A stretch of 64,000 nt of DNA from Piedraia hortae CBS 480.64 (taxonomy: Eukaryota). Of the stretch, positions 1 through 64,000 are shown in pieces. The DNA is taken from contig MU005974.1 in NCBI GenBank assembly GCA_010093745.1, positions 62,001 through 126,000 on the forward strand, in the 5' to 3' direction. The notes under the pieces are model-generated. The model ran no database searches. It saw only the letters and a program-made list of their open reading frames with translations, and was not told the DNA's origin. Positions within the stretch are counted from its first letter, which is position 1. Each line of letters opens with the position of its first letter. The position numbers and the translations under genes were made by a program.

Positions 1-9
1 TCACGGGCA

Positions 10-824
10 AAGGCTTTTGAACGAAAATTGAACTTGTTCAAATCTGCAATGATCCCAATTCCTTTTCTGAGCGATAAATTAAGTCCGTGTCGCTTCGAAG
101 ATTCTTCCTTGAACCTACCGTGAAAAGCTCCGCAAGGAGGGCTGCAATGCAACATGTTCTAGAGTACCTTGCAATGAAGGGCCTTGTTGAATTTCTTTCA
201 AGCTAGAGGCAGACATTAGTCCTCAGGCGCGTTGCACTGCGGGGGTTTCCACATTTTTTGTTGGTGTTGTCTAGAGCCGTGCTAAGTTTTGGGTTGGTAA
301 GCTCATTATGATGACAAGAGGCAGAGTTTGTGGGTTTGTGGCTGTGGTGGAGCCCCGAGCAAAAGGCTAGGGATGCCGAGAAAGATTATCCAGCATTTCC
401 CACTCTGCCGCAGTGAATTCCTCCAACTCACCCACGGCCACCAGATCAGCCAGTGTGGCCTCAGTCATATTGTATGGCAAGTTTTATTGTTTGGCAAGTT
501 TTCACCCTTAGTCACGTCTCGAAGAATCGCAGCGTTCGAATAGCTCTGTGTATCGCTCCAGCTGTACTACCAAAGCTCGCAGCCGAGGGATGACAGCCTT
601 CTGGCTGAGACCAGAGCCGCTTGGAGAATTATCCAACAACCGCTCAATTTCGGCATCCAGCCCACCTAAACTTCTTGACGGATTTTTTGGAGGTGCCTCA
701 AGCGATTACTTCTATTTCATACTGGAGTACGATGGGGCTTTTCCTCTTTGCAGTGCTTGCACACGATCATTTCTTAATTCAGCTCATAGTGTTCCGCCAG
801 TACGCTTGGCTTAGTGGCAGACAT
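10..824 (-). mobile_element. Degenerate, internally deleted hAT-superfamily transposase relic
   Basis: Minus-strand translation from ATG 824 gives MSATKPSVLAEHYELN*EMIVCKHCKEEK...SNRLRHLQKIR, a BED zinc-finger pattern. Further down are ILRDVT (DVxTRWN-like) and EFTAAEWEMLDNLSRHP*PFARGS...TLPLVI, matching hAT EWxxLxxLxxxLxPFxxAT...TLxxV spacing. Several stops and frameshifts; no TIRs identified; left boundary uncertain. Confidence 0.55.
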
Positions 825-1754
825 TTTGAGCGGTTCTTGGTCGAGGTTTGGGTGGTAGGATGAGCAGAGTATAAAGAAGGGAAATAATGAAGAGGCTTGG
901 GGTGATAGAGATGAAAGGTGGTAAAGGCTGGTGAGAAATTAATGAGCAGTGGTTTGCGTTCGATGGAGATTTCTGCAGTCATTATATACTAATACTTAGC
1001 CCATGGACTGGTTTCGCCTATGACTTCTCTCATTTCAATGATGGGCGTGATCATATGTTCACCCAAGAAATCATTGAACTCATTTCACTTAGGCCTGCCA
1101 TTTATCCAACGATTAGCTTCGATTAGCATCATCAAACTTCCTCCACCACGAGATCATTGGGTTGGTTTACCTACCTAGGTGAATAAAAGGTCCTCCATAA
1201 ATACGATTCACCTGTTCGATATCTTGGAATGCCTGACGTCTCCGCTTACTCGGTCCGGCCCGACCCGCCGCAATTTGACCCCAGAGCATGAATATGTGGC
1301 TGAAGCAGGGCTATGATAGGTGCATGCGCAGTCTCCCTGCGCCCGATAGAAGGCCTGTCTAACTGATGGAACATCTCTTGACTATGCGCAGTTCCCAAAG
1401 CCTATCTCGAACTGCTTGCCAGCTTAAATATATATTCAATCCAATTGTTTATACGGTGTCAAGTCGTCAAACATAGTCAAGGTGGCATAGGCAGAGCTCA
1501 GATGCAACATCTTTGGGCCAGCACCCAATTACGCAAATGAACACAGTATACTGTCATCCGCCTGCACTGCCATAGAGCAAAAATCGCAGATATACGTCAT
1601 GTGTTGAGCCATCAGCTGAGTCCATGCATGCAGACACACTGCGCCACTCCTGAGGATCTAAGCCACAAACGTAAATCCCGAAGCCTACTGACATCTTCCC
1701 TCATCCTGAATCTCCTCGACTTTGGTTCCCGCATACCCATTTACTGTGTTCAGA

Positions 1755-4700
1755 ATGTCCCAATTGATTAGACGCTTGCGGTCGAAGCGGAACTCTCAGA
1801 CCTCGAGTTTACAAGTTTCCACATCACAGGGACCAGCTTTCACTTCCCAGCTTTCACAACATTTGCAGTTACACAATGTGCCTGTTCAGACTCAAGCTAC
1901 CATGGTAGCGTCAAGAAACCCCTTTCAAAACAGGGACCAGTTAATGCTTGATGTCCTTGCCGCTCTTAAGCCTGACGATCGCAAGTTCGTTAAGGAGCAA
2001 CTTCAGTCGAATAGCGGTCTTGTGAGAGACGCAGCTGGTGTCATTGCCTTGAGAGGACAAAACCAAACAAGAAGAAGCAGTCAATGGACTGCCAGGATGA
2101 GGAGAATTGCTGGTCAGATGATGCAATTTGCTTCGGTGTTTGACGTGGCTACGAACGTCCAAGCAGGAATTCTCAGCCTGCCGTGGGCTGGCATCCGCTC
2201 TCTACTGATGGTAAGGCATAAGTGTGTACTTGCAATCCTTAATAACACCAATGCTCCAGGTGGCTCAGAAGTCTCAAGAGCAGAGTGAGTCGATTCTGAA
2301 GGGAGTTGAAACAGTGCTGGATACCAGCTTTCTTCTCAACGCATACTTTGACCTATACAGCAAGCTCGATGGCACGCCCTCGATTGAACATTTGTACAAC
2401 AACATCGTCAAACTATACGGGGTCATTTGGAGATTCTTGGCCCACGCCCATCATACGTGCGATATGAAATGGATAGAGCGTACTATACACTCTTTGACTG
2501 ATGATATTATACCAAACTTCAAAAACGATCACGACGGGATACTGACAACTGTCCAATTCCATATAAAAGCTGTCGACCTCGAAATTTCCGAGGGGCAGCG
2601 GGCTTGGGTCAACGAGCGGTTAATTGCGCTAAAAAAAGCCCAAGAGGAAATCAATGAACGAGTGAAAGACATACAGCAAACGCTAGATCTTGATGCTCTC
2701 CAGATGGCTCCTGGAGCTGCCTACAACTCCATATATTACCACCATCGTGGCCAAAATGGCGAACCACAGTTGTGCTTGGAGGGTACCCGATTACAAATCA
2801 GGCAGAAAGTACTCGACTGGGCCACCAATGCCAATGAACAAAGGGTTTTCTGGCTATCTGGAAAGGCGGGGACAGGCAAATCCACGATTGCTCGTACCAT
2901 TGCTCATGATTTGGACAAACAAGGGTACCTGGTTGGAAGCTTCTTCTTTAAACGCGGTCAGGGCGAATTGGGCCATGTGCGTTGCCTCTTCCCCACTATC
3001 GCCCGACAAATGGCCCAATTCATACCCAGCATCAGAAACCAGATTGCCGATGCCACTCACGGCTTTCCTCCAGTAAAGGAAAGAGCACTGACAAGCCAGT
3101 TCGACAACCTTATCAAAGAGCCACTCTCGGGGTATAATACAGGTCATGCGACAGATGTCAGGGTGATCGTCATCGATGCACTGGACGAGTGCGAGGACTG
3201 GGGAGCAATTGGTAATGCTATAGCTCTCTGGCCGACACTTAGGGCCCATACTTCCATGAACTTGAGGGTGTTTGTGACAAGCCGTACAGACAATAAAGTT
3301 GGTGATAAGCTGAGCAGGTTGGAACACAAGGATCTCCAGCATGAGAGGCTCGAGCTCCTGCAAATGAGCACCATCAAACATGACTTGACAATGCTCTGTC
3401 ATCACGAACTAAAGAAACTTCGCGAAGAGAGCAGGAACGAGTGGAGCTACGATGAGCTAGAAGATTATTGGCCAGGAGAGGTTGTAGTCAACAAACTTGT
3501 GGACATATCCCAGCCACTGTCCATTGCGGCTTCTACAATATTCAGAGAAGTGCGTAACAATCCAAGACAACGTCTCCAAAGATGGGTAGACCGGCTCACC
3601 TTCTCTGGAACGGATGCACTGACCGTAATTTATGCCGACATCTTGGAACAAGCCGCCGACCTTGACAAAGAGTGGCTAATTTGGTTCAACAAGATCATCA
3701 AACCCATCGCTTTCCTGCAGTCCCCGCTAACCATTTCAGCGCTTACAGACCTGCTTGGAGGAGGAGATCTCATGCTTGTTACTAATGCTCTCAAGCCCCT
3801 GAGTCCTGTGATCGATTTTCCAAGTGGCAAAGAGGTGAAAGCGGGCTCGCGGGCCACGGTACGGATCTACCATGAGTCCTTCCGAGACTTCCTCGTGGAT
3901 TCCGATCTCAGGGGAAAATCTCCATTTTGGACTGACAAAGACGAGATGCACGGAGTTCTCCTGAGCAAGTGCACATCATTGCTCCAGAACAGACTATGCC
4001 GCGATATATGCAAACGTAAGAGCCCAGCGGCAGCACGTGAATCCGTCCCACCTGAGCATATCGACAAGCATATTTCTGAGTCAGTAGAGTACGCCTGCTG
4101 CAACTGGGTTCACCATGCAATTCAAAGTCACCAGTCCATTCAAGATGGAGGACAGGTAGATTGCTTTTTGCGCGCATATTTTCTCTCATGGACAGAGTCG
4201 ATGGCTTGGCTGGACAAACTTGGGGAGATGGTATCAAGCCTCAAGCAATTACAGAAGGCAATCGACGTGAGTATCATGCCTTTCATCAACTACGAAGACC
4301 ATAGCTAATTCTGTATAGGCTACATGTTCACCCGAGTTGCACTCATTTGTCGCCGACGCTTTGAAATGGGTACCAGCACATAGAAATATGATCATTAATG
4401 TACCGCTTCAAACCTATCTTTCAGCACTTGCCTTCGCTCCGATCAACAGTATTGTACAAATACCTTTATTCCTGAAATGACCAAATTTTTGCAGGTCTGG
4501 TCGCCAGTCGTGTGTGATTGGAGCTCATTTTTGCAAACATTGAGGTAGCATGCGAGTTGTGTATTACCTATAGCACCTTCGCTAGATGGAAAAAGGCTTG
4601 TAACCTCCACCTGGAACAAAACAGTATGACTGTGGTATATTAAAAGTTGTACCGAAGAAGCATGTTTGGAGGTTAACTCACATGTCATTTCGTCATAAAC

Positions 4701-6309
4701 TTCCGAGGAAGGCCATGTATTGATCGCAAGGTTGGATGGAGAACATTTGAGGTTGAAAGTGGAAGACGACGTCAGACAGGATTGATTGATTGCCTGGCGA
4801 CGCAAATTATCTTTCGGTGTCTCCAAATGGCCGGTTTGCTGGCTAGGGTCTGGCAACTGGTGGAATATACATTTGGAATGTCGACAACGGCACCGGAAAG
4901 GTGCTTGAGGTTCAAATTTCTCCAGTATGGTGCATAACGTTCTCGCCAGACAACGAGACATAGTGTCCGGATCCACAGATATCTGGAGATGGAGCACGGA
5001 AGCTAAGGACGAGAGGATTTGTCAAGTAGGCGAGAAGATCGAACTTATCGCCGTCTCGCGTTACCGCAACTTCGTAGTTCTCTGGTCCGCATTTGGCGCA
5101 GTATCTTTATTCAGCTAGGATACCCAGAGGATTGATCGGATCATGAACATCCTTTAACTGAATCTATTTCGCTTCCTCACGATCACTCCAAACAGCCAGA
5201 GAGTTTTGATCTCAACCAGCCTACAAACCTTCTCGTACATCGTTAAGTCAAGCTCTAGGCCAAGTAAACTGGCCTGACATACCAGCCCTATCATCACGAT
5301 GACATGCTCGTCCGACGAGAAGACTCTCTGGGCCAGCGCTGCTGATGGAACGGTGATACAATTGGATGCGGAACTGAGTTTGAGAAGTCAGCACAGGAGG
5401 ACTAACACCGCGACCGTTGCATTGTCAGCGGATGGTCGATCGATTGCCTCAGTATCTCGACCCAACTAGCTATGTCTTTGGGACACTGAATCTTGGGGTG
5501 CCAAGCTCTCGCACCTTGAACGCTTTCTTAACATCCAATTTACATATTGACCCGTATATGTCGTATGTGTAAATAATTCGATCGTCTGCGGAGGAGCATG
5601 CGCGGATCACGAATGCTTCCCGTTAATTAACGACGAGGCTTGAGTTCGAGGGTTCCATACCCTTGTATGATTGATCGATAGCGACGCAAAATCTCATCCA
5701 TTTGGAGAGAGTACAATATCCTAGACTTTTTTCCGTGTGACCCGTAAAAGTCCCCAGTTGGACACCACTCTTCAATTCACAAGCCCGTACCTGACCATTG
5801 TACAAACCGCAAAAGAGGACTTTGCGGTCTGGGAATTTCGCAAGAGCAAAGATATCACCAGGCCCGTTTTCCATCTCCCTCAATTCATTTGCTTCAAGCT
5901 CTCATATTAAGGCCAGGTTGTCTGGGTGGTGGTATAAGTCGGCAACGACCGTGAAGCGATTGTCGAAGATCCTTATGATGGTTCGATACTCTTCCAGGAT
6001 CGCTTTGTTGATGCACAGTTTCTGCCTTTCCTCCTCATGTTAGAGACCAATGAAACTGATCCGGCTCAAATGCGAACAGATAAGTTGGCATGGATCAAAT
6101 TTCCTTCAATGTTTAGAAAACGCGAAGTTTGGGCCCTAGAACTATTCGATCACAATGGAGGATGGATCACCGCCAATCGTCGGAAGATACTAAAGCTTCC
6201 TCTCTCAGTCAAGCCAGATCGATGGGTCTCGAGTCAGCGGACGATTGTTATTCCGTACAAGGAGACTGGTTTTACCGTGTTTGAATTCATGTTAGATGTA
6301 GAGATATAG
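1755..6309 (+). pseudogene. NACHT-WD40 NLR copy A: N-terminal and NACHT regions open (874 aa if spliced), WD40 half disrupted
   Basis: Exons 1755-2210, 2260-4266, 4319 onward; introns 2211-2259 and 4267-4318. Walker A GKAGTGKST, Walker B VIVIDALDEC. Frameshift near 4457 gives a stop at 4478-4480. The WD40 homology region has further stops (4546, 4627, 4696, 5116, 5467) and an inverted segment at about 5490-5970. The C-terminal remnant (RWVSSQRTIVIPYKETGFTVFEF) matches the other copies. Confidence 0.9.
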
Positions 6310-7313
6310 ATCTCGTGGGTGAGAGTGCACAGCGACCCGAAGAGGACAGAGCGATAGACGGAAGCAGGGACAGGAAAGATGTAGATGTATATGAGTCAAA
6401 AATACCAGTTGCAGCATGGTGGTGTGAATGACTATATTTTTATGAGGGGACTTTCAGAATGAAAATTCTGTACCGGTGGGCCGGTGACGTCACGTCGTAC
6501 ACTAGTGGGGCGTATTCACCATGTCACATATGACATGACCCTGAGGGGAAACCTCTGTGAGGGAAAAACCTAGGGTGCATCTGGTAGTGTAGGAGGTATC
6601 GCTGACTTGCTATGCAAGTGCCCTGCATACGCGCTAGCGGCGATGCTTGAATCCAACATTAGACGCCTGCGTTGGGTAGATAGGGCACTGGAATCTCCAG
6701 GGTTTTACCTTATGGAGGAGGTTTCCCCTCGACCGTGGTTACGTCTAAGGACGTTGTCGCGGCGAATGCAGTTGAGGCCGGAAAGAGAGTCTAGACCAGT
6801 CATGCGGTGCAAGCCTTCTCTAGATTTCAGACGGATTCCATAATGAGGTATCACACACACTGTTGACTGTGTCACCATTCACCAATCTCGAAGTGATATG
6901 AGTAGATCCCTCCCTCCTTCCGATGATTCATGGCTAAAGTGTCTTTTTAGTCCAATGTAGAAAGATTTGAGTTCTGCGAGCTGAAGTCGCTCTGGAAATC
7001 TTCGTGCGATGCTAAGTGTATTGGGGCTAATGACATGAGACGTTTCTGGGATTTCGTTGGGGAGAAGGGTACTTGTTCTCGGGGACGTTGCGTTCAGTTT
7101 CGATGTCTCCACACCCGCTGTCAATCTCTCTATCCGCTTGCACGTAGCATATGTGTTTCACGACGTCACCCGTTAGCTATACATATGCATGCATGCCACT
7201 TTTACCCCACCTCATCAGGCCTCAGCCATGGGCGCAGCGAAGCCTTGCGAGAACTTCTTCCATCCAATATCTCTTCGGCTTGGGCTTTCTCATAACCTCT
7301 TGTTCTGTCCCGG

Positions 7314-10300
7314 ATGCGTGAATTAGCGAGGAACTTCAAAGAGAAGGGGAAGTCTCCGACCTCACGCCTACCAATATCCACTTCACAGGCTTCAGCTTCC
7401 GCCACACAGCCACTCCAATTCTCGCAGCCATACAATGCGCTCATCCCTGTTTCAGCTCCCGTGCTAGTCCCAAGGGTCCCTTTTCGAGATATAAGCCAGT
7501 TGAGACTTGATGCCCTCGTCAGTCTTCCACCTGACGACCATAAGCTCGTTGAGGACCTACTTGGTCCAAACAGTGATTTTTCAAGAGATGCAGCCAGAAT
7601 CCTGGCCTTGAGAGGGCGGAATCAAGCCAAGAAGCCCGACCAGTACATTATCGGCATGAAGAAAATATCTTGTCAGATCATGCAATTTGCAACGGTATTT
7701 GACGTCGCGACGAATGCCCAAGCGGAAGTGCTGAGCTTGCCATGGGCCGGCATTCGCTCTTTACTGATGGTAGGTAGTGATTATATGATTAGATCCCGTG
7801 GTAATAGCATTTCTCCAGATGGCTCAGAGGGCTCACGAGCAGAGTGAGTCGGTCCTAAAGGGAATTGAAACAGCGCTGGACACCAGCTACCTTCTCGACA
7901 CATACTTTAACACATACAGCAAGCTCAATGGCACACCGAGCATTGGACTTTTGTACGACAATGTCGTCAAGCTGTACGGCCTTATTCTGAAGTTCTTGGC
8001 CCATGCCCACAACGCAAGCGATATGAACAGGCTGGAACGCGTGGTACACTCTCTGACCGATGATGTTTTACCCAAATTCAGGGCCGAGCACGATGCAATG
8101 CTGAAGATTGTTCAATCCTATGCGGGAGCTGTCAACCTCGAGGTGTCCGGAAGACAGCGGGTATGGGTTACCAAACAGCTAGAGCTGCTGAGGAAGGACC
8201 AAGAAAATATCAACAAAGGAGTTAAGGGTGTCCAACAAACGCTAGACCTTAGCGCTCTTCCAAGCGTTGACGGAGCAGCTTACAACTCAATAGACTACCG
8301 CAATCGCAACCAGATTGGTGAGTCGCAGTTGTGTCTGCACGGCACCCGGGTGCAGATCAGACAGACAATACTGAACTGGGCCACCACCGCCAATGACCAA
8401 AGGGTGTTTTGGCTATCGGGGAAGGCTGGAACGGGTAAATCCACGATTGCACGAACCGTTGCCCATGAACTGGCAAAACAGGGGTACTTGGTGGGCAGTT
8501 TCTTCTTTAGGCGCGGTCGGGGTGATCTGGACCGAGTGCGTTATCTGCTTCCTACCATCGCCCGCCAAATGGCCGAGTCAATACCCAGCATCAGCCACGA
8601 AATTGCTGCTGCCATTCATGGCGTGCCTCCAGTGGATGAAAGGCCGTTGACCAGTCAATTTGACGCGCTTATCAAAGACCCGCTTTCGGGTTATAATACC
8701 GGGCACGCGACGGATGTCAGGGTGATTGTCATCGACGCTCTTGATGAGTGCGAGGACTGGGGCGCGATTGGTAATGTCATGTCTCTGTGGCCAAAGCTCG
8801 CTGCACATACCTCCATGAATCTGAGAGTTTTTGTGACGAGTCGATCCGACCATAAAGTCGGCGATAAGCTCAGCAGACTGGAGCCCAGTGGCCTTCAACG
8901 CGAGAAGCTTGAGAACCTGCAAACTAGCACGATCAAACAGGATTTGACCTTGTTCTGTAATGATGAACTGAGGAAGCTTCGCGAGGAGAGCAAGAGTATT
9001 TTAAGTCATGATGCGCTAGAGGATGGCTGGCCAGGAGAGATTGTTGTCAATAAGCTTGTTGACATTTGTCAGCCACTGTTCATCGCGGCATCCACGATAT
9101 TCAGAGATGTGAGCAGCAACCCACGACAGCGCCTTCAAAGATGGGTGGATCGACTTAACTTCTGTGATGCTGATGCACTGTCTGTCATTTACTCGGACAT
9201 CCTGGAACAGGCCGCTGATCTTGACAAAGAGTGGCTCAGTTGGTTCAACAAAGTTATCAAACCGATCGCTCTCCTGCAGTCCCCTCTCACCATCTCTGCG
9301 CTGACAGATCTGCTGGGAGGAGGAGACCCCATGCTTGTTACTAATGCCCTCAAGCCTTTGAGTTCAGTCATTGACTTTCCAAGTGGTAAAGAGGTGAAGG
9401 CGGGCTCATGGGCTACGGTGCGGATTTACCATGAATCCTTCAGAGACTTCCTTATGGGATCCAATCTGAAGGGCAAGTCTTCGTTCTGGACTGATGAAGC
9501 AAAGACGCATGGCGTCCTCCTGGGCAAGTGCATAGCGTTGCTGAAACACAAACTTGGCCGCAATGTATGCAAGCAGAATGATCCGGCGGCAGAACAGTAT
9601 TCCCTGCCACCTGAACATGTTGGGAGGTTCATACCAATGGCAGTACAATATGCTTGTCACAATTGGGTCAACCATGCAAGCCACAGCAAGCATAAAATTG
9701 AGGATGACGGACAAGTAGATCGTTTCTTACGCACATGTTTCCTCTTTTGGATAGAAGCAATGGCTTGGCTGGATAAAGTCGGCGAAGTCCTACTAAGCCT
9801 TAGGCAGCTGCAAAAATATATCGAAGTAGGTTTCGTGTCCGCCTATGTCAAAGGTACGGTAGCTGATTCTCCACAGGCAAAGTGCTCATCTGCGGTACGA
9901 TCCTTTGTCGCCGATGCTCTGAGGTGGGTACCAGCACATCGCGAAATTATCAGCGATACACCGCTTCAAACATATCTCTCCGCACTTGCATTCGCGCCCA
10001 GCAACAGTGTTGTGAAAACCAGCGTCGATCATGTTATAGACGATTTTTTGCAAGTTTGGTCGCCAATCACGAGTGACTGGGGCCCCATCTTGCAAAAAGT
10101 GGGTCTATTGGAAGGAGAAAACACAATGGGGAATCAAATCCGGTCGATAGCGCTTTCGACGGATGGCACGAAGCTTGTAACCACTGTCGACGATGGCACA
10201 GTACGACTGATAAACGTTGAAAGCGGTACAGAAGAAGACTGTAAGGAGATTAAGATATGCAGCGTCGCTTCGTTAATCTCTGGACAAAATCTTGCGACAA

Positions 10301-11913
10301 TTGCCGGGCTAGACGGGAGTCTTTGGAAGTGGAAATTGGGGGAAGAACTAAGAAAATTCGATTCGAAGCTTCCTGGCGTGGCAAAATGCGCGTCCGTCTC
10401 TCCGGATGGTCGGGTAGCTGCTTGGGGCCTAGACGATGGCAAGATCTACCTTTTGCATGTCGAAAACAACATCGGAGAGGTAATCCGGGGACACAGTTCC
10501 TCTGTACTGTGCATGAGGTTCTTATCAGATAATGAAACACTACTTTCTGGATCTACAGAGATCTGGAGGTGGTGCACGAAAGCTGGACATGAGAGAGTTT
10601 GTGAGGTAGGCACCAACATCCACGACATTACCATCTCACCGGACGGGAATACTATTGCTTGGTCCGCCGAGCAGATAATATCGGTGTTTCACTGCGACAC
10701 TCATGAAGTTGACCAGATCAAATACAAGGGCAGATCTCCCTCTTTCACGATCACTCCAGACAGCCAGAAGATCTTAATTTCATATCACACAAGCCCGTAT
10801 GGCCCACGCATCCTCCTGTGCGACTTGCGAACGAAATTGAAGCCAATCGAGCTGTACTTGGACCTGCAGGAACTGGGCAACATGACATTCTCACACGACG
10901 GGAAGACGATCTGGGTCGGGAGGTTCGGAGAATCACTGACACAGTTAGACGCAAATCTGGTAATGAAAAGTCGGCAGCAAAGCACCGGCAAGGCCGCTAT
11001 CGCACTGTCAACAGATGGCCAATCGCTCGCGTCATTGTCTCATGATCACCAGCTGAAACTTTGGAGCACGGAAACAAAGGTTTGCAAGCAACGTTTGTCA
11101 GATAAAAGGCTCCTCAAGGTTGCTGGGCCACAAGACAGCGTCATTTTGATCTCGTCAGATAGTCGTTTTGTGGTTGTGGCCGACCTAGACTCATTGAGCA
11201 GTGCTGTGTTCATGTGGAATCTTGAAAAGAATGAATTAAGAGAGCTAGAGCACAGGGCCCAACGAGTGTCTGCTCTTGCAATTTCTCCAGACAACAAAAC
11301 CTTATTGTGCGGCTTTCGTAACGGTTATATTTGGACTATGGATCTAGAAAGTGGCGAACGGCTAAAGTCGTTCACGGGGAACACGATGAGGATCAAACAT
11401 ATTGCGTTTTCTCCAACTGGGCAAGATTTTGCATCGGTATCAGCTGATAGTACAATAAGGATCTGGAGCCCTGAATCACAAACTCCATTGATTTTCGGCG
11501 ACTTGGCCTTTCCCGACACAGCAGCTTTCTCAGCAGGTGGTCGGATGCTTTACTCAGCAGGTCCCCGTCACATCTTCGAATGGGACATTGAAAAGGCGTG
11601 CAAGGTGCGCGCACTTCGCTTGGAAGACCCACAGGGTGGTGGTTTGGTACTCGTCAACGGTCGCTTCATGCCGTCAGCTTTTTTGCCATTCCTGGGGAGG
11701 TCAGAGGCTAATGACGTTGATTCGATATCCGAAAACCAAGAAATCTGGGCCGTGGATTGGCAAAGATGGATAAAAATTGATGGTCGGAATATGTTGATAT
11801 TTGCTGATCCCCTGAAGAGACGCGGTTGGATTTCGTGTGGACGGACAATGGTGTTTCCGAACGATGAGACTGGCTTCACTGTATTGAATTTCACCGGCAA
11901 AACCTCTTTCTAA
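7314..11913 (+). CDS. NACHT-WD40 NLR copy B, intact (HET-E/NWD-like architecture, 1499 aa if both introns are spliced)
   Basis: Exons 7314-7769, 7819-9825, 9877-11913; introns 7770-7818 and 9826-9876. Helical N-terminal domain with LSLPWAGIRSLL, NACHT Walker A/B, HESFRDFL motif, PLQTYLSALAFAP junction motif, then degenerate WD40 repeats (SPDG..., IRIW, LWST). Confidence 0.93.
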
Positions 11914-12266
11914 TCTGTTCGCTCTACAGTTTTATCAAATAGAATAGCGTAAATTCTTATCGAAGCTTAGAACCGCATAAATTGCTTAGCCTATAGCACG
12001 GGAACTTAAAGTTCCATTGCTGACTCACAGCATATCAGTAAGAACAATGGGAAGTAGATGGCTCGGCCGATTTGCAGTTGAGAGGGGCCTTCCAAGAAGA
12101 TCGTGCGCCTATCAGGATGGTTTGGAGGGTCGAAAAACTCGTGGAACAGCCCGTCAGCGAAGCATTGAAAGTTCACACTTCCTTTGTCAAACTCACAAAT
12201 AATAACCCACTCGATAGACTCGCTATTCACCCCCCCCCCCTCAACAAACCTAATCATACAATGCTA

Positions 12267-15200
12267 TCACGGAGCAACCTCAACCGTCAACCCCGCCTCC
12301 GCTTTCCCCTCAGCAACTACACTCATCTCCAATGTACCCGGCACGAGCGGACACACAACAAACTCAACCTCCGTCTCCGACGGACCGAGTAGCTTTCTCA
12401 TTAGCCCCACGACAGTTATCCTTTGATCCGCATCAGCAGGAGGAAGCCTCAACTCCACTTCCCGCGGATTTAGATCATCCTCGCCTCGAATCTGTGTGAG
12501 AAATGCTCTGATAGTCGCATACATTCCTACCTGCACATCGTGGGGACTGACGAGGGAGAGAGTCATCCGCCAAGCCGGGCCTCGGATTGTTTTGATTTGT
12601 GTTTCAGAGAGGACGAGCCCGCTGAGATCTACCTTTCCCTCACACCCGCCTGTCCAGGTCCGCCAGGATACGGAAGTGCGATGGGCTAGTTCTGTGCGGA
12701 GTTCTACTTCGTCTTCGTCGGGGGCTGCGTCCCATCGTTGTATTGTAAGGTTGATACGACGCGTTTCATTGGGTGCTAGTCCGTGTTGCTCGTCACTCTG
12801 GGTCCAGTAGCGTAGGGCAGTAGAGGCGGTGAGGTCGAATGAGACTTGAATTGTTGTTTCGTTTAGATCCGTGATTTCGAGGTCTTGGGCTTGGCAGACT
12901 GAGCCGACGGTGAGTTTTAGTGGGACGACTAGGATGCGTACCCATGCGTCGGTTTTGCTTGGGGGGTTGGGGCGGTAGGAGAGATGGAGGATAGTTTGCG
13001 ATACGCCCATACGGCCTTTGAGACGGAAATGCAGGGTGGTTTTTTCTAGTGGTTGGACGATTGCTAGAGTTCCTTCTTTACGGTCTTCTAGTTGGAGGAT
13101 ATTTCCTGTATCTGCTACTGCGATGATTGCTGCCGGTAGGTGGGGTGTGGTGTTTCGCAGGACCATAGCTACGGCAATATCCTCGCCGTCTAGGAGAGTA
13201 AAGACGGTCTTCTCGTCCGGGGCAGCTAGCTCAAGCAGAGGCATGGCTGGTACGACTTGTACCAGGACAGTGGTGAGTGGTGCGGTAACACTTGAGCCAT
13301 CGCCGGATCGCGCCGCTTGGCCTTGGTGTTTTACGAGTACGCTGGGTCGGGGTGTCCATGGAGTGTTGAAAATATAAAACCTTCTTTTTTCACAGCCTGT
13401 GATTTTTATAACACATCCCGTTATGCTGGCCTCGCCGACTTCGGAGGGGGAGACTTTGAACGACAGCTGCTGGAAACAGCGCGGGCCTAAAGTAGTCGTT
13501 TCGAAAGCAAGAGTTGTGAAATGCACGCCCTTGGACTCAAGTGCTATGCTCTCAATCTCAACAGATATGTCCAGCGGGTTTTGCAATGTAACTACGCATG
13601 TTGGTGATTCGTTACGAACCAGCAGTTGCTTTGCGGGACCCTGGCCCGCGTGCCGTGCGTGAGCATCGTACAGTAGGGGCCCAGCTTGCGCGTGGGTGAT
13701 AAGCGAAGTATTCGTATAAGGAACCAATGCTTGGGCATTGTCTGATGGTGCGAATTCTACAAACCGCACCAAGTAGAGATCCCAATATGCCGCCAAAGCA
13801 TTGACACTCAGATGCTTCGACATTCCTATGGTCCTTAACATTGAGGATGCGTGCTGAGTCTGCTCGTCCCTTGACACTTTATTTGGATATGATTTCGGTC
13901 GTAAGTCTAGGACGGAACCAGGCGTGCACGCTTTCAAGAAGGAGCTTTCCAAGAGTAGGACACCGTCTGGATCGGGGGCAGCTCCGCAAAATGCAGCGAG
14001 CCGCCGCATGACTTCTACCTTGAGCACATCGCTGCCAAAGTCACGGACAGCTGAATTGGTATCTTCGGAAATTAGATTGATGCCGAAGACCTTGGCAAGG
14101 GATTGGGCCAGTTCCTCAGCACCTTGGCTTTCTATAATTTCAGACACTACTGTGTCCGATCCAGATTCGACAGAAAGGCTGGCAGCAGGGTGAATCCCGG
14201 CTTCTGCAGCGCCCAGTTTTCGGGCTTGAGTGAGAGCAGTTGTCAGCTTCGAAACAAGCTCGGCAAGAGTAAGACCTGCTTTCCGTTCCATGTTCAGGGC
14301 AGAGTACACTCCATATATGCCGGTCAAGAGGAGTGTTTGGGTCGTCAGCGGTACCTCATCTTCTTCGGTGGGAAACGCTTCTGAAACTACGGCTGCGATG
14401 GCCGACTTAGACAACACTTCGTTGCCTGACCGACGCTTTGGTTTTTTGGATTCACGCTTCCGTTCTACGAGGAGACTTAGGGCACTCTTGTCCAGCTGCC
14501 CATTCGTATTGATGATAAACGCCATCAGATTACCGAAACGTATCCTTGCTTCTGCTGCAACGATGAATGGAAGCTCTATTGGCCCCTCAGCCGATGCATA
14601 CAATTCCAAAATATGCCTGTAAAGGTCCGGCAAGCATGTCGAAAGTTTTCTTACAGCTGCAAGAACAGTGCTTTCGGATGAAAGTATGCCTGAAAGCCGT
14701 GAAACCTGTGCAGATGCTCTGTCGATGGCTTTGAAGCAAATGGATGGGATGGAAAACTCCACTCCTGCCCAGGTAAGCAACAACATACATACAGCGATCC
14801 CTTCTAAACCTTTGGCATGCCAAAGCTGGTCCGAACTGTGACGAGCAGTGCTGGTATGCTCGACAAACATGCGTAGGGCATCACTCCAATGCCCGGCCAT
14901 CATGTGGATATGAGCCAGAACAATGCCAACACGCGCTTTGCCACGGTCCTTGCCTTTTCCTCCAAACACAGGCGCGCGGTCTTGACTGTTCAGTCGGTTA
15001 TGATCCTTGGAGCGGTTACTGGCGACACTACTGGAGCGTGGAGGTGTTCCAGCAAGATGGTGTGCCGCCGAAGAGGAACGTGGCGGGGAGTGAACTCCAC
15101 GAGTTGCCACCGAAGAGGTGCGTGGCGGAGAATGGATACCACGAGAAGATGGTCGAGATCCGTTTGGGCTTCCTGTCTCTTGAGTAGATGTATTGGTTCC

Positions 15201-15821
15201 AGAGTCTGGTGCCGGTTGCATCACCTCCTCACCCAGTATGGACATAATTCTTTGAATGCTTTTCGCAGTCTGCCCTGGTGTTTGGACGGATGGTGTCGCT
15301 TGCATAGCCTTTGCATAAGTGCTGAGGTCAATGAGGAAGCGAGCAGAGATGCGGCATGCCGCGGAATGGTAGTCTTCATTAGCTATGGCGGTGGTATTGT
15401 CGTCCTCATCACTTTCCTGAAGCACCAATATATGCCGATGGACAACCCGTGGGTAGCGCTCTTTAATGCACTGTGCCGCGTGCTTAAGCTCGGACTGTCG
15501 CTCTTCTGAGTCCATGCACAGCCCATCAGCCACTCCGAGCACGAGCAAAGGCTCGCGGAACAGCTCATATGGGGACAAAGCCTGCTCTTGCTGGCTCGAG
15601 GCAGAGGTGCTGTAGTTGTACAGTAGCGTGCCTTGCGGAAACAGCTTTGGGGCCAGTGCATAGTTGTTTTCCTCGAGACTTTCAACTTCCTCTAGGCGTA
15701 TAGTAGATGCATGGAGGTTTAACTGGTCTACAGCTTCCAGGAAACGGGTTGGCAGAACGTGTCCCACCGGGAGAATTTGTACACGAATCGCCGCCGGTGC
15801 GACAGGCGAATATCGGTCCAT
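12267..15821 (-). CDS. TRS120: TRAPP II complex subunit Trs120 / TRAPPC9
   Basis: 1184-aa ORF. N-terminus SPVAPAAIRVQILPVG, LSPYELFREPLLVLG, MMAGHWSDAL...SSDQLWHAKGLE and VTLQNPLDISVEIE are typical of Trs120/HypA. Confidence 0.9.
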   Translation of the reverse strand: MDRYSPVAPAAIRVQILPVGHVLPTRFLEAVDQLNLHASTIRLEEVESLEENNYALAPKLFPQGTLLYNYSTSASSQQEQALSPYELFREPLLVLGVADGLCMDSEERQSELKHAAQCIKERYPRVVHRHILVLQESDEDDNTTAIANEDYHSAACRISARFLIDLSTYAKAMQATPSVQTPGQTAKSIQRIMSILGEEVMQPAPDSGTNTSTQETGSPNGSRPSSRGIHSPPRTSSVATRGVHSPPRSSSAAHHLAGTPPRSSSVASNRSKDHNRLNSQDRAPVFGGKGKDRGKARVGIVLAHIHMMAGHWSDALRMFVEHTSTARHSSDQLWHAKGLEGIAVCMLLLTWAGVEFSIPSICFKAIDRASAQVSRLSGILSSESTVLAAVRKLSTCLPDLYRHILELYASAEGPIELPFIVAAEARIRFGNLMAFIINTNGQLDKSALSLLVERKRESKKPKRRSGNEVLSKSAIAAVVSEAFPTEEDEVPLTTQTLLLTGIYGVYSALNMERKAGLTLAELVSKLTTALTQARKLGAAEAGIHPAASLSVESGSDTVVSEIIESQGAEELAQSLAKVFGINLISEDTNSAVRDFGSDVLKVEVMRRLAAFCGAAPDPDGVLLLESSFLKACTPGSVLDLRPKSYPNKVSRDEQTQHASSMLRTIGMSKHLSVNALAAYWDLYLVRFVEFAPSDNAQALVPYTNTSLITHAQAGPLLYDAHARHAGQGPAKQLLVRNESPTCVVTLQNPLDISVEIESIALESKGVHFTTLAFETTTLGPRCFQQLSFKVSPSEVGEASITGCVIKITGCEKRRFYIFNTPWTPRPSVLVKHQGQAARSGDGSSVTAPLTTVLVQVVPAMPLLELAAPDEKTVFTLLDGEDIAVAMVLRNTTPHLPAAIIAVADTGNILQLEDRKEGTLAIVQPLEKTTLHFRLKGRMGVSQTILHLSYRPNPPSKTDAWVRILVVPLKLTVGSVCQAQDLEITDLNETTIQVSFDLTASTALRYWTQSDEQHGLAPNETRRINLTIQRWDAAPDEDEVELRTELAHRTSVSWRTWTGGCEGKVDLSGLVLSETQIKTIRGPAWRMTLSLVSPHDVQVGMYATIRAFLTQIRGEDDLNPREVELRLPPADADQRITVVGLMRKLLGPSETEVEFVVCPLVPGTLEMSVVAEGKAEAGLTVEVAP

Positions 15822-15932
15822 GGACTATTCAGTTGATTCATTATACCATCTGGAGCTTTTCCTGAGGCATTTACAGGCACGATTAGAGCCACTGACCGAC
15901 GCCCTGAGGTCGCTGACGAGGTGAGGTTGAGC

Positions 15933-15962
15933 GTCACGTGACTGCAACTATCTTCACGTGAC
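15933..15962. promoter_or_regulatory. Two E-boxes (GTCACGTGAC, TCACGTGAC) in the divergent TRS120/TSC2 promoter
   Basis: Perfect palindrome GTCACGTGAC at 15933-15942 and TCACGTGAC at 15954-15962; both match the Cbf1/USF-type bHLH consensus. Confidence 0.55.
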
Positions 15963-16278
15963 CTATCAGACGTTCCTCCTGTCAAACAGACAACGTTGGG
16001 ATCCCGGTGGAGAAACTGCTATCGCACAATAGCGCATTTCAATGGCGTAACTGTAATAGATCTAGATATCAACATTCGCTTATTGGTTGATTCTAGTGGC
16101 TTATAGAAGCAGTAGAAGGTACCCATTGGTCAAGATGGAAGCCTTGGACGTCGGCTTTTTACCGCTGCATAAAGAAGACACTGACACATGAAACCCCCCA
16201 CCCATCACCTTATCAACCATCCACAGATTACATACACTTAGCAGATCCACTTCGCCCGTAGCTAGTGTCGAGCCTGTC

Positions 16279-19200
16279 ATGCCGGATTCTGGGGTCTGTG
16301 AGCAGCTGATCAGCGAGATTCGCACCACCTCACAAGGTAACGGCTCCCAAGACCTGCACACCGTTCTCCAAGAAGCAGCCACAGCTATACAGATCCATGG
16401 CCAGGACTTTGCTCCACAGCCTCTCTCTGATTTGATCGAAACGGCACTGGACGCCGCCACTCAATATTCATCCTCGGCGGACGCTCTGGCAGCTCTAGAG
16501 CTGATTGATGCCGTACAAACCCATCTATTCCTGCCTGTATCCAGCACGAGATCGGTTCTGCCTGCTGTTGTCCGTTTTCTCGCATTCACATACCATCAAG
16601 GTAGCAGAGCATATCGGCTTCAGAAGCTCACTCAGCAAACATGGCTTGTCACGGAGCATTTGCTGCAATCCCATCTTGGCGAGCTGCCCATTTACGCCCT
16701 CTTGAACATCCTCGAAGACGACTCAACAGCATCTGATCCGCGCACTGGGTTCTCATACACGCTGGGAGCTCTGATGCTAATATCTGACAATTTACTTTCA
16801 CGATCGGATTCTCTGCCGACGGTCAATCTCAAGGTGCTGTTGGGTAAGATTTCCAAGATGAAGGTTGTTCAACACGAAATGATCCGGGACCAGGTGTCGT
16901 CTACGCTTGATTCGTTGCTTCATGACGATGAACAGCTGGATAAGCTCCGCCGTGGGGGCTATTGGGAGGAATTTCTGGGAATTGCCCATGCCTGCGCCAA
17001 AGCTTCGCCCCAGTCACCGTCTATCTTGGCATTGCATGATAGCTTAATGAATTGCGTGGACAAGATTCAGCCTTTCAATTATGTGAAGATGTCTCAGCTC
17101 TGCATCGATCTGGATCGACCACTCCCACCACCTGTGCAAGAGGAGTTTTTGGCGTCCTGGAAAAGTGAAGTGCATGTTCCTTGGTCTGAAGAACATAAGC
17201 AACGGTTCCAGCAACTCTGTAAATCAGCACACTACGAAGCAGTCATCGTTGCAATCATGAGTGCGGCCTCTCCTGAGTTGGCTGACTTGCTGAGCCAAGA
17301 GTCTTTCACAGTGTTACTGAAATATCTGCAAGATATCGTCATGACAACAGAGTTTGAAACGTCTGCGGATGCCATTGGACAGGGACTTGTTCGGGCATTC
17401 CTAGACGTCCTTATCAAGAGCGTTGATTGGAAATGCATTGCTCTGTTCAAAGTGTTGTGTGAAATTTGTGACCGAAGCTCACCCGCGGCTGAGTTACTTT
17501 TTTGCTTCCGAGCAGACGTCAGGGGCGAGATTTATCTCGCTAGACTGCTCGACTTGTCCATTCAGCCGCATAAAGCCTTTGGTGGTCAGACATGGAATCT
17601 CTCCATCGATGTGTGGCATTGTGCACTCATGTCGGTTTTTCAGCAAGGTACAAAGTGGTGGGGTGTCTACGACATATTTCTCTGCCGACTACCCAGCCTC
17701 ATGGGCAATCACCGCATGTTCAAGGATCGCGGTAAGCTAATTAGAAGACTGGTAGGGAATGTCTGCGATCAAGTCGAAAAAGGCACATATCAGCATCCTC
17801 CGCCGAGCAGCCCAAGAAGTAGGCCATATGTCGTAGCACAACTCATCCATCTTCTTTCGATTTTGGCTAGTTACCATCGTCATCTGGAGAAGCATGAGAT
17901 GCGTCGAGTGATCTGGGTCTTCATCAACACTGCCGGGTCTGGCGACCACAACGTAAGCAGGATGTGCATCAACGCACTAATTGTCTGCTGCTACGATATT
18001 CCCAGCCATATGAAAAACTATATCGATGTTGTTATTGATAAGATGTCGAAAATGGTTACGCAGCGGCAGCTGGCAGTGCATGTGCTCCTCTTTTTGTCCG
18101 GTCTCTCGAGACAGCGGGACCTGATGGGCAACTTTCGGCGGGAAGACTATAAACGGGTGTTTGGCGTATGCTTTAGCTACCTCAAGTCGATCTGGCACGT
18201 CCAGTCGATCGAACGCAAGGCCGAATCGCAGTATGTCTTTACGCTCGCCCACCATATCATCGCTTTCTGGTATCTCACACTGCCACTCCAAGATCGAGGG
18301 GCTCTGAGGCCTTATATTGTAAGTTCTCTGACCTACAAAGAGGACGGCGAGGTGGTAGTCGGAGACCAGGGGTTGGTGACGATGGACCTGATGGACCGTG
18401 TGGATGCTGATCTCGACATGGACGAATTTCACGCGACCTTGGATACTTCTGATTCACTCATAATGCGGCACCGTCTCTGCGGCCTTCTCTTGATAACCAT
18501 ACGGACATCAGACAAGGACCAAATTCTAGTCACCGTTCGCCGGCCTTCAGGCGATATGGAGCGAATAATCCATGATGACGAGCAAATACGACTTACCACT
18601 TGTGGTGACGAGACCACCATCCTTGCCGTGCCGGAACAGGGCACTCATGGCGGCAGCATTACACTACCTTCACCATCCTCCTTCCTCGGCTCTGAAGTGG
18701 TCGAGCTCGTTCCCAGCGACGGACTTACCCGGGCGATCCAAACCTTTGATAGGACCTCTGCTCTGGACTCCCACAAAGCCGGGGTGCTTTACATGAAGGC
18801 CCAGCAAATCACAGCTGAATCTATCCTTTCCAACACATCCGGCAGCGCAGCATACGAGATATTTATCTCCCGCCTTGGCGAATCACGCCCTCTCCAAGAT
18901 GCGCGATGGAACACGCAGGGTCTAGACCGCAGCAGTGATGCCCTCGATGGGACACACACAATGGTCTGGTCCAACGCTGTGGCAGCCATGGTCTTCCACA
19001 TCCCCACTCTAATGCCCAACGAGACGGACCCAGCGCAAAACGTAGCCAAGAAGAAACGCCATATTGGCAACGACAACGTTAACATCGTCTTCAACGAATC
19101 AGGAATCAGACTCAACTATAACTTGCTTTACAACATCTTCCCCGGCGATGTTACGCACGTCTATATCGTCATCACACCTGCCGCGCGTGAGAGCAAGAAT

Positions 19201-19467
19201 CATGACAGTGATGACATCCTAGTAGAACACGAGACTTTTTACGGCGTGCAAGTGTACAGCTGCGAGGGATTCCCCAGCCTCTCTGCCGCAGAGGAAGAGA
19301 GGGTCGTTTCGGCCACTGCCCTGGCGAGCCTGGTCCGCAGTCTGGCGTTTACGCTTTGTTTTCTCTCACTCATGTGGATGCAGCAGAATGAGGCCGAGTA
19401 TCCCTCCTCGTGGAGGAGTAGGTTGCAGCAGTTACGGAAGATGGGGGAGAGATTTACGGCAAAGTAG
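16279..19467 (+). CDS. TSC2: Tuberin (Rheb GAP with Rap-GAP domain)
   Basis: 1062-aa ORF. Tuberin-like central region (LAVHVLLFLSGLSR...NFRREDYKRVFGVCFSY, YVFTLAHHIIAFWY) and C-terminal Rap-GAP motifs HKAGVLY, VFHIPTLMP, KKRHIGNDNVNIVFNESG. True start uncertain. Confidence 0.9.
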   Translation: MPDSGVCEQLISEIRTTSQGNGSQDLHTVLQEAATAIQIHGQDFAPQPLSDLIETALDAATQYSSSADALAALELIDAVQTHLFLPVSSTRSVLPAVVRFLAFTYHQGSRAYRLQKLTQQTWLVTEHLLQSHLGELPIYALLNILEDDSTASDPRTGFSYTLGALMLISDNLLSRSDSLPTVNLKVLLGKISKMKVVQHEMIRDQVSSTLDSLLHDDEQLDKLRRGGYWEEFLGIAHACAKASPQSPSILALHDSLMNCVDKIQPFNYVKMSQLCIDLDRPLPPPVQEEFLASWKSEVHVPWSEEHKQRFQQLCKSAHYEAVIVAIMSAASPELADLLSQESFTVLLKYLQDIVMTTEFETSADAIGQGLVRAFLDVLIKSVDWKCIALFKVLCEICDRSSPAAELLFCFRADVRGEIYLARLLDLSIQPHKAFGGQTWNLSIDVWHCALMSVFQQGTKWWGVYDIFLCRLPSLMGNHRMFKDRGKLIRRLVGNVCDQVEKGTYQHPPPSSPRSRPYVVAQLIHLLSILASYHRHLEKHEMRRVIWVFINTAGSGDHNVSRMCINALIVCCYDIPSHMKNYIDVVIDKMSKMVTQRQLAVHVLLFLSGLSRQRDLMGNFRREDYKRVFGVCFSYLKSIWHVQSIERKAESQYVFTLAHHIIAFWYLTLPLQDRGALRPYIVSSLTYKEDGEVVVGDQGLVTMDLMDRVDADLDMDEFHATLDTSDSLIMRHRLCGLLLITIRTSDKDQILVTVRRPSGDMERIIHDDEQIRLTTCGDETTILAVPEQGTHGGSITLPSPSSFLGSEVVELVPSDGLTRAIQTFDRTSALDSHKAGVLYMKAQQITAESILSNTSGSAAYEIFISRLGESRPLQDARWNTQGLDRSSDALDGTHTMVWSNAVAAMVFHIPTLMPNETDPAQNVAKKKRHIGNDNVNIVFNESGIRLNYNLLYNIFPGDVTHVYIVITPAARESKNHDSDDILVEHETFYGVQVYSCEGFPSLSAAEEERVVSATALASLVRSLAFTLCFLSLMWMQQNEAEYPSSWRSRLQQLRKMGERFTAK

Positions 19468-20210
19468 AAACTAGGAGAGACTACTTCTGTAGAGGAGTAC
19501 AGTACATGTTATTTTTGCTGGGGTTCCTTGGCGGCATGCTGACAAACGGGTGGAGGATTTAACGTGCAGATTTCCTGCACTTGATGGTTGACGTCCACAT
19601 CAATGCGGGATGATCAAGGAGAGGATCGTTTTATTTCTGGGTGTTGTGCAGTTCGCCACGGAGCGATCCGCAGGTGATGACCCACACATCCCTGACCAGG
19701 GTTCGAGTACTCAGATATTGGCTTGTAGCTCCAGATACGCGTGTATACTGACACACCTGTGAGGTGCCGCTGCTTATTAGAACACTGGGTATGCTAATTC
19801 TGGTGTACTATCCCCAGCCCATCTACACCACCCCCCCCCCTCTCCCCCGGCAGCACACCCCAGTCCTGCATGAAAAATGGCTTATCCCTACGCCACCTTG
19901 AGCCTCCCCCTGATCTACTCGACAGGAACCGTTTCAACGACCATCCTTCAACGGTAAGGGTCAGTCACCTCACATGAAAATAGTACCTTGTAACGACTTC
20001 AATCCATCCTTGCATATCACAATCTAAAGCAACGGCACTCTCCACACGAGTCCATCATGTTCATACCCTCCTTACATAATCCGTCTATTCACAATTACCC
20101 CCATCTACAGGTATATATCCCTAACTAAACAACACATTTGAATAGCTCTGTCTCGACAATCTGTTGCAATCCATCAGCACTTTCCCCCTCAAAGAAAGAG
20201 AAGGGAAAAC

Positions 20211-22162
20211 TCACCTAGCAGTAATCTTCTTCCCAATCGACGCAATCGGCTTCTCATACCCGCCCAGCCGTCTTGTCTGCATCATAACCGGCTGGAGATG
20301 GTGCACAAACGTATGGAATCCATCTTCGTTTAGTGTTTCAATTAGCTTTTCTATTCCAAAGCGTCAGCGTCTCTGAACCCATGAGAATGAGTATACATAC
20401 GAATAACATAATTCCCCACGCGATCCTGCACGAGCGACGCCAAGAGACGGAGATTCCCCAGCAGACGGGCGAGGACATTAATCCTGAACCTCTCATCGCC
20501 CTCAACCAGACACTTCTCAACGACGTTTGAGGCGAATTTGGCTTTACTCAGCTGCTCGAGCTGCGCGAGGACGATATGCATGACCATTACCCTCCCATGG
20601 TTGGGGTCATATTGGACTAGATGCTGCACGACGTAATTCCCAAACTGGTCTTCAATCATTTGCGGGATTGACGTTGTGAGCTCGTCCATTATGTGCGTGC
20701 GTTGGCCTTCGGTTCGTTCTAGGAGACGTTGGATAACGCGACAGCCGTAGGTGTGGTTTGAGAGTTGTTGGGCGTGGCCGCGAAAGGAGTTGATGATGGA
20801 TGCCAACAATTGGGGCTGGCAGCGTTCGATTGCTTTCTGGATGACGTGGTTTCCGTTTTGGTCGCGGACGCATTTGAGGACGTTGCCTTCCAGTTCGCGG
20901 ACGATGGCGGCTTGTTGGTCGACGAGAACGTGTTCGAGGGCTTTTTGAACGACGCGGCAGCCGTACATTTGGAGGGTAAGACTGAGGACGTGGCCGCGCA
21001 TGGCGCGGCAGAGGAGTCGTTTGTGGGTCTGGTCGCCGTGCTCGAAGAATTTTTGGATCACGTAGTTACCGAAGACGTCCGTCATGAGGGCTAGAGCATT
21101 GTCTTGGATTTCCATGAAGATTTTGTATTTTTCCTCCGTGCTGGCTGTTTCGAGACGCGCTTGGATGAAGCGCGAGCCTTGCTGATCGCTGCTGAATTCG
21201 ACTACGTGGCCGTATATGTCCCGCAGCTCAAAGCGGCGGGCTCGAGAGCCGTGTCGGAACTCTTGCAGCAGTGCACATTGTGTTAACTCTGAGTTAGGTC
21301 GCTCGTCTGACAGAAATGTGGGCACGGTTAGACCCATGGGCATAAAGGTGTTGTAGGGTTGTGCATAGGGAGGGTACATGTGCTGTGGAAATGGCGGCCC
21401 AACAAATGCCTCCGCACGGCGGTTTTGAACCTGCCAGGACCAGGAAGATCGCAAATCGGGAGGTATTTTGAAGTCCTGCGGCTGGAAGGAAGGAATTTGC
21501 AGCTCCCGAGAGGTGTTTGGCTGGGCTCGAGACTTTCGAGAGGAATTAAACGGTCGTGGCAATGTGACGGAAGGAATGTCATAAGAGCCCTCAACCCGCG
21601 AGGCTGCCTGTAGCTGTCCAATTGCCTTCTTCGGGCTCTGGTCCACCCGGAAATTGTTCAATTCCAACTCCAGGGTTGCGAGGGTATCTGGTTGTGAATC
21701 TTTCAGAAGTTTTGGCTGCTGTTCAGCAGCCATCTTGCAATTTAGGCTATATGAATACCTCCGATCTGTTGGCGATGGAAAGTGATTGCTGTTCGAAAGA
21801 AGTTCAACTCCCGAGTCAGGCCGAGAAATGTCAAGTTCATCATAATGGTCAAACTGGGTGTGGATCGTCGAGAGCTGTCCGAGCCCAGGGCGACCGCTGT
21901 TTGACAATGATTTCGTGGCCGAATAGAGAGGCGGAAGGGTTTCTGGCTTGCAGAAGAGAGATTGGTTGCACCGCGAGCTACGGCGTTCGCAGTCCGTCTC
22001 CAAAGCAGAAGTACCTTCTAGAAGAGATTTTGAGCCAGTCTTGCCTTCGACCTCTGCGTATGCGCCATTCGGAAACCTGTTCTTATTGGCAAGGCTCCAA
22101 AACTTGCTAGTATTCATGGTCGTGGTCAGCAGCGACATGGTCTCTGGACGAGAGATGTGCAA
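20211..22162 (-). CDS. PUF3: Pumilio-family RNA-binding protein, Puf3 type
   Basis: Eight PUF repeats with canonical recognition motifs SRFIQ, NYVIQ, CRVVQ, NHVIQ, CRVIQ, NYVVQ, SNVVE, NYVIQ; the last is completed across intron 20351-20400. Final exon ends ...KKITAR* at 20211. 5' end uncertain. Confidence 0.85.
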
Positions 22163-23175
22163 AGTTTGGCGTGAGAAGGGCTACAAGTAAGCTTAACCTG
22201 CGGCAGGAATGCTGCAAGGCCGGAAGGACGCCTTTGCGTCCGACGACGGGATGAAGGGGAGAATGATGCTGGGAGCATGCAAGGGGTTTTGGAATGTAAG
22301 AAGCGGGCCAGACGCTGTTGAGCAGCGCGCCCAGGGGAGATCAGCAGATGAACAGGTGACTGTCGAAGCTATAGCTGTAAGAAAAAGGCCATGAGATGAG
22401 AAGCAATAACCAGGGCTCATGTTTGTGGCCCATCCGGTCAGAGTGGGCCAATATTTTGGGTTGGTTCCCAACTGGACGTGTCACCAAGCGCAAATGGAAA
22501 TACCTCTATCTTGTCGCACGGCATCCTTGCCCCTGCGCGGCTCTCTGTTTGCGCCTGGCATCCCGGTTAGACTGGCATCATCGGGAATCTACATACATTG
22601 TTGACTCGTACATGAAATTACTGGCGTGTCGAGCATTGGTCCCCGCCGTCAACCGCCTTGACTCGCAGCAAGGTGAGTCACTACCTGACAGTTGCCTGTC
22701 AATGGGTGGACCACGTAGACTTTCCACAGGTTGTGACTGATGTCAGGTCTGTATGATTAACCATGACCCAACCCAGCTACCGCGCTCATCGAGCAAAGCA
22801 CTTCTTTAGTGGAGGTGGTAAAGACTTTGCTTGCTCTGCTGCGGGGTAGAGGCCCACTGCAGAGGGAACATGTGGACGCAGATGTTTGGGCAGCTCAACG
22901 GTGAATTGGCCCCACAGTACCGTGTACCGGGGTTGTTATCCCGACCGCCAGCGCTTGGCAGAAAGCAGTTCTAGCTTCATTTTCATTACCAAGCAATACG
23001 TCAGAAACGAGGCGATCTTACAGGCGGCGCAGTCTGATGTGGCGCATGATTGGCAGACACGTGCAAATCTATGACTCACCCCATAACTCAGGACGCACAC
23101 TTTGTAGAAAAAGCTGAGCACACCTGAGCAGGCAACAACAAAGAAAAGGAATAACCAACAGCGACAGACGATCCC

Positions 23176-23892
23176 ATGGCTGTGCGCGCATCGTTTGAGA
23201 ATAGCAACGAAGTCGGCGTCTTTTGCACGCTAACCAACTCGTATGCCCTCACCGCTCTGGGTGCTTCTGAGGCCTTTTACAGCGTGCTCGAGTCGGAGCT
23301 CCGCGACGTAGTACCCATATGTCGCTGTACCGTTGCTGGAACACGCATTGTTGGGCGGCTAACAGCCGGCAACCGCAAGGGTCTTCTGGTACCAACATCG
23401 ACGACGGATCAAGAGTTACAACACCTCCGCAACTCGCTGCCGGACGCAGTCCACGTACAACGCATTGAAGAGAGATTGTCAGCACTAGGCAACGTTATAG
23501 CCACCAACGACCATGTGGCGCTACTACATCCAGATATTGAACGGGAGACGGAGGAGATTATAGCCGATGCGCTCGGAGTAGAAGTCTTCCGTCAGACAAT
23601 AGCAGACAACGTACTGGTCGGCAGCTACATGGCTTTGTCTAATCGAGGCGGGTTGGTGCATCCAAAGACGACCATCGCTGATCAGGACGAGCTGTCAAGC
23701 CTACTGCAACTGCCACTGGTAGCCGGCAGCGTCAACCGAGGAAGCGCCGTAGTGGGGGCGGGGATGGTGGTGAACGACTGGATGGCAGTAACGGGCCTGG
23801 ACACGACAGCGACGGAGTTAAGCGTGGTGGAAAGTGTCTTCAAACTGGGCGAGGGTCCGACCAAAGAGACTGTGGTTGAATCCTTTTACTAA
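23176..23892 (+). CDS. TIF6: Eukaryotic translation initiation factor 6
   Basis: 238-aa intronless [19 protein letters not shown]...[14 protein letters not shown]...[17 protein letters not shown]. Confidence 0.97.
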
Positions 23893-23958
23893 CGAAAACC
23901 CGACGCCTACACAATCCCTTCATGCCGCAGTTCAATAATAGTCATGTTCGCATCGTCT

Positions 23959-24839
23959 TCAGTCGTCTGTCTTGATCGTGACCCCGGCTTCCTGCGCCAG
24001 TTTCTTCCAATGCTCGCACTCGTCCCACGCTCGCTGACATTCGCTCTTGAGCTTCTCGCAGCTGGCACTGAGCTCGCCGATTGCCTGTTCGGTAAGCATC
24101 TTCTCCAGCGTCCACTTCTCGATATGCCTTGTCTCGTTCTCCTTGAGCTGCCGGATAAACTGTACGGCGCGTTGGAGGATGCTACCCTTGTTCTTCTCGC
24201 ATCCAGGTACAATTTGCGCCAGTTCGTTGATGCCTTCATTGATTGTCTCGCGGCGGCGTCGCTCCACTGTTGCTTGTCAGAGATGGTGCAGTCAGGGGAA
24301 AGATAAGCAAACTCACCCTCTTTGTGGTTATCCTTGCGGATCTTGTGCCACTCCTGTGTGCCCACCGCCGGCTTCGACGACATCCCGGTCGGGCCCTCAT
24401 CTTGGGCCGCTTCCCCATTGCCTTTGGGCACTTCGTAGTCTCCGTAGCCGTTCCCTCGAGCGCCCGTGTTGCCGGGTGAGGCATCTCCCGTTTGGTGCAT
24501 GAACGTCTGCTCGGTAGGTTGTGGCACAGTCATGGTACGATATTGGGCCATCGCAGCAGCGGCCGTGTCACTAGCTGTCTGGCCCGCGCCGCGCTCCATG
24601 CCGCGGGCAACCGGGGCAGGCGGAGGCGGAGGATGGGTGTGGCCGCCGCCGTCCTCCGGGTGCGGATGATGAGCCATGATGAATTCAAGCTGCGGATCCG
24701 TCCCGCCGTGCTCCATATCATTACCGAGCGTATGGTGCAGGTACTGGTGATCAAAGGCATTCTGATGGGCCATGGACGGAGCGCCCCTTACGCTGCCCAT
24801 ATCCTGTGCCTCGCGCTTTCTCTTGGCTACTGAAGACAT
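23959..24839 (-). CDS. CBF1: bHLH transcription factor, Cbf1/USF type
   Basis: KPAVGTQEWHKIRKDNHKE joins VERRRRETINEGINELAQIVPGCEKNKGSILQRAVQFI via intron 24267-24316, followed by the EKWTLEKMLTEQAI zipper. A further 5' exon is possible. Confidence 0.9.
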
Positions 24840-24988
24840 TTGAACGCGTGATGTGATTGCTGCTCCTGTCAGCCCATTGTTACGGCGGCCGCACGGCGTA
24901 GTTGTGCCGCTCCCAGCGACAGGTGTGTTGCATGTCGCTTCATCTTACCTTGCTCCACACGAAACGCTTCCAGGTCACGGGAGTTGTC

Positions 24989-25016
24989 GTCCTCACGTGT
25001 TGGATGTCCTCACGTG
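24989..25016. promoter_or_regulatory. Direct repeat GTCCTCACGTG x2 (E-boxes) upstream of CBF1
   Basis: 11-bp repeat at 24989-24999 and 25006-25016; another CACGTG at 25229-25234. Confidence 0.5.
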
Positions 25017-25519
25017 CTGTTGAAGGACTTGCGGTAGATTAGTAAGCTGCGGGTGACGTGATCCGGCTACTGGCTAATCTCCGGTACAACTTCGCTTCTT
25101 TTGTCCGGTGCTCCGTTTGGGTGCTGTTGCGCACACTTCTAGTGATGGAACCTCGAAAGAGACTGCGAAGAAGAGGGATTCGCCAGAGTTAATACAGTCA
25201 ACGCGTCGAGGACGTCACGAGACGAGGGCACGTGCCGTTATGTTGTCCAATCGGGTAAGCCTTGGTAAGGGTCCGAGGTGCTCACCTCAGCCGTTAGGGA
25301 CGATGAGATGGGGTCTTGCCTTTGCTTGTCAAGACAGCTTCTGCAGCATTTGGTTCTGCTGCTCAAGGTAGACGGATATAGCTCGAATGATAGGCGATTG
25401 ATATGATAGCAATCATTCCTGTGTGAATAACGCTCAAATGCAACCATTCTCCGTCAAGTACAAGGATATCATTTACAATTCCATCACGTTTTCAACGTTG
25501 CTATCATAACACAGGCCCT

Positions 25520-28500
25520 TCACTCTTCTCCACAGCCAACATGATCCCCCACAATCCTCAGAAACACCTGATCCAGGGTGCTCTGGGCAACCGAGTAATA
25601 TTCGACCCCTAGCCTATCCTTCCAGCTCTCCAGCACGCCAAAAACGTGTGAAATGCCTTCACCATCCTTTTCTCCGCTATTTCGCGGTATGCTGAACCGC
25701 AACTGTCCGTGAAAAGATCTCTTCTCCAGCACGGAGCCGGAAAACTCTGTCGTCGCAAACGCCTTCATGCGAAGCATATCTGCTTCGCTTGTCCGCGGTG
25801 CGTTCTTGTGCACGAGGTGAATTTGAAACATATCGTTCCATTTCCTGCGGAGGGAATCAATAGTTCCCGTGGCCAGCATGCGCGTGGACAGTATGCCGAC
25901 ACGCGAGGCGAGAGCATCTGCTTCTTCCATGGAATGCGTTGTCAGAACCAAAGCACGTCCTGATGCAACGTTGCGCAAGGTATGCCACATCACTCGTTTG
26001 GATGCCGCATCCATTCCGCTGCTGGGCTCGTCAAGTAGCACAACCGACGGGTTGCCAATGAGCGCTATGCCAAGCGAGAGCTTTCGTTTGTTCCCGCCCG
26101 AGAGTTTGGCTGCGAATCGGTCCCTATATGGAGTCAGGCCGACTGCCTCAAGGATCTGGGCCACGTTGTGCTTGACCGAGGGCACACCACGAGCGCGCGC
26201 ATAGAATGTCAAGTGTTCGGCCGTTGTCATCGAGTCCATGGCATCAAATTGTGGACACACTCCCAGCTTTGCCCTGGCAACTGCGCGGTGGGCTATGGAT
26301 GTGTTTTCGATGAGAACATCGCCCGCGTTGGGCGACATGTCACCTCTTACGAGGCCAATTGTGGTTGATTTTCCTGCTCCATTGGGACCAAGCAACCCAT
26401 AGATCTCGCCGCGACGAACACCAAGGGTAACGTCATCCACTGCAACGTTTTTGCCAAACGACTTGCTTAGGTGGAGCACACGCAGTTCGTCGGACTCCTT
26501 CTCCACCCTGTACGCTTCTGCACACACGTCTGGATCCATGTCGCGCTTTTCAATATCTGGTGTTTTGAGCACTGATCGCTTGAACTGCGGCCTCCATCCA
26601 CTCTCCCGTATGATCAACACAGTCATGAATAGGATGGATTGAAGAATAAGGTAACAGATGCATGATCCATAGACAGACCAGCCTCCGTAATTTGTCGCGA
26701 GATCCGAGTCGTGACACAATGATGAAAACTCGTTGAACGTCAGAAAGAGCGCCCTGATCAGATTTGCTGCTGGGAACACAAATCCAAGGGTATATGTAGC
26801 GAGCCGGACGTAATTGTCAATGGTAGAGGGGTCGCAGTAGACAGTGATACACATGTAGGTGATGAAGTAGAGGAGAAAGAAGGCGCACTCGGCGCCGGCG
26901 GCAAAAGAGAATGTTGCCAAGGGGCCAGGCGCGAATAGTGAGACGAGATAAGCCATGAGGGTTGCAGACAAGCCGAAGAGGATGAACACAAGCCAGAGAT
27001 AGCCTGGCCCGTACCATACGTCCGTGGCGGCCGCCAAGATAATCATGCAGATAGTGCTGATGAACAATACCATGAAGAAGTCGAAGAGAACATAGGCCAT
27101 CCAGATGGATGATGCGCGGATGCCATTGCTGTAGTGCAGCGCTCTCACATTACCGAGGCGCTCGCGGTTGACATAGAGGGCAAAAAAGGCCGGGGAGATG
27201 CAGAGGGCTAGGCCAAAGTAGAAAATGAACTGCAAAGTGTTTTGGGCAGAGGACGACCAGGTGATGTCAAAGGGGCGGAAATTGGTGACGATAGGGACAT
27301 CGGTCATGCTGATATCCAGGATGTTCTGGGCCGCGACAGCGAAGAAGACATTGTAATTGCCTCGCCATGCAAAAGTCGGTTTGTCACCGATGAAGAATCC
27401 TCCCATGCTGACATGAGAGTGGGCTTCTGAGATGTAGGTTTCAAGCTCTTGAAGCGTTTTCACTTCGTGAAAAATTGAAGTTGGCATCAGCGGGTAAAGA
27501 GATTTGAGGAATTTCACGTCCACAGAGGGCCCGTACGGGAACTGAACCTGCTGATTTGAGAAGCTCGTTAGCCCAAAGGTGGTGGCACGTCGAACTTGAT
27601 CCGTTGGCTCGCAAGTTCGCCGGTCAAACCCTCTCAAGTAGAGTGTCACTAGGCCAGCGGCTGCAATTGGAATGAGCACGGCTGCGATGTAAGGCGCAAG
27701 ATTGCGACGCAAGATGGTTGCCCTTTTCCTGAAGAGGATCCATGTCTGGGCGATAGCTGAGGGCGGAGTCCCATCAGCGAGAGACAGTCCTTTTTCATTG
27801 ATTGATGCGTAGCCGGAGTCCAGATCGTCTTGAATCTCGGTTGCAAGGTTCAAGAACACATCCTCAATCGTCGGTCCATTCACCTGATAGTCTTGAATGC
27901 CAGCAGCCTCCAATGTCGAGACGAACTTCAGCGCACTGGCGGAGTCTGGTACGCGATAGACGATCTGGTCTTCATGAATCTCCTGCGGCACGTTTGAGCT
28001 CGCAGGGAGAGGCTTGTAGTTCTCACGGTAGATCCTGACACTGTATCCGCCTCCATGCTGGTGCTTGAGCGCAACTGCCGATCCACTGGCTACTCGTTGG
28101 CCCTGAGAAAGGATGGTGATGTCGTCTGAAAGCAAATCTGCTTCATCAAGGAAGTGCGTAGTCAAGATCATGGACCGTCGCCCCCGCTCGGCCAAGATAA
28201 TGTCCCAGATCTTGCGCCTCGATAGAGGATCCAAACCCGAGCTGACCTCATCGAGCATACACAGCGAACTACCACCCGTAAGCATCATAGCCAACTGGCA
28301 TTTGCGCTTCTGCCCGCCACTCAGCGTCTTGGTCTTCGCATTGACTTTTTGGTCCAAATCGCAGGCAGCCACCAGTTTCTTTAAGGCGGCCGGCGGATCC
28401 GGGTGGTCAGACTTGAGCCGATTGAAGACGCTGACATGCTCGTACACCGTCAATTCATCCCAGAGGACATTCTTTTGAGGACAAAGGCCGATTCCACCAG

Positions 28501-30076
28501 TGGCATCCATCTCGATGGTACCTTCAGTCGGCTTTTGCAAGCCGGACAGCATGTCCAAAGTCGTACTCTTTCCACTTCCGTTGGCGCCTAGAAGAACCAA
28601 AATTTGTCCGTGAAGTACCGTCAGGTCGAGGTTGTTCACGGCGCACACCGGTGGAGCGTTTTTCCATCGTCGCCACCACTTGGGTCTGTAGATTTTGGAA
28701 AGCCCGGATACCTTGACAGTCGGCTCATTGGTTTGTCTGTACCGCAAAGACCTCATTTGGGAGGCTGTCCCATATAGTGCTCTCTCAACCAATGCACCAA
28801 CCACCGGATAGACGGCAAACTGGAAGATGGCAAAGACAAAGAAGACCCATCCAGACACTTCCCAAATGGCATCTGGTGCGGGCTTAAGCAGTCGGGGTCC
28901 AAGGCTGTGTCGCTGCCAGTACGCCATGTATATGATGAACATGGTGTAGTTGATGGGCGGGAAGATGAGACTAAGCGCAACGCATGCACCTGTGGATTGA
29001 GGCGGGACCACTTGAATGATGATGGTCAAGAGGATTGACACGATAGCCACAGTGATTCCTGATAGTTGAGCTTTGCGGAAGAGGCTGGCGAACGCAATGG
29101 ACCAGGAAGAAAGTGAAAGGCCGGCAAGTATGAAGAAGCTGACCAAAACACCCACGTCCGAATTGTAGTAGTTTTGCCTGGCTATGATTATCCCCATTAG
29201 GATCCAACTCGGTAGGTAGAGAATGTCAAACGCCAGGTGCATCGCAAGTAGCCGCGCAGCTTGGGGAATCCATCGCCTTCGATTAGGCATCATAGCCTCT
29301 ATGAGCTGTGACATGCCCATCTCGCGCTCCTTGGCCATTTCTCCCGTTAGTTGAAAACACACTCCAACCATGCCGATGAAATAAGCCACGGCCAGGATGT
29401 TGATCAGAGTCCGCATATACATTCGCGTAATCTGTCGCTTCCTCTGGGCGGCGGTCTGTGAGGTAAAGGGGAACTGATCCACTTCCGGCAATTCGATATT
29501 CTCCAAGGACGCAATTGCCGCATCGACAGCGTGTTGAACTGGAAGGACGAAAATCTCCGCATCGTTGTTGTGCCTGTTGACGTAGATGCGTGATCCCATG
29601 GCACCATCGGCTCTTATCGTGTAGTTCCACAGCCCGCCTGGTCCTTCATTTGGTGACGATATGAAGCTCACAGCAGCAAAACATCGAGAGACTGAGCGGA
29701 TCGACCCTCGACATATTCGCAGCAGTTCATCATCCGAGTTCAGAACCTTCACTTCCATTCCCTGGTTATCGATTGGCATCCGCACCTGGCTGATAACCTC
29801 ATCGATGGCTCCACCTGTATGACCATTATTAACAAACAAAAAAATGTCGCGGCCTCCGGTCGAGGACGCAATAGCATTCGCAAGGTCCCGTAACGGCCTT
29901 GGGTGGCCAACACCGAAGTTACTGGGAGGGATAAAGAAATTTTTGGCGTAGGAAATAAAGAACATGAAAACGACTGGCGCAATGAGGGCGCGCAGAATCG
30001 TCCTCAACCAGTGGCGGAAGAGGACAATGCGTAGAGTCTTCTCGCACAGCGTCCATGTCTGTCTGACGAACGACAT
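25520..30076 (-). CDS. ABCA-family full transporter
   Basis: 1518-aa ORF with TMD-NBD-TMD-NBD layout. Walker A GANGSGKST and GPNGAGKST, signatures LSGGQKRK and LSGGNKRKL, CPQ and LTTH motifs, and C-terminal PTIEDVF / STLDQVF typical of ABCA. Confidence 0.92.
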   Translation of the reverse strand: MSFVRQTWTLCEKTLRIVLFRHWLRTILRALIAPVVFMFFISYAKNFFIPPSNFGVGHPRPLRDLANAIASSTGGRDIFLFVNNGHTGGAIDEVISQVRMPIDNQGMEVKVLNSDDELLRICRGSIRSVSRCFAAVSFISSPNEGPGGLWNYTIRADGAMGSRIYVNRHNNDAEIFVLPVQHAVDAAIASLENIELPEVDQFPFTSQTAAQRKRQITRMYMRTLINILAVAYFIGMVGVCFQLTGEMAKEREMGMSQLIEAMMPNRRRWIPQAARLLAMHLAFDILYLPSWILMGIIIARQNYYNSDVGVLVSFFILAGLSLSSWSIAFASLFRKAQLSGITVAIVSILLTIIIQVVPPQSTGACVALSLIFPPINYTMFIIYMAYWQRHSLGPRLLKPAPDAIWEVSGWVFFVFAIFQFAVYPVVGALVERALYGTASQMRSLRYRQTNEPTVKVSGLSKIYRPKWWRRWKNAPPVCAVNNLDLTVLHGQILVLLGANGSGKSTTLDMLSGLQKPTEGTIEMDATGGIGLCPQKNVLWDELTVYEHVSVFNRLKSDHPDPPAALKKLVAACDLDQKVNAKTKTLSGGQKRKCQLAMMLTGGSSLCMLDEVSSGLDPLSRRKIWDIILAERGRRSMILTTHFLDEADLLSDDITILSQGQRVASGSAVALKHQHGGGYSVRIYRENYKPLPASSNVPQEIHEDQIVYRVPDSASALKFVSTLEAAGIQDYQVNGPTIEDVFLNLATEIQDDLDSGYASINEKGLSLADGTPPSAIAQTWILFRKRATILRRNLAPYIAAVLIPIAAAGLVTLYLRGFDRRTCEPTDQVRRATTFGLTSFSNQQVQFPYGPSVDVKFLKSLYPLMPTSIFHEVKTLQELETYISEAHSHVSMGGFFIGDKPTFAWRGNYNVFFAVAAQNILDISMTDVPIVTNFRPFDITWSSSAQNTLQFIFYFGLALCISPAFFALYVNRERLGNVRALHYSNGIRASSIWMAYVLFDFFMVLFISTICMIILAAATDVWYGPGYLWLVFILFGLSATLMAYLVSLFAPGPLATFSFAAGAECAFFLLYFITYMCITVYCDPSTIDNYVRLATYTLGFVFPAANLIRALFLTFNEFSSLCHDSDLATNYGGWSVYGSCICYLILQSILFMTVLIIRESGWRPQFKRSVLKTPDIEKRDMDPDVCAEAYRVEKESDELRVLHLSKSFGKNVAVDDVTLGVRRGEIYGLLGPNGAGKSTTIGLVRGDMSPNAGDVLIENTSIAHRAVARAKLGVCPQFDAMDSMTTAEHLTFYARARGVPSVKHNVAQILEAVGLTPYRDRFAAKLSGGNKRKLSLGIALIGNPSVVLLDEPSSGMDAASKRVMWHTLRNVASGRALVLTTHSMEEADALASRVGILSTRMLATGTIDSLRRKWNDMFQIHLVHKNAPRTSEADMLRMKAFATTEFSGSVLEKRSFHGQLRFSIPRNSGEKDGEGISHVFGVLESWKDRLGVEYYSVAQSTLDQVFLRIVGDHVGCGEE

Positions 30077-31048
30077 GTCTGTGGAGGGAGAAAGCAGCGT
30101 TGCTATTGCATCTTTGTAAGTATCAAAGGACTATCCCCGGTAACATGAAGCCTGGTCTCCTGCAGTGGCGGAGCAAAATTCGGCTGCGTCTTTTGCTCCA
30201 CGCGTCATCAGCCATCCCTTCCCCCTTTTTACTTTTCTTTTTTGCTTTATCTACTCGGCAGCCAACGGTGAGTTTATACTCCCTACGGATTGCTTGAATC
30301 GGGGTTTGGGTTGGCGTCGGTGTTCGGTGACGTTTGAACGGTGGAAACGGTCTTGGAACATCGCTCAGCTAGGTGGTCAATGCGCCACCAACCCAAGCCC
30401 CCACCAACCCAAGCCACACGTACAGTCATTGCAAGGCTGGGATCCAACCAGTGTCTGAAAATATGGAGGCTTGTCAGGAACAAAGGGTATCAGCCTTCTT
30501 GTACTATTCCTGTAAACAGCCCAGCCTAATCCTGGACCTTGAGGACACTTATCCCTATTTTGTAAAGCGGATGAGTATTGCTGTAATCCTCTGATGCTTG
30601 TCCTCTCACACGCATGCCTTCAGCCTCGGTATAATGCTTTCCTCCGCGTAACTTCTGTCAATCATCACGGATGTCTTGAGTTCAAATGTCGAATAATGCC
30701 CGCTGCGGAGAGTTTGACAGACTTGTCTAGAACATGAATCACGACATCCCTTGAGTTGGCGCGTGGGGTTGACATCTCGATCAGCTTTTCGGCAGCGACA
30801 TGTAGAACCTGAAGCTGAGGATTGGCGATGGGGTATAGATAGATCACAAGACCTCAACGTATCGAGACCTTGTCAATACCACCGCTTCCTGAGAGATGTC
30901 ACAAAGCCATGTGGAACTGCCAGCCGGACTGACATCCCCGCCTCATTGTCATCTCATGTCCAGTCATGGAGAATGGCCCTATAGGTGCAGGACATGTCCT
31001 GCATGCTTTCATCCAATAATGGATGGTGATGCTTCAGGCATCTCGTTC

Positions 31049-31244
31049 GGATGACCTTGATGTTAAACCAATTAGCCTACACGTTATCAACTCATGCAAG
31101 ACTAAGACCCTGGATGACCTTGCTGTTTAACCAACACGATTTGATGTCAGCTCACCCAAAACCAAGACCGCATCTCATTCCGCTCAGCTCAAAGTGACAG
31201 CTCCATTAACCATCCCGCTCAGCTCAAGTGACAACTCCAACAAC
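31049..31244. repeat. Two short imperfect tandem duplications
   Basis: Approximately 60-bp unit GGATGACCTTG...AAGACC at 31049 and 31112. Approximately 35-bp unit CAT(T/C)CCGCTCAGCTCAA..GTGACA at 31176 and 31211. Confidence 0.7.
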
Positions 31245-31748
31245 CAACGTCTATGCACATCCACCAATCCTAACCTGTAATGAAGATCCCTACGCACCCC
31301 CACCATGAGGCACCAATCAAAAGTGTTAGTACCCCCATTTCGCCCTAAACATACCACATCGTCGTTGCACATGTGATCGGCTCCTTCGTGAATGACAGCC
31401 ATTGTTTGGCTGCTGCGCTGCCCAGTGAATCCACATGTCCTCCCCCACAAGAAATTAAGCGATCTCGGTACGTGTGACACGGATGAGAAGAGACAACCCG
31501 ACAGGATGGGGTAACAAAGTTCTAGTCTACAGCTGTATCATGAGAAGGTTTAATAAAACATGCTGGTCAAAAAACAGACAAAAGAAAGAAAAAAAGAAGA
31601 CTCTTGCCTATTGTCCCGGTGCCACCTTGTCTTGCCAATCCATCTTGAATTCATCATGTTGTCGTTCAGAAAGGTAACCTCTGCAAAGCAATGCATGTTA
31701 CTGTGTCATAAAGGACTCATGCGTCTCTGTCGAATGTAAACCGCAACG

Positions 31749-33682
31749 CTAATGCCGGCGGAAGTACAACACAAGCCATCCGAGTAGACGATATGCTGCA
31801 ATAATGGCGATGAGAACCCCGATCCAATGACCCGTCGACTGCTTTTCGAAGCCATACCGCTTCAGCACTGTGGTACCGTTGACCTGGCAGGGGTTGCTGG
31901 GGTCTGCAGGGTAGGAACATCGACAGTCGCCGCTAGAAGTGCGGGCTGTGCATTGGTAGTTGCGATGGCGAAATTCGTTCTGCATCATTGCACCGAAAAC
32001 CACAGCTTGGTAATCAATGTAGTGGAAGACATAACGCCAAAATGGATTCAGCGTGTGCGTGGGGACTAGGAATCCACCTGCTGATGTTAGCATCGATAAT
32101 TGGGGATAAAAGTGAAAACCTTACCAACACACATCCACAACCCATTTGCGAATGCTGTGGCTGCAAGGGCAACAACAAAGATAGGCAACAAAGAAGTAAT
32201 CAACACCACCAATGATTCGGCTGCACAAAGATCGAGGAACAGCCATAGGATCCACATGAAGAAGGCGCTGGCCGTGGGTCGAAAGTTGGACAGCCAGTAG
32301 GCCACCAGCGAAAAGAGCAACGCAATGAGGAAAAGATATGGAATGCCCGTGATGAAGTTGGAAACCATAAAGGCCGTTGGTCCGTAGAGGCCATTAGCTC
32401 TCTCCTTGATGAACAACGCCCTGTCCTCCAGGAAGGCAGGTATGTAGGCTACAGCCATGAACGACATAAAGGCGCCCCCGAAGAAGATGGCGTTTATGAA
32501 GGCGGAGATATTGTCGTCGGTTGTGCGCAATCGAAGCCAGACAGTGCCCATCATGATCGCGAGGCCCATGTACATGGCAATGCGGATACTGTAGGCGACA
32601 ATGTCGCGGTAGGATTTGATGAATGAGCGATGGATAAGGGCCAAGGGAACGGCAATCATTCCGGCCCCAGTAGCCTCATTATCAGGCTCAAACGCCGCTT
32701 CTTGGCTACCATGGCCGATCTCTTCGTTCAGCTCAGTAAGGGTGGTACTCGATAGGCGAGATCGCTGCCATGAGGAATGTACCAGTTCCAGTTGTTGATC
32801 AATCTCTGCCCCATCACGGGCGAAGTCGGTATTGACAAAGTCGATAATGAACTCAGCTGGGTTCATGTACAGGGGGATAGGAAACCCGCAGGAGTCGAAG
32901 TAAGACTGGACCCCAGCAACGGGCCCGTAATAGGCCGTGGCGCCCTGGGAAAGCAAGAGGAGGCGGTCAAACATGGCAAAGGTAGATGTTGAAGGCTGAT
33001 GGATAGAAGCGACCACAATCAGGTGATAACGCTTTGCAATATCGCGAATGAACGAAATAACTTCGAAGGCGGCCGCCGAATCGAGGCCAGATGTTGGCTC
33101 GTCAAGGAAGAGAATGCGCGGGCTCGTAATTAGCTGTGATGCAACGCTGACTCGACGCTTTTGCCCCCCAGAAATGCCCTTGCGAATGGGAGTTCCGATA
33201 AGATCGTTGGTCTGGGCACTGAGTCCAAATGCATTGATGAGAGCTTGAACTCGACGCTTACGCTCCGTCTTGTTCACCGAAGAAGGCAACGAGAGCCTGG
33301 CAGCAAATGAAAGTGTTTCCTGCACCGTCAAGGAACCGACAAGGGCATCTTCTTGCTCGACATAGGCCGAAATGCTGCGAATGATGGGTGCGGCCGTTTG
33401 GCGACCGTTAATAAAGACCCCCCCACCCACAGTAGCTCCAACGGCTGCCGTTCGATGCGCAAGAACGTTAAGAAGAGTAGATTTACCAGACCCGGATGGG
33501 CCCATAAGCGCCAAAAGTTCCCCAGAACGCACGAGGCCATTGACATCGGACAGAATCGTCTTGGGCTGTGCAGACTGGCGGTCCTTGACCGTTACGGTTA
33601 CGGCCTTCCAGCTGAAGCTTCGAACATCAGAATTGGTAAGCTGAACGTAGTCGCTGCCGAGTACTTTCTCTTCATCGGCCAT
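31749..33682 (-). CDS. ABCG (White-type) half transporter
   Basis: NBD-TMD order; GPSGSGKST, ISGGQKRR, FLDEPTSGLDS, SIHQPS. Intron 32078-32124 joins ...LWMCVG to GFLVP...FHYIDYQ; the terminal exon ends at 31749. Confidence 0.92.
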
Positions 33683-34727
33683 ACTGACAGTGAGAGCAGT
33701 TGCGAAGTGTCAAAGAACGACAAAGAACGCTGGCCGCAAAGAACAGGTGTGACTATGAACTAGGCCAGGCGAGGGGTTATGTTTAAAAACGCTCTGGTGC
33801 ATGACCAACTAGGGTAGGAAGGCACTTGCCCCTCCTGCTCCCACCTGGTCATTTTTGGTCGTAATTACAGCCCTGTGACGCGGGGCTGGGTTGGCGGGCG
33901 GATCGCGCCGCACGGCCCGCCTGTTCGGCCGCGTACAATGTGGGAGCGCCCCGTTTTGCGACGTTTCTACCCTGCAACGCCAAAAAAGTCAAATGCCAAT
34001 TTTTGCAAATCATGTGTCATGACCCTTGACAGTCACACTGTGTCCGCCTCGTCAGCCCAAACGAAACATTGTGGTCATTGTGACCATTGTGGTAGAGACT
34101 CGGCGGCACAGCCCAGCTGAGTTGTGACTCTATGATGATGAGGAGCCGCAGTCAAGCCACCAGGATGTCGCAAACTCACCTTCGGCTGTTGGCCGTCAGG
34201 ATCAACTGCCGCCACCCAAACAGCCGCAGACAGCCAGCCCTGCAGCCGTGATGAACCGGGGTATGGGGCTCGCTTGATGCTTCTCATACCCTGTAGACCG
34301 AGCGAGCATGGCAGCCCTGCACATTGGTGCAAACAGAACCGTTCGCGGTTCGTTACGATCGCATGCGTCGTGCCCGGCTGTCTTTCTCTGTGAGTTGGTG
34401 TGACAGCTAACGACACCGTTCCTGCTCGTTTGGGAACCCTACCGACGCCATTGTTTTTTTAATGGTTTTGTTAGCGTTTCCGTTAAAGAAAGCGTGCTTT
34501 CGTATCCGTGAGGCCACATGTCAAACCACACCCTTGTCACACTCCCGGGACTCTATTCCACAAAGCCTTGCGCCCTGGCCTGCGACGCTCCGACGCGCCC
34601 CGAACCGGTTGGCTTGGATCGACAAAATTGGAATATTCGTTTGACTCTCACGAGTGTACATAACTTGGACGCCCTCAGCCCATGAATTACTGACATTCCT
34701 CAGCAAACACTTGCGCGTGCCTGTCCC

Positions 34728-36275
34728 ATGTCATTCGAACCTGCCAGTCCGGCCATGGCCTACCCCGGGTCCCTAGAGAGACCCAACCCAACCCTTCTTC
34801 GATCCCGAGAGTATCCTCAACTTACTCAATGCACCTATCTCGATAACGCCGGAACTACAATTTACGCCCGCTCACTCATTGAGGAGTTCTCGGCAGACCT
34901 CGTCCAAAATCTTTATGGCAACCCCCATTCGGCGTGCGCTCCATCCATGTTTTGCGGACAGCGAGTCGATGCCGTACGCGCTAAGGCTCTCGCATTCTTC
35001 AAAGCTGATCCAGAGCACTTTGACCTGGTCTTTGTTGCAAATGCCACGGCAGCTATCAAGCTGGTTGCCGAGAGCTTGCGCGGATATGCTACGGCGCGCG
35101 GGACTCAGTTGTGGTACGGTTACCACAAGGACGCACACACGTCGCTGGTAGGCATCAGGGAGGTTGTTGACTTGAGCCGCTGTTTTTCCAGCGATGCTGA
35201 GGTTGAAGAGTGGTTGAACAGTCGCGGCCCGCAGCGCCCGCTGCGGCTCTTTGCCTATCCGGGACAGTCGAACATGACTGGTCGCCGGCTGCCGCGGACA
35301 TGGCCGGCCCGGGCCCGTGCCATGCGCTACCCCGCCTACTCCCTGTTGGACGCCGCCGCCCTGGCCAGCACCGCGCAGATCGACCTATCGGATCCCCACA
35401 CTGCCCCGGATTTTACAGCGCTGTCCTTCTACAAGATCTTTGGCTTTCCCAATCTCGGCGCGCTGATTGTGCGCAAAGCGGCCACCCATGCGCTTCATCA
35501 TCGTCGTTACTTTGGCGGGGGCACCGTCGACATGGTCGTCGCAGTCGATGATACCTGGCACGCCCTGAAGGATACGAGCACTCACGATCGTCTCGAAGAC
35601 GGAACGCTACCGTTTCATGCAATTATCGCCCTAGACCACGCCATAAACGTCCACAAACGTCTCTACGGTCCCGAGCCGATGAAATTTGTTTCCGAACATA
35701 CCAGCGATTTGGCACGGCAGACGTACGAGGCGCTGGCGGGGCTGAGACACGCGAATGGTACTCCCGTCTGTCGCATCTATACCGATGCTTCCGCGCGTTA
35801 CGGTGATGCACTGACTCAGGGCGCCACAATTGCTTTCAATATCCGCCGCTCGGATGGTAGCATGATCGGCTACGAGGAAATTGAGCGAGCGGCTAATGCG
35901 CGTAGTGTCTACATTCGCAGTGGTTCGCTTTGTAATCCCGGCGGGGTGGCCACCTACTTGGGATGGACGGCACCACAGATGCGTTCGGCGTACGCGGCTG
36001 GCCACCGATGCTCGAAGCCGCGCCAAATTGTGGCTGGCAAGTCTACCGGAGTCGTTCGCATCAGCTTCGGGGCCATGAACACCATTGAAGATGTGCAGGC
36101 ATTACTCCGATTTATGAACATCTATGTCGATACCGAACCTGCTGATCTTAAGAATACCATGCAGATGAGCGTATTGCGTGTGTCTCATTCACCCCCAAAT
36201 CCGGCACGTAACACCTTTAGCGCCAGACGTTTTGGACGGAGCCTGGCAGACAAATTCAAGCCTTTGAGGTGCTGA
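34728..36275 (+). CDS. Molybdenum cofactor sulfurase-like PLP enzyme (class V aminotransferase domain only, no MOSC domains)
   Basis: YLDNAGTT, LYGNPHS, FAYPGQSNMTG, LLDAAA, SFYKIFGFPNLGALIVR (PLP Lys), LEDGTLPF, RSGSLCNPGG (catalytic Cys) and VRISFG. The ORF stops about 65 aa later. Confidence 0.85.
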   Translation: MSFEPASPAMAYPGSLERPNPTLLRSREYPQLTQCTYLDNAGTTIYARSLIEEFSADLVQNLYGNPHSACAPSMFCGQRVDAVRAKALAFFKADPEHFDLVFVANATAAIKLVAESLRGYATARGTQLWYGYHKDAHTSLVGIREVVDLSRCFSSDAEVEEWLNSRGPQRPLRLFAYPGQSNMTGRRLPRTWPARARAMRYPAYSLLDAAALASTAQIDLSDPHTAPDFTALSFYKIFGFPNLGALIVRKAATHALHHRRYFGGGTVDMVVAVDDTWHALKDTSTHDRLEDGTLPFHAIIALDHAINVHKRLYGPEPMKFVSEHTSDLARQTYEALAGLRHANGTPVCRIYTDASARYGDALTQGATIAFNIRRSDGSMIGYEEIERAANARSVYIRSGSLCNPGGVATYLGWTAPQMRSAYAAGHRCSKPRQIVAGKSTGVVRISFGAMNTIEDVQALLRFMNIYVDTEPADLKNTMQMSVLRVSHSPPNPARNTFSARRFGRSLADKFKPLRC

Positions 36276-37777
36276 TTTTATTAGAGGGCGTTGTGTTATT
36301 GACTCCGAGATACCCTTATGCGTAGAGTACATTTGTAGAAGCTGTACATAGCTCTCTGTGTCAGTCTATCGTCCCTTCCATGTCTCATATTGTTTTGCAT
36401 AGCAAGGGTTCTCCGGACCGTTGCATGTCGTCCAGATCCTTGGGTCCGGGTCTGCGTCATTCGTCCATGTCCCTGTCGAATCCTGCATCACCCGTCTAGA
36501 CCCCTGTCGAACCCTGCGCCATTCGTTCACAATCCCTGTGGCTGATGACGCATGGAACCGTTTGTCCACCCTTTCAGTGCATACCCCACAGGGCCGAACT
36601 TCTCCGTTACTCAATCTCAACGGTTTCATGCCAAATTTCGCAACATGTTGAACAAAACAAGGCCCTGGCATGCCCTTTTACGTGAACATACGTTCATGCA
36701 CTCCAAAAACCACCTAGCTGAGTTCTGGTGCGGAATGCCGGAAGGGGCTCGTTCCTGATGGATAACGGACATGCGTGCGTCATCTGCATTAGTTCACGCA
36801 CTGTCATGAGAAGGTTCGCCATTGTTCTCTCTTCTCGTTTCCAGGCAGAAAAACTTGTTTCGTACAATATTCGAGTGGGCGATCTTCTCGGAACCTCGTC
36901 CGAAGAATTCGTTTTGCTTTTTTAAGAAGCGTGCGCGTCTCTCGGACAGTATGACTGCTCCGCTATTCTTAGATCCCGAGAGGGTATCATGCCCGCGTCC
37001 AGTCTAGTCGATGCGAAAGAGTTTACTCTAGAAATAACATGTGGACTCTGGCAAGGTCGTGAGATTTTGCATTGCCAAAGTTACCTATGCAAAATTTTCA
37101 TTCGCAATCCGCCCTGCCACATCGAGCTTGGTCATGTGTTTCTATCGTTTCATTGCAGTCCTGGATAGTCAATCACACAGAGCACCTCTGCAAGCACGAG
37201 ATACGTATCAGAGATGATTATAGAACACGACAGTACGATTGATCATCAAAACTTGTTTCAATGGTTGAGCCCAACTCCATAAAGATCCTAGCCATCAATT
37301 CAGCCTTCTAGACCACCGAACTTGAACCAATCTCATCGGACCGAGTATTCGAAAATCAAGTATCACGAGCCTTAACTACTCAAATCCCTATTCCCCATCC
37401 CTACCTCACCTTAAAACGTATGATCATGTGCAACGACTACGTAGTCTAAGGCCCCAGCCCTCCAACAACATTTCAGCCCATCAAGACTCGTGAAACATCA
37501 CCCCACCTCCCTCTTTGTTCAAGGCTTCCCTTGTTGTACCCGCAAGCAACAAAACCAAACCCCTGAACCTGCTTGAATAAACCCATCCCTCACCCCATAG
37601 TCTCTCCACATAGATGACAGTCCCACCAGCCTTCCATTCAACTAATCACATGACCCTACCAATCATCTAACAGATATATACCCCCAGTACCGTGTTCGAT
37701 AATCGTTAGAACGCAAAATCAAACCTCCAACGGTTTGAATTGCAGTGAACCATATTGCGGTTTTATTCAGCATTGAA

Positions 37778-37903
37778 ATGGACGTACTAAATATGATCTG
37801 CGAAGGATGTGGTGCGGATTCGCCGAATGTTGTGGTTGACCCGAAGACGGGGGAGGTGAAGTGTGGTTCTTGTGGATCTGTCCTGAGGGGTGTTGAGGCT
37901 TGA
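37778..37903 (+). CDS. Putative 41-aa stand-alone TFIIB-type zinc-ribbon microprotein (or TFIIB paralog remnant)
   Basis: MDVLNMICEGCGADSPNVVVDPKTGEVKCGSCGSVLRGVEA*, with C-x2-C-x17-C-x2-C. ATG in gaaATGg context; TATATA at 37675; GTAAGT donor at 37906. Too short for the ORF track. Confidence 0.6.
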   Translation: MDVLNMICEGCGADSPNVVVDPKTGEVKCGSCGSVLRGVEA

Positions 37904-38244
37904 TGGTAAGTTGAGAGGATAGCGGATGAAAAGGTTGGTAATGGACTGATGAGTTTCGGTAGATTGACAGTTGAAGGCAGAGATTGGGTCTTGAGGGGTG
38001 TGATGGTGTGGTGGATTGGCTTTTCTGATCGGTGGTGGGATATGGGAAGGACCGCGAGCGTGATCAAGACTATGACCGACACATCCAAGGAGTGCTCCGA
38101 GAAAAGCAGGGTTGTGATGACAACTGTCCTCAAGGGCTATGGCTAGATCGCATGGCATCTCACCTCGGCTCTAATCAGGTAGAAATGCAACTCCCGTGAT
38201 CGTTAAACGTTCCTTGACATTATACAACACATGATACACTTTGC

Positions 38245-38945
38245 CTACCTCTTTCTGCTATCACTTCCCGCGAGAAAGCTGGCAAGATCAAAGTTCTGGA
38301 ACGCAGCAGCGCCCTGCGAATTCAAGGGATTGCTCCTCTGCATCTCCTCCAACTCTGCCTTCGACTCGGGGTCCACTGCAAATCATCAGTTATACCTTCT
38401 TCTTAACAGATACCAATTTCAAACTTACGATTCTCCATCATATAAGGCACGCCGATGATGAATGCCAAGCTGACTAGTCCCATTAGGATCATCGGACTCA
38501 TGAGAAATCCCACCAGACTGAAGGCACCCCGCGGTTCGTAGAAATCTTTCTGCAGGCTAGGCTGGACGGCAAAAGATAGCTCCCCTCGGCCGCTGCCATA
38601 CAATATGCCCTTGTGATTCCATTCGTTCCCGCGAAAAGTCTGCCAGACTTGGATTTCATCCGCGTTGCCCTCGGTCGGGGCGGTCACGTCCACCCGCAGA
38701 GGCGGGAAAAAGTAGTCTCTACTGTAGATGGTCAAAAGGTAGTTTGTGGGTGAAAGTTCGGAGAAGGTGAATGTGTTGTTAAGCTGAAGGGCGGCATCGC
38801 GAGCTACGCCAGGAGGTCCGAGAAGGACTGCGTGACTAGTGGACGCAAGACTCGCCGGATCAGCGAGGATAGAAGAGGCGGATATCGAGACTGATATTCG
38901 GGCAGCCGCTGCGCTTGTTGCCAGCAAGAAAAAGGAGCACTTCAT
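38245..38945 (-). CDS. EMC7: ER membrane protein complex subunit 7 (DUF2012-type)
   Basis: Signal peptide MKCSFFLLA, FPPLRVDV, QTFRGNEW, FYEPRGAFS...SPMILM transmembrane segment. Intron 38376-38428 leads to LDPESKAELEEMQ...FDLASFLAG*. Confidence 0.85.
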
Positions 38946-39094
38946 GGTGGTCGCAATGTGACGAGGTTCAGAAGAAGCGTACAAAAACGGAAGTCTACGT
39001 AATAACTGACATCAAACTAATCCAATAACTGGAATTAAATCTCCGGCAAAGTTCTTCATGCCCAAATTCACCTAAATCGAGTCTCACCACTCAT

Positions 39095-40250
39095 CTATGC
39101 ACGGGTGATTGTTCGTCGTGCCTTGACAGTCATGTCATAGAGCACATCCTTGAATGCGAACAAGAATGCAGCCGTCAAGACGGATTGCGTAACCTTTGGG
39201 CCGATACCTTTATCACGTCAGTCGGAATTGACGATTCATGGGAAAAGTTGGACTTACCACCATAAAGGCCACCAACACCTTCCTCACTGACAATCCTCCG
39301 GAGACTGGCAATGATGCCTTCCTTGTCTCCACTGCCCGTGGCGACATGCGCCCTCGACTTGACGGTGATATAAGGATAAGTGATGGTTGTTGCGGCCAGC
39401 TTCCCTAGAGCACCCAAGAGGAAGCTGTCGGTCGCCGTCATCTTGCGACGCTTCTCAACTACCTGCTTTAGTTTCTCAAAGATGGTATACTGAAGGATTG
39501 GGTTGATGACAAGCACCAAAGCAGGAAGAACACCCGCAAATAACCTCATGAATCCATCCTCATTGACGATCTTCATGAAGGTAGAGATAGTGCTCGGAGC
39601 CTTTTGAGGTTTGCCGTCACCCGACGGAGATTCTGAGTTCTCAGACTTACGAGCGGTCATGCGGGTGTTGACCACCCAAATGGGGTTCGTTATGAGGACC
39701 GTGGCGCTCCCCGCCAGAGCCCCAGCAGCCATTGACTCAACTGTGCTCAGAGCAGTCTTGTTGGTCGTTCGCTGGAAGAATGCGCGAGAGAACTCGTACC
39801 CTTAAACTACTGTTAGTTTCCCCTTGCGCTTGAAACATTGACTGACAATAGTAATAGACAAAATTGGTCACCGTAATGCCAAACAGAGCACTTTCCATGC
39901 CGGCGTAAAGACCAAGATAACCCTCACGGTCAATGATGCGTTTGGCAGCATCGAGCGTGCTGGTGGCGGCCTTCTTCTTCTCCACCTGGGCTCGCGTGGA
40001 CAAGGTGATCAGCGGATAACTGGTCGTTAGTCAAGCTTCAATTCAAATGTGTCAAAGAAACTCACGTCAGCGCCATGCTGAGAAGTCCACCCCCTGCTCC
40101 AGCCAGAGCATGCGCGACATTGTCGCTTTGCTGAGCAGCCACTGCATGTGCTGTTGAAGACCCTGAAGGTACATTTTTGGCCTGTGCTGCCGGGGCAGTC
40201 GAGGAAGGCAGGGGGTTTGACGGAGTCGGTGCAGCTGCGCGATCAGACAT
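39095..40250 (-). CDS. Peroxisomal solute carrier of the mitochondrial-carrier family (PMP47/PMP34-like)
   Basis: Four exons. HALAGAGGGLLSMALTYPLITLSTRAQV, TNPIWVVNTR and TYPYITVKSR carrier motifs; ends GIGPKVTQSVLTAAFLFAFKD...RA*. Confidence 0.88.
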
Positions 40251-40425
40251 GGTGAGAGACTGGATGGAACACGGGCTTGTACGGAGATATGAACTCTCTT
40301 CATATTCATATGGACGCGACCTACCTCGGCTCGGTATGCACGTGATATGACGCCTGTTTTGATACGCTATCCAAATGCGGAAATATCCAACGTCAGGTCG
40401 GTGACTTACGGGTGTCTCCGGGCCC

Positions 40426-42249
40426 ATGTATAGACCGCATGAACCTGGAGTCGGTGGTGGACAACGGCATACTCTTCCTACGACGGCATCCTCGTCTTAC
40501 ATGCCAAATTCGTTTTCTTCTATGTTTTCAACACCACAAAATCAGCGTTCCACGAGCTCCAGTGGAGCTGCTAATTCGAGGAGTCTGCCTAGGAAAGATG
40601 TCTCGGCCGAAACAATTACGGATGCCTACGTTCAGTTTATGCTATTTTGTAACCCCCAATTTCCTCTGGATGTCGACACCGAATTGCTACGAACAACCTT
40701 TAACAGCCCGCCCAGAAGCAATGATAAGCACTTTGACACTTACCGCCTTTTTGAACTGATTCGCAAATTTGAGGCAAAGGAAATCAAGACATGGGGCCAA
40801 CTAGCGCTGGATCTTGGAGTTGAAGCTCCCGACCTCAGCAAAGGTCAGAGCGCGCAAAAGGTGCAGCAGTACAGCGTGCGCCTCAAACGTTGGATGCGTG
40901 CAATGCATATTGACGCATTTTTTGAATACCTTCTGGGCAAACAAAACCCCTATTTTACCAATGTATCTTCCACTGATGCATCTTTGCAAGTCGGGAGAAG
41001 TGGTGTACCTCCAGAGGAAGACTTGGCACTTCGAGCTCTTGACCCGTCTTTTCGGCCTAAACGAGGTAGGCGGCGGAACTCCGAAGTCAACCAAGATGCC
41101 AATAATGAAGGCCCATCGTCCATAGAGGGAGGAGCGGAGGAAGGTTTCGCGTACTCTGAATCCCCGGCCAATCCGCCCCCAGATCAGTACAATGACCCTT
41201 GGTCTCTCACTCCCCAGACCTATTCCTGGGCGAATCGTCAAGCTCCGCAGTCAACTACCCCTGCCGCAGCCCCATCGTCTCTAATGTGGTCACATGGCGC
41301 ATCACCGCACCCTATCTCTGCCCAGCCGTCATCAATGGTCTCTCAACTAGAAGCGGCATTGGACGCAAATGAAGTTAGAAGTACAGTGCGCAAAAGGCGA
41401 AAACATGGTCCAGCTGTATCTAGTGCATGGCCTTCTTCAGCTGCTCCAGGCACGAAACCCAGGGGGCGTCCACCGGCAAACCGTAACCCAATGAGTCCAT
41501 CCGCTACCTCTGCATTGCCTCAGTCAACAACCACGCCACCGCTAGATCAACCCAGCCCTCAAACTGCGGTTTCTGGATATCAAAGCCCAGCCAAGCGCAC
41601 AAAGCTCTCTCTTCAGGTTCCTCTACATCAGGGACCAGTGGTCCGTTTAGCCACACCGCCCTCCGTTTATGTCAATGGCACGTCGCACGAATCACTCGAA
41701 GATCCCCCATTTCCACTCGAAACGTTGAAGAAGGCTTTGACAAGTGACCTCTTGCGAGCTGAAGTAGAGGGGAGAGGCCGGCTAAACGAGACGGAAGCCA
41801 AACGTCTTTCAGAGGCTATAATACATCGCCTCAACCTACACGAGAATAACACTGCTCGGATAACCGCTGCCTCATGGCTGGGACTAGGTGGACATCTTCA
41901 CATACCTACCGGTACAGCCTCGAGCATAGGTCGTAACAAAAAGATCAAAGTCAACTCTAATGGCGAAACGACCTATCATATATCCTGGACCGCCGTCCTA
42001 GGGGGATGTGAAGGGCAATTTGAACTCTTGCATCTGACCCTTGCGGAGCCATCTCCAAAAGAAGACGAGTACGATGCCCGTATAAGAGCATTAACTGGTG
42101 CTAGAGTTCCTGAGGATGGCGAAGATGATGAGAATGTGGACTGGAAGTCCAAATACAAAGTTCTGGACCTCGAGGTTCGTTTAGCTGTAGGTGAGCTACA
42201 GCGTTTAAAGGGCCAAGTCATTGACAAGGTCTTGGACGTTTTGCTCTGA
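40426..42249 (+). CDS. ARS-binding protein 2 (Abp2)-like DNA-binding protein
   Basis: DAYVQFMLFCNP...IKTWGQLALDLGVEAP...QKVQQYSVRLKRWMRAMHIDAFFEYL domain; AT-hook-like KPRGRP and RPKRGRR. Confidence 0.8.
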   Translation: MYRPHEPGVGGGQRHTLPTTASSSYMPNSFSSMFSTPQNQRSTSSSGAANSRSLPRKDVSAETITDAYVQFMLFCNPQFPLDVDTELLRTTFNSPPRSNDKHFDTYRLFELIRKFEAKEIKTWGQLALDLGVEAPDLSKGQSAQKVQQYSVRLKRWMRAMHIDAFFEYLLGKQNPYFTNVSSTDASLQVGRSGVPPEEDLALRALDPSFRPKRGRRRNSEVNQDANNEGPSSIEGGAEEGFAYSESPANPPPDQYNDPWSLTPQTYSWANRQAPQSTTPAAAPSSLMWSHGASPHPISAQPSSMVSQLEAALDANEVRSTVRKRRKHGPAVSSAWPSSAAPGTKPRGRPPANRNPMSPSATSALPQSTTTPPLDQPSPQTAVSGYQSPAKRTKLSLQVPLHQGPVVRLATPPSVYVNGTSHESLEDPPFPLETLKKALTSDLLRAEVEGRGRLNETEAKRLSEAIIHRLNLHENNTARITAASWLGLGGHLHIPTGTASSIGRNKKIKVNSNGETTYHISWTAVLGGCEGQFELLHLTLAEPSPKEDEYDARIRALTGARVPEDGEDDENVDWKSKYKVLDLEVRLAVGELQRLKGQVIDKVLDVLL

Positions 42250-42710
42250 CCAGACGGAAGAGCCTTATTAACTGCTATGCGCAAAAACAATGCATTTCCA
42301 GGATTAGTGGCAGGAAAATGCCTCAATCTACGAAATCTGCCTGCACCGTCAATTGTCACGAATGCTCTACGAAGGTAAAATGATGTAAACGGGAAACGGG
42401 ATGATGAGATCAGATGCTCAAGGGCGTGTGACCTTTGTATAATTAAACGTGTAATGAGAATGTGCGAGTTATAGCCTCTTGGCAACAGGAGCAGATGGAG
42501 ATTGCCCAGATCAGAACCTTTGGACACACGGTGGAAGAGTTTTGCGCCTCGCGTTTTATAGTTGACATGTGATGGGCGGCCCCTCCCGCTCCCCGCATCC
42601 GGGAACGACGCCACGCTAAGCAATCAGCCGAGAAAGGTTAACCTCGCGCCTCAAAACTCGCTCAAGCGACACAAAGACTGCATCCATGGAGCGATAGAGC
42701 ATTCTAAAAA

Positions 42711-44219
42711 ATGTCCGACGAGCATCCGCGCCGTCGCTCTTCCTCCACCCATCCGGCCCCTACGTTTGCCAAGTTTCCCGACCTCACCCACGAGCAATTG
42801 CACACACCGTTCGAGGAATATGAAGACGCACCGCCACTTCCAAATGGCATACCGACCCTACATTCAAGTGAGCGATGGCCGGTGCGGAAAAGTCGGCATG
42901 GGGGAGGGGCAGGTCGAGGGCGGCAGAAGAGCCTTAGCGAGGCCATCCATACCGTACGCAATCGGCAAGCAAGCATCACAGAGAATGCACATGAGATTGC
43001 CGAGTCTTTAAAAGCTCCCGTTAGCATACGACTGGTGGTGAGTACTTTGAATTCGTAGGAAATGTGATGCTAATTGTAGATTCTCTGCTGTTTGTGGTTC
43101 GCCTCGTCCATTTTGACGAACACGTCTTCCAAAGCCATCCTTACTGCGCTTCCCCGGCCAGTAACTCTTACAATTGTGCAGTTTTTGCTGGTTTCATTCT
43201 GGTGCCTCTTTTTATCAGCCATCGCCAAGCATAATCGAAGCTTTCGCGAGGCTATGCCGGTCCTCAAGAATGGCATTCGGAAACCTAGTCGCGAAATTAT
43301 TCTCGTCACATTGCCGCTCACTGCCTTCCAGATCGGGGGTCATATCCTCAATTCGGACGCCATGGCCCGCATTCCTGTCTCTTTAGTACACACAATCAAA
43401 GGCCTATCACCGCTCATGACCGTTTTCGCCTACCGAGCCTTCTTCGACATTCAATACTCCCTCCCAACCTACCTGTCCCTGATTCCGCTTACGCTTGGCG
43501 TGGTAATGGCATGTTCTGCTTCATTCGCGGGCAACCTAATCGGGTTAGCCTACGCTTTTGGCTCAGCCATCCTATTCGTAACCCAAAACATTGTGAGCAA
43601 GTCCATTTTCAACGACGCAGCACAAGCCGAAGCGGACGGTGCACCAATCCAACGAAGAAAACCAGACAAAATCAACCTCCTCTGCTACTCCTCAGTCTTG
43701 GCTTTCCTCTTCACTCTACCCATATGGCTATGGAGCGAAGGCCTAGCCATGGCAGCAGACTATCTCCAAGATGCATCCATCACACTCACCAACCGTCCTG
43801 GGTCCTTAGACCACGGCCGCCTAGCGCTCGAATTCCTCTTCAACGGAACCTTCCACTTTGCGCAATCCCTCCTCGCATTCGTTCTACTCGGCATGGTGTC
43901 GCCCGTAACATACAGCGTTGCGAGCCTGATCAAACGCGTTGTCGTCATCATGTTCGCCATCGTCTGGTTCGGCAGCCCGATGACGACCGTTCAAGGCTTT
44001 GGATTCCTTCTCACGTTCCTAGGTCTTTACCTCTACGATCGCACGGTTGAGCGCAAGCCAACAAAACGTCGCATAGATCCCCTACTTCCTCTCACAACTG
44101 GGGAGAAGATCCCTATAGATGGCACCCTGCCGCCAGGTACAAAAGCGCAGGAAACATGGAGTTCGCAGGATAGACATCTTTCTGTACCACAACATTTACC
44201 GGCCTCGGGGACTGGTTGA
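42711..44219 (+). CDS. Triose-phosphate/nucleotide-sugar transporter family protein, Sly41-like
   Basis: Intron 43038-43079; PVTLTIVQF, PVSLVHTIKGLSPL and SPVTYSVASLIKRVVVI motifs of the TPT family. Confidence 0.85.
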
Positions 44220-45033
44220 GGAGTTCTTTTTTCGGTTGTTTTCATTCTGACATATGTAAACAGACTAGCATGGACATGCGTGTTATGACATATCTTTTTA
44301 GCATGGCAACGAATGTCAAGTTCTATGTATTGTGGCTCATTTCTGTCGCTTTAGCTGGTCACAGGGATGAAAGCTTCACGTTAACCCACAAAGTGCGAAC
44401 TTTCTGACTTAGTGGGCTAAGCCTTGCTTCCAATTGTCCGTGGCTTGGAAAGCCTTTTAGAATCCTCGCAAAACACATGCAGTTCCGTCGATTGTCGAGC
44501 TACACGACAGTGCAGCGTTATCGTAAAAGTCTTTCCCTAAAGCTTTACAAGCTAGTAAACCCACACACAGCCATCTCATAACTGTAAATTTTGATATAAA
44601 ATTCCCCTGGGGCAGAGTGCGGTCCGGGTCGTCCCGGACATTGGGTAGCCTTGGCGCTCAATTCTTTCACCCCACTTCCTTGCCGTTCCTAGTCACGGAA
44701 CCACACACACTATTGACCGCTTTCACCTTTCACCAGATCGAAATGATGTGAGTAGATTCCTCCCCCCGTTCGATTATCATTCCCTATCTCCCTGTGTCTC
44801 AATGAGATGAAAGCCAAATGAAACCGGTTGTTTTGAGATAGGTATCTCTCTCCTCGTGTCCAAGTGACTGCTGGAATGTTTTGAGACGGGATCGTGGTCT
44901 TCATGCTCTAGGGTTGGTTGCGTGCATACATGCAAGCCACTTTTACCCCACTTAATCGGACCTCAGCGTCGTACGCAACTCTAGAGACAGATAGTTTCCC
45001 TTCATCTTTCTCTAATCATTCCTAAACTTTGCC

Positions 45034-48000
45034 ATGCCCAGCATGCCTGAATGGATGGGGCGCTTGAAATTGAAGAGTAAAATGCAGCCATTTTCCACTT
45101 CAAATGCCGCCACTTCACAGCTTTCAACTCCAATCCCACAGGCCGCGCATTCCACTCCACAGCCTTCCCAATCTTTTCAGCTACACAGCACGCCTGTCCA
45201 TGCTTCAGTTGCAGTGGTAGCTCCAAGCAACCCCTTTCGAAAGAAGAGCCAGTTGATGGTTGATGCCCTAGCCAAGCTTCCCTCCGACGATCGTAAGTTT
45301 GTTGAGGGGCAACTGGGTCCAAACAATGATGTGGCAAGAGATGTAGCTAGAATCATGGCCCTAAGAGGACGAAACCAAAGTAAACGGTCCAACCAGTATA
45401 TTGTCGGGATGAAGAAGGTTGCATGCCAGATCATGCAATTTGCGCCGGTATTAGACGTCGCAACAAATATCAAAACAGAGGTCCTTAGCCTGCCGTGGGC
45501 CGGCATCCGCTCTCTCCTGATGGTATGTATCTATGATGTAGTGTCAACCTTGAATATCACCAGTTCTAGGTGGCCCAGATGTCACAAGAGCAGAGTGAGT
45601 CAATCTTGGAGGGGGCCGAAATTGCGCTCGACACAAGCTACCTTCTCAACGTATACTTTGACGTATACAATCGACTCAATGGGTCGCCCACAATAGGTCA
45701 TCTGTATGACAATATTGCCAAACTATACGGGCTCATTTTGATATTCTTGGCACACGCGCAAAGCACATCCCATGCGAGAGCTGTCAATTTTGAGGCATCC
45801 GAGGAGCAGCGAATTTGGGTTAATGAACAGTTGGAAGAGCTTAAGAAGGCCCAGAGAGAGATCAATGATGGGGTTCAGGGCGTACAACGGACACTGGATC
45901 TAAGTGCTCTCCCCTCGGCCACCGGGGCAGCTTACAACTCCATAGACTACCGCAATCATGGCCATAATGGCGAACTGCAATTGTGTCTGAGCGATACACG
46001 GATCTGTATCAGACAGACTATTCTGAATTGGGCTACCACCGCCAATGATCAACAAATATTTTGGCTGTCTGGGAAAGCTGGAACGGGCAAATCCACAATT
46101 GCGCGAACTGTTGCCCATGAACTGGCGAAACAAGGATACTTGGTGGGAAGCTTCTTCTTTAAGCGCGGCCAGGGTGAACTCAGCGATGTGTGTAGCCTGT
46201 TCCCCACCCTGGCCAGACAAATGGCCGATTCAATACCTACCATTAGCGACAAAATTGCTGCCGCCTCCCACGGCTCACCTCCTGTAAAAGAAAGGCCATT
46301 GACAAGCCAGTTCGACACGCTTGTCGAAGAGCCACTTTCGGGGTACAGCACGGGTCTAGCGACAGATGTCAGGGTAATTGTAATCGATGCTCTCGACGAG
46401 TGCGAGAACTTGGAAGCAATAGGTCATGCCATGACTTTTTGGCCAAAACTCGGTGCCCACACTTCCATGAACTTGAGGATTTTCGTGACGAGCCGGTCGG
46501 ACATCAACATCGGGGCTAAGCTCGGTCAGCTCGGGTCGAGATACCTCCATCATGAGAGGCTTGAACACTTTCAAAGGGATACTATCAAGCATGACTTGAC
46601 AATGTTCTGTCACGATGAGCTGCGGAAGCTTCGCGAGGCGAGCAGGAATGACTTGAGCTATGATGAACTAGAGGATGATTGGCCAGGAGAAGTCGTTGTT
46701 AACAAACTTGTTGACATATCTCAGCCACTGTTTATCGCGGCATCCACGATATTCAGGGAAGTGAGGAACAATCCTCGAAAGCGGCTTCGAGAATGGGTCG
46801 ACCGGCTCAACTTCACTGAAACGGATGCACTGACCGTGATTTACTCTGATATTCTGAAACAAGCCGCTGATCTCGACAATGAGTGGCTCCAATTGTTCAG
46901 TCAAATCATCAAACCAATCGCCCTACTGAATTCCCCACTCACCATTCCGGCGCTAACATACCTGTTCGGAGAAGGAGACGACATGGCCGTCCCTAATGCT
47001 CTTAAACCTTTGAGTTCAGTGATTGAATTTCCAAGCGGGAAGGAGGTGAAGGCGGGTATCCAGGCTCCGGTACGGATATATCACGAATCCTTTCGTGACT
47101 TCCTTGTGGGTTTCAATGACAGAGGCCGACCTCAATTCTGTATTGACAAAGGAGAGACACACGGTTTTGTCCTGCGCAAATGCATAGACTTGCTCCAAAA
47201 AATGCTAGGCCGCGATGTGTGTAAACTAAAAGATCCCGGGACAGAACGCAAAGCCGTGTCAGCCGAGCATATCCAAAGACACATCCCAGAGTCAGTGCAG
47301 TACGCATGTTGTAATTGGGTTAGTCATGCAATTCACAGCAATCAGACAATTCAAGATGATGGACAGGTCGATCGTTTCTTGCGCACATGTTTTCTTTTCT
47401 GGGCAGAGGCAATGACATGGCTGGAAAAGCTCGGGGAAATGATATTGAGCCTGAAGCAGTTGCAAAAAGCCATCGATGTAAGTATCGTGCTCATTTTGAC
47501 AGAAGAGAGTCTCATTGACTTCACACAGGCGAAATGCTCACCTGGGTTGCAATCACTTGTTGCCGATGCTCTGAGATGGGTGCCAGCACATCGGATTATG
47601 ATGAGCGATGAGCCTCTTCAACATATATCTCAGCACTGGCCTTTGCGCCGAGCAAAAGTGTTATTCGAAGCATCTTCAAACATGAGATGGAGGACTTCTT
47701 GCTAGTCTGGCCACCAGTCACAACCAATTGGGGTCCTAAGTTGCAAACTCTGAGGGGGCATGCGGAGGCCATATTGAAGATAAAGCCTTCAACCGACGGG
47801 AAAAGGCTGGTGAGCACATCCCGGGATCGAACAGTACGATTGTGGGACATTGAAAGCGGGACCGAGGAATGGCGTGTGAAGGTTGCATCATACAAATCAA
47901 CGTCATCAATCTCTGAAAAAGGCGTTGTACTCATTGCTGGCTTCAACGGAGAATTATTGAAATGGAGTTTGGAAGAGGGAGTCAACCGAGTTGACTTGAA

Positions 48001-49624
48001 ACTGCCCGACACTGCATATTGCGTTTCAGTCTCTCCAAAAGGCCGATACTCTGCCTGGGGCCTAGGCAGAGGCGGGATCTTTATAAAGGATGTTGACAAC
48101 GACACCGGAGAGTTAATCAAATGCCACAATTCTACAGTGCGTTGCATGGTGTTCTCGACGGATAACGAGTTGTTTTCTGGATCTACGGAGATCTGGAGAT
48201 GGAGCACAGAAGCCGGGAATGAAATGATCTGCCAAGTAGGTTCTGACGTTGAATTCCTCGCCGTTTCACCGAATAGCAACCTCATCGTGTTTTGGACCTC
48301 AACTAGCCTTGGGTCTTCAGCTGGCTCGCGGGAATCCTCCTTTTCGTCCCATCTTGGCACGGTCTTGGTATGTCGATGCGATACTCGAGACGTAGAGTGG
48401 GTAATGGAATTGAAAGTGCAGTCATTCTGCTTTTTCACAATAACTCCAGATAACCAGCAGGTTTTGATTTCAGCTGGCGAAGATGTTTTCCTGTACGACT
48501 TCGAAACCAAACGTAAGCCAAGGATTGTGTTTTCAGAACGCATTTACAGAACGACTATGGCATTCTCGCCCGACGGAAAATCAATCTGGGCTGGTGATGT
48601 TGATGGGTCGGTGATACAACTGGACGCCGAGTTGGCAATGCGGAGTCAGCTGCACCGACCAGGAACTGCTATTATATCATTGTCAACGGATGGCCGGTCG
48701 CTCGCCTCATGGCCTCCGGGAAACCAGCTCAGTCTTTGGAACACTGAAACGCAGGTTTGCAAACAATGGTTATCAGACGAAAGACTTTCAAATTTGTCAG
48801 ATCGCCTCCTGCTGATCTCATCAGACAGTCGTTTCGTGGTTGCTGCCAACCTGTCCACACCCTCAGACAATGCGGTATTGATATGGGACCCTGAAACAAC
48901 TTCATTGAGACAGCTAAGACACAAGCTAGGTCACATTTCAGCTCTGACAATATCTCCAGACAGCGAAATACTCTTTTGCGGCTTGTCTGACGGCCAAATC
49001 TGGACCTTTGAACTGAAAAGTGGCGCCCGGTCCAAGACGTTCCTGGGGCATACGAGCTGGATCAGAGAGATTGTGTTCTCACCCAACGAGCGAGACTTTG
49101 CATCGGTATCATCTGATGACACAACAAGAATTTGGAATATTCACAAGCAAGATCCGTTGCTGCTAAGCGAAGATGACTTTGCGCTGCCCGTATCTTTCTC
49201 CGCAGACGGTCAGAAGCTATACAAATTTGACGACTGCAATGCCGTATATGAATGGGACATTGAAGAAGCGAGCATAACGCGAAAACTTGATGCGACGAAT
49301 TTAACGGCTTATTATGGATCGATACTCTTCAACGGTCGATTTGTGCATGCATCTTATCTGCCAGTCCTGCGCACCATAGGGGCCAATGAAGTTGATCTGA
49401 CTCAGACGCGGGCAGATTCCTTGGTAACGTTTCGGGAACGCGACTTTTTGGTCCTGCAGTTATATCTTTACAGTGGATGGGTCACTGTTGACGGTCGGAA
49501 TACATTCAAGCTCCCGTTTCCGCTGTGCCAAGACAATTGGATCTCGTGCGGGCGAACGATTGTTGTTCCCAACGTTGAGACTGGTTTTATAGTATTAAAA
49601 CTCACGGGCAAAATCTCTTTTTAA
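45034..49624 (+). pseudogene. NACHT-WD40 NLR copy C, split by a single 1-bp frameshift (possibly a sequencing error)
   Basis: Introns 45523-45569 and 47478-47528. CTTCAACATAT at about 47616-47626 versus CTTCAAACATAT in copy B. Upstream frame stops at 47705; the WD40 frame 47687-49624 is fully open. Exon 2 is 99 nt shorter than in copies A and B. Confidence 0.88.
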
Positions 49625-50929
49625 TTTGTTTCACTACCTTAGCACGCACTTCCTTTTCCACATTAACAAATACCCACCATAAAAGGCTGCTCCGAAATTG
49701 GAACTGTCGGAGATCAAACACTCCGAGCTCAAACTATGTGAGGTAAATACTCCAGAAGTGGATTCTACATGAATGCCTAGGCTGTAAGGTTACTCGAAAT
49801 TGACGAAGGTGCAGCATGTGTATGTAGCAGTTGTAAGATGAAGTGTGGTACATCGAATACACAGAGACCACATCACCGAGCACGCACGGAGCATAAAGGA
49901 GACCGTGCCTCGTCCAAGGATATTCTTCCTCCAGAGGTAAACATCATAAGAAGCGCCGATCTCTATCTCGGGTCCTCCAAGAGGTGTATTACATTCGGTA
50001 AGTGCGCAATCATGCCAAAGGATATAGAACAGTCCTATTTTCCAATGTTTTCGCGCGATCACAACTGAAAACAACCGGGGCAGTCCTTGATGATAAGGTT
50101 TGAACAGACTTTACGCGACTCTTTCGCGCCATCCGCTTGAAAATCATGCAGTAGCGACTTAATGTACCCACTGAACACCCATGGCTGATTGACATGTTGA
50201 TGTTAGTCGGAAGCCGGTCCCAATAGAGTTAGGGCGACCGGTAACCTCACCTCATCTAGAGTCTTGATAGCAAGGCAACAATAACAACATTGTCTTTCGT
50301 GTCACCTCCCATTCCCATATTCACTACAATCATCATACGGTCCACAAACTTCTTAGAACTCTCTGTCTATGATTCCTTTCTAGGAAAGCCGTACTGAGTT
50401 GAGTGTGGATGTCTTGACCACTGCGTGCACACTCTTAATCAACACAAACGCGATTAGCACCACACAGAACTCTCTTACATAGTTATAAATCTGCTAGAAC
50501 GGGCATGCTCTGGAGATTGACATGGCACTCTTTGCGATTGCTCACAGTTCTACTCGTGACGTATATATTACGATTTGTGCCAAAGTACATCATTGCGAGA
50601 AGGGAATCAGTGCAGCAGGAGGGAAAAGGAGAGAGCAGAATTAGTTATTGTTGTCCCGTCACGACAAGCGATTCTCAACAGATGTACCATGTGAAAATTT
50701 GAATTGTATAAAACAAACTTCTGGTCCTTTTGTAAAGATGTACCGTAGAATAAGGTACTGTAGGTACATGGACGCATATACTTACAAGGAGTACTTAGCG
50801 ATAGCAAATCATGCTCCATGCTCAATGACATGCTAAAAAGCCTCGAGCCCAATCTCAGGCAATGAACTACAGTCATGGCAGTGGACCTATCCTCGCTATT
50901 GGGAATTTCAGGGTCCGCCAGTACTAAAT

Positions 50930-51110
50930 CCAATCTTCTTGACACAGCGGATGCTGGGTTTTAGAATAGACCATCTAGCAAGATGCGATCACCGGAAAAA
51001 GTTCGCTGAACAAACCCAGCGCCCAGTCTCGCGTTTCCAAACAGTGAAAGAGCATTTGTTGATGCCGATGAATCCATGTATGCTTGAGTTCGGTCAACTT
51101 CTCTGGCCCC
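50930..51110 (-). mobile_element. Possible degenerate LTR-retroelement aspartic protease relic
   Basis: AYMDSSASTNALS...RLG resembles the retropepsin LxDSGASxNFIS motif. Short and weak. Confidence 0.25.
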
Positions 51111-51641
51111 TAGCTTGAGTTGGAAAGGCAGCACATCTAAAACATTGGGAGACAGGCTGACATCAGATCGTGAACACATCAGTACACCGAAGGAAATGGG
51201 CACAGAGATATGATCCCAGAGACTAGAGAGGGTAGAATGATAACCTATATCTGGGGGCGCCTGCAGGCCTATGAACTGTTGACTATGAGAAAGGGCGCCA
51301 ACTTCGACAAAGCAGTGCTGTCTGAAAGGAGATAAGCTGTCGAGTAGAACTTCCCAGGGGTTTATCTCAACGAAAATGCTCCCTTGGGGGTAAGATCACA
51401 TCACGGGACATGGTCTTGGCAAATGCATTTCGGGTTGTACCGGTTTGTCGGGCAGTCTCGGCACACAAGTCTACACTTCAATTTCTCCTTTTGATAGAAA
51501 CTGATAGATGTTTTTCTTGCTCCCAACACACACGTGTCCGCCATCAAAAATCCACTAGGTCGGCCTCTGGTATGGAGTCACCGTGAACGACTTGGGTTTC
51601 GGTAGGAGGCGGATCGGCCACAGCTCCGGATCTGTGAATTG

Positions 51642-51664
51642 TTTTTTTTTTTTTTTTTTTTTTT
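51642..51664. repeat. Poly(T)23 tract
   Basis: 23 consecutive T. Confidence 0.95.
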
Positions 51665-52139
51665 GCGTGTGCAACTTGGCTAACTTGTTTGCTGAGCATT
51701 GACAGTGCAAATGTACGTGCTTGATTGGGTATCTTCCGCGAGGCATTTGCTTGGCTGTCTGTGGGAGGATGGTGGCGTGACACTCCTTGTCAAAATTGCT
51801 GTGATTGGGCGTACATCTATAGGTCAGTTAGCCCGGTGATCGCGACGTCCACATCACGAAACTAACCCCGGCAGTATCCTCAAGAACTTTAGAAGTTGCG
51901 GGAGTCGAAGCAGTATGGACATCATCGAAAGAGTCTGGCGCCGGCTTGGTGTTATGGCATTTCCAGCGTTAAGAATTGCAGTCCGACAGAGCCACCCGTA
52001 CACCTAGTTTGCTCTCGTTATCCTCCTGGGCTTATACGCAGGCACAGAGAAATTAAAGATGGCCCACAACAAAGGCAATCTGAATGTCGAGTTCCTTCGG
52101 AGAATCTGCTCGACTGCATGCGAACTAAACCATGTCTGG

Positions 52140-52250
52140 CATGTGCTTGTATTAATTCTGGATCCTGTGCCAGCGCAATTGCCCCTTGGTTATCACCAAA
52201 CAGGATTGTGGCCGAGATTGTGTAATGTCTCTGCTTTCCGTTGTGAGCAA
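52140..52250 (-). mobile_element. Ty1/copia RNase H fragment
   Basis: TILFGDNQGAIALAQDPE matches the copia DNQGAIALAxNPE motif; a frameshifted TTEAE-like stretch lies just upstream on the same strand. Confidence 0.6.
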
Positions 52251-52815
52251 CAAATTTTTGCCAGATGTGTGACGGTGAAGTTATCTTCGACGTTATTGCC
52301 AGAAACGTATGCATAAAAAATTGTTTGCGTCGGTGTTTTTGCATATAGACTAACATCCCAGATTCATCTGCCCACTCTCTCGACTCATTTTCCCAAAATC
52401 CATACCACTGCCACACTGTTCGTTGGGAGATGTGATCAGGAAAAAATTCATCGTAGAGACCAAAACCTTACATATCCCGGGAACTCGAGCACCCTCGCCT
52501 GTCAACCGCCTAGCTCGCAGATCCGTGCATCGTCTGAGTTAAAAAAATATTTCGATGACAATTCCGAATGGATCGCGGCCTCCTAGCAAATAACAGATTC
52601 GCAGCCTCTATTGCCTTAACGACTGCAGCCTCAGGACTCCTTCAATCAGATCCCCATGAAAGACCTCCCGATCTCCCTGTCATGATGGATTTCTTCGAGT
52701 ACCACCGCCTGACAGAGGTCATGACTGAAGTGCTTGTAGAGTTTTTGATTCTGACAAGTTGCTCGAAACAATGGCCCCCTGCCGGTAGCTGGTCCGAGAG
52801 ACCTTAGTAGCCCAA

Positions 52816-53232
52816 CTCGCACACTTGCGAGTCAGTTCTCCACAAACCGAGCCCTATGTCGGAGGCAAGAACGCTGATACCTGGACAAGCACTGTGAAAG
52901 ACAGGATTGCGTCGTCTATGTCTGCTGGCCACGAAACGATGATACGTATTAACCAAAACCCTTGAAGCGCCGGAAAGGTGAGGAGCCTGTCATCTCAACA
53001 TCCCATTGCACAGATTCGCCAGTCGGTGCTCTACAAACCGAGCCGTGTGTTAGAGTCAAAAACTTGATGGCGTATGAGTGCCTAGTCTAAGCGAGCAACA
53101 ACCACGAAAACCATCATTGGCAAGCAGCCTTCTATCTCAGCATCCCACCTCGCAGATCCGCGAGTCAGCTTTCAAAAGGCTGAGCCTTGTATCAGAGTCA
53201 AGAACCCCGATGACTGGAACAGCACAGTGAGA
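52816..53232 (+). repeat. Three degenerate dispersed repeats of about 70-90 bp
   Basis: Core ...GAGTCAG...GAGCC...AGAGTCAA(G/A)AAC...GAT recurs, with mismatches, near 52816, 53005 and 53149. Confidence 0.65.
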
Positions 53233-53893
53233 GTGAGAGGTATATAGTGTCGGATCACTCGGCTTTAAATGAAGGTGAATTTGTGCGAGTTTGTGTTGTG
53301 AATATGCGGTATATTACGCGTATTATTAGTAATCGGTGTTCGGCTCTCTCAACTTGACGCGTCAACTAGTTTTCCGTAGAGACTTGTATGCATACTGATA
53401 CACATCTACTCACAATTGTAACTGTTTGTGTTTGTGTGTGAGTGGGGTCAAATGTCACCCCATATGAGGGGCACTGGTCTGAGCGCTCGCACTTGATGGG
53501 GTCAACCGAGATCATGTCATCTAGCACACACATTAGCAAGGACGGGATCGCAAATTTCGTAATGATTTCGTGTATTACTCTTCCACACAGCAAGGTTTGT
53601 TCCGGTTCGGGACGGCTCTGGATGCCAAGACTTTCTTTTCATTATGCTGGATAAGTAGGAGTGGCGATGTTTTGTTCCAGTTGTACCGTTTGGTGCTTTC
53701 ACCCAACGAGAGAACAGGCAGTTGTAGAGGCATTGTGAATAAGGCGTCTCGTGAGTCCCTAGCATCAAACCCTGCCTAAAAGGGCAAACACCCCCTTAAC
53801 GATTGAGAAACAACCACGGTAAGCCCCCAAGCTAGGGATAGACAACCTCACACGTCTAACGATAGGTACATACTCTCATTCCTGTAGTGCACT

Positions 53894-56620
53894 TTAGAAA
53901 TCGTCATCATCATCTCCAACTCTCTTCCCGTCCGAGGCCAACTTCTCCATTCTGTGTCACAAAATCAGCAACTACAGGGCAATTAGTCTCTGCAAAAAAC
54001 TCACCTGATACTCGTTCCCACCCGCGATCCACCCGAGGAGCCGGTACTCATTCCGACAGCTTTTCTTCCAGTTTCGGAAGACTCGATGAATTCTCTTAGC
54101 TTCTCCCGGAAGATTTCCAGTCCCTGCGCTGAAGCCGCGTTGGTCATTCTTAGGATCGGACCCCACAGGTTAAGGATAAATGTGACGTAGGCGCCGACAG
54201 CGATGAGGATGAGGAGGATAAAGTAGACTGGGTTGCGGAGAACTAACATAGTGTTAGTAAAGATATTATTGCTTTTGTAAAAACTTACCAGCAACAATTT
54301 CATTCCAGCCTAGGGCGAGGAGGAGGCCGTAAAAGTAGAGAGGAACCTGGGTCACGCCTCCGATGGCACTGCGCTTGGCTTCGACGTAGACGCCGTCGGC
54401 AGTCTTTTTAAACCGGGCAGAGAGGTCCTGTGCTTTCGCGTCGCTGAGCATGGTAGTTTCGTCGTCCAGGGTCTTGCCGTCTTCTGAATCGACGCCGCCA
54501 ATGGGCTGCAAGTCCTCTTCGTCTGCAGGAGAGATATCAGTAGGTGTCTCACCGACCCAGGCATCCAAAGGCGGCGGGCCGCTCGTGCGGGAGAGCCTAA
54601 AGCGGGAAAGGAGTGGGATTAGTTGGAGAGTGCTTTCGCGAGCTCGCGTGTATATGCCTTCAATATCGTCGGTTGGACGCCAGAGACGTGGAACGCCTTC
54701 CTCATCGTAGCGGAATTTGTCTTCAAAATTTTCACGAAGTTTAAGCAGCAGGTTGCCCTCCATGAGTTCTTCGTCAATCTTTCCGCGCAAGGCTCCCCAC
54801 GACTTGCGTCGGAGGCGCCAAAGACCTACTTCCACCTCATCTGGACCTGCATCCAGGCTGCGAGCGCGATCGGTAAACCGTGTCTCGGCCTGGGAAACCG
54901 TGTCGGTGAAGACGTTCCAGATGCGGTCCCAGACATCCTTTTCGCTAATGCTCTGCCCGCCGTCGGCGGGAGCGCCTGATCCGGCGCGCCCAGAGCCAAG
55001 CTTGTTGAACTCAACGCCCATACTTTCGTCCAAACGAGATCGGACCCAACGTTCGCTGCGGGTGGCTAACCGTCGCATTTCTTCCTTTCTTAGCCGAGCG
55101 CTGGCCTCATCAAGGTCTTTGGTGAATAGCTTCAACTGCTGTTTGTAGTCGCTCCAGGAAGTGTTGGCCACCGAACTTGCCTGGGCCTCGGCCTTGAACT
55201 TCTTGGTGGCCTTTTCCTTTTCGGCCACAACGATTTTCTGGAAATCGTAGGAGCCGCTCTTCTGGCCCGTCTTGACAGCGGCGCTGACAGCCTCGCTGAA
55301 ACCGCTGATGCCTTGCTTGTGGGCTGCACTCAGCTGGTTGCCAAAGAGCGTCTTGAGTCTGCCATCAACTTTGTCCTGAAGCTCGACCAATTTTCGTTTA
55401 TACACAGCTTTGTGATACCTGCTGGCTGCTTCTTCAAACGCCGACATCAATGCCGCTCGGGCCGTGCCCATTTTTTTGCCCAACTCTCCAATAACGTCTG
55501 GCTTCCCAGCAGCAATAGCCTGGCTCTGCAGTGCTTCCAACGGGACAATAACGGCGTCGAAGGCTACGAGGACTTCCTTTGCAATCTCATCGCACCTGAA
55601 CTGAGCCAGCAGCTCCTGTTGCGTTGGCAAATCAAGGTCCTTATTGCTGTCAATCTGTTCCCAGATGCCACGGGCATACATAGGAAAGCCATCGGCAGGA
55701 ATGCGACGGTGGTAGTCTGGCAGCAGCACGGGTTCGTCCAGATCGTCGCTAAGTCCCTCCTTACGGGGATCTTTGATGCCCTCGCGGAATCGCGTACCAA
55801 GTCGCTGAACCTCCTGATCGAACTTCTCTGGCTGCAGGATCTTGTGTGGGAGGGCTACAAAAGCAAAGTCAAAGTAATCTTGAATCTTGCTCTTCTCCAA
55901 GCCGGGTGGCTTGCTGAGGCCAGACCATATGCGGCTGAGGTCCTGCAGCAGCGTCTGCTTGAGATTTGCCAGTGGCGTGGTGCCCAAATGATCGCGGATG
56001 ACGAAGAACAGCAGACTCCGCGGTACGCTCTTGGAGTCCTTGAGGAACAGCTGCAGATTGACCTCAAAGACGGTCTTTAGGAGGCCCATGTTGGCGCCCT
56101 GGTAAAGGCCGACCTGGTGCTCCCAGATATTGACGATCAGCACCTCACTCGTTGCCAGCGCAAAGAGGGCGCTCTTGCGCTCAAAGTCCTGGTCCTCGCC
56201 ACGCTCGCGGCCGTCGGTGCCCTCGACGTCCATGACGAGGATGTTGTCTGCCATCTTTTCCTTCTTGTTCTTGCTCATCCAGATACCTTTTGTCGTCTGC
56301 CGCCGTTCCTGTTCGCTCATGACGCCAAACTGGGTGCCAAACAGGTAATTGAGTAGGGTGCTCTTGCCTGTGCTTTGGCTGCCAAAGACGGAGATGAGGT
56401 GGTAATTGAATCCGGCGCGCGCAACGCCCTCAAACTGCAGATACTGGCCGAGGTCATCGTTGAAGTTCTTGTCCTCGTCAATCACTTGCACGCCGTGTTC
56501 GAAATCGGTCGCTTGCCCAGCCGCGGCAAAGTGGCCGTTCATGGTCAACACCGTGGGCGCCGTCGGGTGTCGCGCCGACTGTGGCCGGCCGGGCGACAAC
56601 GCGCCCTGCGGAGACGTCAT
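53894..56620 (-). CDS. SEY1: Dynamin-like ER-fusion GTPase Sey1/RHD3
   Basis: [51 protein letters not shown]. Introns 54243-54288 and 53952-54004. Start could be 56620 or 56543. Confidence 0.96.
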
Positions 56621-56777
56621 AATGTGACAGGTGACGTCGGGTAGCCAATAACAGGGGCGGTGGTACTGCTGGTCGCCGCATCTCACGGTCACCGGAGTGA
56701 CGGTCTTACAGCTGATTAGGGTCAGGGTTGTGTTGGGTGAACCCCTCCATCAACTATCCATCGAGGGGAGGCTCGAG

Positions 56778-57516
56778 ATGACCCAACAACATTGGCAGGT
56801 CTCGTCCCTAAGTCCCAAGAGGCTCTACCTGATCTTATATAACCTCGTTTCATCCTTCTTATGGTCCATTGTTTTGAGCAGGGCGGCATCCTTTGCCTTG
56901 ACCAAGGGATTCAACCACACCTATCAAGGAGTAGGCGAATTTACAAAATGGACACAGACCCTGGCAGTCCTTGAGATACTGCATGCTGCTCTGGGTGGGT
57001 GATGGTCCAAATATTGGCACAGACACACTAAGTAAACAGGCATCGTACGAGCACCGTTGATGACGACTGTCATGCAAGTTGCTTCTCGATTGTTGCTCGT
57101 CTGGGGAATATGCCACAATTTCCCTCAAGTCCCTGCCAGCTCACTGGCCTACACCACTATGCTGGTTGCCTGGAGCTTGACAGAGGTTGTAAGGTACTCG
57201 TACTTTGCAATCAACCTCTCATCTGGCAACGTTCCAGCTTTCTTGACCTGGGCAAGATACAACGCATTCTTCGCGCTGTATCCCTTGGGTATCAGTAGCG
57301 AATGCTGGCTCGTTGGGAAGAGCATTGGCCCGGCTGCTGCACTGAATCCAGTCAATCGATGGCTGCTGTGGGCCGTCCTGGCCATCTATATTCCCGGTAT
57401 CACACGTCGCCATATGACATACCCCAAGGCTGATGATAACAGGCTCTTATTTTCTGTACACCCATATGATGGCCCAGCGGAAAAAGGTCATGCGGGCCCA
57501 GGTCAAGCAGGCCTGA
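56778..57516 (+). CDS. PHS1: Very-long-chain 3-hydroxyacyl-CoA dehydratase (PTPLA family)
   Basis: YLILYN, QTLAVLEILH, TTVMQVASR, AWSLTEVVRY, RYNAFFALYPLGISSE, LYTHMMAQRKK. Introns 56995-57039 and 57397-57442. Confidence 0.93.
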
Positions 57517-57772
57517 TCTATGCAAGCATGGAACAGGTAGTGATTAACACTGTCATAACGCTCACAAACACGCTTAGCTATATGCTGTTCCAACGCCCAA
57601 AACGCCTTGTCCATAATCTGCCCGGTACATTCCATACGTTCCCATCCAATTCTTGGATAATAAACGCCAATAGACACTTGAAAACACTGAGCAGTTTACA
57701 ATCATAAATTGGGCGATTTGGCATCAGAAAGTCGTAGCCAAAAGCCATGCATGCGAGATCTTCTTGGGCTTC

Positions 57773-59798
57773 TCAGTAACGGCGGCCCATGTAGCCGTAA
57801 CGAGGCCCCATGTAGCCGCGCCCCGAGTCCGTGTCAAAACGCCCGTTACGGTGCGAGCCCATGGGGTGCATCGAACGGGTGCTAAATGGCGGGGTGCTGC
57901 ACAACAAAGCCACGCGCGAGCCGAACTTGGAGCCGCGCAACGAAACCATGTGGCGGCGGAGGTGCGTGGCAACTATCTCACGACGATCGGGCTCGGCATA
58001 CATGAGAATCTGCTGGATCAGATAGTTGCCAAACTGATCGCCAGCAATGTCAACGAGCGGCATACGGGGGCGATTGGCGCGAGCCTCGCACACGCGCTCG
58101 AGATAACGATCGAGAAAGTCCGTTCCTCCGACACGAAGACACTTCTCGACAACCTTGGAGGCATACTGATCCACGCTCCACTCGACGGCATAGCGGAGAA
58201 CGTGATCAATAGCCATGGTGCGATCACGCAGGCTCCCATGCTCGCAAATGTGCTGAATGCACCAGTTGCCAAATTGCCCATGCGCGATCACGTTAATACC
58301 GGCAAGGACCTCGTCGAGGCACGGGCGCTTGTCCTGCTCCAGGCAATTTTCGAAAATGTTCTGAACCACCAGGCTGCCCGTTTCGCCCAAGGCAACTTCG
58401 TGCCACATGCCCTTCAAAGCATCGTTGACATTCTTCATAATCTGCGGCGGCGTACCGTTCCAGCGCAGTTCAAACAGCTTCTGCCAAACGTGGCAGGCGT
58501 AGCGGTGTATAACCGTCTCTGGAATGCGAACTAACAATTCATGGACCATAAGCGTCTTGTACTCTTCGGGGACGCTGTCAAAAGCCTTCTGCACGACGTG
58601 GCAGCCAAAGGCATCCATGCTCAGAGTCAACGTGTTGCCGAGAATCGTCTGGGCAATGGCCACAGTCTGCTCAACCGTGCCGTGTTCGAAGCAGCGCTGC
58701 ACGAGGAAATTACCGAAGCGATTGACCATGAGGGGATAGGCCTGATCGATAATGGCCTGGCAGATGTCGAACTTCTGCTCGGGCGAGGCGTTCTTAAGCT
58801 TCTGCTGCAAGAAAATGGAGGCCTGCTGGTCATTGTTGTAGACGATCTTGTCGACCACATAACGCCAATCACAGTTCACATTGCGGTCGAGCAAACGGCG
58901 GTAATTGAGGGGCTCAGTCAAATGCACCCAGCCCGGAGCCTGCGTGGGAGCCATCACGCCGGCGTTGTTCGTCGGACGCACGAATTCGGGAGCCATGGGA
59001 GATAGGCGCGAGGCCGGGACCGTCACATTTCCGAAACGCTGTTGGGCCATGTCGTTGTAGCCGCTCCAGTTGGTCTGAGGATATCCGTTGAGCGTTGAGG
59101 CAGAAGAAGCAGATCCGTAAACGCTGGGCGTGGGGCGGGAGGCACCAATACCGTGCTCCCCTGAATAGGCAAAGCCGTCACGGTTAAAGCCAGCGTACGT
59201 CCCAGCCGTGGGAAGTGAATGACCAACGCCTCCCGCCGTGTGCATCAGATGGTGCGGCACATCATGGGCATTAGCGGCATTAGTGGCGTGAACGGCGTGA
59301 GGAGCTACGTGCTGATCAATACGGGCATAGTGGCCAGTTGTCTCAGGCCACGTCTGCTTCAATCCCTTGGTGGCTCCGATATCATTGCGCCCGTTGTGCG
59401 AGAAGCCCATAGGGTTAAAGTTGGGATCCTGGTTTTCGCGACCAGATTCATCATCATTAACACGGCGGCCGAGATTGCGCGGCTTGGACAGACGATCGAT
59501 AAGAAGATCCATAGTGGCCTGTTCCATGGCCTTGACCTGGGATGTTAGGTGGGAATGTCACAGGAGAGGCGGCAATCATACCTTGTCCGAATTAACAACG
59601 CTACCCGGGTTCTGCGACAAAGGGCCCATTGGCAACCCGGAGCTACGCGCAATCGGCAAACGATACGGCTGTTGCATCATTAGCAATGCCTTTCTCCAAT
59701 GACATCACACTTACCATGGCCTTACGAGGTTCGAAATCATCCTCACAATCATCATAGGCCCCGAAGCTCAGCTCCGAAGCTCCTACGTTACGAGTCAT
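57773..59798 (-). CDS. Second Pumilio-family protein (Mpf1/Puf8-like)
   Basis: PUF repeats SIFLQ, NFLVQ, CHVVQ, CHVWQ, SLVVQ, NWCIQ, SKVVE, NYLIQ. Two predicted 5' exons joined in phase by introns 59669-59714 and 59537-59581. Confidence 0.85.
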
Positions 59799-60902
59799 CC
59801 TGAAAGATTCCGAACGCGATAAGCCAGTCGCGCTATATTCAAGACCAAATGCGAAACTTATGTGCAGATGTCGGGGGATGTGGTCAGAGGTGGAGGTGGA
59901 GGTTCAAAGAAGAGTGTATGGAACAAGAAGAAATCAGACGCGATCCCGCCGGTTTTGCCAGTGAGCGACGCTAGCCAGGGCAAGTGCGCACGTGCGTGTC
60001 GCCGTCACTGTCGAGGAACCAATCATTTAGGAAGGAACGAACGACGCGTGCCCCGCCATCGCGTTGTGGTGGTGGGGTCCAATTGGCTTAAAAGTTGGGT
60101 AAAAATTGATTCAATCATGTCCAAAATCTAGCCTGTCAGAGTATTGATGCTGTCGCTCTCGAGAAGTTCTCGAGGGGAGAATATCAGCGTGGTATTTGTG
60201 ACCGTAGCCTCGCCGTGCAGTACACAACGCGACACAATCAAGAAGCAGCCGATGCCAAAGCGACAAGATTGTCCATCGTTTGATTGGAGACGGAGTCTCG
60301 GTAACGTATAGTTCGTTCTTCAAAGTGTTGCTGCGGTCAGCCGTTGCGAGTAGCTGGGCTTCGACGTCGTCGATTCGGACTCATTGCCGCAGGTTTGTAA
60401 CCTCGGTGTGGGAAGAAGAGATTCTGTATATTGATGCCTTGTTGCAAGGCTTTATCCCATGTTTGCTGCTGATTCCGATTTGATCTGATGAAGTGAAGTC
60501 GGCAACAGCCGGAGTAGGCGGGGGTGGCGTGTGTTGCCAAGAGTTTGCCTTTAACCTTAGCAACTCTTTCCCTGGGGACCGCCATCGCACAAAGTTCATG
60601 ATTACGCATGATAAAAGCAAGATTTTCGGAGACCAGTTCTCAACCAGCAAGGAATTGTTTACTCAACACTTACATACATGCGAGGCCAGATCCGACCCAA
60701 TCATTGGTCGGGAGGCGCAACTCACTCAATCGAACGCCGCAGAGCCACATACACCCTGCATGATCGTGCATTAAGAGAAACTTGTTGTTATTGTTGTTCT
60801 TGTCGACCTAGCATGTAAAATTGTCGTTCAGTCCATCTTGGTAAGCCAGCTCCTCTCATCCTCCGCAGACCAAGCGTTGACAAGAATCATCTTTCTCTCA
60901 CG

Positions 60903-61910
60903 ATGCAATGGAAAGAGCCCCCCAATATGGAAGGCCAGATCTGCACCATCGATGACAAGTCATGGCTCGCCAGCGGCAAGCTCCTAATCTCCCGCGAAAC
61001 GACAGGTCCTTCAGAGGCCGAAAACCGAATTCCTAGCATTGAAGAAGGGGAGACTGTATCTTACAGTTTCCGTGAACTAGCTGATAACGGGCCCGTTCCC
61101 CAAACCCAGCCTGATAAGCCTATTCCATTTCCCATGGTATATTCAGCTGGAACGTATAGCGCAGGGAAGATTGGTTATGCGTATCTGAAGGCGGCACTCA
61201 TTGAGCCATCGGACAACAAGGTCACACGGGAGCATGTTACGCTTGAGGCTATAAGTCACATTGCGCCTAGGTCAGGACTGGAGGTCCCGCGCAGCTTGTA
61301 CCACGGCGAGTGGGATGACAGGTATCTCTTCATCGTGAACGCCATGAAAGGACAAACCCTTAACCGAGCGTGGACGACGATGGAGCATGGCCGCAAGGCT
61401 GACTGCATGCGTCAGGTTGCAAACTTCAAGGTTCTGTAAGCTCCAGAGGCAGACTACACTGGTGGGATGGATGATGGCTACGTCCCCGAGCGCTGGCTTG
61501 CGCCCGGTGCTGATGAAGCAGAGGCTCTTTGTCCAGACAAGCTCAAGCAAAACTGCAAGGACGCGGGGATGGATGTGAGTAGACCGTTTGTGTTACAACA
61601 TAGTGACCTCGAACCGGGAAATGTTCTATTTGACGAGGAAACTGGCAAGGTGAGCATTATCGATTCCGAATGTGTGGGGCACGCTCCGCGGCAGTAGATC
61701 AGGACCAAGTTGACCTTCTGTCCCGGTATGTCCTTTGGGCGCAAAGATATCGGTGTAGATGATCCGAATGATCCGAGATGATTCGAGTGGCGGAAAGTGA
61801 GTTGGGAGGAAATGGGGTTCGAAAATGCAATCAATTCGTGGGATACATGGTATACAGCAAAAGAGGGAGGAAATGGGGGAATGAAGAATGATTGCATCGA
61901 AGAAGATTAG
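60903..61910 (+). pseudogene. Aminoglycoside-phosphotransferase/choline-kinase-like (APH) pseudogene
   Basis: One reading frame with TREHVTL...VPRSLYH...GQTLNRAW...HSDLEPGNVL...IIDSE, interrupted by stops at 61437, 61695 and 61779. Confidence 0.75.
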
Positions 61911-62297
61911 AAGACGACTACTTCTTGTTCATCTTGTTTCCCTTCACCAATTGCTCTCAGTTCTATTTGCACTGTTCAGATGCTATGCGTTGCTGTGCTA
62001 TTATGCGCTACTGCTCCGTCCTATCCGCTTCGGTGGGAGAAATGCCGAGCTTACGCTTCGTCTCAACCGGGGACGTCCTTGCACCCCGTCTTCGGTGGTA
62101 GGTGGATTCAGCTGAACGTACGTGGCACCTCAGACGTTGGCTCCAAAGTGCGCTTACAAATAGCGTCACTCAATAGTTACGTCATAAATCACATGCAGTC
62201 CTGTCACGAACGAAGCTATCGAGCATCACTCAGTTAAGCGGTATTGCACTCTTTTAGCTGGCGGACACATTTCCGTGGAAAACAGCAACCCACCACA

Positions 62298-64000
62298 ATG
62301 CCTGATCAGCGGGCGCGGGAGGCCAACAGGCCGCGACAAGGATGGGAGGACGTAGCGTGGTCAGTTGCAAAAAACCTTCTCATCTTTGGAGCCATACAGT
62401 ACGCCATGAGGCAGTTCATGGGAACCGGCAACCAAGCGAAAGCGCCTACACCAAACACGACCCCTGAGGCTGTACCATTACAGTCCCAATGGAGTGCTAC
62501 CCCGCAGACAATATACCCTCTATGGCAGAGTAATGCCAGTGTGGACCTGAGCATGTACGTTAGTCCCGGTTTGGTCATGCCAAGACTTCACACCATGCCT
62601 CCCGAAAGCTTAATCGTGGATGTCAAGAACTTCTCTTTGGATACGAGCAAGCGGGATCGCAGAAAAGTTCACAAGACGTTCAAAGTGCCACACGAAGTTC
62701 AGCGAAATGGTACCTTGTGGGCCCACATATTCGTTGCCCAGACTGGATCGGAAATGGATCCAGCAAGCCCAGAGTACGATAGACAGAAAGCGTACTGGAT
62801 GGTACGACCCTTGACGCAGTATCTGGCGAAGAAGAAGGTTGAAAAAACGCGAAACTTGCTCGAGGCTAAGAACGAAAGTGATACTTTGGTCCCCAAAGGC
62901 CCGACTATCGCCTCTTATTACCACCCTAACATCAGCCTCTCGCTTATTCCCGAAGCCGGTGCAGTACAGTTGTCTCAGATGCATCCTGCGGTTCGTCAGT
63001 ATTACACGCTCGAATCCAGCGGCGGCCCCGATGGCACCGGCAGACAAGCTTGGTTTTACCCGCCGCTGTACGTCAACACGTTTTGGCAGTTGAAGTCTCA
63101 AATGACGGAGCTCAACGATACCGAGCCAGTCGAGACGTTGCCAATGAACGTCGACATCAACACCATGCCACATTGGCAATTCTCAATCATGGCATCTCTG
63201 GACGAGGGGATGAAGGAAACAGCACGTAGAGCAGCATACGGACAGTCAACCGCTGGTGGTGGCGATGGTACGGAGCTGGAAACCATTAAAGAGGTTCTCC
63301 TCAACACAAACCCATGGCTGCTGGGAACTACTGGCGTGGTCAGCATTCTGCACATGTTGTTTGAGCTCCTTGCATTCAAATCCGACGTTGGACATTGGCG
63401 TAATAAGAAAGACAATGTTGGAGTGTCCGTACGCACCATCATCTCCAACGTAGTGATGCAGACCATCATCTTCCTCTACCTCGTCGACAATAACGAGAAC
63501 ACATCATGGATGATCCTCTTCGGACAAGGCGTTGGCATCCTCATTGAGGCATGGAAAGTGACCAAGACGGTTGATGTGCGCATTCGTCAGTCCACCCCAG
63601 GGTCGTGGTTCGCCAAGCTGGGCTCTCCGTACGCAATCGTCTTCGAAGACAAACACAAATTGTCGGAGACGGAGGAGAAGACAGAAGAATACGACCGCAT
63701 CGCGTTCAAATACATGGGCATAATTGCCGTGCCCCTGCTGCTCGCCTATGCGACCTACTCTCTAGTCTATGAAACCCACAAGAGCTGGTACTCGTTCATC
63801 ATCACAACATTGGTTGGCTCCGTCTACGCATATGGCTTCCTAATGATGGTCCCCTCGCTGTACATCAACTACCGCCTAAAGTCCGTCGCGCACATGCCCG
63901 CGCGAGCAATGATGTACAAGTTCCTCAACACATTCATCGACGACCTCTTTGCATTCACCATTAAAATGCCCCTTCTGCACCGCCTCGCGACATTCAGAGA
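62298..64000 (+). CDS. CLPTM1-family membrane protein (partial, runs off the window)
   Basis: Open from ATG 62298 to the window end: NGTLWAHIF, TNPWLL...LAFKSDVGHWR, LYINYRLKSVAHMP...YKFLNTFIDDLFAF. Absent from the ORF track because no stop codon is reached. Confidence 0.92.
   Translation, partial: MPDQRAREANRPRQGWEDVAWSVAKNLLIFGAIQYAMRQFMGTGNQAKAPTPNTTPEAVPLQSQWSATPQTIYPLWQSNASVDLSMYVSPGLVMPRLHTMPPESLIVDVKNFSLDTSKRDRRKVHKTFKVPHEVQRNGTLWAHIFVAQTGSEMDPASPEYDRQKAYWMVRPLTQYLAKKKVEKTRNLLEAKNESDTLVPKGPTIASYYHPNISLSLIPEAGAVQLSQMHPAVRQYYTLESSGGPDGTGRQAWFYPPLYVNTFWQLKSQMTELNDTEPVETLPMNVDINTMPHWQFSIMASLDEGMKETARRAAYGQSTAGGGDGTELETIKEVLLNTNPWLLGTTGVVSILHMLFELLAFKSDVGHWRNKKDNVGVSVRTIISNVVMQTIIFLYLVDNNENTSWMILFGQGVGILIEAWKVTKTVDVRIRQSTPGSWFAKLGSPYAIVFEDKHKLSETEEKTEEYDRIAFKYMGIIAVPLLLAYATYSLVYETHKSWYSFIITTLVGSVYAYGFLMMVPSLYINYRLKSVAHMPARAMMYKFLNTFIDDLFAFTIKMPLLHRLATFR

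Follow-up and report, generated by a model that had tools for sequence, protein, structure and literature searches.

Three NACHT-WD40 paralogs in a Piedraia hortae window

The window analyzed here, a stretch of 64,000 nt from the genome of Piedraia hortae CBS 480.64, carries on its plus strand three members of a NACHT-WD40 gene family, which we call copies A, B and C. A and B lie head-to-tail on the same strand with ~1 kb between them. The family is a lineage-specific expansion comprising 28 or more P. hortae paralogs that are 54–70% identical, with the next relatives at ~35%; in the protein database we found neither an ortholog of A nor its sequence from a second isolate, the best match outside the species being ~35% identical. 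The three copies and the features of the 5' half of A are as follows:

1755–6309, plus strand: copy A, NACHT-WD40-derived, tandem sister of copy B
1755–2210, plus strand: exon 1 of A (456 nt), disordered N-terminus and beginning of DUF7708; placed by the ATG homologous to that of B (7314) and by equal exon length
2211–2259, plus strand: intron 1 (49 nt, GT..AG), skipped in a cDNA contig, word depth 203
2260–4266, plus strand: exon 2 (2007 nt), remainder of DUF7708, NACHT/NPHP3_N NTPase and helical (winged-helix plus arm) region; from Pfam, omega and fold
2860–2886, plus strand: Walker A/P-loop GKAGTGKST (aa 353–361), read from the translation; nearly invariant columns in an 83-sequence alignment
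3163–3192, plus strand: Walker B VIVIDALDEC (aa 454–463), read from the translation; D458, A459, D461 and C463 invariant in the 83 sequences
4267–4318, plus strand: intron 2 (52 nt, GTGAGT...CTAAT...TAG), skipped in a cDNA contig, word depth 226
7314–11913, plus strand: copy B, the full-length intact NACHT-WD40 sister paralog (1499 aa, P0125); from the ORF, a cDNA contig and the tree
45034–49621, plus strand: copy C, a third paralog and the third taxon in the codon comparisons

The first two exons of B (7314–7769 and 7819–9825) equal those of A in length, intron 2 has counterparts at the same place in B (51 nt) and in C, and exon 3 of A begins at 4319. A codon alignment of the 5' half of A against B reveals no stop, frameshift or indel over 821 codons (0 of 832 columns gapped), and the conserved winged-helix histidine, His690, is intact. 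The initial annotation had described ~2.6 kb of intact coding sequence in A, with Walker A and B motifs, splice sites and exon lengths matching those of B, and this is indeed present. Copy C is not wholly intact, with a 1-nt deletion at ~47619 and an in-frame 99-nt deletion. Two upstream blocks are common to B and C; A lacks both, which suggests that it is regulated separately from them.

The conceptual product of A, 874 aa in length, is identical to the annotated protein P0005. Pfam searches with P0005 recovered DUF7708 (31.1 bits, cut-off 25), NPHP3_N (PF24883; 102.8 bits, cut-off 24.8) and NACHT (PF05729; 31.6 bits, cut-off 26.7), and no WD40 match. The atlas clusters nearest to the N-terminal region are DUF7708 clusters in which 10–23% of the members have Goodbye or NACHT_N, which we take as a lead only; this region is all-helical as read from the AF2 model of the whole protein (pLDDT 78, with residues 1–52 below 50). 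Fold comparison of residues 318–874 with VIA-align matched MalT (8bob, Z 15.4), NRC2 (8rfh, Z 14.5), Apaf-1 (1z6t, Z 13.3 over 430 residues, rmsd 6.7) and Dark (8y6p, Z 13.0). By its Pfam scores, its Walker motifs and its modeled NOD fold, the A product is a predicted STAND/NLR-type NACHT NTPase; it is NLR-derived, yet it is not a tripartite NLR, the C-terminal repeat domain being absent.

Lesions and transcripts of copy A

Downstream of intron 2, copy A contains the following features:

4319–4416, plus strand: portion of exon 3 kept in the mRNA (98 nt, 32 codons), up to the poly(A) addition site; one contig
4415–4417, plus strand: codon TAT, of which TA plus poly(A) would give a UAA stop and a product of 853 aa; from the reading frame and the poly(A) position in one contig of one run
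4417–6309, plus strand: decayed WD40 remnant; from frameshift-aware alignment to the B protein and tblastn
4478–4480, plus strand: TGA closing the conceptual and annotated ORF of 874 aa, downstream of a 1-nt deletion near 4460–4470
5503–5964, minus strand: inverted WD40 segment (462 bp) matching B aa 1249–1401; from tblastn, and blastn against C

The remnant carries 12 in-frame stops (4546, 4627, 4696, 4787, 4844, 5116, 5155, 5275, 5467, 5904, 5723 and 5696), five frameshifts (near 4469, 4780, 4961, 5733 and 5618), a 24-codon deletion and the 462-bp inversion, at whose breakpoints we found no long inverted repeat. This damage is heavier than the frameshift, at least five stops, deletion and inversion initially reported, and the asymmetry between the two halves remarked upon there is borne out statistically: the probability that all 17 point lesions fall by chance within the 3' 1893 nt of 4454 nt is 4.8e-7. 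The conceptual ORF of A takes in 53 codons of exon 3, running through the 1-nt deletion to the TGA.

The RNA evidence consists of assembled cDNA contigs from one public run whose RNA label is a guess, and from which expression levels and true transcript ends are not derivable. Spliced contigs span positions 1771–4416 of A with both introns removed. The exon-1 contig (1771–2209) begins 16 nt downstream of the annotated ATG at 1755, a predicted start; the next in-frame ATG lies at 1899 (M49), and an out-of-frame ATG at 1876 precedes it. Copy B is represented by a single cDNA contig of 4939 nt with both introns spliced. Absence of expression had been named at the outset as evidence that would count against a retained A; in the contigs of this run A is transcribed and correctly spliced.

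At the 3' end, one contig extends 98 nt into exon 3 and then, after position 4416, has a run of 22 A; since the genome has a T at 4417, this tail does not stem from internal priming on a genomic A run. Word depth drops from 173 (bin 4072–4455) to 5 (bin 4456–4839), and the WD40 remnant is covered only by unspliced contigs of low depth (5–10). The main mRNA of A appears to end at 4416, a site upstream of every lesion, and the transcribed region (1755–4416) is free of stops and frameshifts. Given this end, the A product is more likely to be 853 aa than 874 aa. Thus, the 874-aa product proposed in the initial annotation agrees with the conceptual ORF and the annotated protein, but the cDNA points to a new poly(A) site and the shorter form. 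The putative stop completed by polyadenylation seems accidental, the outcome of a poly(A) site newly arisen within an old coding exon, rather than a genome-wide habit. Comparable stops are described in PMC4159000, according to which mitochondrial mRNAs and nuclear genes of Blastocystis have U or UA at the cleavage site that poly(A) addition converts to UAA; A is alike in the predicted creation of UAA and differs in being a single fungal nuclear gene with one contig. It is a small curiosity, an illustration of the rescue of a truncated gene by a newly acquired 3' end.

Selection and timing of decay

Codon maximum-likelihood analysis of A, B and C over the 788 codons of the 5' half yielded an omega of 0.228 for A and 0.258 for B/C (difference p = 0.53), values that come from a single genome and apply to a long branch, neutral divergence between pairs of copies being ~0.9 per site and near saturation. 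An omega of 1 for this half of A is rejected (2dlnL 55.4, p = 1e-13). Model-free counts of lineage-specific differences in the 5' half are close (A 276, B 267, C 272) with a like codon-position pattern; the corresponding 3' counts are 303, 254 and 240. The terminal branches of A and its sister B in the protein tree measure 0.223 and 0.221. At highly conserved columns, A departs from the family consensus in 13 of 253 cases and B in 18 of 265; the range over 19 reference paralogs, a full-length set in which some annotated models are without the N-terminus, is 6/257 to 23/268. In its DUF7708-NACHT-helical half, A matches B and C in both evolutionary rate and constraint.

The dead sensor half is still attached to A and so serves as an internal clock. 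In a two-phase model the neutral phase (tau) of the 3' half is 0.48 substitutions per codon (support interval ~0.25–0.75); that of the 5' half is 0, with lnL dropping by 2.0 at 0.08, such that recent relaxation of this half is bounded at no more than 0.08 substitutions per codon and not at zero. The data reject a neutral phase common to the two halves (2dlnL 19.7). The total 3'-half branches measure 1.50 for A, 1.69 for B and 1.60 for C, with no excess length in A. Over roughly the initial two thirds of the A branch the WD40 half was functional, and thereafter it was neutral; the effector-like and NOD half has been fully constrained during no less than about five sixths of the period that followed the death of the sensor. 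Relaxed constraint, the mark of a pseudogene, is found in the 3' remnant of A only.

An ordinary pseudogene in mid-decay, whose function was lost with the break in the WD40 half and whose 5' ORF is open by chance and transcribed from a residual promoter, would be in keeping with several observations: pseudogenes often remain transcribed, copy C in the same window is also frameshifted, and fungal NLR paralogs are commonly pseudogenized, as passages of PMC13449251 state. We nevertheless regard it as improbable. Besides the rejected joint neutral time, a tau of 0.48 predicts 8.05 stops for the 5' half, with a probability of 2.7e-4 that none would occur (9e-3 at the lower bound of tau), and the 3' frameshift density predicts ~7 frameshifts there, of which there are 0. 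The omega and branch length of A, which match those of intact copies, and an mRNA that stops before the first lesion also speak against it. Where the initial annotation had considered that dN/dS in the NACHT half of A might prove to be near 1, we obtained 0.23; this value and the rejection of equal decay times support its proposal that the truncated product was kept by selection.

Another explanation would make the intactness of the 5' half uninformative about selection, namely that an intact paralog renewed it through gene conversion or recombination once the 3' half was already decayed. The trees do carry a mosaic signal: in the 5'-half tree B is the sister of A (support 0.976), but the WD40 half of B falls in a different clade (support 1.0) and the WD40 remnant of A pairs with C (support 0.904). 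A arose as a tandem sister of B, and domain-level exchange seems to occur within this paralog family. A donor, however, could not be found among database proteins, the best non-self match of the A 5' half being B with 70% protein identity. We found no recent conversion tract into A from its window neighbors or the annotated paralogs, contrary to the overwriting that had been envisaged initially: in 200-nt windows, nucleotide identity to B or C peaks at no more than 0.84, and A and B share no identical stretch longer than 18 nt. Moreover, in the 5' half the A branch amounts, from any shared ancestry onward, to ~1.4 neutral substitutions per codon, far more than the 3' neutral phase (0.25–0.75), and so any conversion is older than the death of the WD40 half. 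Such refreshing is therefore very improbable. Nor did A show a signature of RIP; its RIP indices are unremarkable, and C>T and G>A together account for 30% of changes in A and B alike. Together, these observations support retention of the A 5' half by selection after its WD40 half had died.

Possible roles and likeness to known systems

We conclude, with a probability of roughly 0.7, that copy A is a maintained and expressed sensor-less derivative of a NACHT-WD40 NLR-like gene rather than a uniformly decaying pseudogene. To our knowledge, fungal genomes hold hundreds of NLR-like genes, almost none of which has a known function. Many members without a C-terminal domain are listed in fungal NLR catalogues (in the relevant passages of PMC12258605), and for such genes a gene-model error, a dying gene and a working protein can rarely be told apart. 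In the open-access full texts that we searched, we found no truncated fungal NLR for which selection had been analyzed. A would offer a clean, naturally occurring example of an NLR that became sensor-less and, together with its intact sister B, a concrete pair for studying a sensor-free NOD in a fungus.

The ~853-aa product would consist of an effector-like N-terminal helical domain followed by the NBD and a helical arm, an architecture corresponding to Apaf-1 without its WD40 domain. With the P-loop, Walker B and winged-helix histidine retained, the protein is probably still able to bind nucleotide and to switch on it. In STAND proteins the repeat domain senses the ligand and keeps the NOD closed; by analogy, A, having no repeat domain, probably works ligand-free. 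By analogy with STAND biology in general, we tentatively suggest that A may co-assemble via its NOD with full-length paralogs, of which B is the closest, and tune their signaling, with dampening likelier than triggering.

It is also possible, though we lean against it, that the retained A acts alone as a DUF7708-NOD effector or adaptor, no longer autoinhibited by WD40 and constitutively assembly-prone or otherwise regulated, in a new role that involves neither B nor other full-length paralogs. A retains the nucleotide-switch motifs and family-conserved residues as well as intact paralogs do, and an inert decoy would need none of them; the absence of the two upstream blocks and the head-to-tail rather than head-to-head placement also fit a gene acting by itself. 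Short forms elsewhere in the family would fit as well: three annotated paralogs scattered across the tree (P0007, P0010 and P0012) likewise stop at the exon 2/exon 3 boundary. These are known as annotated models, however, and may be mere gene models cut at lesions. Furthermore, if the Goodbye-like domain kills cells, a putative activity mentioned in a passage of PMC9815663, a constitutively open A should be toxic, and A is expressed.

Counting A, the paralogs that end at this one boundary number at least four and come from different clades. It is a speculative and rather unlikely reading that conversion of NACHT-WD40 receptors into expressed, sensor-less NOD proteins is recurrent and selected in this expanded family, with the short forms serving as stoichiometric regulators of full-length receptors. 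The route would be truncation via premature polyadenylation just within exon 3, which in A would complete its own UAA. If true, such short forms would be to fungi what truncated inhibitory helper NLRs are to plants.

The plant sensor/helper pairs invoked in the initial annotation are a poor fit. A and B resemble them in being adjacent related NLR genes, one of atypical architecture, but differ from head-to-head pairs in their head-to-tail order ~1 kb apart, having neither a promoter in common nor an integrated decoy domain, and A lacks the upstream blocks of B and C. In Sordariales fungi, head-to-head pairs are described as rare, accounting for 13 of 225 two-gene clusters in the portion of PMC12258605 concerned.

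As for single proteins, Apaf-1 deprived of its WD40 domain is ligand-independent. The structure of this form (PDB 1z6t, residues 1–591) is like the A product in its effector domain (putative in A), NBD, helical, winged-helix and second helical domains, but it is a laboratory construct rather than a natural gene and has 14% sequence identity to A.

Among fungal NACHT-WD40 genes, the NWD/HNWD family of Podospora anserina (HET-E, HET-D and the NWD genes) has the same parent architecture, with an N-terminal domain of effector type (putatively so in the A family), a NACHT domain of the NPHP3_N/T-NACHT type and WD40 repeats, and it is likewise expanded and frequently pseudogenized. The A family differs in its DUF7708 N-terminus, which is Goodbye/NACHT_N-like by atlas features and not HET, and in WD40 repeats that are without high internal conservation. 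In the Podospora NWD pseudogenes described in passages of PMC13449251, the sequences are RIP-mutated with the WD40 repeats nearly intact; A presents the opposite pattern, with WD40 destroyed, NACHT preserved and no RIP signature.

Closest in genomic setting is NRG1C, which, according to part of a preprint (bioRxiv 10.1101/2021.01.27.428547), antagonizes its neighbors NRG1A and NRG1B. Like NRG1C, A is a truncated paralog beside full-length relatives that is both retained and expressed. The two differ in that NRG1C is an N-terminal truncation with an NB-ARC NOD that keeps its repeats, whereas A is a C-terminal truncation with a NACHT NOD that keeps its effector-like domain.

Structure and transcription of copy A

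The window holds only three copies of the NACHT-WD40 NLR-like family, which lie among housekeeping genes, for example those for Trs120, a tuberin-like RapGAP, PUF proteins, ABC transporters and Sey1:

Copy A, 1755-6309, with a decayed WD40 (sensor) half
Copy B, 7314-11913, the intact tandem sister of A
Copy C, 45034-49621, the third paralog

The family is a species-specific expansion, with at least 28 other P. hortae proteins 54-70% identical over the copy A region; the best matches from other organisms are ~33-35% identical to it. Pfam identifies DUF7708 (aa 116-246) and NPHP3_N/NACHT (aa 333-524) in A, and WD40 propellers besides in B. An annotated 874-aa hypothetical protein (P0005) is 100% identical to the copy A exon-2 ORF; the truncated product is thus already present in the public annotation.

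The asymmetric decay reported for copy A in the initial annotation is confirmed. In the 5' half (exons 1 and 2, encoding the N-terminal domain, NACHT and helical region) the exon lengths are, as had been stated, equal to those of B (456 and 2007 nt), and none of the 832 columns of the A-B codon alignment is gapped. Exon 3 begins at 4319, and a 1-nt deletion near 4460-4470 leads into a TGA at 4478-4480, yielding the conceptual 874-aa product. A frameshift-aware alignment of the rest of A to the B protein revealed 12 in-frame stops, 5 frameshifts and a 24-codon deletion; further, the segment 5503-5964 is inverted, since it aligns to B aa 1249-1401 on the minus strand. The WD40 half is thus more heavily decayed than the single frameshift, at least five stops, deletion and inversion originally described. 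A search for inverted repeats at the inversion breakpoints gave nothing convincing, the best near a breakpoint being 16 nt at 81%.

Transcription of A, which the initial annotation had left to RNA-seq, was assessed with one public sequencing run available as contigs (X1; its RNA label is a guess), which contains 0.90 of the words sampled from 1700-6400. When mapped to 1000-12500, the X1 contigs skip the predicted GT..AG introns exactly, which indicates that X1 contains cDNA:

Copy A introns, 2210/2260 and 4266/4319, GT..AG
Copy B introns, 7769/7819 and 9825/9877, GT..AG

Copy A is accordingly transcribed and both its introns are removed in the cDNA contigs of this single run. These contigs span 1771-3270 and 3371-4266; joined to the latter are 98 nt of exon 3 and a run of 22 A. 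As the genome has T at 4417, the run is a genuine poly(A) tail, attached after 4416. This site lies 5' of all the lesions. Codon 33 of exon 3 is TAT (4415-4417), and its TA together with the tail reads UAA, from which we infer, on the basis of one contig, a product of 853 aa ending ...NVPLQT with a poly(A)-completed stop. The 874-aa product claimed earlier agrees with the annotation and the conceptual ORF, whereas the cDNA contig suggests 853 aa instead. The contig begins 16 nt past the ATG, which lies outside the cDNA and is an annotated start only. The WD40 remnant is covered only by low-depth unspliced X1 contigs. Contig depths in this run (~170-265 for the A exons, 37.6 for B) cannot rank the genes and are no measure of expression level.

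The 8 codons at 4379-4402, 5' of the poly(A) site, encode HRNMIINV in A and HREIISDT in B. The A-specific changes make this stretch AT-rich (AGAAATATGATCATTAATGTA), which would be consistent with the gain of a polyadenylation signal in A. On the minus strand at 4629-4682, a depth-3.5 contig skips 52 nt with CT..AC ends, corresponding to a minus-strand GT..AG intron, and points to spliced antisense transcription over the decayed WD40 remnant; a 192-codon minus-strand ORF covers 4443-5021.

Selection on the two halves of copy A

Were the 17 point lesions uniform over 4454 nt, the probability of all falling in the last 1893 nt would be 4.8e-7. Using a Goldman-Yang-type codon model written for the three-copy (A, B, C) tree, we obtained for the 788 codons of the 5' half a dN/dS (omega) of 0.228 on the A branch vs 0.258 for B and C, which is no difference (p = 0.53); omega = 1 is rejected for the A branch (2dlnL 55.4, p = 1e-13). 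Because the A branch is long, we also fitted a two-phase model, in which a neutral 64-codon phase, its length denoted tau, comes after a functional one. The 3' half (570 codons, 10 aligned stops) gives a tau of 0.48 neutral substitutions per codon (support ~0.25 to 0.75); the 5' half gives 0, with lnL 2.0 lower at tau 0.08, and a single tau for both halves is rejected (2dlnL 19.7, 1 df). With tau = 0.48, ~8 stops would be expected in the 5' half, so that the probability of none is 2.7e-4; at tau = 0.25 it is 9e-3. Simple counts of lineage-specific differences agree with the codon-model results: 276 (A), 267 (B) and 272 (C) in the 5' half, with an equal codon-position ratio, and 303, 254 and 240, respectively, in the 3' half.

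A FastTree phylogeny of 29 family members and 3 outgroups recovers A as sister to B (support 0.976), with terminal branches of 0.223 and 0.221. Among highly conserved columns, A is off the family consensus at 13/253 and B at 18/265; the departures of A lie within the range of 19 reference paralogs (6/257 to 23/268), a full-length set in which some annotated models are without the N-terminus. Omega, the two-phase tau and the lesion distribution together support the earlier proposal that the 5' half of A was kept by selection, to which we assign a probability of about 0.7-0.8.

An alternative raised with that proposal is a recent gene conversion that overwrote the 5' half. A recent tract from B or C is rejected, the identity of A to either being at most 0.84 per 200-nt window and the longest identical run 18 nt. 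None of the database proteins is more than 70% identical to A; an unannotated paralog could in principle have served as the donor. In a tree of the WD40 half, the A remnant pairs with C (0.904) and B falls in another large clade (1.0). This differs from the 5'-half tree and so suggests old domain-level recombination between paralogs of the family; as the 5'-half branch of A (~1.4) far exceeds the 3' neutral phase in age, an exchange of this kind would predate the death of the sensor.

RIP was rejected as the cause of the 3' decay, with TpA/ApT (0.63) and (CpA+TpG)/(ApC+GpT) (1.21) both ordinary. C>T plus G>A make up 30% of the changes in A and B alike, against both RIP and local hypermutation, and the total 3'-half branch of A (1.50) is not above those of B (1.69) or C (1.60), again against local hypermutation.

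Upstream, B and C have two conserved blocks in common, 6852-6927 vs 44702-44777 (77 nt at 80.5%) and 7185-7226 vs 44926-44967 (42 nt at 85.7%). Both are absent from the upstream region of A (best match 60 nt at 68%, E = 0.15), which may reflect divergence of the A promoter.

Copy C, other short paralogs and the region 3' of copy A

Copy C is not fully intact: an in-frame deletion of 99 nt affects the N-terminal domain, and a 1-nt deletion lies at ~47619, just inside exon 3, despite which the downstream 670-codon WD40 ORF is fully open. The annotated C protein (P0138, 1426 aa) differs from the translated genomic sequence at ~47300-47405. A lesion of very recent origin, an error in sequencing or an incorrectly modelled intron could account for this.

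Three other annotated P. hortae paralogs from different clades, encoded elsewhere in the genome, are without WD40: P0007 (956 aa), P0010 (797 aa) and P0012 (566 aa). All end at or beside the junction of exons 2 and 3; P0007 runs on into the position of intron 2, and P0012 terminates early in exon 3 in a shifted frame. Their conserved-column deviations are 23/234, 13/241 and 14/202, respectively. Homologs of ~680 aa from metagenome and run assemblies resemble sensor-less relatives but are not counted as evidence: because the exon-2 ORF of A is itself 697 aa, these homologs most probably represent ORFs called on a single exon, the counterpart of exon 2.

Directly 3' of the A relic, the contig word depth in X1 reaches 2000-4143 over 5992-6759 (core ~6296-6658) vs 5-10 in the flanks. 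This region shows several different loose ends at 6657-6660 and another before 6296; in addition, 6658 is joined to 12224 via 26 other nucleotides, and 6390-6447 is skipped with AT..AG ends. An Rfam scan of 5800-7400 gave no match at E <= 0.1, and there is no second copy of the region elsewhere in the window. An abundant unannotated RNA is one candidate for it, a dispersed element another.

Predicted protein and comparison with known systems

An AlphaFold2 model of the A protein, from an 83-sequence alignment, has a mean pLDDT of 78 and three parts:

Residues 1-52, disordered N-terminus
Residues ~55-300, all-helical N-terminal domain
NOD (nucleotide-binding and helical) module

Residues 318-874 of the model align to MalT (Z 15.4), NRC2 (Z 14.5) and the WD40-less Apaf-1 (1z6t; Z 13.3, 430 residues). 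For the fold of the N-terminal domain, the whole-model structure search was filled by NOD matches, and all hits of an atlas structure search had TM < 0.5. The N-terminal part falls among atlas DUF7708 clusters with Goodbye or NACHT_N in a minority of members, which we treat as a lead only; Goodbye-like domains are described as having a four-helix-bundle core common with MLKL and HeLo, with cell-death activity unproven (PMC9815663).

As an effector-NOD gene lacking a sensor, copy A is both conserved and transcribed. In STAND proteins the repeat domain senses the ligand and holds the NOD closed, and its loss should give a ligand-independent protein; from this general biology, A without its WD40 half would need no ligand. 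As the P-loop, Walker B and winged-helix histidine are conserved, nucleotide-dependent assembly is probably retained. In the reading that we favour, at odds of about one in three, the A protein would co-assemble with full-length paralogs and modulate them; an autonomous role would be about as likely.

Truncated fungal NLRs have been catalogued, including a category with a 'missing' C-terminus (PMC12258605), truncated plant NLRs such as NRG1C have regulatory roles, and poly(A)-completed stops are known from Blastocystis nuclear genes (PMC4159000). Thus, copy A belongs to an already described class; a search of the open-access literature yielded no analysis of selection on any truncated NLR of fungi. 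The Podospora NWD pseudogenes, as described in PMC13449251, keep their WD40 repeats intact and thereby show the opposite asymmetry to copy A, whose WD40 half is the decayed one. Copy A is unusual in that its defunct sensor remains in place and provides a date for the truncation.

Follow-up and report, generated by a model that had tools for sequence, protein, structure and literature searches.

A transcribed and spliced 41-codon reading frame with a TFIIB-type zinc ribbon in Piedraia hortae, a candidate ribbon-only mini-gene

Can the zinc ribbon of TFIIB be encoded in a eukaryote as a whole protein, free of the other domains of the family? The question is raised by a short reading frame on contig MU005974.1 of Piedraia hortae CBS 480.64 (assembly GCA_010093745.1), within a stretch of 64,000 nucleotides (contig positions 62,001 to 126,000) that was analysed as a whole and is referred to here as the window. 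A preliminary description of this DNA had pointed to an ATG at 37778, preceded by an in-frame stop at 37736 and opening a frame of 41 residues with four intact cysteines, and all of these are found in place (Table 1). The ORF starts at ATG 37778-37780 and stops at TGA 37901-37903, with an in-frame TGA upstream at 37736-37738, and its product is MDVLNMICEGCGADSPNVVVDPKTGEVKCGSCGSVLRGVEA. The cysteines of this 41-mer (C8, C11, C29 and C32) form a CxxC-x17-CxxC arrangement, whose 17 residues between the knuckles fall within the spacing CxxC-x15-17-CxxC, and the peptide carries the signature D-x3-GE-x2-CxxCG-x-VL. What is directly observed at the locus is this ORF with its ribbon signature, a profile match, transcription and a splice. 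The reading favoured here, to which a probability of about 0.4 can be given, is that of an expressed, unannotated, two-exon mini-gene of the TFIIB family on the + strand, lineage-restricted, ribbon-only and acting at a polymerase dock. Its parts differ in strength: that a ribbon-only protein is genuinely encoded at the locus is slightly favoured over the contrary, and that the product works by occupying a polymerase dock is rather doubtful.

Table 1. Positions of the features of the ribbon locus within the window
Feature	Position	Strand	Basis
C/A-rich upstream region, candidate promoter and leader of the + strand transcript	37300..37700	+	GC skew; putative promoter role
TATA-like element TATATA	37675..37680	+	read in the sequence; about 100 bp 5′ of ATG 37778
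41-codon ORF with TGA stop	37778..37903	+	complete four-Cys TFIIB-type zinc ribbon; PF08271 match, RNA contig cover
Spliceosomal intron, 57 nt	37906..37962	+	GTAAGT, CTGAT branch, TAG; loose ends of X1 RNA contigs
Second exon, read as 3′ UTR	37963..38146	+	contig cover from 37962 on; computed frames

The start codon lies in a strong context (A at -3, G at +4) and is the first ATG after the TATATA, an element that had been reported at its correct distance from the ORF; the nearest ATGs farther upstream are at 37614 and 37650. The GC skew passes from values of -0.32 to -0.67 over 37250-37699 to values of +0.52 to +0.73 over 37800-38049. No second copy of the 62-nt core of the ORF is present within the window, and a search of 36200-38500 against Rfam gave 0 matches at E<=1. 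A direct repeat in this neighbourhood (37880-37893 and 37988-38001) was discarded as not significant, its score being reached by 21 of 500 composition-matched shuffles.

The signals of the intron, GTAAGT at 37906-37911, CTGAT at 37946-37950 and TAG at 37960-37962, are all present as previously noted, and they resemble those of neighbouring introns of 46-53 nt. Two contigs of a public run, X1, that end at 37905 continue with 11 letters identical to 37963-37973, which places the junction at 37905^37963, and the match of an X1 contig of 888 nt begins at 37962. Other parts of the locus are likewise represented, as X1 contigs cover the ORF. The run is RNA-derived, since four introns in neighbouring genes, CT..AC as written and hence GT..AG on the minus strand, are absent from its contigs, one of which terminates in poly(A) at 42490. 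The RNA junction that the preliminary description had proposed as a check is thus carried by the contigs, the locus is transcribed and spliced, and the GT..AG polarity of the intron indicates an RNA from the + strand, the same as that of the ORF. This RNA evidence comes from one run in the form of unstranded contigs, in which neither start site, 3′ end, isoforms nor abundance can be read. One X1 contig follows the genome without a break from the upstream gene to the ORF, which counts against the gene reading; in one, exon 2 and the EMC7 mRNA are connected, so that the convergent transcripts overlap. The intron begins 2 nt past the stop codon of the ORF; given the established 50-55 nt rule of nonsense-mediated decay for the distance from stop to exon junction, an intron so close to the stop should not mark the mRNA for degradation. 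Splicing that would extend the ORF was also considered: 71 GT..AG combinations give at least 60 aa, the longest 40 of the 71 all have weak donors, and none of these 40 is among the X1 joints or loose ends listed.

The family assignment starts from PF08271 (TFIIB zinc ribbon), which matches the 41-mer at E 1.9e-6 and 27.8 bits over profile positions 1-29 of 43; the suggested HMM search therefore gives a significant match, though 1.2 bits under the Pfam gathering cut-off of 29 bits. Positions 30-43 are unmatched, as the peptide stops short of the last third of the model. The best sequence match in the PDB is 1PFT, the N-terminal ribbon of P. furiosus TFB/TFIIB (E 0.0043). A single-sequence AF2 model (pLDDT 74.3) predicts strands at residues 4-8, 18-20, 27-29 and 35-40 with no helix, consistent with a zinc-ribbon fold of beta-hairpin knuckles. 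The top Foldseek rows for this model are 1PFT and TFIIB chains of yeast pre-initiation complexes, all at E >=0.1, with no row at E<=1e-3. As far as the model can tell, the structural comparison says 'zinc ribbon' only, the TFIIB type not being separable from the MetRS or TFIIE types.

Relatives of the ribbon were sought widely. With phmmer, nothing among 1.84 billion protein representatives reached at least 35 bits except repeat artefacts; the five matches at E<=1e-3 each consist of 4-8 matched stretches, the three inspected are repeat proteins, and the five were taken as artefacts. The absence of any other representative at or above 35 bits indicates that the ribbon was not recently copied from a conserved TFIIB or Brf1 of canonical type. 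A word-indexed protein collection yielded no relative among proteins of 22-72 aa or of 73-2000 aa, and a metagenome scan with the 54-aa stop-to-stop ORF gave 591 pattern matches and 0 relatives, exact 8-residue words being required, which is weak at this divergence. The single match of a prokaryote genome scan (L081) was spurious, an 8-residue word in a Cys-free and probably non-coding frame. For comparison, 80 EMC7 loci of related fungi were taken from metagenomes, their EMC7 being 32-56% identical. Against the 14,250 six-frame ORFs of these loci the best phmmer E for the ORF was 1.5, and no ribbon ORF occurs in the stretch downstream of EMC7 in the 57 of the 80 loci where it spans at least 1 kb. 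EMC7 itself is present in 80/80 of them and Aminotran_5, the mitochondrial carrier and Abp2 in 0/80, so the loci are not syntenic with the window. In all, neither the protein representatives and the word-indexed collection nor two metagenome scans and the 80 EMC7 loci showed an orthologue, parent or fused form. The host lineage is isolated. Since neither orthologue nor paralogue was found, these searches offer no evidence of purifying selection; the intact cysteines and D, GE, CG and VL positions, kept despite the lack of a near relative, would nevertheless fit constraint better than long neutral decay.

How far could composition account for the ribbon? The ORF stretch is strongly G/T-rich (41% G, 28% T), which alone makes codons for Gly, Val and Cys more likely, with Cys at 5.0% locally against 3.5% window-wide, a point that counts against the gene reading. 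A 41-codon open frame is not rare by itself, and the codon usage of the ORF is uninformative in this respect: its log-likelihood per codon of -0.04 lies below 96% of the 41-codon windows from long ORFs and is equalled or exceeded by 70% of small non-genic ORFs. These figures would agree with an ORF that arose by chance where a long non-coding RNA has a G/T-rich exon, the likeness to a ribbon being a by-product of composition, but such an origin is very improbable in view of the controls. PF08271 was matched by 0/171 decoy ORFs that were cysteine-rich or had four cysteines. Of these, the 149 other most Cys-rich ORFs of the window, drawn from its 913 ORFs of 35-90 aa, gave nothing better than E 0.0046 in any family, and the remaining 22, 20 from the 14,250 ORFs of the related fungal loci and 2 from the window, carry a bare CxxC-x10-25-CxxC pattern. 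Moreover, a simulation of 6 million sites produced 81 bare four-Cys patterns and 0 full signatures; the full signature, a motif defined post hoc, is expected about 7e-11 times per codon site at the local G/T-rich composition, or 0.005 times per 7e7 sites supposing a whole genome of that composition. A further reading, which has a greater though still small share of the probability, accepts a genuine small zinc-ribbon protein and separates it from the polymerase dock: it might be associated with the ribosome or with translation, or be a general zinc- or nucleic-acid-binding protein, its likeness to TFIIB reflecting shared ribbon architecture. It can call upon the secondary matches, which are S27e (the second-best Pfam family, E 0.0025, and among the NCBIfam rows, all weak, ribosomal protein S27e at 0.0025), the aIF2-beta ribbon in the PDB (0.14) and Elf1 (0.056), and upon a protein atlas look-up that leads to generic small ribbon clusters (0.91). 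In VIA-align, too, the MetRS knuckle (Z 5.8) and TFIIE-alpha (Z 4.2) outrank TFIIB (Z 3.2). On the other hand, PF08271 is about 1000-fold ahead of any other family, the D-x3-GE-x2-CxxCG-x-VL positions are the TFIIB/TFB signature by alignment with 1PFT, and the highest identity in the structural alignments is to TFIIB chains, 30-34% to residues 17-53 of the yeast protein.

The strongest competitor, almost as likely as the favoured ribbon-only gene, is an expressed relic. On this view a TFIIB-family gene would have been partly duplicated, or truncated, and what remains would have kept promoter, ribbon exon and first intron and lost the rest; its RNA, still transcribed and spliced, would be non-functional or serve only as antisense to the transcript of the convergent EMC7 gene. 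Much of this argument turns on the second exon. Splicing puts a second in-frame TGA, which spans the junction, directly behind the first stop, and beyond these tandem stops the frame of the ORF stays open for 60 codons, up to TAG 38144-38146, a length with a probability of about 0.02 by chance at the local composition. The codon score of these 60 codons is typical of coding windows, which hints at a formerly longer reading frame. The relic would also explain the failure of every search to find relatives and the poor codon usage of the ORF itself, and an intron right behind the ribbon is the look that a captured 5′ gene fragment might be expected to have. The contig that runs from exon 2 into the EMC7 mRNA, with the overlap of convergent transcripts, fits an antisense role, and within its class no genome is smaller or poorer in genes than that of the host lineage, which has a history of gene loss (PMC7082219). 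However, the preliminary description had the frame run on into sequence recalling the TFIIB linker, and this did not hold: the exon-2 peptide has no match in Pfam or in the PDB at E<=10, and thus resembles nothing of TFIIB. Its other claim, that of a ribbon with neither B-reader nor cyclin repeats, agrees with these same Pfam and PDB results, as no such domains appear downstream; the B-reader, B-linker and two cyclin-fold repeats of a full-length TFIIB, Brf1 or Rrn7 are missing, the stop follows residue 41, and the convergent EMC7 gene begins within about 350 bp, which leaves no room for reader, linker and cyclin folds. Against decay stand also the four cysteines and every signature position, all intact, together with tandem stops that close the frame cleanly with no break inside the domain; to close a once-open junction would have taken two adjacent nonsense changes, and no near parent reaches 35 bits among the protein representatives. 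In any case, even as a relic the locus would be a clean case of a spliced small-ORF transcript missed by standard annotation in a very compact fungal genome.

Under the favoured reading of a ribbon-only gene, the pathway would begin with the first AUG after the TATA-like element, which opens a 41-codon frame for a whole B-ribbon and nothing else. Every eukaryotic polymerase is recruited through the docking of a TFIIB-like ribbon. The peptide, once made and zinc-bound, would take the place on a nuclear RNA polymerase, the Rpb1-type dock, where TFIIB, Brf1 or Rrn7 binds with its own B-ribbon. Lacking reader, linker and cyclin core, it could not, in this proposal, bridge to TBP and DNA; the dock would be occupied without supporting initiation, and the peptide, as a TFIIB-family microProtein, would modulate initiation by titration or competition. 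Its sequence suits the structural part of the microProtein concept (a short protein whose only domain has its homologue in a larger regulator), with 41 aa and one PF08271-like domain. The full proposal, a eukaryotic free-standing B-ribbon microProtein on the docking site of TFIIB, Brf1 or Rrn7 that globally tunes pre-initiation complex assembly, is unlikely, more so than dock occupancy as such. If true, it would provide a natural competitor for the ribbon-dock contact, a simple throttle on one or several polymerases at initiation and a tool for probing the dock interface, and microProtein-type regulation would extend to the general transcription machinery. The eukaryotic microProteins Id, LITTLE ZIPPER and miP1a/b titrate the dimerisation domains of sequence-specific factors; shared with them would be the concept, in which a short paralogue has just one domain of a multi-domain regulator and forms complexes that are not productive. 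We know of no microProtein that is a general-transcription-factor ribbon, and a free-standing B-ribbon modulator of general transcription is, to our knowledge, a class not described in eukaryotes.

Finally, the known systems show what is shared and what would be new. The B-ribbon of TFIIB, archaeal TFB and Brf1 (PF08271, 1PFT) has in common with the 41-mer both CxxC-x17-CxxC and D-x3-GE-x2-CxxCG-x-V(L/I), but it is one domain of those proteins and the whole protein here, where B-reader, B-linker and two cyclin folds are absent. In TFIIB this ribbon serves to recruit Pol II, and it is contacted together with the Rpb1 dock (PMC7111264). In a full-text literature search on TFIIB zinc-ribbon microproteins the small CxxC-x17-CxxC proteins of Methanosarcina mazei were the only ones found (PMC12704099); these archaeal proteins share the TFIIB/Brf Cys spacing with the 41-mer, and the same source suggests for them a role in transcription that was untested there. 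A parallel in architecture is TFB3 of Sulfolobus, a truncated TFB paralogue which keeps the four-Cys ribbon but not the DNA-binding core at the C-terminus, and which works on initiation complexes in trans (PMC6101594, PMC6101591). TFB3 has an essential C-terminal coiled coil (PMC6101594), whereas the 41-mer ends 5 residues past its ribbon and is modelled with no helix. The same report has a ribbon-only 49-aa fragment of Sulfolobus islandicus TFB3 expressed and inactive as an activator (PMC6101594), so a bare ribbon need not do anything. TFB3 is moreover an archaeal activator conserved across 16 genera (PMC6101594, PMC6101591), unlike the eukaryotic 41-mer, for which no relatives were found. 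Should the full proposal of a free-standing B-ribbon that tunes initiation be true, the peptide of P. hortae would be a eukaryotic counterpart of the archaeal ribbon-only or truncated TFB paralogues.

The interval holds an intact open reading frame (ORF) for a TFIIB-type zinc ribbon, which is transcribed and followed, 2 nt past its stop codon, by a spliced intron. Its product of 41 residues, MDVLNMICEGCGADSPNVVVDPKTGEVKCGSCGSVLRGVEA, carries cysteines at positions 8, 11, 29 and 32 (CxxC-x17-CxxC). Between the TATATA and the ATG of the frame there is no other ATG; positions -3 and +4 of the start are A and G, and translation would begin at this first AUG. The intron signals are similar to those of the 46-53 nt introns of neighbouring genes. 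Codon choice within the 41-codon frame is uninformative. All the elements named in the preliminary description (ORF, four cysteines, TATA and intron signals) were found in place when the sequence was reread.

Features of the mini-gene and its neighbourhood (window positions)
Feature	Position	Strand	Remark
Mini-gene ORF	ATG 37778 to TGA 37901-37903	+	41 residues, read directly
In-frame upstream stop TGA	37736-37738	+	read directly
TATATA	37675-37680	+	read directly
Intron donor GTAAGT	37906	+	2 nt past ORF stop
Intron CTGAT	37946-37950	+	read directly
Intron acceptor TAG	37960-37962	+	intron length 57 nt
Aminotran_5 gene	34686-36272	+	upstream of mini-gene
EMC7 gene, exon 1	38429-38945	-	convergent with mini-gene
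Mitochondrial carrier gene and Abp2 gene			beyond EMC7

The profile search suggested in the preliminary description returned the TFIIB zinc-binding family of Pfam (PF08271) with an E of 1.9e-6 over profile positions 1-29 of 43, though the score of 27.8 bits lies under the gathering cut-off of 29 bits; the second-best family, ribosomal S27e, gives E 0.0025. The closest solved structure by sequence is the N-terminal domain of P. furiosus TFIIB/TFB (1PFT, E 0.0043), in an alignment spanning both knuckles and the DP..GE..C..CG.V core. The stretch holding the ORF is strongly G/T-rich (41% G, 28% T, GC skew up to +0.73), a composition that favours Gly, Val and Cys codons. The window contains 913 stop-to-stop ORFs with lengths of 35-90 aa; among the 150 of them richest in Cys, PF08271 was matched by the target alone, the best E of the other 149 with any family being 0.0046. 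None of 22 ORFs with a bare CxxC-x10-25-CxxC matched PF08271 at E<=1; two of these come from the window and 20 from related fungal DNA, where they represent every such pattern among 14,250 ORFs in 567 kb. In a first-order Markov simulation of 6 million codon sites at local composition, the bare four-Cys pattern arose 81 times and the full ribbon signature not once, and the analytic expectation for the full signature, which was defined after inspection of the sequence, is 6.7e-11 per site. Judged from sequence, the TFIIB-ribbon likeness is real and beyond chance, and an origin as a chance ORF is highly improbable. The single-sequence AF2 model (pLDDT 74.3, four strands) found no Foldseek match at E<=1e-3, the first rows, all above that value, being 1PFT and then TFIIB chains from yeast initiation complexes. 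VIA-align placed MetRS knuckles (Z 5.8) ahead of TFIIE-alpha (Z 4.2) and TFIIB (Z 3.2, with 37 residues aligned at 30% identity), so that the predicted structure would point only to a zinc-ribbon fold.

Transcription was followed in X1, the sole public sequencing run holding mini-gene DNA, whose unstranded contigs were examined over 34000-42500. These sequences derive from RNA, since they omit four short CT..AC stretches, the canonical introns of minus-strand neighbours, and a poly(A) run at a loose contig end at 42490 marks the 3′ end of the plus-strand Abp2 transcript. X1 contigs cover the ORF, and two of them ending at 37905 carry on with 11 letters identical to 37963-37973, while the match of an 888-nt contig begins at 37962; the splice junction foreseen in the preliminary description is therefore present in RNA as 37905^37963. 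The excised stretch is GT..AG on the plus strand only, which places the spliced RNA in the orientation of the ORF. As a single unstranded run, X1 gives no start site, 3′ end or isoform ratios, and its depth is unfit for ranking genes. A separate contig is colinear over 34000-37856, so that the leader may be long or transcription may continue from the gene upstream. The 1.5-kb intergenic region 36276-37777, covered by this contig, shows no notable ORF and no Rfam match, and its RNA may stem from unannotated transcription, from an extended UTR or from Aminotran_5 read-through. The 888-nt contig (37962-38882) joins the spliced EMC7 message of the other strand to mini-gene exon 2; as it carries both, the convergent transcripts would overlap at their 3′ ends, forming a possible natural antisense pair.

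The spliced frame of the mini-gene runs through the TGA and a second TGA across the junction into 60 open codons, up to 38144-38146, a run with a chance of ~0.02 at local composition (stop frequency 6.2%) and a codon score typical of coding windows, so a formerly longer frame is possible. The exon-2 peptide has no Pfam or PDB match at E<=10, and the TFIIB-linker likeness that had been proposed past the stops finds no support, leaving the ribbon match, transcription and splicing as the parts of the earlier reading that stand. Hypothetical GT..AG pairs that lengthen the ORF to at least 60 aa number 71; the 40 longest have weak donors throughout, and none is among the reported X1 joints or loose ends. 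As EMC7 starts ~350 bp on, no full-length TFIIB-like gene is hidden here. A recent duplicate of a conserved canonical TFIIB or Brf1 ribbon would exceed 35 bits, and by this score such an origin can safely be set aside. An expressed truncated relic stays a tentative explanation, to be held with less confidence than that of a real gene for a ribbon-only protein of any function, for which we estimate a probability of about 0.55.

The ORF can safely be described as unannotated as a protein in the collections searched. A word-indexed protein collection contained no relative at 22-72 aa or 73-2000 aa, and metagenome pattern scans gave none. The five phmmer matches at E<=1e-3 among 1.84 billion representatives, each with multiple stretches, were rejected as relatives, the three inspected being repeat proteins, and the single match of a prokaryote genome scan was spurious. 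In 80 EMC7 loci of related fungi (EMC7 identity 32-56%), no six-frame ORF resembles the 41-mer (best E 1.5); none of these loci carries the Aminotran_5, mitochondrial-carrier or Abp2 genes, and with such an unconserved neighbourhood the synteny test tells little. The EMC7 exon shares 100% identity with a protein assigned by NCBI to P. hortae CBS 480.64, very probably the lineage of the window. Its best match outside P. hortae itself is only 59% identical, and the lineage is isolated. Its assembly, of 16.95 Mb and 7,572 genes, is the smallest among the 101 Dothideomycetes compared in PMC7082219.

The chromosome arm around the mini-gene is ordinary for a fungus, and the 64-kb window contains three NACHT/NPHP3_N genes (2215-4305, 7789-11910 and 45570-49621; +), two of them NLR-like, with WD40 propellers. 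GC skew switches sharply around the ORF start (37250-38049), being -0.67 in 37550-37649 and +0.73 in 37900-37999, and a minus-strand frame at 37663-38136, open for 157 codons and with no Pfam match, is probably a composition effect. The intron 3′ end and exon 2 start of the mini-gene (37945-37987, +) resemble, inverted, those of EMC7 (38349-38390, -), in an alignment of 43 columns containing ACTGATGA and GAAGGCAGAG. The alignment scores 29, whereas 300 shuffles averaged 20.2 and reached 28 at most, and the other three neighbouring introns gave 15-24; the likeness may reflect a small inverted duplication as the source of the splice acceptor, or just common splice signals.

By the usual rule, an exon junction triggers nonsense-mediated decay only when it lies more than 50-55 nt past the stop, and the mini-gene mRNA, with its junction inside that distance, would escape it. 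The 41-mer would bind zinc and, as a ribbon without reader, linker and cyclin core, would be out of reach of TBP or DNA; for lack of these parts, a bound ribbon, if binding occurs, would fill its polymerase site unproductively. This could damp or bias initiation by Pol II or, through the Brf1 or Rrn7 site, by Pol III or Pol I. Action at the polymerase dock, as one part of the ribbon-only protein reading, is less likely than not. We know of no eukaryotic ribbon-only example. A literature search for a TFIIB zinc-ribbon microprotein returned only an archaeal paper, in which small CxxC-x17-CxxC proteins are described from M. mazei (PMC12704099). According to PMC7111264, TFIIB recruits Pol II by means of its B-ribbon, and contacts to the Rpb1 dock are made jointly with this ribbon. 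As a precedent, Sulfolobus TFB3 comes closest, being a truncated TFB that acts in trans; it differs in that it requires a coiled coil, its ribbon-only fragment being inert as an activator in the account of PMC6101594.
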